DNA of 38,660 nucleotides from Candidatus Dojkabacteria bacterium (GCA_030583845.1 CP129478.1:473175-511834); one strand, 5' to 3'. Shown: positions 1-38,660, counted from the first letter of the stretch. A program made the numbers and translations. The notes: generated from the sequence alone by a model not told the origin.

Positions 1-528
1 GAAGATATAAAGCACTTTAACTCTATCCAATCCGTGAAGTGTCTCATACTTTTTCCATAGGTTTCGAATCGTGAGACCGACAAATATGACTGAGTAGACG
101 AGAAAGATTGCATACAAAAAGCCCGGCTCAAAGTTTGCCCCACCTTCTGGCTTCAACTCGACCGAACTCACATTGTATGAGGTTGGCACTAGAACTAGTA
201 GCGGTATTGAAAATAACAAACTCTTACCAACTTGAGTCCACTTAAACTTCTTCTCTCCATCGGGAAATGCCTTTGAGAACTCGTACATCAAAGGCATGAG
301 AAGAATGGGGCCTATCATGGCTGCTCGAGTCCAAAATAGTACCTGCTGCTCATCCCGCAATATCTCACTCATGAGGTTTGCAAGAATCCAGAAAGAGACC
401 GTGTAAATAATAAGAGCAAACAACTTTGAGATATTGTTCCTACCTACGATCAAGAGGTACATTCCCAGCACAACACTGGTGGCTAACGAAATAAGATAAC
501 CGATATTTGTGGCAGTTAATTCATTCAT
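1..528 (-). CDS. Multi-pass integral membrane protein, N-terminal 176 codons only (gene continues past the left window edge). The layout resembles the 7TM N-terminal module of bacterial sensor proteins.
   Basis: Not in the supplied ORF track because it has no stop in the window. My reverse-complement translation from ATG (528-526) is stop-free to position 1: MNELTATNIGYLISLATSVVLGMYLLIVGRNNISKLFALIIYTVSFWILANLMSEILRDEQQVLFWTRAAMIGPILLMPLMYEFSKAFPDGEKKFKWTQVGKSLLFSIPLLVLVPTSYNVSSVELKPEGGANFEPGFLYAIFLVYSVIFVGLTIRNLWKKYETLHGLDRVKVLYIF. It has about five hydrophobic helices. The start overlaps the upstream stop as ATGA (525-528). Confidence 0.6.
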   Translation of the reverse strand, partial: MNELTATNIGYLISLATSVVLGMYLLIVGRNNISKLFALIIYTVSFWILANLMSEILRDEQQVLFWTRAAMIGPILLMPLMYEFSKAFPDGEKKFKWTQVGKSLLFSIPLLVLVPTSYNVSSVELKPEGGANFEPGFLYAIFLVYSVIFVGLTIRNLWKKYETLHGLDRVKVLYIF

Positions 529-2099
529 CCCTCTTTAACATCGTTATTATGCACATGCTTCATGCAATAATAATGAACGTCGCCTACTTGGGTGTCAATA
601 TGTAAAATCTTACCGAGGGAAAGTAGCGAGGTGTTTCCCATCGCTGCAGATAGATCTCCACCAAACCAGTTGATTCCAAACGTTTTTACAATTGTAATCA
701 ACCACGCGGCATAATCTTGCATTTTTATGGTTCCCTGATAGTCTGGGTGAGTACCAAAAGTAAGGGTGATGGCTACATCACGTCTTTCACCAATCTCACT
801 GTTATTAATTACATAGCCTGGATTCTCAGTGTGCCATACCCCAGCTTTATGTCCAACATCAGAGTTCAGGAAAAGAAAAGATACTACCTTAGGGTTGTTG
901 AGATCACTCTTGTCGATTACAAGATACTTAATCGATTTAGGATCTATCATGATATCGCGCAAAGTCTCTTCATCCATACTCTGATCAGGAACTGACAGCG
1001 TGTCCCTCATCCCAGCGTCAGCGTGAAAGGCTTTACTGTACGCGTCCAAGACTTTCAACTGAAGCTCTTCTGTAAACTCTAAAGGATCGTAAGGCTTTGC
1101 CTCTAGTACAAGATTTAATATGACACCATCTTTCTCCTGCTCTCTTTGCGCCTTAATAAGTCCCTTATTGGCTACACCCTTTACGGCTTCTCTATATCTA
1201 TCGTATTTCCCGCTATTCAGAACAAGTTTTAAGTTTCGAGCACCATTAATAAGATCCAGTTGTCCAATGTTCAGATAGAAGTAGTGTTGTATTGACAGTA
1301 CATCTGTGCTTGTATCTCCCGCTATTTCTACCGCAAGACGATCATCAAGTGTATTAGGTCGCATAATTTGAGAAAGGCTATACTCGCATCCAAGCAGGTA
1401 GTCACCATCGAACTGTTTACCTATTCGTTCTTGTACATCCTTCAGATTTACCTCTCCATTGTTACCGCCTTCAAGACCCACAATATATGCCAACTTCCCG
1501 TCATAAAGTAGCTGTGCCTTTTCGGGGAAACTGCTCTCGTTACGAAAGATTAGTTCACCAGGACGAAACACCTCCCCACCTGAAGCACCTACTAACCCAT
1601 CAACAATCTTGTTTAATCGAGCATGCTTTGCGCCAATGCCTTTTAATTTCGGTGCTAAGACGGTAATGGCGGCAGACCCAAAATAGTAAGGGCTCCTTAG
1701 CTTCTTGACGAGTCTATTATCAGTTTGTGTGAGTCCTTGATATATATTTGAAGGACCATCACTGATCTGATCTAAACCTAGTGCTCTTTTCGAGAGCCAT
1801 GACACGGTCGAAATACTACTTAACGTCGATTGTACCTCCTCGCTATCCGCCCCGAAGTTTACGTAGTAAACTTTGGCACCGTTCTGTAACTCCACGTAGC
1901 ATAACGGTGTGTTTATACCTTCGCCAGATTCGTGAGCACTCTGTCTAATATACCCCCAATCACTCTCACTTAATGTAGATAAGTGAGCATTATTTCCTTC
2001 CTTCACATCGATTACTCTTTTCGATCTCTCACTTGATTGGACCGATTCCCCCATCTGTTGTCCAACCGTACCAGGTGTTGTAATGTTGTATGTAGTCAT
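525..2099 (-). CDS. Hypothetical soluble protein (524 aa); no family recognised by eye
   Basis: Long ORF in the track with no hydrophobic segments. Its TGA stop (527-525) overlaps the ATG (528-526) of the downstream membrane-protein gene, which suggests an operon with translational coupling. Confidence 0.75.
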   Translation of the reverse strand: MTTYNITTPGTVGQQMGESVQSSERSKRVIDVKEGNNAHLSTLSESDWGYIRQSAHESGEGINTPLCYVELQNGAKVYYVNFGADSEEVQSTLSSISTVSWLSKRALGLDQISDGPSNIYQGLTQTDNRLVKKLRSPYYFGSAAITVLAPKLKGIGAKHARLNKIVDGLVGASGGEVFRPGELIFRNESSFPEKAQLLYDGKLAYIVGLEGGNNGEVNLKDVQERIGKQFDGDYLLGCEYSLSQIMRPNTLDDRLAVEIAGDTSTDVLSIQHYFYLNIGQLDLINGARNLKLVLNSGKYDRYREAVKGVANKGLIKAQREQEKDGVILNLVLEAKPYDPLEFTEELQLKVLDAYSKAFHADAGMRDTLSVPDQSMDEETLRDIMIDPKSIKYLVIDKSDLNNPKVVSFLFLNSDVGHKAGVWHTENPGYVINNSEIGERRDVAITLTFGTHPDYQGTIKMQDYAAWLITIVKTFGINWFGGDLSAAMGNTSLLSLGKILHIDTQVGDVHYYCMKHVHNNDVKEG

Positions 2100-2149
2100 T
2101 ATAGTGTTGACAAGGTTAACTCATTTAACTACTATAGGGCAGAAGGTAT

Positions 2150-2226
2150 GGGTCTCTAGCTCAATTGTTTGGGAGAGCATCGGATCCTTTATCCGAAGGT
2201 TCTAGGTTCGAATCCTAGGGGGCCCA
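2150..2226 (+). tRNA. tRNA-Lys(CUU)-like gene with a non-canonical anticodon loop
   Basis: Manual cloverleaf: acceptor GGGTCTC/GGGGCCC (two G-U pairs), D arm GCTC-AATTGTTTGGGA-GAGC, anticodon arm TCGGA-TCCTTTA-TCCGA, variable AGGTT, T arm CTAGG-TTCGAAT-CCTAG, discriminator A, no encoded CCA. Loop positions 34-36 read CTT. Position 33 is C and position 37 is T, instead of the usual U33 and purine 37. Confidence 0.7.
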
Positions 2227-2247
2227 CATTAATATGGTACCATATTT

Positions 2248-3759
2248 TTGATGGCAAATAAAAAGACACCAAAGCCAGGTCGTTTGGTGTACCGAAACCA
2301 GGGGTTATATATACTCAACTTTTCAGGGTTAGACTCCTCGATCCAACAGGCTGTTTTGAATTTGATTTCCAGTTGCGAATTAGAATATGTAGAAGAAGAT
2401 GGGTTCACCACTTTGATTCTTAAAGGCATACCTTGGGATAAATATCCTGAGATCGCCAGGAAGATCTCGAAACCAATTGAACTACAAGATGTGCGCCCGA
2501 TAAGAAATTACCTTTACGACGAGCCCATCGAATTTTCTGAAGTAGAAAAAGTTACTTCAGACTTCTGCGATTTCTTAGAGAATAATAGAGAAGAGATTGC
2601 ATCTGCCCTTCAAGGATTCGAGACTTACAACGTCGTGCTAGATGAGATAGCAAGATCAGTAGACCACCTTAGAAACATCTCCAAAAACAGAGAGTACTTC
2701 AAAAAGAAGGTCTACAAAACAGTATCATTCTTACCCCTAAATCAGCCACTTTACGCCTTTGTTTGCTTTGGTGTAATTCCATCACTTATGTCGGAGCTTT
2801 CCTTTGTGAGGCCTCCGGAAATTGTCCAGCCACATTTTGTGAAGCTCGCAAACACATTAAATATACAAGAGTTCTTCCCTAACATTACTGTACATCTTGG
2901 TGACAGACCAAGCTATCGAGAGCTAACAAAAGGCGATATCGATGTCGTGATTTTTACCGGAAGACCGGAGAATGCCAAACGGATTTACTCTGAGTACGAG
3001 TGTAAGTTATTTATCTTCAACGGGTCAGGTCATAACCCGATTGTCGTCAGTGAGAGTGCTGACGTTAAAAAGGCGACTGAAAGTATATTGAGAGTTTGCT
3101 TACAAAACCAAGGGCAAGATTGCGCAGCTCCTAACTCAATACTAGTACACAAAGAGAAGCTGAACGAACTAAAGAATGAGTTAATGCCAAAGCTTGATGA
3201 GATTGAAATGCTCGTCGGCGATTATAAAGATAGGAAGAATATTCTTGGTCCAAATAGCAATCCTAGCAGGCTGCTTGAGATCTTCGAGTTACTTTATAGA
3301 GACAAGGACTATTGTATACGTGGCGGGGAGGTAAATATTATTACGAATATAATCAAGCCAACAGTATTTGAGAAGCGACTTGAGTTGGGTGGGAATTTCG
3401 ACGAGTTTTATGCCCCTGTGATAATGCTGCAGCCTTACGAATCAGACGCTGATCTTCAGCTATACTTCGAAGATCAGCAATATTATCCCAACGCTATGTA
3501 TGTAACAGTCTTTGGAGAAAGTAAGTACGTCAACGAACTAGCCAATAAGGAGATACACAACAAGGAAAACATCTTACACAATACTGATCTGCACGTTGTT
3601 GAGCGCGGCTTCTTGCCATACGGTGGCCTTGGTCCAAATGCATCGTGCGTGTATTTCAACGATCAAAAGATACCTGGTGCTACACTTCCGCAAAGAGACA
3701 TTTACAACTACCTAATTAACGAGGATTTTGTCCCTGCAAAAGGGATACCTATTGATTAA
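2248..3759 (+). CDS. Aldehyde dehydrogenase superfamily protein (divergent; possibly a reductase/CoA-acylating-like branch)
   Basis: 503-aa ORF. QNQGQDCAAPNSILV fits the ALDH catalytic-Cys signature (G-Q-x-C-x-A). It is preceded by FNGSGHNPIVV at the position of the ELGGKxP motif. The true start may lie downstream of 2248. Confidence 0.75.
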   Translation: MMANKKTPKPGRLVYRNQGLYILNFSGLDSSIQQAVLNLISSCELEYVEEDGFTTLILKGIPWDKYPEIARKISKPIELQDVRPIRNYLYDEPIEFSEVEKVTSDFCDFLENNREEIASALQGFETYNVVLDEIARSVDHLRNISKNREYFKKKVYKTVSFLPLNQPLYAFVCFGVIPSLMSELSFVRPPEIVQPHFVKLANTLNIQEFFPNITVHLGDRPSYRELTKGDIDVVIFTGRPENAKRIYSEYECKLFIFNGSGHNPIVVSESADVKKATESILRVCLQNQGQDCAAPNSILVHKEKLNELKNELMPKLDEIEMLVGDYKDRKNILGPNSNPSRLLEIFELLYRDKDYCIRGGEVNIITNIIKPTVFEKRLELGGNFDEFYAPVIMLQPYESDADLQLYFEDQQYYPNAMYVTVFGESKYVNELANKEIHNKENILHNTDLHVVERGFLPYGGLGPNASCVYFNDQKIPGATLPQRDIYNYLINEDFVPAKGIPID

Positions 3760-3805
3760 CTGCTGGGGTGATATTCTCTCAAGGGACTCTCTATAAAAAT
3801 TTTTA

Positions 3806-3871
3806 CCCCGCACACTTTCTCATCTCTCTTTTTTTGGATTTCTCCTTGAAGGAGATAAGAGTTGTGCGGGG
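3806..3871 (-). terminator. Long hairpin; candidate terminator for a minus-strand transcript
   Basis: CCCCGCACA (3806-3814) pairs with TGTGCGGGG (3863-3871), with further internal pairing (TCTCC..GGAGA). On the minus strand it is followed by TAAAAATTTTTAT. It begins 8 nt after the stop of the 49-codon ORF. On the plus strand there is no T-run after it. Confidence 0.3.
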
Positions 3872-3879
3872 TGGGGCTG

Positions 3880-4029
3880 TCATCGGCCAAGTCCGTAGGG
3901 ACCTGGGCCAATGACGGACCCTGTGGCTAGCTGCATGTGCTGCAGCAAAACCAACAGGGCAAACGCCCCTAAAATGGCTAACGCCAAAACTGCAGGCGTT
4001 AGCCAAATGTAAATTTTAAACTTTAACAT
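3880..4029 (-). CDS. Candidate small hydrophobic protein (49 aa), or a non-coding structured RNA that happens to be open
   Basis: Below the ORF-track size cutoff. My translation is MLKFKIYIWLTPAVLALAILGAFALLVLLQHMQLATGSVIGPGPYGLGR*, with ATG at 4029-4027 and TGA at 3882-3880. It has a basic N-terminus followed by one TM-length hydrophobic stretch. A purine-rich AAGGGGG lies about 11 nt upstream. The coding status is uncertain because the same bases form very strong hairpins. Confidence 0.3.
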   Translation of the reverse strand: MLKFKIYIWLTPAVLALAILGAFALLVLLQHMQLATGSVIGPGPYGLGR

Positions 4030-4573
4030 TTTTGGGCGACCCCCTTGGCGCCCCATAATTTTTCAATTCCTCTAAGATTTGGGAATTGAATAATTACTCG
4101 GACGCCCGATTGCACACCAAAAATAAAAAGAAATTCATTAAACCTTCGCTTGGCACGGTTTGTGCAAACTTGGTTCAAATGAGCTCAGATGTAAAGAGCT
4201 AATGAGTAATTATACCCTATAATACCCATCAGATCAAGCGCATATCGCCGTCATTTGAATCCTCAAACTTCTCTTATCGTAGTAATTATTAATACAGAGG
4301 CAGGATTCGCATCGACCATAAACGCCGACATGATATTACTTTTGAGCCAAGTGCCCTTGGAAACGCTATCGAAATCCATGCGTACGCGACTTGGCCGGAT
4401 ACAGCGTCACCTCTGACAACCACCGGCGACACCCACTGTCGCATAGTCATTTGCTCAAACAGATCACCAAACGCCAACATGACCAAAATCTTAAGGAGCA
4501 GTACACATTTCTCTTTTTGGCGCTATAATACTGTACCCGAAAGAATACAGTCATAACTTATTGACCCGCCAAC

Positions 4574-5491
4574 ATGGAGCCATTAGACCAAAAAGCCTAC
4601 TCAATGCTGAAAACCCTTCAGCCCCAAGTAGAAGATGTCTTAAACACTTTTCTTGCCAAGCAGATCGCTGAAGCAGAGGATAAATATACACCTCACTCGA
4701 AACTCTCCATCGAAGCTCTCCATGACATATCTGTGCGGGGTGGTAAGCGACTTCGGGCAGCCTTTGTGCATTACGCATATCAGATGCTCGCAGGTACAGA
4801 TACATCTCACTCCTTGGAGCTGGCAGCAATCATTGAGCTTATCCATGCCTATCTATTAGTAGAAGATGATTTTATGGATGTCTCAGCAACTAGAAGGGGA
4901 GGACCAACTGCACACGAGATTATTAAAAAGTATCATGTAGATGCGAGATTAAAACATGACTCAACCCACTTCGGCAATGCGATTGCAGTGACAGCAGGCA
5001 TTATGGGCTCGCACATGGCAATGCAATGGTTGAGCGAGCTGAATGTTGCTCCTGAGACTCGAGTTGCTCTTGCTCAGAACCTGAATCGAATGCTTGTGGT
5101 TACTTCGCAAGGGCAGATCAATGATGTTTTCAATGAGAGCCTCCATCAGGTTACAGAGAAAGATGTCATAAATGTGTTACTTTGGAAAACTTCCGCATAT
5201 ACTTACGAGAACCCACTTCATTCAGGCGCAATTCTTGCAGGGGCAAGTCTAAAAGAACTCGATACTCTGTCGGAGTACTCCTACTGGGGTGGCATAGCCT
5301 TTCAGATTAAAGACGATATTTTGGGAACATTTGGAGAGGTTGATGAGACCGGCAAATCAAACATGGATGATATACGAGAAGGCAAGATGACTCTGCTTTC
5401 GGTTAAAGCACTTGAGATGGCTAACTCTGCGGAGCAGAAGAGTCCTTCAAGAGGCAATCGGAAATCGGATACTTACAGAAGATATGCATAA
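4574..5491 (+). CDS. Polyprenyl (geranylgeranyl/farnesyl-type) diphosphate synthase, main part. The reading frame is broken near 5441.
   Basis: First Asp-rich motif LLVEDDFMDVSATRRG and second Asp-rich motif FQIKDDILGTFG, plus GKSNMDDIREGKMTLL. The last ~17 residues (SPSRGNRKSDTYRRYA) look out of frame. Confidence 0.85.
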   Translation: MEPLDQKAYSMLKTLQPQVEDVLNTFLAKQIAEAEDKYTPHSKLSIEALHDISVRGGKRLRAAFVHYAYQMLAGTDTSHSLELAAIIELIHAYLLVEDDFMDVSATRRGGPTAHEIIKKYHVDARLKHDSTHFGNAIAVTAGIMGSHMAMQWLSELNVAPETRVALAQNLNRMLVVTSQGQINDVFNESLHQVTEKDVINVLLWKTSAYTYENPLHSGAILAGASLKELDTLSEYSYWGGIAFQIKDDILGTFGEVDETGKSNMDDIREGKMTLLSVKALEMANSAEQKSPSRGNRKSDTYRRYA

Positions 5492-5669
5492 AGAGGTTAA
5501 AGAAATTATGTTAAGGACAGGGGCAAAAGAATACACTGAACAGGTTGCACGCGATTATACAGAGAAGGCAAAAATGGCTCTTGAGAAAGGCAAAGGTGGT
5601 CATTGGGATGAGAAATACTTCAATTTCCTACTTGGTATTTGCGAGTTTGTTATAAATAGAAATAAATAG
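5412..5669 (+). CDS. C-terminal part of the same polyprenyl synthase in the +1 frame (frameshift fragment)
   Basis: From codon 5442 the frame reads VLQEAIGNRILTEDMHKEVKEIMLRTGAKEYTEQVARDYTEKAKMALEK... This is the expected C-terminal helical region of trans-prenyltransferases. Skipping the single base 5441 joins ...ANSAEQK to VLQEAIG... Confidence 0.7.
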   Translation: MRWLTLRSRRVLQEAIGNRILTEDMHKEVKEIMLRTGAKEYTEQVARDYTEKAKMALEKGKGGHWDEKYFNFLLGICEFVINRNK

Positions 5670-5747
5670 CGGCTCTACTCAAATAATACTCCTATCTAGT
5701 CTTAAGAAGTGCCTTCTGTCTGGCATTAATACCTCCTGCAATAAAAG

Positions 5748-5779
5748 TTATCCACACTCAACTAGAGATCTAATATAAT
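5748..5779 (+). promoter_or_regulatory. Perfect DnaA box overlapping a putative dnaA promoter
   Basis: TTATCCACA lies at 5748-5756. TCCACA (5751-5756), a 17-nt spacer and TATAAT (5774-5779) form a sigma70-like promoter about 115 nt upstream of the dnaA ATG. Confidence 0.4.
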
Positions 5780-5894
5780 CGGCAGATCTATTCCAACTTT
5801 CGACCATCTAGATACGAGTAGCGGGATCCTACAAACCAATTTCATACACGCCCCACACTATAAGCGATATTAAATCTATTTAATTAAATCTGGC

Positions 5895-7529
5895 ATGGAT
5901 AGAGTAGACCTAAAGGCACATATCAGCAATCTCGTGGATGAGCCAACTACAACTGGCAGCACCAGCCCTATGTCCGACAAGCTTTCTCCGCAAGCTCCAA
6001 TTGCCCAAGACGCCCAGCAAACTACTCAACAAAATTCAGACAACTATTCAGTGAATGATATCCAGGTAGCTGCCTCTCCACTCACCGAGGTAGATCAGAT
6101 CTGGAAGATCGTCTATGAGATGATCAAGATGCACAACTCTGAGCGCACAATGAGCCTCTGGTACCGAGATGCCTACCTCGAGAGAATCGAGAATGGGGTA
6201 GCATACCTCTCTGTAAGTAACGCAATCCAGAAAGATTGGATCCAGGACAACAACCGCAACTTAGTCTGCAATAAGATCGAGTCGGTAATAGGCTATAAGC
6301 CGGAATTAATGATAAATGTCCGCAAGTCGGTCAAACGCGAGGAAGGGGAGGGGAGACAGTATGAGTATTTTGACCCAACCCAAAGCGGCAATTCAGGAGA
6401 CCAGACCAATATCTTTAGCGGCCAAGCTCAGAGCGTGCCTCGTGATAGCCAGTCAATTGGCCAACCACTCCAAAGCGCTCCTCAGCAGCCGGCCGCACAG
6501 ATTTACAACAACAATCTAAATCCGAAATACACGCTAGAGAACTTCGTAGTTGGTAGCAGCAACCAGCTCGCCCACGCAGTCGCAGAGGGAGTGGTCTCCA
6601 ATCTTGGTGCAAGCTATAACCCTCTTTTCTATTACGGGCCGAGTGGAGTAGGGAAGACCCACCTGATGCAAGCTATTGGAAACCATGTGCTCGCCCAAAA
6701 CCCAAATCTGAAAATACTATATGTATCGATCGAGACTTTCATGAATGAGATGATCGAGGCAATCCGTACCCGCAAAAATGAAGAGTTCCGCCAGAAATAC
6801 CGCCCAGTCGACGTGCTAATCATCGACGACATCCAATTCATTAGCACCTATAAGAAGACACAGGAAGAGCTTTTTAATACTTTTAACACTCTATATCAGA
6901 ATAATAAACAGATCGTGATTGCCTCCGACCGCCCACCGAAAGAAATCGACAACCTTCCTGATAGATTGCGTACGAGATTCGAAGGGGGGATGGTGGTGGA
7001 TATTCAGCCGCCCGATTACGAGACCCGCGTAGCTATGCTGAGGCAGCAAGTCGAGATGTCAGGAATTCCGATTCGCGATGAGGTACTGAGCTTTATTGCA
7101 CACAACATTGAAAATAGCGTTCGAGAGCTAGAAGGAGCGATTAACAAAGTCATCACGAAGAAACGGTATACCGGAATTGAGCCTACAGATGAGGAGGTTG
7201 CCAAGATGCTCCAGGTTGATGTCGACTCTAAGCGCAAACGAATCAAGCCCAATATGGTGATCGACTCTGTATGCAATGTCTTCGATATATCTGTGCGCGA
7301 GCTTAAAGGTAAGCGTCGAACCGCATATATTGCACTCGCACGACAGACAGCAATGTACCTGCTGCGAGAAGAGCTCGAGCTCCCATTGGAAAAGATTGCA
7401 CACGAGCTTAATCGTAAAGACCATACGACAGTGCTGCACGCATGCGACAAAGTTAAAGAGTTAATGGAGAGTGACAGTCGATACAAGGAGAAAGTCGATA
7501 GGTGTAAGGCTTTATTGGGCCCAAAATAG
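5895..7529 (+). CDS. dnaA: Chromosomal replication initiator protein DnaA
   Basis: Walker A GPSGVGKTHL, Walker B VLIIDDIQF, sensor region, and C-terminal DNA-binding signature LNRKDHTTVLHACDKV. A long Q/S-rich linker follows the N-terminal domain. Confidence 0.95.
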   Translation: MDRVDLKAHISNLVDEPTTTGSTSPMSDKLSPQAPIAQDAQQTTQQNSDNYSVNDIQVAASPLTEVDQIWKIVYEMIKMHNSERTMSLWYRDAYLERIENGVAYLSVSNAIQKDWIQDNNRNLVCNKIESVIGYKPELMINVRKSVKREEGEGRQYEYFDPTQSGNSGDQTNIFSGQAQSVPRDSQSIGQPLQSAPQQPAAQIYNNNLNPKYTLENFVVGSSNQLAHAVAEGVVSNLGASYNPLFYYGPSGVGKTHLMQAIGNHVLAQNPNLKILYVSIETFMNEMIEAIRTRKNEEFRQKYRPVDVLIIDDIQFISTYKKTQEELFNTFNTLYQNNKQIVIASDRPPKEIDNLPDRLRTRFEGGMVVDIQPPDYETRVAMLRQQVEMSGIPIRDEVLSFIAHNIENSVRELEGAINKVITKKRYTGIEPTDEEVAKMLQVDVDSKRKRIKPNMVIDSVCNVFDISVRELKGKRRTAYIALARQTAMYLLREELELPLEKIAHELNRKDHTTVLHACDKVKELMESDSRYKEKVDRCKALLGPK

Positions 7530-7966
7530 AATTTCCCTTTGAGAATGATTTAAATGCGACGCTCGCGGTTGTGGATAACCGGTGGATAGTTAGGGTATAT
7601 CTCAGAATAAGTTGGATACTTTTACACAAGCAAAAAGCCTTTAGCTCTGCGGAGGTGTGCTATATATCCTGATGTAAAGGGATTTGTATGAGGCAAGATT
7701 ATCAACGGAGTAGGGTAGGTTGTTGGTCACTTATTCCAATTTATTATGCACATTAATATTTCATTAAAAAGGCTTTAGGCTTCGAGGGTTTTAATGAATT
7801 TCATGAAAATTTAATGAAAAAGTTGTCAACACGGTTGTGAAGAAGAGAAAGTCGGGTGGGGCGGGATTAAATGAGAACTCGCGGTGGAATTATCCAAACT
7901 GTCTACATTACTACTTAATACTGCTACTAAATATTTAAATCTAAAAAATAATATTAAGAAGGGTAT
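7530..7966. other. Predicted chromosomal origin (oriC): DnaA-box cluster plus an AT-rich unwinding region
   Basis: A perfect box TGTGGATAA lies at 7570-7578. Near-boxes are GGTGGATAG (7581-7589), TTATCAACG (7699-7707), TTGTCAACA (7823-7831) and TTATCCAAA (7890-7898). There is an AT-rich stretch at ~7741-7820. The location between dnaA and dnaN is canonical. Confidence 0.6.
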
Positions 7967-8401
7967 TTAACATTCACTAGAATCGCCTGGAGGACATAGA
8001 GTATTAATATCCATTGGAGAGATTACAATAGGTTTACCATGCTCAATAAGGTTCTTTGCAATAACAAGAGCACTATCTACAAGAGGAAGGCGCTCAAAGA
8101 ATTCCTTCTCAAACCGACCATTTTTGTATGCAGTTGCAATGTCAGCAGCTCCATACGCAAAAATGACAAAAAGTATCGTTGCAGCAATCAGATAGAATTG
8201 TGCGCGCTCTTTGCACCCGTATTGAACGATAGGTGGAAGATCTGACTCCGGAGGCCAAACGATTGCAGTTATATCTTCTGGGCCAGCGTCTTCCTTGTCT
8301 CCAAGGATAATGACCTCGGGTCCCTTACCAGCAAGCATTTCCTGAAGAAACTCATTATAAGTCACTGCATCCTGTGTTGTTTGTTGAACCAACTCAGTCA
8401 T
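7967..8401 (-). CDS. Hypothetical protein (144 aa) with one central hydrophobic helix
   Basis: ORF in the track with a TM-like segment FYLIAATILFVIFAYGAADIA. It lies on the opposite strand between dnaA and dnaN. No family recognised. Confidence 0.5.
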   Translation of the reverse strand: MTELVQQTTQDAVTYNEFLQEMLAGKGPEVIILGDKEDAGPEDITAIVWPPESDLPPIVQYGCKERAQFYLIAATILFVIFAYGAADIATAYKNGRFEKEFFERLPLVDSALVIAKNLIEHGKPIVISPMDINTLCPPGDSSEC

Positions 8402-8558
8402 AATCCCAAAACTATGTAATTTAATCCTATAATATTATATCGTTTCTGGGGCGAAATATCGACACTTTTCAGTACAATTCAGTTTGAATTCAATAGCCTA
8501 TATATTGTATACTTAGCTCGATTTCAGAAGTGGATTAATCTTTATTTACCCTTACCAA

Positions 8559-9689
8559 ATGCAGTTTTCTTGTAACCAGGACACATTTGCCAAGTACCTC
8601 AATGTTGTCAGCCGAGTCGTTAGCAGCAAGCCAGGTCTACCAATCCTCAATAATGTGCTTTTCGAAACCAAGCAGGGTAAATTAATGATGACCGTTACAG
8701 ACCTCGAGATCAGCCTACAATGCTGGATCGGTACTGAGGTAAAAGCAGATGGCAAGATTACACTTCCTGCAAAGCAGCTCTCCGAGTTTGTAAATTCAAT
8801 CCCATCAGAGAAAGTTGATGTCGAGCTCGACAAGCAGACATTAAAAGTAAGCACACTCAATAACTCCGCACAGTTCAATACAATTCCTGCAGATGATTAT
8901 CCTTCTGTCGCAGCCATCAAAGACCATGAGCCGCTTCTGCTTTTGACTATGGAAGATGTGCTCACCACAGTAAACCGTGTAGCATTTGCTGCTGCAAGCG
9001 ATGATATTAAGCCGGTCATGACAGGAATCAAGCTAGAAGTTAAAGACAACACAGTCGCATTTGTTGGGACCGATGGGTATCGACTCTCAAGGCAGATCGT
9101 AACTCTGCCAACTCCTGCGACCGATTCTGTAGAGTTGCTCATCCCAGCCAAGGCATTCCAGGAGCTTGCATATATTGTATCTGAATTTAGCAGCGAGAAT
9201 AGCAACAATACCGTCGGCCTCTACCTTATCGAGGATCGCAACCAGGTCGTCTTCAGATATAACGATATCGACCTTACATCAAGATTGATTGATGGTCAGT
9301 ATCCAACATATCAGCAGGTGATCCCAACTGGGTATCAGACCAAGGCGGCAATTAATCGAAGCGAGTTCCAGAATGCACTCAAAGTTACAAATATCATCGC
9401 CAGATCTGTGGTCGGAAATAAGATCGTAGTAGACCAGAACCCGAAAGAGAATGTGATCACTCTCTCAGCATCTCAAGCCGAAGTTGGAAGCAATGAGAGC
9501 TCGTTTGCAGCCGAAGTTGAGGGTGAAGCAATCACCATGGCATTCAGCGCTAGGCTTGTGAACGACATGCTTTCGCATATCGGTGGTGAAGAGATCCAGT
9601 TTGAGAGCTCATCTTCCACCTCTGCCGGCATTTTTAAGATCAAGGGTGACAACTCATACCTGCACCTGATAATGCCGATGCGTCTCTAA
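8559..9689 (+). CDS. dnaN: DNA polymerase III beta sliding clamp
   Basis: 376 aa. The N-terminus MQFSCNQDTFAKYLNVVSRVVSSKPGLPILNNVLFE is typical, as are the three-domain length and the position after dnaA. Confidence 0.95.
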   Translation: MQFSCNQDTFAKYLNVVSRVVSSKPGLPILNNVLFETKQGKLMMTVTDLEISLQCWIGTEVKADGKITLPAKQLSEFVNSIPSEKVDVELDKQTLKVSTLNNSAQFNTIPADDYPSVAAIKDHEPLLLLTMEDVLTTVNRVAFAAASDDIKPVMTGIKLEVKDNTVAFVGTDGYRLSRQIVTLPTPATDSVELLIPAKAFQELAYIVSEFSSENSNNTVGLYLIEDRNQVVFRYNDIDLTSRLIDGQYPTYQQVIPTGYQTKAAINRSEFQNALKVTNIIARSVVGNKIVVDQNPKENVITLSASQAEVGSNESSFAAEVEGEAITMAFSARLVNDMLSHIGGEEIQFESSSSTSAGIFKIKGDNSYLHLIMPMRL

Positions 9690-9709
9690 TCTTTGGGCAA
9701 CTCAGTCGC

Positions 9710-10444
9710 TCAGATTTCGTCTAGATCTACATCTAGGGGATCTTCCTCGTCGGTTTGCTTGTATCGCTTCTCCTTTGATGGTGCGTCACATAGCTTGTAG
9801 CCAACTCCATGAATTGTCTCAATAATATCTGATACAGGTAAGAGAGTTCGCAGCTTACTTATATGGACATCGATTGTATTTGAGTTTGAGGTATTGCGGT
9901 ACTCCCAAACAGAGCCGATCAATTCCGTGCGACTCACTGGGCGATTTTTATTCTTCATTAAATATTCGAGCAGGGTGTACTCTTTATTTCTAATTGGCAG
10001 AGGGATATTTTTATATCTCACGCTGCGCTGGACTGGATTGATGACCACACCCTTTGCTTTCATTGGTTGAGGCATCACACTTTCGCGCGGACGACGCGCT
10101 AGGGCTTCGATCCGTGCGATTAATTCTTGGGATGGAAATGGATATGAGAGCACGTCGTCCGCGCCACAATTCAAAATATTTACCTTTGTTTGCCAGTCGC
10201 CTTTATTGCAGATGCCTAGAATGTAGACCCTCTTCTCAACCTTGCGGAGGCGTTGGACAAATCGTTGGGCGTTTGCAAATTGGAGCTCGGTATTGGTAAT
10301 GAGTAAATTGAATGTCTGACTGAAGAAAGTTCCGCTCTGAATCTGCTTGCTTGAGTAAAGTTTGTGAGCGTAGCCGCTCGATTTTAGACAGGTCGAGAGT
10401 ATCGATCCCAACATTCTAGAATCTTCGATTATTGCTATCTTCAT
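9710..10444 (-). CDS. OmpR/PhoB-family winged-helix transcriptional regulator with a degenerate (pseudo-)receiver domain
   Basis: The C-terminal trans_reg_C pattern is LPIRNKEYTLLEYLMKNKNRPVSRTELIGSVWE...IDVHISKLRTLL...IETIHGVGYKL. The N-terminal receiver-like fold has LLITNTEL where the phospho-acceptor LD motif is expected, and DDVLSYPF where DDYxxKPF is expected. TGA stop. Confidence 0.85.
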   Translation of the reverse strand: MKIAIIEDSRMLGSILSTCLKSSGYAHKLYSSKQIQSGTFFSQTFNLLITNTELQFANAQRFVQRLRKVEKRVYILGICNKGDWQTKVNILNCGADDVLSYPFPSQELIARIEALARRPRESVMPQPMKAKGVVINPVQRSVRYKNIPLPIRNKEYTLLEYLMKNKNRPVSRTELIGSVWEYRNTSNSNTIDVHISKLRTLLPVSDIIETIHGVGYKLCDAPSKEKRYKQTDEEDPLDVDLDEI

Positions 10445-10526
10445 AGGCTTCTACGTATAATTTAAACGGCAATCATGATCATACGATCAAGCCAAAAGCT
10501 TTTTACATCCTATATAATCGAAGTAG

Positions 10527-10901
10527 ATGAAATACTTATTGGTACAAATTTTGATAGCAATTGTTTCTGTAACTTTTCTGTACTATTTGTCCACCTTGGA
10601 TTATTTTCTTCCGACTAACCCGGATGGTACGGTAAATTGGTATAACGTCACGGTTGTACTGTTCGGAATCTTCATGTTCTTTGAGGGGTTGATTGCAACT
10701 ATCGTTTATCTGCTGCAGAAATTTATGGCATTCGGGTGGAAAGAATTTCCGGGTCGCAAGCTTTCATTAAACTCAGGAATCATTTTCAGCTTGATAATTG
10801 TGGCTCTAATCTTGCTGAATGTTATTGGACTTGTCACGCTTAGCTGGGGAGTGGTAATTTTTGGGGTAATACTCCTATTAGCAATCCTTTTTTACTTTTA
10901 G
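10527..10901 (+). CDS. Small integral membrane protein (124 aa, about four TM helices)
   Basis: ORF in the track; almost entirely hydrophobic helices; no family recognised. Confidence 0.65.
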   Translation: MKYLLVQILIAIVSVTFLYYLSTLDYFLPTNPDGTVNWYNVTVVLFGIFMFFEGLIATIVYLLQKFMAFGWKEFPGRKLSLNSGIIFSLIIVALILLNVIGLVTLSWGVVIFGVILLLAILFYF

Positions 10902-10919
10902 GTGATAAAATAGGAGCAA

Positions 10920-11654
10920 ATGGCAACCGAAACTAAAGCAAAAACAGAAAAAACGAAGAGCTCTTCCAACAAAGCCAAAACCGAAATTTCAGAATTGGCA
11001 AAAATTCTTTCAGGCGAAGCGGCACTTGAGAAGAAGAATGCCGAAATAGAGCGATTGAAGAAGGAAGCAGTGCAGAAGCAGAAGGCAAAGCAGCGCTCGC
11101 AGGTAAAGAGCGGCGAGCTTATCCTCGATCCCGAGCAGTATGTGAACCCTATCTCATCCCCTGAGAAAGTCGTCCAGAAGATCGAGCTGTATAGCTGGGA
11201 GGCTCCAATCCGCACCAAATTCGTATTTGATAAGCGATTGTTTCTGGTCGTTGTGGCGATCGCTTTAGGATTTGTTCTCTACCTCGCGGTTCTCGGCCAG
11301 TATGGCCTGATGTTCGCCATAATTGCTCTGCTATTCTTCATATATGTAGCCGGTACAACCGAGCCGATCAACGTTGAGCACAGTATCACCACTCGAGGAA
11401 TCGACACTATGGATAAGTTGTACGAATGGTATATGCTCGAAAATTTCTGGTTCACCAATAAAAATGGTCAATACATGCTAATTGTGAGCACCCGTCTGCG
11501 CATGCCCCCGAATCTGATCATGCTGGCCAATCGCGAGGAGATGTCGGCAATCTTTGTATTGCTTCAGGATAGGTTGCTTTACCGCGACGTCCGCAAACAG
11601 GGCTCAATCGAGCGCACAACCTATGGGGAGTATATCCCGATGGAGAAGATCTAA
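10920..11654 (+). CDS. Hypothetical membrane protein (244 aa) with a Lys/Glu-rich N-terminal region and two central TM helices
   Basis: ORF in the track. It starts 19 nt after the previous gene, so the two are probably co-transcribed. The TM pair is LFLVVVAIALGFVLYLAVL / LMFAIIALLFFIYVAG. Confidence 0.7.
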   Translation: MATETKAKTEKTKSSSNKAKTEISELAKILSGEAALEKKNAEIERLKKEAVQKQKAKQRSQVKSGELILDPEQYVNPISSPEKVVQKIELYSWEAPIRTKFVFDKRLFLVVVAIALGFVLYLAVLGQYGLMFAIIALLFFIYVAGTTEPINVEHSITTRGIDTMDKLYEWYMLENFWFTNKNGQYMLIVSTRLRMPPNLIMLANREEMSAIFVLLQDRLLYRDVRKQGSIERTTYGEYIPMEKI

Positions 11655-11722
11655 GAGTGTTCATTTGCAAGAAAAGGTGTAGGATCAGGCCATTTCTGGT
11701 AAAATCACCGTTGTAACTGTAT

Positions 11723-11809
11723 GGAGAGGTGCCTGAGCGGTCGAAAGGGACGCTCTCGAAAAGCGTTGTGCGGGCAACTGTACCGAGGGTTCGAATCCCT
11801 CCCTCTCCG
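11723..11809 (+). tRNA. tRNA-Ser (anticodon CGA), class II with a long variable arm
   Basis: Manual fold: acceptor GGAGAGG/CCTCTCC, D arm CCT-GAGCGGTCGAA-AGG, anticodon arm ACGCT-CTCGAAA-AGCGT (CGA), 18-nt variable arm with a 6-bp stem, T arm GAGGG-TTCGAAT-CCCTC, discriminator G, no encoded CCA. Confidence 0.9.
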
Positions 11810-12125
11810 TCCGACCACTAACCTTTGGTTAGTGGTCGGACGGAGAGGAGTTATGTGAGAACCTCATGGCTTGCGAAGCAAGGCAGGGGGCGGAACACAC
11901 GAGCATAATCTACTTCTCGTGTGTCTAGCTAGGAGCGGAGCGACGAAGCGTTATCCCTCCCTCTCCGATTGGCCCCGATCGAAGATCGGTGGCAATCGGA
12001 GGAGTAGAATGGAAAACCGTCGGTTCGTGAGGACGTATCCCACGAATGGAATGAGTGGGTGATACGACGTCATACTAGGAGGAAACGAGCATTTATGCGA
12101 GTCCGACTAGTGAATCGCTCCCTTG
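11795..12125 (+). repeat. Two tandem ~158-160-bp units plus a third partial repeat copy. Each begins with a copy of the tRNA-Ser 3' end and carries a long hairpin.
   Basis: ATCCCTCCCTCTCCG occurs at 11795-11809 (the tRNA 3' end) and identically at 11953-11967. A degenerate copy GAATCGCTCCCT lies at ~12112-12123. A perfect 22-bp hairpin spans 11802-11848. A 9+6-bp hairpin spans 11963-12001. Both hairpins end in CGGAG(A)GGAGT followed by similar sequence (TTATGTGAGAACC versus AGAATGGAAAACC). Confidence 0.6.
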
Positions 12126-12138
12126 ATTAAGAAATACC

Positions 12139-12981
12139 CTACTTATCAGTCACCCCAATAAAAGAGACTGGCTTATAAACAGGTAGACCATCTACAATCC
12201 CCACCGACTCACCATACATAAACTCCAAAAATTCCCCGTACGTATCAACCAATTCACCCCAGTAAACAGCATCGAACTCAGGCTTCGAGGCTACGATCTT
12301 GCTACTGTTCTGCTCATACTCCTTTATGCATATCTCTTTAAACTCATTAACCAATTTTGTGAAATCTGCCGGCATTGGTAGGCGGATTAGCGAGCTGCCC
12401 GAAGCGACAGATACAAAATTTATACCTGAAACAAACTCTGCTGCTTTCCTACCATTGTCAACCTGGCTGACTGGGTGAAATTTCGTTGATGCAAGACTCA
12501 GGGCAATATTAGGTATGTTATAAAAGAAAGCAAACAGTGATGTGTGTGGGATTGAATCAACAATATATGTATTACTTAGATCCTGATCAATTACCCCTTC
12601 GCGTGGGAAAAGATACCCCGATCCAATTTTGCCAGGAGTCAGAAATTTAAAGAGGTACTCAAAGTCAAACCAAAATTTATCTACTTGCAGCCTTTTGACA
12701 GTGGATATCCTTTGTAGGAAAGAGAGGAGATATTCATAAGAGTCATTTGGATCCACAGCAACCTTGTCCTGTTGCGACTTACTAGAAGGGTCTCGGAGGT
12801 ACTCAACGAGTAGATCGCCCTGTTTACTCTGCTTCGCAAGAGAGAGAATAGAATTCTCGTCTGGTAAACTATATACTGTGCAGATCTGTGACATCAGAGG
12901 ATTTAATGAAAATAGAAACACTTTGCTAGGCTCTTGACCCACACCTATAGTAGCAAAGATCCTCTTGGAATGCGAATACAC
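12139..12981 (-). CDS. Hypothetical protein (280 aa)
   Basis: ORF in the track with a GTG start. An internal ATG at codon 30 is an alternative start. No family recognised. Confidence 0.6.
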   Translation of the reverse strand: MYSHSKRIFATIGVGQEPSKVFLFSLNPLMSQICTVYSLPDENSILSLAKQSKQGDLLVEYLRDPSSKSQQDKVAVDPNDSYEYLLSFLQRISTVKRLQVDKFWFDFEYLFKFLTPGKIGSGYLFPREGVIDQDLSNTYIVDSIPHTSLFAFFYNIPNIALSLASTKFHPVSQVDNGRKAAEFVSGINFVSVASGSSLIRLPMPADFTKLVNEFKEICIKEYEQNSSKIVASKPEFDAVYWGELVDTYGEFLEFMYGESVGIVDGLPVYKPVSFIGVTDK

Positions 12982-13025
12982 AGGTTTCCCATCAATAGAA
13001 TAGTTATGTGGATTGTTAAAAACTA

Positions 13026-13703
13026 ATGAACAACCAACTGCTCAAACAGAAGCTAGAACAAGCCACCACCCACATCTTCGATATGGACGGCACACTAGTC
13101 AACCTCGAAGAGCTCAATTTCACAACCTTCGAGCAAACCATCCAGCAAAAATTCCGCAAACAATTTACCCAGCAAGAGTACCAAGAATACTTCTCCGGCG
13201 CTGGCTCACGAAACGGCTTTATTGCCTACACCAAGCACCACAACCTGAACTACCCGATCGATGAGCTCGTCAACAGCTACCGCATCATTAAAGAAGAGAT
13301 CTTAAATACCCGCATCTATGAAGTCGTTACGGTTAAAGATGGCGCCGAGGAGTATCTAAACAATCTCAAGCAGCAAGAAAAGAAACTTCTCCTCGCCACT
13401 TCAAGCTTCTATGACTTCACGATGAAAATTCTGAAAGCATTCCACATATACGATAAGTTCGAAATTATCCTTACCGAGCGGGATATTACGAAAAATAAGC
13501 CCGATCCGGAGATATTCAACAAAGCACGTCAACTTTCAGGCAACCCGATAGAGCAGTGTGTGATATACGAAGATTCTATAAATGGCATCAAAGCAGCCAA
13601 AGCCTCAGGCATCTACTGCATAGGACTTCATAACCCTGGACTAAATGATGATTACATCGATACGGCTGATGCTGTCGTTGAGTCTTTCCGCGACCTACTG
13701 TAA
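13026..13703 (+). CDS. HAD-superfamily hydrolase, subfamily IA (beta-phosphoglucomutase/phosphatase-like)
   Basis: Motif I FDMDGTLV, motif II LATSS, and motifs III/IV KNKPDPEIF ... YEDSINGIKAAKASG. Confidence 0.85.
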   Translation: MNNQLLKQKLEQATTHIFDMDGTLVNLEELNFTTFEQTIQQKFRKQFTQQEYQEYFSGAGSRNGFIAYTKHHNLNYPIDELVNSYRIIKEEILNTRIYEVVTVKDGAEEYLNNLKQQEKKLLLATSSFYDFTMKILKAFHIYDKFEIILTERDITKNKPDPEIFNKARQLSGNPIEQCVIYEDSINGIKAAKASGIYCIGLHNPGLNDDYIDTADAVVESFRDLL

Positions 13704-13708
13704 AGCTC

Positions 13709-14446
13709 TCAACTATCCAGCACTGACCTAATGTTTAGCACTGAATCCAAAAAGTAGTCTGCACTTTTCTTATCCTCCTCTGTGGGTGGGAAGAAAGCGT
13801 TTGGCACAAGTATCGTGGTAAGCCCAAGCTCCTTTGCAGGAAGAATGTCTGCATTAACTGTGTCTCCGATCATTACAGTTTTTTCAGGATCAAGCTGATA
13901 CTTATCAAGGGTGTACCTGTAAATCTTTCCCGTCTTCTTTATTTCACCCACCTCTTGAGCTGTGATTACATCCTCGAAGTAGTCTCCAAGCCCAAGCTTA
14001 TTTATGCGCTTGATCTGGTGTGTAAAAGTAAAATCAGTCAGCACATATAGCTGGTATTCATTTGATAGCTCCGCTATAAAACTTTTCACACCGTCGATTG
14101 GCTGAATGGCCTCGTGGAAATATTCCCAGTATTTACCTTCAATCTCAACAAGCTCCCCCCATGAGTAATCAATGTCGTAGTAGTTCAGAGCATCTCTGAG
14201 AAGTAAGGAGCGTATCGCAAAGGCATATGTATTTGGGTTTCTGGCCCGGGCTTCCTTTTTTAGCTGGTTAACTACATCGTTTAGATCTGAGAAATCTTTG
14301 TTGGGATACTTCTCTGAGAGGTATTTCGCAGTTTTATCTATTGAGTAGATCCATGGGCCTGAGCCATCGTAAAGTGTATCGTCGAGGTCGAATAGGAGTG
14401 TCTTGTATTTCATTTTGGACAGGTTAAATGATTTAGTGCACCCCAC
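13709..14446 (-). CDS. HAD-superfamily hydrolase
   Basis: Motif I LLFDLDDTLYD, motif IV MIGDTVNADILPAKELG. The real start is more likely the ATG at 14413 (MKYKTLLFDLDD). Confidence 0.85.
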   Translation of the reverse strand: MGCTKSFNLSKMKYKTLLFDLDDTLYDGSGPWIYSIDKTAKYLSEKYPNKDFSDLNDVVNQLKKEARARNPNTYAFAIRSLLLRDALNYYDIDYSWGELVEIEGKYWEYFHEAIQPIDGVKSFIAELSNEYQLYVLTDFTFTHQIKRINKLGLGDYFEDVITAQEVGEIKKTGKIYRYTLDKYQLDPEKTVMIGDTVNADILPAKELGLTTILVPNAFFPPTEEDKKSADYFLDSVLNIRSVLDS

Positions 14447-14509
14447 TGTATTATCGCATAAGTGGGCCTGTGTATGTCACTGTTATCGACAGTATTCACA
14501 AAATACTTC

Positions 14510-17332
14510 CTATACAACTGCAACACCTAATATTTGCTCAAAAACTTCTTTGCCTAAGTGCTGAACCAACCAGTGATCCTTCTTAATCGTGACAGGGTCA
14601 CAGATCGTATGATCATATTTCTCTCTGTATTCATTTATCCCCAGCGCCACTATTGTGAATAGCGCAAAATCATTTACAGCACTACTCCCAAAGTATCCAC
14701 TAATAAGTTTAGAAATGACTACTGATTTTAAATCTCCTATTATCTTTAATATGAAACTTCGTGGATTGCGATGATACAATTTATGGAGATCTTCGTAACC
14801 TTGCCCACCCCAAGCAAGACTCCTCATATTTTTTAAATGATCTAGGAGTAGACTTTCGTCTCGAATTTTGTACGGGTCGTTGCTGCGAAGAGAATTTTGA
14901 ATATCATTCACCAATACATTTATGCGTACTGGATTACCTGTACTATTATAGTAGGTATCTATTGCGGTATCGAAGTCAGTAAGCGACTTAGCCGGGAGAT
15001 ACCTTCGAATCTTTCCATTGCACAGACCGATTAAATTCTCTAGCCCAAGGAAAATTATCGTATTTAAGATGATGACATTTTTTCTAAGATCTAGATTGTC
15101 TGCATCTGGATCATCTGGATCTAGTTCTCCAGTATACGGGTTTCTCCCCAATATCTCCCGGAAGGATGTTATGTCAAACAAAGATTCACACAATCTTGAA
15201 AGAAGTAGAAGCTCTGGATAATGGCTGTATTCTTCTGGCAATCGCTCCATTTGGAACCCAACAGTCTCGTAATATCTCAGGAGTTCCTCAAGTATATACT
15301 TGGAATGATCAGCCGTAACTCTCCCTACCGGTTGTCCCAGTATTCGGCCGGTTCCTGCTACTCTAATTGCCTCCTTAAGTCCTCTTTCAATCATAGCTCT
15401 AGTGGGCGGCTCGATATGTCGAATCGCAATTTGACCAAATTCATTATTTACAACCGCACCTAGATTCGGATAATCAGCCCTGCACTCGCCAAAGAGTTTA
15501 AACAAGGTTCCTGGGGTACCGTACTCTCCATCCTCTCTATCTGAGTCCGAGCCTGATTTCCCTTCCATAAGGCCATGAAGGGCGATTATTAGATCCGCTA
15601 AGGTTTTAAACGATGTACTACTTGGAGTAGCGTCTACACGCCATGGCTTCCCAAGGTATATTATCGTCCTTGTATCAGTCTGTCTGATGTGCCTCGCAGT
15701 TTTGTTCTCTTGCCCTCGCAGCTGACTTTCAGGGGTGACGATTTGTGCCTCGATTGGTATATTCTTCCTAAATCTGAGCTCAATCTTTTCATTATCATCG
15801 GTGAGAACTGTAAGTGGCGTCATGCAGAAAGCGCATAAGAAATTTGCTCCAATGAACCTGGCTACCTGAGAGTTTTCATCGTGTACACCTATTTTCGAGA
15901 CGACATGACCCAGTCTACGTTGGTACAAATATTGATCCAACGAAGCTTCTGCACTGCTAGAGAGAGCTCCACTATAGCGAAATCTAATCCCAAATCTATC
16001 ATAATCATATGATGATTCTCCAATTATGGTCACGGCATTTAATATGGTTTCTCGAGTCACCGTATTTACAAGTCCAAGCGCCATTGCAAAGTGGGGGTGT
16101 ATTGTTCCACCACACAACTGTCGCAATTCACTTATGTGTAATTTCTTATGAGAAGGGATCTTCTCTATTCCCTCCATTATATTAAGCAAGTTATGGAAGC
16201 ATGTCGTCCGTCCAAACTTACCAAGCAACGTAGGCTGCATGCTGGTGAACAACTCTAGTCTTTCGTTAATCCGGGTCCAAATATCTCGGTCAAGTGGAAG
16301 CTCAAAATTACTATAACCTAAGCTGGAGAGAATTGGAGGCAGCTTTCTACGGGAATCTACGACTCTGTTAAAAGGTCCGACTAAATACTCAAGCGACAGC
16401 TCCTTAAGCCCTTGAGTCTGACTAATCCAGTAAGCCATCCTCCTCTTTTTCATGGTTTCCTTAGATGGGCTTAATGCTGCTACCCTGGATCCGAGAAATG
16501 CGAAAGAAGCCTCAGGCTCAGTGCTACTATCATTTGATAGGAGCGACGATGCATGCCTTGCTATCATCAAAGATAGCTCAGCCACAGTTAGCGTAGAGAT
16601 ATATCTCTTCGCAGCTGAGCCAAGGTTTGGTTCGAAGAACTTTTCAACTAACGAAGATCTGTATTCCTGATATTTTTCTGGATTTATTGCTGCCTCCGAG
16701 GCAGTGTAGATGATTGCGGAGATATCTCCCAACCTTCCATAGCAGATTGGGGCAAGAATATCTCTTCCAACAGACATTGCCATAACCCTTTCTTCTGCAG
16801 TGGTATCTGAGTTTTCCGAGCAAACCAGTCTCCTCTCAAGTCGTTTCAGATAGATGGCAGCTGGAGCAGCAATGCAGAAGATTGCCATCATTACTTCGTT
16901 CATTCTCTTCCTGTGACTCCGCTCCTGATCGATTAAGACTCCGTTTATTAGTCCGAGAAGTTCTTTAGGATCTTCGAGATTAGCGGTTCCTTCCACTAGT
17001 AAATCAATCAAGGTTGGGATGTCGTATGAGAGGTGTAGCTGTTCAAGGTACTGTATTTCGGTTGGCTTTGGTACAAGTAGTGAATCGCTATTGGAGCCAA
17101 GAACAAATTGTAGTAGTTGTGCACCTTGTGTTAAATAGAAGTCCACAAGCTCTTTTGGGAAACCGACAGTTGTAGTGAAGTAGTCATAATAAGTAGTATC
17201 CTGCGGAGCATGGTGGGAAAGATAGCCAGGGTATTCAATAGCCAGGGCGCGACAATCATTCAGAATTTCTTCGACTTCAAAGCATTCCTTATTACCAAGA
17301 GCTTCTCTCGGTTGATGGCTTGATGTGTCCAC
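14510..17332 (-). CDS. Large hypothetical cytoplasmic protein (940 aa); no recognisable family
   Basis: Uninterrupted 2.8-kb ORF with a GTG start, no TM or signal sequence, and no motif I can name. Confidence 0.8.
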   Translation of the reverse strand: MDTSSHQPREALGNKECFEVEEILNDCRALAIEYPGYLSHHAPQDTTYYDYFTTTVGFPKELVDFYLTQGAQLLQFVLGSNSDSLLVPKPTEIQYLEQLHLSYDIPTLIDLLVEGTANLEDPKELLGLINGVLIDQERSHRKRMNEVMMAIFCIAAPAAIYLKRLERRLVCSENSDTTAEERVMAMSVGRDILAPICYGRLGDISAIIYTASEAAINPEKYQEYRSSLVEKFFEPNLGSAAKRYISTLTVAELSLMIARHASSLLSNDSSTEPEASFAFLGSRVAALSPSKETMKKRRMAYWISQTQGLKELSLEYLVGPFNRVVDSRRKLPPILSSLGYSNFELPLDRDIWTRINERLELFTSMQPTLLGKFGRTTCFHNLLNIMEGIEKIPSHKKLHISELRQLCGGTIHPHFAMALGLVNTVTRETILNAVTIIGESSYDYDRFGIRFRYSGALSSSAEASLDQYLYQRRLGHVVSKIGVHDENSQVARFIGANFLCAFCMTPLTVLTDDNEKIELRFRKNIPIEAQIVTPESQLRGQENKTARHIRQTDTRTIIYLGKPWRVDATPSSTSFKTLADLIIALHGLMEGKSGSDSDREDGEYGTPGTLFKLFGECRADYPNLGAVVNNEFGQIAIRHIEPPTRAMIERGLKEAIRVAGTGRILGQPVGRVTADHSKYILEELLRYYETVGFQMERLPEEYSHYPELLLLSRLCESLFDITSFREILGRNPYTGELDPDDPDADNLDLRKNVIILNTIIFLGLENLIGLCNGKIRRYLPAKSLTDFDTAIDTYYNSTGNPVRINVLVNDIQNSLRSNDPYKIRDESLLLDHLKNMRSLAWGGQGYEDLHKLYHRNPRSFILKIIGDLKSVVISKLISGYFGSSAVNDFALFTIVALGINEYREKYDHTICDPVTIKKDHWLVQHLGKEVFEQILGVAVV

Positions 17333-17611
17333 TCGATTTTCAGTTACATTATTATTTCACCTCTCAATACGAGCTATCAATACATTACGAAATGAGTACA
17401 GGTAAGGCTTTGGGAGATTTGAGATTATACTACAGGCCTTGTAAAATATCACCATTTTACTCAGGATAGGCTAGGTTGACTATGTAACAGTCAACTATTC
17501 CAATTTTCTCCAAATATGCGATAATTAAGGCGTTACTGGAACAGGAAGCTTAGTTTGACAACAAACAGTGACTTTGTGAAAGATAACGCCTTTAATTTTT
17601 TATCTAATCCA

Positions 17612-17914
17612 ATGGATAACAACAAGATTTTCATAGGCAATGTCGCCTATGCAACTGCAATGGAGACATTGTTGGAAGTCTTCTCCAAGTATGGCCAGAT
17701 TGTAGAGTCATACAAGCCAGAGGGTAAGGGCTTTGCCTTTATTACCTTTGATTCTCCAGAGGCTGCTCAAAAAGCAATCGAAGAGATGAATGGCCAGGAG
17801 GTTGACGGTCGAGCACTTGTGGTAAACATCGCAAGACCTCGAGAGGAGAGACCTCGAAACTCATACGGTAACCGAGGTGGTTACGGTGGTGGTCGAGACA
17901 ACAATAGGTACTAA
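17612..17914 (+). CDS. RRM-type (RNP-1/RNP-2) RNA-binding protein with a Gly/Arg-rich tail
   Basis: RNP-2 KIFIGNV and RNP-1 KGFAFITF, ending in RNSYGNRGGYGGGRDNNRY. The track ORF starts at a TTG at 17555. I prefer the ATG at 17612 (MDNNKIFIGN) because RRM proteins begin just before RNP-2. Confidence 0.8.
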   Translation: MDNNKIFIGNVAYATAMETLLEVFSKYGQIVESYKPEGKGFAFITFDSPEAAQKAIEEMNGQEVDGRALVVNIARPREERPRNSYGNRGGYGGGRDNNRY

Positions 17915-17935
17915 GCCTAGTTTTTGTTGAGATTG

Positions 17936-17977
17936 ATTCCCCTGCGACGGCATCGCCCGAGCAGGGGAATTGTTTTT
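17936..17977 (+). terminator. Rho-independent terminator of the RRM-protein gene
   Basis: A 10-bp stem ATTCCCCTGC (17936-17945) / GCAGGGGAAT (17961-17970), followed by TGTTTTT. Confidence 0.6.
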
Positions 17978-18000
17978 AACGACAGGGCGACAGACCGGCA

Positions 18001-18031
18001 CCCAAGTCGCACTTATAAAGTGCGACTTGGG
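18001..18031. other. Perfect 13-bp inverted repeat (hairpin) in a GC-rich intergenic region
   Basis: CCCAAGTCGCACT-TATAA-AGTGCGACTTGGG. No T-run follows on either strand, so it is not a classic terminator. Confidence 0.5.
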
Positions 18032-18205
18032 AAGGGCGGAGTCAGTTTCACACGCGACCCGATTTACAAAGATACACTTTGGGGTCACAGTTGAATGTAG
18101 CTCGCAGAGAGTTCAGTTATCTGCTATTTTGTGAAACCCCGTGAGATGGACAGATTTAAGTGGCCCATTCTTTATGACCGCAAAATCAAACTAAGAGTCA
18201 TCAAA

Positions 18206-19291
18206 CTAAAAGTCGTCGAACGAAATGCTTTCATCCTGTACAATCCTCTTCGCCACTTCTGGGCTGACAGTACCGCCCTTCGGATTGCGCAATCTCAAGT
18301 GAATGTAATGAATGAAGTTGAGCGTTATAACTACAGTTGGAATTATCAATAGCATCCCGATCATCCCCGCGAAAGCACCACCAATAGGGACGAGCAGCAT
18401 CACCTGCCAATTTCGTAGCTTTGTCTTCCCTCCAATTATATTTGGCGCGAGCAGGTTGCCCTCGACAAACTGGATAATTGCTGCAGCGATCGATACAAGC
18501 ACCACTGTCTCCCATCCTTGTGCAAACGCCACGATCAGCGAGATGAAGTAAAGTATCCACGGTCCATAAATCGGGATAAATTCTAGAAACAGCCCGAGCA
18601 CCCCAAGCGCCAACGCATATGGCATACCAATCAATGAATAGAGCAGGAAGGTCATGCTGCCAACTACAAAGCCGAGCTTTGCCTCGCCGATCAGATACCG
18701 TCTAATCGTGCGATCGGTCAGATAGTACAAAGCCTTTCCATCCTCTTTCAGATTTGACGGCAGCAATCTGAGTGCGCCAGCTGAGATCGATTTAGGGTCA
18801 TACAATAGGTAGAACATCCAAAATGGTAGGAGGAATAGTGCGACAAGTAGCTCAGAAGCACCTGAGAGCAGGTTGGACAATATATAGACATTGTTGTCCA
18901 AGGTAAGGGTAAGCAGGTTGCCACTTTCAGGGAGAAGCTCTCCAAGTTCCTCAAATATGACCGATGTCCCTACAAGCTCTAAGATACCTTTAATCTGAGT
19001 TATCAGTATGTGTCCGAACCCAAATGCCAGTGCAAAGAACAGAGCGTACAAGGTTACAATGTATAGCAGGATGGAAGTAACCTTTGATGCTTTTAATGGG
19101 AGGCCAGTCCGCGAGAGTTCAGAAGTTGCTCTTGTGACCAAATTGGTGCCAAGGTAAGCGAAAAGTGTCCCAAGTGCGAAATACCAGATAGAGTCTCGGG
19201 CAAAGTAGAGCATGAAAATTATTACTAACCAGAAAAATGCGTAAAGTGAGTAGTTTGCTATTGTGCGGCCGTTCACGGCTGTTTTTCCCAT
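18206..19291 (-). CDS. AI-2E family transporter (PerM/UPF0118-type permease)
   Basis: A multi-TM protein with the characteristic C-terminal region FLEFIPIYGPWILYFISLIVAFAQGW...IQFVEGNLLAPNIIGGKTKL. The track ORF extends to a GTG at 19339. I prefer the ATG at 19291 (MGKTAVNG) because the extension overlaps the gdhA promoter region. Confidence 0.8.
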   Translation of the reverse strand: MGKTAVNGRTIANYSLYAFFWLVIIFMLYFARDSIWYFALGTLFAYLGTNLVTRATSELSRTGLPLKASKVTSILLYIVTLYALFFALAFGFGHILITQIKGILELVGTSVIFEELGELLPESGNLLTLTLDNNVYILSNLLSGASELLVALFLLPFWMFYLLYDPKSISAGALRLLPSNLKEDGKALYYLTDRTIRRYLIGEAKLGFVVGSMTFLLYSLIGMPYALALGVLGLFLEFIPIYGPWILYFISLIVAFAQGWETVVLVSIAAAIIQFVEGNLLAPNIIGGKTKLRNWQVMLLVPIGGAFAGMIGMLLIIPTVVITLNFIHYIHLRLRNPKGGTVSPEVAKRIVQDESISFDDF

Positions 19292-19315
19292 AGTCACTGA
19301 AATTATACACCATAG

Positions 19316-21337
<2,022 letters not shown>

Positions 21338-21338
<1 letters not shown>

Positions 21339-21748
21339 TAGGCAGCATCTTCTTTGTATATATTAAGCGCCAGCGCAATTATCGCTAGGTTCTTAATAAT
21401 ATACTGTCCTGCCAGAGTCGGCACAAGGAAGCCACTCCATGTTACTCCTGGAAGTAGTATCAATGGCAACATTGTCACCACCATATGTAGTAGTAAGGCC
21501 ACGACCGCAAGCTTTGTCGCTCGCGGCACGAGGAACATGATTCCGATAATAATCTCGATAAGCCCAAGGATTGGGTAAAAACTGTTAAATGGGATGAATG
21601 GAAGCATCATATTGTGCATCTGCTCGACAAGCTCTATCGCCGGGCTAAGCTGCAAGATTTTTAGCAGCCCGAACCAAGCATATATCACAAAGATACTTAC
21701 TCTTGAAAAGCTGTTAACAAAGCTTGAAAAACTTGAGCTAATTTTCAC
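21338..21748 (-). CDS. Small four-TM membrane protein (DoxX-like by appearance)
   Basis: A 136-aa ORF consisting mostly of hydrophobic helices. It overlaps the downstream gene by one base. Confidence 0.65.
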
Positions 21749-21901
21749 GATTTAATGAAGATAAAATTAAAAGAATTCTAAATATCTAATGATACCGAAT
21801 TCCCAGTCTTCATTAAATGATCGTACAACCCACCCACACGATTGCATATACCCAATAATATTTCACAAAAGGCCTTGGATAAGCTATACTTCCTTTCAGT
21901 T

Positions 21902-22237
21902 ATGGCAACAGCTAGCAAGGCAAAAAAGGAAAACGATAAGAAGATTTTGACCAAAGAAGAGGTCTTGCACCTTGCCCACCTAGTCAGGCTTGAGCTCACA
22001 GATGAAGAAGTCGAGAAGCTCCAGGTACAGCTTTCTGAGACGATCGACTTTATCGACAACCTCAACGAATTAGACACATCCAATGTTAAAGAAACCTCGC
22101 ATGCGGTTTCGGTGCAGAACGTCACATTTGAAGATGGCGCCGCTCCAGATCGCACTTTCACCCAAGAGGAAGCACTTAAAAACGCACCGAAGAAAAAGAA
22201 CGGATTTTTCGTTGTCTCTAAAATCTTAAACAAATAG
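21902..22237 (+). CDS. gatC: Asp-tRNA(Asn)/Glu-tRNA(Gln) amidotransferase subunit C
   Basis: LTKEEVLHLAHLVRLELTDEEVEKLQVQLSETIDFIDNLNELDTSNV is a typical GatC sequence. It lies directly upstream of gatA. The start is taken at the ATG at 21902; the track ORF begins at 21842. Confidence 0.85.
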   Translation: MATASKAKKENDKKILTKEEVLHLAHLVRLELTDEEVEKLQVQLSETIDFIDNLNELDTSNVKETSHAVSVQNVTFEDGAAPDRTFTQEEALKNAPKKKNGFFVVSKILNK

Positions 22238-22238
22238 C

Positions 22239-23627
22239 TTGGACATTCACGGCAAGTCGCTCACACAACTAAAGAAGGCTATTGATTCAAAAGAGATCTC
22301 ACCATCTGAGCTTCGTGAATATTTCATGAAACGAATCGAGAAGCACAACCCCGACCTCAACATCTATCTCACGCTTAATGAAGACCAGTCGTTCACGGAA
22401 GGTGGTCCGCTTTCAGGCCTAACAATCGCAATCAAAGATAACTTCAGCACGAAGAATCTCCGCACTACAGCGGCATCCAAAGTGCTCGAGCAGTTCATCC
22501 CCCCATATGACTCAACAGTCGCAAGAAGATTAAAAGAGGCAGGTGTAGATATTCTAGGTAAGACAAATATGGATGCATGGGCTCACGGCTCATCGGGGGA
22601 AACATCAGCCTACGGTCCGACAAAGAACCCATGGAATACAGATTATGCACCTGGCGGCTCTTCATCCGGCTCTGCAGCGGCAGTAGCTTCATACCTAGCT
22701 CCTGCAGCTATTGGATCTGAAACAGCCGGCTCGATCAGAATCCCAGCGTCATGGAGCGGAGTAATAGGTCTCAAGCCGACATATGGTCGAGTCTCTAGAT
22801 ATGGAGTGGCAGCAATGGGCTCATCACTCGATTCGCCTGGTCCGCTTACCACTACAGTTGAAGATGCAGCGCTCCTGCTCTCGGTGATTGCAGGCAAAGA
22901 TCCTTATGATGGCACCTCGCTCGATGCTCCAACCGATGACTACACTACAGAGATGAAAAATGGTAAGAAATTTACAATCGGCGTACCAAAAGCCTACTTC
23001 GAAGGTGCTACAGACGATGTCAAAACAGCAATTGAAGCATCGATCAAGACACTCGAGAAGATGGGGCACAAAGTTAAGGATATTGACCTGATGTCACCCG
23101 ATTACGCGATCTCAATCTATACAATAATCCAGCGCGCGGAGGTATCTTCAAACTTGGCAGGATTCCATGGTGTCAGATACGACTCAGGTCGAGACAAGAT
23201 GGGTATGGAGGCAAAGAAGAGAATAATGCTTGGTGCCTATACGCTTGCACATGGTTATTATGATGCTTTCTATAAGAAAGCGCTAAAAGTGAGGACGCTG
23301 CTTGTCGAAGATTTCAAACGAGCATTTACAGAAGTAGACCTGATCGCTGGGCCAGTTGCGCCAATTACAGCAATTAAGCTTGGCGAGTTCGAGCAGTACC
23401 CATTTTTCGGTGAACTGATGGATAAATTGAATGAGCCTTCATCAATCGCAGGGCTTCCAGCAGTGAGCTTGCCGGTTGGTGTTGATAGCAAGGGGCTGCC
23501 AATTGGCTTGCAGCTAATTGCGAACTATATCCGTGAATCAGATCTATTGGACATTTCATACCAGTATGAGCAAGAGACTGACTTTAACGGTGTAATTAAA
23601 CAGGGATTAGATAAGTGGAAAGATTAA
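22239..23627 (+). CDS. gatA: Glutamyl-tRNA(Gln) amidotransferase subunit A
   Basis: Amidase signature GGSSSGSAAAVA with the catalytic context KDNF...T. TTG start 1 nt after the gatC stop. Confidence 0.93.
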   Translation: MDIHGKSLTQLKKAIDSKEISPSELREYFMKRIEKHNPDLNIYLTLNEDQSFTEGGPLSGLTIAIKDNFSTKNLRTTAASKVLEQFIPPYDSTVARRLKEAGVDILGKTNMDAWAHGSSGETSAYGPTKNPWNTDYAPGGSSSGSAAAVASYLAPAAIGSETAGSIRIPASWSGVIGLKPTYGRVSRYGVAAMGSSLDSPGPLTTTVEDAALLLSVIAGKDPYDGTSLDAPTDDYTTEMKNGKKFTIGVPKAYFEGATDDVKTAIEASIKTLEKMGHKVKDIDLMSPDYAISIYTIIQRAEVSSNLAGFHGVRYDSGRDKMGMEAKKRIMLGAYTLAHGYYDAFYKKALKVRTLLVEDFKRAFTEVDLIAGPVAPITAIKLGEFEQYPFFGELMDKLNEPSSIAGLPAVSLPVGVDSKGLPIGLQLIANYIRESDLLDISYQYEQETDFNGVIKQGLDKWKD

Positions 23628-24980
23628 ATGGCAGATAACGCAAATCCAAAATATAAGACGATCGTCGGACTTGAGATACATGTCGAGCTCAACACGAAGT
23701 CGAAGATGTTCTGTCAGTGTCCAGCTGATTACTTCGGCAAAGATCCGAATACTCATGTGTGCCCAGTCTGTCTCGCCATGCCAGGCGGGCTACCAGTACC
23801 AAATAAAGAGGCTATCAGGCGAACGATCCTCCTCGGGCAGGCACTAAATTGCCACATCAATAACGAGTTCAAGTTTGACCGTAAGCATTACACATACCCA
23901 GACCTGCCAAAGGGCTATCAGATATCGCAGTATGACCAACCGATCGCGGAGCATGGTACCGTACCGATCAAGACAGAGAGTGGTGTGAAAGAGTTTAGAA
24001 TCAAGCGTGTACACCTTGAAGAAGATACTGGGAAATTAACACACGAAGGTGAGGAGTCGTTAATCGACTTTAATCGTGGCGGGGTGCCACTTGTTGAGAT
24101 CGTGACGGAGCCAGATTTTGACAATGGTGAGGATGTGAAAGCATTTTTGGAAGAGCTGCAGGTGATCGTCCGCTATTTGGGGATTGCCAATGCAGATATG
24201 GAGAAGGGTGATATGCGTCTCGAGCCAAATATCTCGGTGCAGCTCGCAGAGAAATATCCAGAGCTACCTCCGTACAAAGTCGAAGTGAAAAATATCAACT
24301 CTTTCAGGTTTGTGAAAAAAGCAATTGAATTTGAGACTGCAAGGCATATTGAGATACTTGAAGAAGGAAGTACTCCACAGCAGGAAACTCGAGGATATGA
24401 TTCTGCCACTGGTACAACTGTAACCCAGCGTGTAAAAGAAGAGGCAGCAGATTATAGGTATTTCCCAGACCCGGATATCCCGACATTTGTGTATACCGAT
24501 GAGCAGCTAGATGAAATTCGTGCTGAAATGCCAGAGATGCCTTTTGCCAAAGTTGAGCGATATATAAATGAATTTGGTGTGAGAGAGAGTGATGCTCAGA
24601 TTATTACACGAGATCGTGGGCAGGCGGAGAAGTTTGAGGCTGTTGTTACAGAATATGCGAAGAAGGTTGGTATATCTGAAAATGAGGCCGGTGCGCTTGT
24701 CGCGAAGCTTATGGTAAATAAGAAGGTGGATTGGGAGGAAGAAGTAGGTGTGATCGTTGAAGTTATAGCAAAGCAGTCAAAGCCTGTTGAGACAGATAGT
24801 GGGAAGTTGGCAGAGGTGGTTGATGCAGTCATAGCCGCAAATGAGAAGGCAGTGCAGGATTATAAATCTGGCAGCAATCCTAATTCGATCATGTTCTTGG
24901 TCGGTCAAGTGATGCGTGAGATGAAGGGTCAGGCAGATGCTGCGACGGTTAAAGAGGCACTACTCAATAAGCTGGACTAA
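23628..24980 (+). CDS. gatB: Asp-tRNA(Asn)/Glu-tRNA(Gln) amidotransferase subunit B
   Basis: The N-terminus YKTIVGLEIHVELNTKSKMFC, followed by PGGLPVPNK and KHYTYPDLPKGYQISQ. The ATG abuts the gatA stop. Confidence 0.95.
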   Translation: MADNANPKYKTIVGLEIHVELNTKSKMFCQCPADYFGKDPNTHVCPVCLAMPGGLPVPNKEAIRRTILLGQALNCHINNEFKFDRKHYTYPDLPKGYQISQYDQPIAEHGTVPIKTESGVKEFRIKRVHLEEDTGKLTHEGEESLIDFNRGGVPLVEIVTEPDFDNGEDVKAFLEELQVIVRYLGIANADMEKGDMRLEPNISVQLAEKYPELPPYKVEVKNINSFRFVKKAIEFETARHIEILEEGSTPQQETRGYDSATGTTVTQRVKEEAADYRYFPDPDIPTFVYTDEQLDEIRAEMPEMPFAKVERYINEFGVRESDAQIITRDRGQAEKFEAVVTEYAKKVGISENEAGALVAKLMVNKKVDWEEEVGVIVEVIAKQSKPVETDSGKLAEVVDAVIAANEKAVQDYKSGSNPNSIMFLVGQVMREMKGQADAATVKEALLNKLD

Positions 24981-25158
24981 ACCTCAATAATTTCCAACTA
25001 TATCATTGAATCTTTCTCATTATCCATGCTATCTTATTTGGAGAACATGGGGTATGTTAAAAAGGGAAGATATGGGATCGATAATTTGTTAAAAAGTTGA
25101 TATCAAAGCAGGGTTAATGATTCTCATGTAATAGTTTACTTGTGCTAAGTATCAATTA

Positions 25159-28100
25159 ATGAAATTTGTGAGTAAATTCAAATCCTTTTATGGCCGTTCT
25201 TCAAAGAGGGAACGGGCAGTAACAACCTCACTACTTGTTGTGGCAATCTTTTTTGTAACCGCCTTTATACTTTCGGCAACTGCTGAAGGTAGTTTTCTCG
25301 AACGAGTAGGCAGTTTTATCGATAGAGGTAACAACCCTGTAGGCGGAGTATTTGACCCGTCAGAGACGCCAGCGATAACATACTCTCCTTCTGCTAATGG
25401 ACCTGGTACGCCTTCTGTTGCGTTAACCTATCCACTTACGATAGATATGAATACTACACAGCCTGAAGACAGCATATACTACACAACCAACGGCACAGAT
25501 CCAACCGAATCCTCTACTCTCTATACCGGTCCTTTTCAGATCAGTACATCGATGACTGTGAAGGCTAGATCGTATGCTAATGGATATGATCCAAGTGCAA
25601 TTGCTTCAAATACTTTCTATATTGAGCTTCCAGCGAACATCGCTCCATCTGCTCAGGGTAAGAGCGTGAATACACTTGAAGATACTGCTGTAGACATCGC
25701 TCTTGAGTATACGGATTCTGATGGGCCAGGTCCTTACACTATCTCTATTGTTACTCAACCCACACTTGGATCTATTAATGTTACAGGGTCTTTCGTTACT
25801 TACACTCCTAATCCTGCAACTACTGCACCAAATACAGATTCATTTACATGGAAGGTGAATGATGGATATTCTGATTCGGGAACAGTGTCCGTTACTATAA
25901 ACATAGTATCCTCGCTTGCTTCAAATGCTGTTGTGATCGACCACGTCGCAGTGGATAATCTTTGGGACGATTTCTATGCTGACCAGTCTGCAATCAATGG
26001 TGCGGCGACGAAGCGGTTTTACTTTAGGCATGCTTCTGTTGGGGAGACGATATATAGAGGGCTGAAGTGTTTCGGCAACACAGCTCTCATTAATGGTAAT
26101 CGGTCAAATAGCTGTACAATCGGTTATACCCGTACTGGTACACACGGGGGGAGTGCAAACTCTCAGACTTTGACTCTTAGCTCTGGTTATTTTGGGACAG
26201 CAAATACCGGGATTATAGATTATTTTCGGTCTGCAACAATAACTAATAATACAGATGGAAGTAGTGGGGTAGTAATCTCAAACACAGGAACAACACTGAC
26301 TACGGCGCTTACAGGTGGAACTGATAATGACTGGGATGTGGGAGATTCATTCACAATAACCTATCAAAACTATCAAGATTTCTGGGACAGTGATTTCGCA
26401 GACCTCAGCGGCTTTATGTTTTTCTGGCACAACGGTATTGTTTCATGGCCGTACCCAGCTGATGCTGCTGTTAGTCCGCAAGGTGGACAGAATCCACCTT
26501 GGTATAATAAGACAAGTAATTTTATAGAGGGTACAGGCCGTACAATTGATGAAAACCTTGAAGATTATAGTCACCTGTATGCTGACACAACTGATGGAGG
26601 TGTAAGGGGGCTAGAGCTTGATGGCGATCTGACAGATGATTACGATGTATATTCGTATAAGCTAGGGTATGTCGATGGTATTACAGGAAGCAATACTGTT
26701 GACAACTTTTGGAACCCCAACCATGCACAGACAAATATCTCAGATCTGGAAGAGCTTTATGATGACTTGGATGCAGCTGGTTCAGATGCGACTATTGCGC
26801 TTTGGACCCTCGGCTTAGGTACACAGATAGGCACATCTGTTAGCGACTCTTTTAATGCGCAGCTTCGCAATTATGCGATAACGAATGATAAGTTTCTCTT
26901 CGATGTGGCGGATATATTTTCACATAGACCCGACGATGGGTCGCCTTGCACATACCTAAATCCGGCAGATGGCCTGGAGCACGAAGCTATGTGTCCGAAC
27001 TATTCGACAGATGCAGGTCACCTTAATGGCCTTGGAGGTCAGAGGGCGGCTCAGTCTATATGGCTCATGCTGGCTTGTATAGATGGGTGGTCGCTCTGCC
27101 CTGTTGTGGAGACTTCTACAAACAATCCTCCAAATTCGACTTTTACAGCAAGTGCTCTTACAGGTGATGCTCCATTAACGGTGAATTTTAACGGCTCGGG
27201 ATCCACAGATAGTGATGGTACTATTGTGACATACCGATGGAGCTTTGATGATGGAGTGATGCAGACCGGTAGTTCCCTTTCTCATCAGTTCACTGAGCCT
27301 GGTACATATACAGTCACTTTGACCGTGATTGATGACAATGGAGCGCAAGATGCTTTTTATAGAACGATAACTGTTACAGAGAATGGAGGGAATCAAGTCC
27401 CAGTACCATCTTTCACTATCGATACGATATCTGGTGAAGCCCCACTTACTGTAAATGTTAATGGTGGAGCCTCTTCCGATCCAGATGGGACAATCGCTAA
27501 TCCTGCAGGATATAGCTGGATTTGGGGTGATAACACTGCAAACGGGACTGGTCCAAGTACATCTCATGTATACAATTCGGCTGGAAATTACACACTTTCT
27601 CTCTTTGTTACTGACGACGATGGAAGTGTTTCGTCAAGAAGTGTGCAGGTCAGTGTCAGTAGTGCAGGAGCAAATCAAGCTCCAACAGCAGCTTTCACAC
27701 CTTCGCCTAGCAGTGGTACAGCTGCCCTGACTGTGAACGTCAATGCGAGTGCTTCCTCGGATTCAGATGGCACGATAGCAAGTTATTCATGGAACTGGGG
27801 TGATGCATCAGCTCTAGGTACAGGTCAGAATACAAGTCACCAGTATTCAAACCCTGGTGTATATACAATTGTACTAACGGTGACTGATGATGATGGAGCT
27901 ACAGATACAGCAAGCAGTAATATTACCGTGAACGCAGCTGGAGGAGGTGGTGGTGGCGGCGAGGTGGGAAATATGCTCCCCACGGCAATAATATCGATAA
28001 ACTCATATACGGTGTCGACTAATACTGTGACACTGGCTGCGAACCACTCATATGACTCTGACAGTACATCTATTACAAGTAGGGCTTGGGATCGTGACAA

Positions 28101-29607
28101 TGATGGGTTGTATGGAACGGAAGACACACCTGCGGAGCCGACAACTACGACTGTAAATCTGGTAGGGCTTGGCGCTGGCACACATACAGTAGGGCTTAAG
28201 GTGACTGATAATGAAGGGGCTACAGATACAACGACTATTACTTTTGAGTTAGGAGCGACTTCTGCGGAGCACGACTTCTACCCTTCACCAGGTTTCTTTA
28301 TATATAACCCTGCCTATCCGACTAGCCCACCTGCATCTGTTGTGAGATATGGAGAGCTCGTAGGCGGTACTGTAAATATTGCCTTCGCGCACAATCCATA
28401 CTCCTCAGACATTAATCAGAACCAAGCAAACGATGCGTGGAATGCAAATCCTACTGCTACTGGTAACGGTACAACATGTCAGGGAACTTCGGTTAACTGT
28501 ATCACTCTGTATGAGTGGGACTATCAAGGGGATGGGACGTACGATTGGTCCGGTTACTCAGCTGGAGTTCGCACAGTGGCTTTTACAGTTGCAGGAACTT
28601 ATACACCTACACTTCGTGTAACCGATAACAGTGGCAATCAATCAATCCTTTCCGGAACTCTTTACATAATCGATCCAAATGCAGGCGGAAATGCATCTCC
28701 AACAGCTTCATTTACTGCAACGCCTACATCAGGATATGATCCGCTCGATGTGGATGTGGATGCATCGGCTTCCTCAGATAGCGATGGCACAATAGTGTCA
28801 TACAGCTGGGATTGGGGTGATGGTACTCCAGACGGAAGTGGTGCCACTGCAACACACCAGTATTCATCTGCCGGAACTTATCTACTTACCCTTACGGTGG
28901 AGGATGATGAAGCGGCAACGGGTACATTTTCAAGAACCATAATAGTAAGTGAATATAATAGCCCACCAGTAGCGGCATTTACACCAAATCCCACCTCTGG
29001 GATGGAGCCTCTAATAGTCTCTGTAGATGCTAATGCCTCAACAGACAGTGATGGCACGATCTCGGGCTACAGTTGGGATTGGGGTGATGGCACGCCAGAC
29101 AGTTCGGGTGTAAGCACGAGTCATGAGTATACTAACGCGGGCAACTTCATGATCACTCTGACCGTGACAGATAATGAAGGTGCGACCGATACACAGACAG
29201 CAAATATCAATGTAACAGCGATACCGAATGTACCTCCTACAGCCAGCTTTACGATTAACACAACTACTGGAAATGCACCGCTAGCAGTTACAGTAAACGG
29301 TACTGGCTCAACAGATAGTGACGGTAGCATTTCTAGCTATAGCTGGAACTGGGGTGATGGCACATCCAACAGTAGTGGTGTGACTCCGGCAGCGCACACA
29401 TACACAAGTGGAGGAAGGTTCTTGATCACACTCACAGTTACAGACAACGATAGCGATACAGATACCTTCCAGCGTGCTGTAAGCGTGTGTGGCAATGTAT
29501 CACCTTCTTCATCGAGATTCTACCATGTGATCAATTCTGGATTGACACTGCGTGATATTCAGATAACTGCTTATACGGAGTGCGGACCTAGGGATTTGAT
29601 TAACTAG
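25159..29607 (+). CDS. Giant N-terminally anchored exoprotein (1482 aa): chitobiase-C-like, cadherin/Ig-like, ~380-aa possible esterase-like domain, and eight PKD-like repeats
   Basis: A basic N-terminus plus one hydrophobic helix (LLVVAIFFVTAFILSATA). Other elements are DSIYYTTNGTDPTESSTLYTGPF and VNTLEDTAVDIAL...FTWKVNDG. The PKD repeats have the core APLTVNxxxSxSxDSDGTIxSYSWxWGDG...H.Y...G.Y...LTVTDxxGAxD. Confidence 0.9.
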   Translation: MKFVSKFKSFYGRSSKRERAVTTSLLVVAIFFVTAFILSATAEGSFLERVGSFIDRGNNPVGGVFDPSETPAITYSPSANGPGTPSVALTYPLTIDMNTTQPEDSIYYTTNGTDPTESSTLYTGPFQISTSMTVKARSYANGYDPSAIASNTFYIELPANIAPSAQGKSVNTLEDTAVDIALEYTDSDGPGPYTISIVTQPTLGSINVTGSFVTYTPNPATTAPNTDSFTWKVNDGYSDSGTVSVTINIVSSLASNAVVIDHVAVDNLWDDFYADQSAINGAATKRFYFRHASVGETIYRGLKCFGNTALINGNRSNSCTIGYTRTGTHGGSANSQTLTLSSGYFGTANTGIIDYFRSATITNNTDGSSGVVISNTGTTLTTALTGGTDNDWDVGDSFTITYQNYQDFWDSDFADLSGFMFFWHNGIVSWPYPADAAVSPQGGQNPPWYNKTSNFIEGTGRTIDENLEDYSHLYADTTDGGVRGLELDGDLTDDYDVYSYKLGYVDGITGSNTVDNFWNPNHAQTNISDLEELYDDLDAAGSDATIALWTLGLGTQIGTSVSDSFNAQLRNYAITNDKFLFDVADIFSHRPDDGSPCTYLNPADGLEHEAMCPNYSTDAGHLNGLGGQRAAQSIWLMLACIDGWSLCPVVETSTNNPPNSTFTASALTGDAPLTVNFNGSGSTDSDGTIVTYRWSFDDGVMQTGSSLSHQFTEPGTYTVTLTVIDDNGAQDAFYRTITVTENGGNQVPVPSFTIDTISGEAPLTVNVNGGASSDPDGTIANPAGYSWIWGDNTANGTGPSTSHVYNSAGNYTLSLFVTDDDGSVSSRSVQVSVSSAGANQAPTAAFTPSPSSGTAALTVNVNASASSDSDGTIASYSWNWGDASALGTGQNTSHQYSNPGVYTIVLTVTDDDGATDTASSNITVNAAGGGGGGGEVGNMLPTAIISINSYTVSTNTVTLAANHSYDSDSTSITSRAWDRDNDGLYGTEDTPAEPTTTTVNLVGLGAGTHTVGLKVTDNEGATDTTTITFELGATSAEHDFYPSPGFFIYNPAYPTSPPASVVRYGELVGGTVNIAFAHNPYSSDINQNQANDAWNANPTATGNGTTCQGTSVNCITLYEWDYQGDGTYDWSGYSAGVRTVAFTVAGTYTPTLRVTDNSGNQSILSGTLYIIDPNAGGNASPTASFTATPTSGYDPLDVDVDASASSDSDGTIVSYSWDWGDGTPDGSGATATHQYSSAGTYLLTLTVEDDEAATGTFSRTIIVSEYNSPPVAAFTPNPTSGMEPLIVSVDANASTDSDGTISGYSWDWGDGTPDSSGVSTSHEYTNAGNFMITLTVTDNEGATDTQTANINVTAIPNVPPTASFTINTTTGNAPLAVTVNGTGSTDSDGSISSYSWNWGDGTSNSSGVTPAAHTYTSGGRFLITLTVTDNDSDTDTFQRAVSVCGNVSPSSSRFYHVINSGLTLRDIQITAYTECGPRDLIN
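27121..27934 (+). repeat. Three tandem PKD-like coding repeats (~85-90 codons each), followed by a poly-Gly run at 27941-27961
   Basis: Repeat starts are at ~27121, ~27390 and ~27669. They share the blocks APLTVN, DSDGTI, W.WGD and LTVTDDDG. Confidence 0.8.
28684..29485 (+). repeat. Three tandem PKD-like coding repeats at the C-terminal end of the first giant gene
   Basis: Repeat starts are at ~28684, ~28960 and ~29225. The motifs are SPTASFTATPTSG..., PPVAAFTPNPTSG... and PPTASFTINTTTG..., each followed by S.DSDG.I..YSW.WGDGT. Confidence 0.8.
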
Positions 29608-29670
29608 GTTGAAAAAATCGGGGAAATTTCTTACCGTATATGCATAGGACTAGGTTTATTTGCTCTGCCC

Positions 29671-32600
29671 ATGTGGATGAAGGTTATTGGACTAGATAAT
29701 AAAGCAAAAGTCGCTACCGCTGTAATATCGCTGGGTTTTCTTGTTTATCTTTTATCTTATCCTTCACTGGTTTTAGACTCTCCTGAGCTTATGAAGGCAC
29801 CGGAGCAGAGCCTCGGATTGGGCACAGTGAGCGAGTTTCTGACAACTCAAGGATTGAATGTACCATTTGTTGTTGATAAGTTTCCCGACGATAGCTTGTA
29901 CAAATCTGCAGTGACATGGTTTGGAGATGTTCACGAAGATCCTTCGCAAGCGATACAGAATAACTCGGTACTTACAAGGGTCTACTATTACGATAAAGGG
30001 GCTGGAGCCAACGGCGATGATGAGTTTGACAGAGGATTGCAGATGTTCTCGCATGTAATTGACAGGAGGCTTTATTACGATACTACCAACCCCTATGACG
30101 ATCCACAATTATGGGACTCAGTTAGCTACTACTTCTATAAGAGCAATTCACCTGGAAGCACGCTTAACAGCAATGCATATAAAATAACGTTAGGTTTTAA
30201 CGGCAATCAGACCCTCTATACGACAAATCATCTGAAGGCTTGGCAAGATGCTAATAATGATGGCTTATGGGAGCCAAAAACAATTGATGGATACTGTCCG
30301 GATGGCTGTAATATAAGAGTTTTTAGCAATTACGAGGGCAATGGTACGAATGCTGCATCGGATAACCGTGGTTGGCGTATGCAGATCGACCTCCCATTCA
30401 ATTTCTTCGCGAACGACATCATGTATAAGCCGGATCCAGGTGATATCTGGCGCTGGGCTATAGAGGTAAACGATAAGGATAGCTCTGGTGGCAGTGTGTC
30501 ACAGGAAAGATGGCCTACAGGCGCCAATCTCACTAACCCCTCGACATGGGCACAGATGCGCTTCGGCGATGACAATTTAACAGCAGACGATGAAGTGTAT
30601 GTGCCGGATACAGCAGGGACGAGCGGCACTGTAACAATCATTAACAATGTGAATGGTGCGGTCACAGAAGATATCGCTGTAGGTGGTGGTAGTCTATGCG
30701 GTGCACTCACCCAAGAGGAGAATGTCGATGACTTCAGGTATTCGAGTGGTGCATTCGCGGCAGATGGATGGGGCTATCGTATCTACGACGATGCAACCCT
30801 GCCAGCACAATACGAATTTCTGAATATACAAAATCAGAACAATGTCGCAGATTGGCCATGCTTCTCTCGACCATATTTTAAATTTCCAACCACACCTGTA
30901 CCTAGCGGCAAAGTGATCGAGTCGGCGACTTTGAAGCTATTTCAGTTTGGAAATGCGGGGCCATCGCTTTATGGCGCGCCAAAAACCTCCCCGACGATTG
31001 TAGAATTAAACGGAGAGACATATGGTTTGGCCGGGCATGAGGATGGGGAGTTCAGCGGATTTTATCGATCGGGAGGTGTGTGGGATCAAGATGGGCCGAT
31101 CACTGCAGGAATTGCGAGTGGGACATTTGGCCAGGAAGCGGATCCCGACTTCATTAGAACCACGCTCTTTGACGGGGCTAACGGACGGTTCCTTCTAGTG
31201 GGCAGAGAAGATGGTACATTCTACGGCGCTGAGTGGGATGGAGACTCATGGGCTTCGGCTCCGATAATTGCCGGTTTAGGTGATCTAGGTGGGTACACAT
31301 CACCGACACTGTTTACCTACAACAGCAACCTTTACACGATAGTAAGTCGTTACAATTCGGGTGGTTCCAATTACGGCCTCCTTGCTTATCGATGGAATAG
31401 TGTTGGGCAGACTTGGGAGGCACAAACTGGTGTCTCAAGTATGATTAATGGACTTGAATCGGTCAGCTCTTCAGGCCGGATGGACCCAGATGTATTTACC
31501 CTCTCTGGCACACTTTATATGATCATAGGAAACCAGAATGGGACGATGACGGGATATCAATTTAATGGGACAGCCTGGTCTTCAAGTAGTGCGATAGTTT
31601 CGGGTTTGCAAGATGTCGGAGATGAGGCAAAGCCCGATTACTTCGTCCATAACGATGGGTCGGGAAGCGATGAATACCTTCTTGTCGGGGAACAAGATGA
31701 CCAGTACTACATATACTCGTTTAACAGCTCGAATCAGTGGCAACTCTTGAAGTATCATCCGATGAACAATGGCCTCTGGGCTGCTGTCTCATTGCTGCAA
31801 GTGTATGAGGTCAATGGAGATGTTGAGGATACAACGATGAATTGGAACAATGCCCCACAGGTTACCCAGAATGCCGCTGCAGCCTATGCGTGTGACATCC
31901 GTGAATATCATAATGCAGGTTATGACGATCAGGAGGTGCACCAGCCACAATGTGAAAATTCAAACCTCACTATGGCGATGGATGGAAGTGTAGCTCATGC
32001 GAGAATCGACATCGATGTGACAAGGCTTGTCGCTGAAGCATATGAAGATAGTAGATCACCCGCGAAATTTGCCGTCTATACAGCCGATCTGCCTCTACAC
32101 TCTGGCAAGTATTTTAGGAGCTCTGAAACGTCTGATCCTAATTTTAGGCCTCAATTAACCATAGTGTATGGTGAGCCGGGAACTCCAAACCAGGCTCCGA
32201 CCGCTCAATTTACACAAAGCGGCAGGGTAGGCATCTCACCATACCAGGTGACATTCAATGCATCTGCTTCGACAGATAGTGATGGTACGATTGCAAGCTA
32301 TAGTTGGAATTTTGACGATGGTAGTAGTGGGACAGGGCAGCAGGTGAGCCATACATTCAACGGGGCAGACAGCTATGATGTAACGCTCACGGTAACCGAC
32401 AATGATGGAGCCCAATCAACCGTGACTTATCTTGTATCGACCTGTCAGGTAGTGCCTGCAAATCAGGCTCGCGGACGGTGGTGGAAGATACGACCAAACT
32501 ATCAGTTCAGTGGGAATGTGCTGAATTGTGGGCCAGTAATGGGCTCAGCTGATGGTGAGAATATGGCTATTAATAGCTCGGATGTTGAGGAGATAATTAA

Positions 32601-32829
32601 GACGCTTGAGTTGGTGGAGGAGCCTACTGATAGTGAAGATAGAAGCGTCGCAGAGAATACTCTTGCAATGATAAATCTGGTCGGTGCAAGCAGTGATTCC
32701 GCCTCTGATGTGAGCTATCTGATAAATAAGGAGGAAAGGAGTTCCAAAGATTTTCGCTACTCGAGTTTCTATACAGTACTCTATTCACCCAGAATTATTA
32801 ATGAGTTAGTTCAACCGCCTAGATTATGA
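29671..32829 (+). CDS. Giant N-terminally anchored exoprotein (1052 aa) with a five-fold ~50-aa repeat block (probable beta-propeller), one PKD-like repeat and an acidic C-terminal tail
   Basis: The hydrophobic N-terminal helix is VATAVISLGFLVYLLSYPSLVL. The repeats lie at ~30998-31790. The PKD-like repeat lies at ~32190-32440 (APTAQFTQSGRVGISPYQVTFNASASTDSDGTIASYSWNFDDG). TGA stop. Confidence 0.9.
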   Translation: MWMKVIGLDNKAKVATAVISLGFLVYLLSYPSLVLDSPELMKAPEQSLGLGTVSEFLTTQGLNVPFVVDKFPDDSLYKSAVTWFGDVHEDPSQAIQNNSVLTRVYYYDKGAGANGDDEFDRGLQMFSHVIDRRLYYDTTNPYDDPQLWDSVSYYFYKSNSPGSTLNSNAYKITLGFNGNQTLYTTNHLKAWQDANNDGLWEPKTIDGYCPDGCNIRVFSNYEGNGTNAASDNRGWRMQIDLPFNFFANDIMYKPDPGDIWRWAIEVNDKDSSGGSVSQERWPTGANLTNPSTWAQMRFGDDNLTADDEVYVPDTAGTSGTVTIINNVNGAVTEDIAVGGGSLCGALTQEENVDDFRYSSGAFAADGWGYRIYDDATLPAQYEFLNIQNQNNVADWPCFSRPYFKFPTTPVPSGKVIESATLKLFQFGNAGPSLYGAPKTSPTIVELNGETYGLAGHEDGEFSGFYRSGGVWDQDGPITAGIASGTFGQEADPDFIRTTLFDGANGRFLLVGREDGTFYGAEWDGDSWASAPIIAGLGDLGGYTSPTLFTYNSNLYTIVSRYNSGGSNYGLLAYRWNSVGQTWEAQTGVSSMINGLESVSSSGRMDPDVFTLSGTLYMIIGNQNGTMTGYQFNGTAWSSSSAIVSGLQDVGDEAKPDYFVHNDGSGSDEYLLVGEQDDQYYIYSFNSSNQWQLLKYHPMNNGLWAAVSLLQVYEVNGDVEDTTMNWNNAPQVTQNAAAAYACDIREYHNAGYDDQEVHQPQCENSNLTMAMDGSVAHARIDIDVTRLVAEAYEDSRSPAKFAVYTADLPLHSGKYFRSSETSDPNFRPQLTIVYGEPGTPNQAPTAQFTQSGRVGISPYQVTFNASASTDSDGTIASYSWNFDDGSSGTGQQVSHTFNGADSYDVTLTVTDNDGAQSTVTYLVSTCQVVPANQARGRWWKIRPNYQFSGNVLNCGPVMGSADGENMAINSSDVEEIIKTLELVEEPTDSEDRSVAENTLAMINLVGASSDSASDVSYLINKEERSSKDFRYSSFYTVLYSPRIINELVQPPRL

Positions 32830-32833
32830 TAGT

Positions 32834-35800
32834 ATGGAAAAGCTTATAATGGTCAACAAACTGTTGAAGAATCGAAAAATCCAGCTTCTGATTGCTGTCC
32901 TGCTCGTGGTAACGCTAGGGGGTGTTCTACTTACCCAATCAAGGATTAATTCAAATTTTATCAGATCAACTTTAGGACTAAATAACCCTAGCGAGGAGGG
33001 TGAATCTAACAGTGACGACACCCAAAGTGGTGTAGTTCAGCCCGATGCTGAGCCAGTGCCTTCTGGGGTACCAAATTCAGATTCAGGCAATAGCAGTGGC
33101 CGTGGAGAGAGCGGTCCAGAGGGTGCTCCTGTAGATATACCAAACGATGTACCGCAGGCCAACAATACATTTGCCGTCACCAGTATGAACGAGGCGGTGT
33201 CTATTACTCTTAGCTACGTTGATTACAAAGAGGGCTCATCAGGCGCAAACAGAATATTCAATATTACGGGTAACCCATCTAATGGTAGCCTCTCCGGCAC
33301 AGGCTCAACAAGAACTTATACTCCGAGTAGCAATTTCTCAGGTACCGACACGGTTACATGGACTGTATCTGACGGTACATACACCTCGACCCCGGGAACG
33401 GTGAAAATTGTAGTGCAAGATGAAACATATACCGATGGCTGGTATACAGTCGGGGCTAATTCTCAACGAACATCGTGGGTTGGAGAAAGCGTTACAAACT
33501 CAACTGGTATGCTTTGGTATACACCGGTTCAAGCATATATAACGCAACATACGCAAATAATTGCCAGCGATGGGAAGCTTTTCATCAGTACTGCTAAGGG
33601 CTTGTATGCTTTAGATGCTACAACAGGCTTGGTTGCATGGAAGTTTAATACCGAGATGCCGATTGGCAATTCGCCAACGGTATTTGACGACGTAGTATAT
33701 GTCGGTGGATATGATAAAAAGTTATATGCACTGGATGTCTCAACTGGTACACAGCTGTCATCGGGTAGCTGGCCTTTTGCTGACGCTACTGCCGGGTACA
33801 GCGCCAATCCGCTAGTTATCCGAGATTCACACACAAACAACCAGACGGTAATAATAGCTCCAAATCGAGATGGATATGTATACTTTATCGGTGGGAAGAA
33901 TCATCCGAACGAAGGCGATTCATTCCGTACAATAAATATCGGTGCTCCGATGTCATTTTCACCGGCCTATAAAGATGGGATCGTCTACTTTGCGGCTCAA
34001 GATAACTATGCCTATGCATACAATGTCTCAACTGGTGCACAGATCTGGAAATCGCCCAAGCTAAGAGGTGATGGATTTCAATCTTACTTTCCAGTCATTT
34101 ATGATGACATGCTTTTCCTGAGCCGTGCTCATGATGAAGTTTATGAAGATACTGGAAATCGTGTAAGCTGCACATGGAATGTAAATGAGGACAACCCAGG
34201 AACTGTCGCTCCGGGGAAAATGCTCGGGACAATTACCACTCCGTCAAATTGGAGCAATGGCAACCCAATAACTTCATTTGGTAATACGCTTCTTGAGTGC
34301 TTGGAAGATAACATCAATAATGCAAACCCATCTGCTGGCGGGCATCAGCACAAGAGTCATATACGAGGCTATATAGTGCTTGATATGGATAACGGCACGG
34401 AAGTGAGGATGTGGGATCATGATAGCGATGGATTCTTGGAGTATTTCCCAGCGATCATGGATGGCACGGGGTCGGGTAACAGACAGCCCGGTCTTGTTGA
34501 CCCCGGAGGAAATCTTTTCTATTCAACCCAGTCTGCTTTATGTTGCTCAGATGCGAAGGGAATGATCTACGGCTGGGATAAAGATTATCCGTATAATTTC
34601 TCAATGACAGCTGGGTATCCGTCAAATTTCGCATTTCGCGGTAATACCTCTGTGGATCCAAATGGCGATACGATGACCTATTCATGGAATTTTGATGATG
34701 GGACTACATCTACTTCGCAAAATCCAAGCAAGGGGTACAAGCCGGTAAAGCATACGTACAATGTCACACTCACAGTGACTGACTCACAGGGTAATTCCTC
34801 AACAGATACACAGATGCTCAAAGTCCCGTACGACCCCAGTGAAAATCAGTATCCGATCGCAAGATTCACAGCCAATAGCTATTCTGGCAGCGCTCCACTA
34901 AATGTAAGTTTTAACGGCTCAACCTCTTGGGATCCTCTAAACACAAACGCACTTACATATGCTTGGGACTTTAACGGTGATGCTATAACTGACTCGACTG
35001 CCTCGGCACCTTCATATAACTTCTCATCAAATGGGACGTACAATGTAACGCTAACTGTAACCGATCCCGAAGGACTTACAGACACCGCTACAGGTAGGAT
35101 AGTTGTGGGCAGTAGCCCGGGTAATCAACCTCCATGGGCGCGAATAAATATGCTATTTACAGGCATTACTTGGCAAGGAGCTGGTTGGCATGCTATGGCT
35201 GAGCCTCAAGCGCTTTCTGGGGGTGGGAATGTAATATACCGCAATCTTTGCTGCGATCGAATCGGCGACTGGTCTTCAATATACAATTCGAGCAACCTAC
35301 CTAGGCAATCTGGAACATTATGGGACTACAATAATTCGCTTAATTTACAAACAGACGATGGCTATCTTGCATATTGGCAACGATATCCGTTTACATCAGG
35401 TCTTTACAATTGGTACCAAGGCTATGAGGATGAATATGTCGACAACTCCTATGATGAATATACATATGTCGCGACAAACGGTATCTATAACAACCATGGA
35501 GACCAGAATCCAATCATTCCGTATAATGGCAGGCTTTATGTCCACCGCGGAAATACCATCATCGCTTTTGGCCCGGGTGGCGGATCTGCTACTGAAAATC
35601 CACATGTTACAGCTGTGGATGTTGAGACTACTACGGCTGTAAATACTTCAGCATTGCAGATCAAGCTCGAGACTGAAGTCGCTAAAATACTCAATGTATA
35701 CGACTCACTTGGCAAGGTTGGGAACGCAAGGTTCTTGAGACCAGGCGATTACACTATGTCACAGTGGAGTTATGAAAGTATCGTTGGTGAATATTTCCAA

Positions 35801-38660
35801 AATCCTGCAGACAACATTGTGACATTGATAAGGGCTTACCCCCATGTATCCGAGCCGTTGCAATTGAGGCTTAGCAACTACCTTCAAGACTACTACACTG
35901 CTTATTTTGCTACGAATACATATACCGATGTCGGATGGATTGAAGGCTCGGAAAGAGAGGCTTTTGCACTTGCCGATGATTTCCAAGCAAGCATCAATGC
36001 GAATGCAGCCTCGTTAAGATCAGCAATAACTACTCAGCGAACAACTTTCCCGCAAAGGAATATATATGCAATGTATAAATACGCAAAATGGCTCGATGAT
36101 ACAGAGGTAGGCGACTCTCAGGATATTCTTGACGTCTATAATGATGCCAGAGCGAGAATTCGCTATCCGTTTAGCTATATGAACTCTCTAGGGTGTGTAA
36201 ACGGAGCGACTGGGATTTCATACAATGTGTCAATACCGATATGGCACTACTACGGAGAACACCCGTATGAGCTAAATCAGGATCTTGCAGGGTACTACGG
36301 ATTTAGAGAACTACAGATATTAGCAGGTCAAACAAATGACTCGCAGTATCCCGCAGCAAATATCCAGAGTCAATTGGATGCTCTCATCCAGCACAAGAAG
36401 GATACATTTACACGCGGTAGCTGGTGGATAGACAACAGTTATGTACCAGGTGCAATGCCCTGTCTTCCAACTGAAACCAGAAACTACCAGAAAAAGGAGT
36501 TTGATGTATCACGTAACTTCGTATGGATGGTCCCTGAAATGGCTACCTATCTCAAAGGAAATATTGAGATGAAGGAAGCAATCCATGAATATGACATCGT
36601 TGGGGCATATTGGTTTGCTTCAAAGTATGAAGGAATGGTAGGAGAGGGGGTTCGGTCCGCACTGTTCAATTATGAAGGGATGTTCAAAGCGAAGGCTTAT
36701 ATTGAAGGATCAACAGCATCTGATCTATACGAGTATCTTGACACCCCTGCATTCGCTGTCGGTGATATGTTCTATATTGATAACATTATTACAGTCTTGG
36801 AGACGAATAATACGATTCCAGGCTCTAATTCTGCTCCCCAAGTCGATGCAGGTGGTACATTTAGTGCTGCTATAAACAGGGAGTATAAGCTTGAAGGATA
36901 TGCTACTGACGATGGTCTGCCAAATTACCCAGGCACGGCTACCTTTACCTGGAGCAAGCAAAGCGGTCCGGGTACAGTTACTTTCTCAAATATAAATGAT
37001 GCTGATAGCAAGGTTACCTTTGATCAGCAAGGTACCTATGTACTACGCTTAACTGTGTCTGACAGTGCTGTCACGGCATATGATGATGTGACTGTAAATG
37101 TTGATAATATCCCACCTGTAGCAAGCTTTACTGCAACTCCTACTGGTGGCTTCATACCGTTGCTTATACAATTTGACGCATCTGGATCTGTAGATAGTGA
37201 TGGATCTGTTGTCTCGTACGCATGGGAGTTCGGTGATGGTGGTGTCGGCAGTGGGGTTACCACCTCACGTACATATAATCACATTGACGATTTCACAGTG
37301 CGTTTGACAATCACTGATGACGATGGGGCGACACATACAACTACTTCAATAGTATCACCTACCGATGTTGGCTATCCAACATCAGTATTCACTGTAAGTC
37401 CGACGACAAGCGGTACTGCTCCATTCTCAATTAATGTTGATGGAACCGGATCATATGACACAGGAGGCTCAATCGCTTCATATCAGTGGAGGTGGGGTGA
37501 CGGTGAGTCTGCAGGCTCGGGCTCGACCTCCTCTCACACCTACACCATTCCGGGGACATATCTACTTGAATTGGTCGTAACAGATAATCAAGGTATTCAA
37601 GATTCATCGTCGACTGTAATAACTGTCACACAGGGCGGAGGAGGTGGCAATCAGTCGCCTAACGCAAGCTTTACAGCTAATCCACAATCGGGGACGGCAC
37701 CTCTTACTGTAACAGTGAATGGTGGTGGATCCACTGATGGTGACGGAACGATATCAAGCTACTCATGGAACTGGGGAGATGGTACATCCAATGGAACTGG
37801 AGCTAGCACCACTCATCAATATACAAATGCTGGGACGTATACAATTACCTTAACAGTAACAGATAATGGCGGAGCTACAGATACAGCTGCAATAAGTATT
37901 ACTGTGAACAACGCCGGTAATCAGCTCCCAAATGCCAGTTTTACTACAAACCCGCAAAGTGGTACAGCCCCACTTGAAGTATTGGTGAATGGTAGTGGTT
38001 CAACAGATAGTGATGGGACAATTGTAAGCTATTCATGGAATTGGGGTGATGGAACATCTAACGGAAGCGGGGTAAATGCAAGCCACGAATACGCAGACCC
38101 TGGTAGTTATACAATAACATTGACAGTTACGGATAACGGAGGTGCCACAGATACGGCAACGACGAACGTTACCGCAACCTCAACCACTGGTGAAAATATG
38201 CATCCCACAGCACAAGCATACTTTGCCAATTACAGCACCACAAATAATCGCACCGTATTTACCGGCACCCGTTCATTTGATCCAGATGGGACTATTGTCA
38301 CAAAAGAGTGGGACTTTAACAATGATGGGACATTTGATGCAACTGGGAACTCGGTAAACTTCACAACAACGGTTGACGGAACATATGTTGTCACGCTGAA
38401 AGTGACCGACGATGATGGTGGGGAGGATATAGACACGCTCACATTTATTCGGAACTCTGTTGGTGGTCATCTATACTACCCGATAGCCAACTATGATATC
38501 TCCTCTGCGGCCAATTCAACTCTGGACTATGGGCAATTGGTTAATGGCTCTGTGACGATGAACTTTATGCATCACCCTTATTCAGGTGATATGTTGCAAA
38601 CAACTTCGCCTTGGGTACCGTCTTCAGCCAGAATTACCTTGTACGAGTGGGATTTTAATG
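32834..38660 (+). CDS. Giant N-terminally anchored exoprotein, 5' partial (1942 codons in the window, no stop): cadherin/Ig-like, PQQ-type beta-propeller repeats, PKD-like repeats, ~560-aa repeat-free domain, then further PKD-like repeats
   Basis: Missing from the ORF track because it has no stop. I translated the frame from ATG 32834 (MEKLIMVNKLLKNRKIQLLIAVLLVVTLGGVLL...) and met no stop through 38659. Frame checks at 34685, 35102 and 37223 agree. PQQ-like blades are LYALDATTGLVAWKF, KKLYALDVSTGTQL and YAYAYNVSTGAQIWK. PKD cores lie at 34640-35110 and 37111-38450. Confidence 0.85.
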   Translation, partial: MEKLIMVNKLLKNRKIQLLIAVLLVVTLGGVLLTQSRINSNFIRSTLGLNNPSEEGESNSDDTQSGVVQPDAEPVPSGVPNSDSGNSSGRGESGPEGAPVDIPNDVPQANNTFAVTSMNEAVSITLSYVDYKEGSSGANRIFNITGNPSNGSLSGTGSTRTYTPSSNFSGTDTVTWTVSDGTYTSTPGTVKIVVQDETYTDGWYTVGANSQRTSWVGESVTNSTGMLWYTPVQAYITQHTQIIASDGKLFISTAKGLYALDATTGLVAWKFNTEMPIGNSPTVFDDVVYVGGYDKKLYALDVSTGTQLSSGSWPFADATAGYSANPLVIRDSHTNNQTVIIAPNRDGYVYFIGGKNHPNEGDSFRTINIGAPMSFSPAYKDGIVYFAAQDNYAYAYNVSTGAQIWKSPKLRGDGFQSYFPVIYDDMLFLSRAHDEVYEDTGNRVSCTWNVNEDNPGTVAPGKMLGTITTPSNWSNGNPITSFGNTLLECLEDNINNANPSAGGHQHKSHIRGYIVLDMDNGTEVRMWDHDSDGFLEYFPAIMDGTGSGNRQPGLVDPGGNLFYSTQSALCCSDAKGMIYGWDKDYPYNFSMTAGYPSNFAFRGNTSVDPNGDTMTYSWNFDDGTTSTSQNPSKGYKPVKHTYNVTLTVTDSQGNSSTDTQMLKVPYDPSENQYPIARFTANSYSGSAPLNVSFNGSTSWDPLNTNALTYAWDFNGDAITDSTASAPSYNFSSNGTYNVTLTVTDPEGLTDTATGRIVVGSSPGNQPPWARINMLFTGITWQGAGWHAMAEPQALSGGGNVIYRNLCCDRIGDWSSIYNSSNLPRQSGTLWDYNNSLNLQTDDGYLAYWQRYPFTSGLYNWYQGYEDEYVDNSYDEYTYVATNGIYNNHGDQNPIIPYNGRLYVHRGNTIIAFGPGGGSATENPHVTAVDVETTTAVNTSALQIKLETEVAKILNVYDSLGKVGNARFLRPGDYTMSQWSYESIVGEYFQNPADNIVTLIRAYPHVSEPLQLRLSNYLQDYYTAYFATNTYTDVGWIEGSEREAFALADDFQASINANAASLRSAITTQRTTFPQRNIYAMYKYAKWLDDTEVGDSQDILDVYNDARARIRYPFSYMNSLGCVNGATGISYNVSIPIWHYYGEHPYELNQDLAGYYGFRELQILAGQTNDSQYPAANIQSQLDALIQHKKDTFTRGSWWIDNSYVPGAMPCLPTETRNYQKKEFDVSRNFVWMVPEMATYLKGNIEMKEAIHEYDIVGAYWFASKYEGMVGEGVRSALFNYEGMFKAKAYIEGSTASDLYEYLDTPAFAVGDMFYIDNIITVLETNNTIPGSNSAPQVDAGGTFSAAINREYKLEGYATDDGLPNYPGTATFTWSKQSGPGTVTFSNINDADSKVTFDQQGTYVLRLTVSDSAVTAYDDVTVNVDNIPPVASFTATPTGGFIPLLIQFDASGSVDSDGSVVSYAWEFGDGGVGSGVTTSRTYNHIDDFTVRLTITDDDGATHTTTSIVSPTDVGYPTSVFTVSPTTSGTAPFSINVDGTGSYDTGGSIASYQWRWGDGESAGSGSTSSHTYTIPGTYLLELVVTDNQGIQDSSSTVITVTQGGGGGNQSPNASFTANPQSGTAPLTVTVNGGGSTDGDGTISSYSWNWGDGTSNGTGASTTHQYTNAGTYTITLTVTDNGGATDTAAISITVNNAGNQLPNASFTTNPQSGTAPLEVLVNGSGSTDSDGTIVSYSWNWGDGTSNGSGVNASHEYADPGSYTITLTVTDNGGATDTATTNVTATSTTGENMHPTAQAYFANYSTTNNRTVFTGTRSFDPDGTIVTKEWDFNNDGTFDATGNSVNFTTTVDGTYVVTLKVTDDDGGEDIDTLTFIRNSVGGHLYYPIANYDISSAANSTLDYGQLVNGSVTMNFMHHPYSGDMLQTTSPWVPSSARITLYEWDFN
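37111..38170 (+). repeat. Four tandem PKD-like coding repeats in the third giant gene, split by a poly-Gly run at ~37633-37647
   Basis: Repeat starts are at ~37111, ~37375, ~37650 and ~37920. The last two are very similar to each other (NASFTANPQSGTAPLTVTVNGGGSTDGDGTISSYSWNWGDGTSNGTG versus NASFTTNPQSGTAPLEVLVNGSGSTDSDGTIVSYSWNWGDGTSNGSG). Confidence 0.8.

Follow-up and report, generated by a model that had tools for sequence, protein, structure and literature searches.

Three giant PKD-repeat proteins encoded side by side in a Candidatus Dojkabacteria genome form a putative set for binding and processing a surface polysaccharide

We analyzed a 38,660-nucleotide stretch of a Candidatus Dojkabacteria genome (GCA_030583845.1, CP129478.1:473175-511834; hereafter, the window) and found that three consecutive genes, g1, g2, and g3, encode very large PKD-repeat proteins, the nonrepeat heads of which are homologous to small secreted proteins of Chloroflexota, several CPR lineages, and other MAGs. 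As judged from sequence, the three proteins most likely cooperate in acting on a surface sugar polymer. The more specific proposal, that a single operon encodes three Sec-exported, cell-retained proteins making up an extracytoplasmic polysaccharide binding and processing set, is in our estimation evenly balanced between right and wrong. As to enzymatic activity and substrate, we infer the following: the SGNH-type domain of g1 would take off or transfer the O-acyl groups of a glycan, the CBM96-type β-sandwich and five-bladed repeat of g2 would hold the polymer, and the β-propeller and α/α-toroid-like domain of g3 might cleave or remodel the glycan chain. The PKD arrays (8, 1, and 10 to 11 Ig-like domains) would act as extended spacers, and a Cys-loop motif common to the three C termini could be a docking or assembly element. 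We read the trio as lineage-specific, PKD-extended versions of the small secreted proteins, which in many other bacteria are encoded by adjacent genes or fused.

All features described here lie on the plus strand. The genes g1 (25159..29607; 1,482 aa), g2 (29671..32829; 1,052 aa, or 1,050 aa in the public record P0001, which starts two codons later), and g3 (32834..38660; 1,942 codons, with the ORF running past the window end) follow one another with gaps of 63 and 4 nt. These values were re-measured and agree with an earlier model-generated description of this DNA (the initial annotation), including its 4,476 same-strand codons within the window. The 3' end of g3, which that description lacked, was recovered beyond the window and gives a full-length protein of 2,313 aa (P0026). 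Furthermore, the gene order is kept in two related assemblies (L006 and L086), with the orthologues in L006 showing 67 to 79% amino acid identity to the trio. No significant internal terminators were found in g1 to g3. A promoter-like site (TTAAAA-17-GATAAT; 25057..25085) with a weak consensus match is located within the 178 nt that precede g1, but it is suggestive only, because such sites in the region are not above shuffled expectation. From the layout we infer that the three genes are cotranscribed as one operon. The GC content of the trio (0.43 to 0.48) is slightly above that of the rest of the window, and a horizontal-transfer island is unsupported.

Each protein possesses one Kyte-Doolittle hydrophobic segment, located N-terminally after a basic stretch, as the initial annotation had described: aa 18 to 41 in g1 (25210..25281; the only segment with KD19 above 1.6), aa 12 to 35 in g2 (29704..29775), and aa 15 to 34 in g3 (32876..32935), where a Ser/Gly/Pro/acidic low-complexity linker can be read from the sequence at aa 40 to 103 (32951-33142). 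These uncharged stretches of 19 to 22 residues favor signal anchors, although the segment of g1 is followed by a possible signal-peptidase site read from the sequence, ATA|EG, which could be cleaved. The homologues elsewhere appear, on the same kind of reading, to carry classical signal peptides. The three proteins are predicted to be Sec-exported and retained on the cell, possibly by an N-terminal anchor. No sortase- or exosortase-type C-terminal sorting signal was found in g1 to g3, in each of which the sole hydrophobic segment is N-terminal. Type IV pilin-like N termini were considered and rejected, since reading revealed no G|[FM]xxxE motif.

The PKD models (PF18911/PF00801) score 355, 71, and 353 bits in g1, g2, and g3, respectively, well over the cut-off of 27, and most units (~80 to 85 aa) contain the motif Y-x-W-x-[FW]-[GD]-[DG]. 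A count of 8+1+8 repeats had been given previously. With Pfam and our own HMM, this count stood for the g1 array (eight units, aa 657 to 1441; 27127..29481) and the single g2 unit (aa 842 to 922; 32194..32436), whereas our HMM resolved the part of g3 in the window into seven strong copies, a weak unit of the Ig-like type, and a truncated copy. The distal array of g3 (36929..38660) is composed of the Ig-like unit, five complete PKD domains, and a sixth that is cut off by the window end. Past this end, the protein continues with another three PKD domains and a Cys-loop tail of 148 aa, and in full length it contains 10 strong copies in addition to the weak unit (i.e., 10 to 11 PKD domains). All three proteins end with a Cys-loop motif (C-x8-R-x21-CGP in g1; 29482..29604), and in g2 the motif is accompanied by a ~100-aa tail in common with g3 (32437..32826). 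The C, R, and CGP residues do not vary among the three proteins and their orthologues. In each protein, the head adjoins the N-terminal helix and the PKD array is distal, on the C-terminal side. This order, with the shared Cys-loop ends, is a poor fit to an enzyme on a stalk, and the picture of heads held out from the cell is thus not established.

The head of g1 (aa 250 to 656; 25906..27126) is preceded by a CHB_HEX_C_1/Fn3_assoc domain (aa 92 to 149; E value, 2.5e-15) and a Big_9 Ig-like domain (aa 160 to 247; E value, 4.3e-08), which together cover 25432..25899 and are both above curated cut-offs. A possible esterase-like domain of ~380 aa had been listed among the nonrepeat modules in the initial annotation, and conserved residues and Foldseek searches support it as a divergent SGNH domain. 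The putative catalytic residues are S293, N566, D582, D618, and H621. Among the homologues, S293 is conserved in 28 of 28, N566 in 28 of 29, and both [D/E]618 and H621 in all 29, which accounts for SGNH blocks I, III, and V; an Asp belongs to the same conserved set. The Lipase_GDSL_2 and Lipase_GDSL models match homologues of the head at E values of 0.0014 to 0.1 (Lipase_GDSL_2 in 5 of 29), none of these matches reaching the gathering score, and no Pfam GDSL model matches g1 itself. The predicted structure, obtained from a shallow alignment, is of low confidence overall (pLDDT, 55) with a better core (70 to 87); nearly all of its top 50 Foldseek matches are SGNH enzymes (E values of 5e-3 to 0.2), including Ape1, PatB, sialate O-acetylesterase, and CE3. 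Sequence and model together support a divergent SGNH/GDSL-type domain with a predicted esterase or acyl-transfer activity. It resembles the SGNH O-acetyl esterases and transferases (Ape1, PatB, OatA/OafA, CE3, and sialate O-acetylesterase) in the Ser, Asn, and [D/E]-x-x-His residues and, tentatively, in the α/β core of the model, but is distinguished from them by its length of ~400 aa with large insertions, by its location in a 1,482-aa PKD protein, and by scores below the Pfam GDSL threshold.

In g2, an N-domain (aa 59 to 300; 29845..30570), which is conserved with ~590-aa proteins named "DNRLRE domain-containing" and has no Pfam or PDB match, is followed by the head, a CBM96/DNRLRE β-sandwich in two pieces (aa 301 to 432 and 704 to 835; 30571..32175). 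Curated profiles identify the latter, with 48.7 bits for NF033679 (cut-off, 34), 29.3 and 37 bits for PF24517 (cut-off, 26), and a CBM96 E value of 3.8e-09 with the spliced sequence; the family profile weakly matches PDB entries 8wab and 7vbo. CBM96 is known as an alginate-binding β-sandwich of polysaccharide lyases, disaggregatase, and S-layer proteins (PMC9971899). While g2 passes both NCBIfam and Pfam cut-offs and is in this respect like the alginate-binding CBM96/DNRLRE domain of Dp0100 (PDB 7VBO and 8WAB), it differs in being preceded by the conserved ~240-aa N-domain and in not being one contiguous ~160-aa β-sandwich, since a 270-aa insertion (aa 433 to 703; 30967..31779) splits the domain, which is contiguous in P0003. 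The insertion consists of five tandem ~50-aa repeats with invariant P, G, W, and G residues; the five-fold repeat noticed in the initial annotation is thus real. These repeats, which were found only in the L006 and L086 relatives, probably form a five-bladed β-propeller-like lectin module. Two metagenome scans for relatives of g2 were negative.

In g3, a Big_9/Cadherin_5 Ig-like domain identified with Pfam (aa 104 to 192; 33143..33409) is followed by a PQQ-like β-propeller (aa 195 to 586 and 757 to 905; 33416..35548), in a loop of which our HMM detected two PKD domains (aa 587 to 756; 34592-35101). The propeller reaches 52.7 bits with PQQ_2 (PF13360; threshold, 27.6), and like the other modules named in advance (CHB_HEX_C_1 and Big_9/Cadherin_5) and CBM96/DNRLRE, PQQ_2 is above its curated cut-off. 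A profile of the g3 family matches BamB, PQQ-like, and designed propellers in the PDB, whereas sequence searches of the PDB with the heads of g1, g2, and g3 gave nothing beyond weak DNRLRE matches. Although the propeller is thus similar to the eight-bladed BamB-like and PQQ-like propellers, g3 is not a BamB equivalog (43.3 versus 285 bits and 31.6 versus 423 bits), carries the two inserted PKD domains, and belongs to a family in which the propeller is always fused to a helical domain; nor does the evidence here make it a dehydrogenase.

The helical domain (aa 906 to 1365; 35549..36928) was delineated by a structural model (pLDDT, 76.8; pTM, 0.80) and by homologues. A repeat-free domain of ~560 aa had been described at this place; the region is not one domain, as it comprises the last ~150 aa of the propeller and the ~460-aa all-helical domain. 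Its sole structural neighbors are α/α-toroid glycosidases and lyases, matched weakly (best E value, 0.027, with a TM score of about 0.35; TM scores overall, 0.3 to 0.38). Like the α/α-toroid glycoside hydrolases and lyases (GH76, GH105, GH8, and glycosaminoglycan lyases), the domain is all-helical, but it lacks a significant structural or sequence match to them, and a catalytic role is accordingly a guess. Residues E1271, D1303, and D1311 are invariant, from which catalytic residues are not assignable. An exhaustive search (E value of ≤1e-3) places the domain in a family of 462 clusters at 50% identity, whose members typically combine, within ~950 aa, a signal peptide with a propeller and the helical domain.

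Using the g3 helical domain, we gathered 79 comparison loci from other phyla, many of which, being from related Anaerolineae, cannot count as independent. A separate g1-head gene is present in 22 of these loci (adjacent in 21, all on the same strand), and a g2-like gene is present in 11 (adjacent in 10). The heads also occur in single proteins, as fusions of g3 with the g1 head (P0051, P0062/L050, and P0066) and of g3 with the g2 head (P0069, P0080, P0082, P0112, P0122, and P0167), and in L050 the relatives of the heads are further fused to a DUF5060/GH-like module. Outside this lineage, g1-head and g2-head neighbors are mutually exclusive in the 79 loci and thus give no example of a three-way complex. 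In Chloroflexota, the g3-like and g1-head genes lie inside surface-polysaccharide biosynthesis and export clusters. Other neighbors in the comparison loci include GT2, GT4, a Wzm/Wzt exporter, Wzy_C, Bac_transf, DegT, an epimerase, Acyl_transf_3, a BNR-like protein, and a DUF5060 protein. By contrast, the CPR loci with g3-like genes contain arrays of large secreted proteins without biosynthesis genes. A toroid hydrolase or lyase, such as BcsZ or AlgL, is a common product of exopolysaccharide loci, and the g3-like genes elsewhere are likewise found in polysaccharide loci. The public names of the homologues are uninformative ("hypothetical," "PQQ-binding-like beta-propeller repeat protein," or "DNRLRE domain-containing"), and no characterized system with this three-gene architecture was found, in agreement with the initial annotation.

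Because the homologues of the heads are adjacent or fused to each other, mostly in surface-polysaccharide loci, polysaccharide binding and processing is favored over the generic adhesion apparatus proposed at first. That proposal is supported in its operon-like arrangement of putatively exported multidomain proteins with nonrepeat heads, but these heads are not an idiosyncratic collection. With regard to the target, we lean toward a polymer outside the producing cell, e.g., the envelope or matrix of a partner cell, since no glycan-synthesis genes lie beside the trio and the source genome is only ~1 Mb.

The biosynthetic context in Chloroflexota, on the other hand, favors an own glycan over a foreign one. 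The trio might accordingly mature the surface polysaccharide or S-layer glycan of its own cell, with O-acetylation by an AT3 partner and the SGNH domain, trimming or length control by g3, and PKD arrays spanning the wall, a reading that we hold to be unlikely, though a serious contender. It would explain why the g3-like and g1-head genes of Chloroflexota are situated between glycan-biosynthesis and export operons, and why 10 of the 22 loci that have the g1 head as a separate gene also contain an Acyl_transf_3 gene, an association that recalls the split AT3-SGNH O-acetyltransferases OafA, OatA, and PatA/PatB. PatB is also among the Foldseek matches of the g1 head. However, in contrast to AT3-partnered SGNH enzymes and to the Chloroflexota homologues near Acyl_transf_3, g1 has no AT3 partner in the window; indeed, no GT, AT3, Wzx/Wzy, or Wzm/Wzt homologue was found in these 38.7 kb or directly downstream in L006, and the CPR arrays with g3-like genes also argue against this reading.

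A bolder version of the preferred reading, which we regard as doubtful, is that the propeller-toroid protein with an SGNH-like or CBM96-like partner represents a widespread, unrecognized extracytoplasmic polysaccharide-modifying system, probably including a new glycan-active enzyme family. In the present genome it would have been rebuilt as giant PKD-extended surface proteins, with which the cell could bind a partner organism's envelope polysaccharide, strip it of acyl groups, and open it.

It is rather improbable that the heads are noncatalytic and that the proteins are simply adhesins, which would fix the cell to a polymer or to another cell as its partner. Domains of the PKD, Big_9/cadherin-like, and CBM types are characteristic of adhesins, and no active site is demonstrable in the helical domain of g3. 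Moreover, epibiotic Patescibacteria require multiple adhesins (PMC10633639), and giant Ig-rich surface proteins of DPANN archaea have been proposed to bind hosts (PMC10266531). Nevertheless, binding alone would not need the Ser, Asp/Glu, and His set conserved in all g1-head homologues, and the relatives of the heads reside in enzyme-rich glycan loci and, in L050, in the DUF5060/GH-like fusion. Giant surface proteins with a proposed cell-cell interface role are known as the nanohaloarchaeal "SPEARE" proteins, the products of Omnitrophota giant genes, and Saccharibacteria adhesins (PMC10266531, 10.1101/2023.11.21.568195, PMC10633639). The trio is similar to these in its very large size, Sec-like N termini, long Ig-like arrays, and ~1-Mb genome, but differs in having SGNH, CBM96, and propeller-toroid heads, in being encoded by three genes, and in showing no link to an ATPase or T4SS, and any homology noted is confined to the PKD/Ig repeats.

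Still less probable, to the point of being remote, are structural surface-layer components without a specific ligand. DNRLRE domains and PKD repeats are known in archaeal S-layer and surface proteins (PMC9971899 and PMC2447325), and the C-terminal motif common to all three proteins could attach them to a lattice or to the wall. A lattice protein would, however, not be expected to come with three different heads conserved in the manner of enzymes, the homologues elsewhere are ordinary secreted proteins of ~350 to 1,000 aa, some with dockerins, and Pfam and NCBIfam searches of g1 to g3 found no SLH or other known S-layer anchoring domain. The CPR Pam pilus was also considered and rejected: PamR (NF058578), which has a cut-off of 300, gave only 80 and 36 bits and aligned to nothing but PKD units, and the trio, lacking a C-terminal hydrophobic segment and pam genes, does not fit the description of the pam operon.

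That the long ORFs are chimeras of collapsed or misjoined PKD repeats is essentially refuted, because short-read contigs from four independent other samples match positions 13628 to 38660 at 99.98 to 100%, the longest exact repeat in the trio region is 17 nt, the PKD copies having drifted apart in DNA sequence (no more than ~80% identity, over short stretches), and the L006 and L086 orthologues show an identical architecture. The one observation in its favor is that four Logan contigs all end in g1 at 29355-29358; contig breaks are confined to 29335-29358, and the contigs flanking this interval overlap each other and agree with the window in the four samples. The organism is present in the samples DRR779145/6, DRR859400, and SRR24881069.

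Genomes of ~1 Mb spend little DNA on dispensable functions, yet about 14.6 kb here, about 1.4% of a 1.04-Mb genome, is devoted to three predicted surface proteins. If the trio processes a surface glycan, whether that of a partner or its own, its members are direct candidates for attachment, feeding, or envelope building. Besides, the heads join three uncharacterized families that are neighbors or fusion partners across phyla, one of which, the g3 family with its 462 clusters, is currently mislabeled "BamB" or "PQQ-binding-like." The polysaccharide reading thus supplies a concrete hypothesis, open to test, about the many proteins annotated as hypothetical in the polysaccharide loci of Chloroflexota and CPR bacteria.

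No dockerin or cohesin is present in g1 to g3, and the Cys-loop motif is unrelated in sequence to dockerins; all the same, the trio shares a common C-terminal module, and some homologues of g3 and the g1 head end in type I dockerins (3 of 9 g3-like proteins and 3 of 29 g1-head homologues), reminiscent of cellulosome-style display. In the SGNH domain of g1, a sequence search revealed a lineage-specific insert of ~40 aa (NNTDGSS...GGTDNDWDVGDSF; 26245..26358), for which a "phage-like" label was dropped because no PHROG family matched; the insert resembles a unit found as tandem repeats in other uncharacterized proteins.

The initial annotation described consecutive same-strand ORFs of 1482, 1052, and at least 1942 codons, each encoding a giant PKD-repeat protein with an N-terminal anchor, and our coordinates agree with this. 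The genes g1 (25159-29607; 1482 aa), g2 (29671-32829; 1052 aa), and g3 (32834 to the window end; 1942 codons, open) lie on the + strand in an operon-like layout, separated by 63 and 4 nt, respectively. The public gene call for g2 (P0001; 1050 aa) starts two codons downstream of the ORF start, the complete g3 product (P0026) has 2313 aa, and the trio takes up ~14.6 kb of the 1,036,382-bp contig. As had been claimed, each protein has a single strongly hydrophobic segment, which follows a basic stretch at the N terminus, and no C-terminal hydrophobic segment was found in any of the three; judging from sequence, the N termini are of the export type. Using an HMM built from these proteins themselves, we counted 8 PKD units in g1, 1 in g2, and, in the part of g3 inside the window, 7 strong units plus one weak Ig-like and one truncated unit, so that the earlier count of 8+1+8 is essentially correct. 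Full-length g3 has 10 strong units and the weak Ig-like unit. The last PKD domain is closed by a C-x8-R-x19-21-C-G-P motif in g1, g2, g3, and their orthologues, and g2 and g3 have an additional related C-terminal tail of ~100 aa.

The possibility that the long ORFs are assembly chimeras was rejected on the basis of diverged PKD copies, matching contigs from four runs, and orthologues of the same g1-g3 architecture in two other assemblies. The PKD copies are old and diverged: the longest exact repeat found within 25159-38660 measures 17 nt, and DNA identity between pairs reaches ~80% at most, over short stretches. Besides, window positions 13628-38660 were matched at 99.98 to 100% by short-read contigs from four unrelated runs. 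The sole contig break lies at 29335-29358, where two contig sets overlap: all four g1-covering Logan short-read contigs stop, and the next contig begins. This is a graph branch point within the last PKD unit of g1, despite the lack of a long exact repeat in the window, and it may be due to strain variation or to a similar k-mer at another genomic site.

The order g1-g2-g3 is kept in both related assemblies (L006 and L086). L006 has an additional tandem g1 paralogue, and its proteins are 79% and 60% (g1 copies), 69% (g2), and 67% (g3) identical to those of the window; the layout of L086 is the same. The tandem g1 paralogues (L006:1-9978 and L086:1-5485) are ~61% identical to each other and have 10 PKD units each, whereas the window has a single g1 with 8 units, indicating g1 duplication and repeat-number change within this lineage. 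Two scans of JGI metagenome contigs yielded no further g2 relatives.

The chitobiase-C-like, cadherin/Ig-like, esterase-like (~380 aa), five-fold ~50-aa repeat, and PQQ-type propeller modules proposed initially were all recovered, and parts of the trio appear to belong to known superfamilies (PKD, SGNH, CBM96, and PQQ-like propeller). In g1, the helix is followed by CHB_HEX_C_1/Fn3_assoc (aa 92-149), Big_9 (aa 160-247), a 407-aa head (aa 250-656), the PKD units, and a 41-aa tail. The head has no sequence match in Pfam, NCBIfam, or PDB. Its homologues share a [D/H]-[A/R]-S-V-G motif (Ser in 28/28), Asn (28/29), Asp (29/29), and an [E/D]-x-G-H motif (29/29), consistent with a conserved SGNH-type Ser/Asp-Glu/His set, and the 29 homologues gave seven weak Pfam matches (Lipase_GDSL_2, five; Lipase_GDSL, one; PC-Esterase, one). 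An AlphaFold model has a mean pLDDT of 55, with 70-87 in the α/β core, and nearly all of its top 50 Foldseek matches in PDB were SGNH enzymes (E, 5e-3 to 0.2), including the peptidoglycan O-acetylesterase Ape1, PatB, sialate O-acetylesterases, and CE3 esterases. We accept the head as a divergent SGNH domain with the putative triad S293, D618, and H621. An insert of ~40 aa in this domain (aa 363-400; window 26245-26358) has the pattern N-x-TDGS...GGT-x-NDWD-x-x-D and is covered by neither a Pfam nor a PHROG family; homologous units occur in tandem in unrelated uncharacterised proteins (P0017, P0020, P0021, and P0023-P0025).

The g2 protein consists of the helix, a conserved N-domain (aa 59-300) without a known family, a CBM96/DNRLRE β-sandwich scoring above curated cut-offs, the PKD unit, and a 130-aa tail. 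Compared with its ~590-aa homologue P0003, the CBM96 domain is interrupted by a 270-aa insertion in which a unit of ~50 aa, with P, G, W, and G invariant, is present five times; this number and length suggest a five-bladed propeller. CBM96 was originally defined as an alginate-binding module, and DNRLRE domains are present in lyases, disaggregatase, and S-layer proteins (PMC9971899).

In g3, the helix, an acidic Ser/Gly/Pro-rich linker, and Big_9 precede a PQQ-like β-propeller (aa 195-586 and 757-905), a helical domain of ~460 aa (aa 906-1365), the Ig/PKD array, and a 148-aa tail. The propeller, with two PKD domains inside one loop, scores above the PQQ_2 cut-off; its identification as BamB was rejected, the score being far under the BamB equivalog cut-offs. 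In the family alignment (A1), the last propeller part contains a CCDR motif with two adjacent Cys (NLCCDRIG at aa ~800 of g3 in the window). The helical domain was modeled from a 36-sequence alignment as all-α (pLDDT, 76.8; pTM, 0.80). Its Foldseek matches were weak (best E, 0.027; TM, 0.3-0.38), and the recognisable ones were mostly α/α toroids (complement TED, GH76, GH105, GH8, and a GAG lyase); an α/α toroid is plausible. E1271, D1303, and D1311 are invariant across the family, but Foldseek turned up no closely related solved structure, and neither it nor the family alignment allowed an active site to be assigned. Each head carries an insertion confined to this small lineage: a mini-domain within SGNH in g1, the five-repeat block within CBM96 in g2, and a pair of PKD domains within the g3 propeller.

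An exhaustive HMMER search with the g3 helical domain placed 462 clusters in this family (E<=1e-3), whose members are typically secreted and ~950 aa long, with a signal peptide, the propeller, and the helical domain, in some cases plus a dockerin. Scanning species-representative genomes with this domain, we found 79 loci, the majority in Chloroflexota (Anaerolineae and relatives) and others in Microgenomates, WWE3, Woesebacteria, Roizmanbacteria, Paceibacterota, several Gammaproteobacteria MAGs, and one Aenigmarchaeota MAG. A separate g1-head homologue occurs in 22 of the 79 loci, always on the same strand and directly adjacent in 21, and 11 loci have a ~590-aa homologue of the g2 N-domain plus CBM96, a neighboring gene in 10 of them; no locus outside the window's lineage has both. 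Furthermore, g3-like proteins are fused either to CHB_HEX_C/Big_9 and the SGNH head (P0051, P0066, and P0062) or to the g2 N-domain and CBM96 (P0069, P0080, P0082, P0112, P0122, and P0167). This cross-phylum adjacency and repeated fusion provide strong evidence, at the level of gene organization, that the three heads work together. P0062 (L050:4733-15577), a single ORF of 3615 aa in a Gammaproteobacteria-labelled MAG, unites almost all conserved extracytoplasmic components of these loci: a BNR-like region, TIG domains, CHB_HEX_C and Big_9, an SGNH-like head, a propeller-toroid unit, a DUF5060/GH-like module, and FN3-like repeats.

We propose that g1-g3 are displayed outside the membrane of a cell that is probably wall-bearing and without an outer membrane, where g2 would hold a polysaccharide, g1 would remove or transfer O-acyl groups, and g3 would remodel or cleave the chain. 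Since an Ig-like domain is roughly 3.5-4 nm long, the PKD arrays may act as extended spacers of ~30-40 nm in g1 and g3, and the shared Cys-loop may be a common docking element. The heads adjoin the N-terminal helix, with the PKD arrays farther away, which leaves two possible topologies. With cleaved N termini, the protein would be retained by its C-terminal motif and the head would lie outermost; alternatively, the heads would stay near the membrane and the PKD arrays would extend outward.

Genomic context bears on the target in two ways. Conserved Chloroflexota neighbors include GT2 (39 loci), a BNR_2-like protein (33 loci), and the Wzt and Wzm ABC exporter (25 loci each), as well as GT4, Acyl_transf_3, radical SAM, epimerase, AMP-binding, hexapeptide acetyltransferase, Asn synthase, Wzy_C, PMT_2, DegT, and Bac_transf; by gene content, these are surface-polysaccharide biosynthesis and export loci, and this speaks for the cell's own glycan as the target. 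The ~1-Mb genome and the CPR loci speak instead for a polymer outside the cell or the envelope of a partner; the CPR loci have g3-like genes in arrays of one to three copies, an SGNH-like gene, and further secreted proteins of ~900 aa (one with DUF5060), and they contain no biosynthesis genes. The window, too, has no glycan-biosynthesis genes of the Chloroflexota type, which points in this second direction. In Anaerolineae-type loci (L007-L085, e.g., L022, L031, L035, L040, and L042), the SGNH-like/propeller-toroid pair is flanked by two glycan-biosynthesis operons and runs on the strand opposite to them, directly adjoined by an Acyl_transf_3 gene, which suggests O-acetylation by a split AT3/SGNH system.

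Ultra-small symbionts are known to have giant, Ig-rich proteins on their surface (PMC10266531, PMC10633639, 10.1101/2023.11.21.568195). We found no published description of the propeller-toroid family and its constant SGNH-like or CBM96-like partnership, or of the three-gene PKD-extended version, in line with the earlier statement that no characterised system of this kind was known; homologues are publicly annotated as "hypothetical," "PQQ-binding-like beta-propeller repeat protein," "BamB," or "DNRLRE domain-containing." A match to the PamR pilus was rejected as an Ig-fold artefact. The trio observation itself is real, and the cross-phylum head linkage is a useful, testable lead.

Upstream of the trio, the window carries gatCAB, gdhA, an AI-2E transporter, dnaA/dnaN, and several family-less ORFs. 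Five sizeable ORFs, at 14510-17332 (-, 940 aa), 525-2099 (-, 524 aa), 12139-12981 (-, 280 aa), 10920-11654 (+, 244 aa), and 20697-21338 (-, 213 aa), could be placed in no family of Pfam or NCBIfam, and those of 940 and 213 aa are gene calls in independent Logan contigs too. The replication origin region probably lies within the window, given dnaA and dnaN at 5.9-9.7 kb (5895-9689); the cumulative GC skew has its minimum near 16-17 kb, so that its turning point is offset from dnaA.
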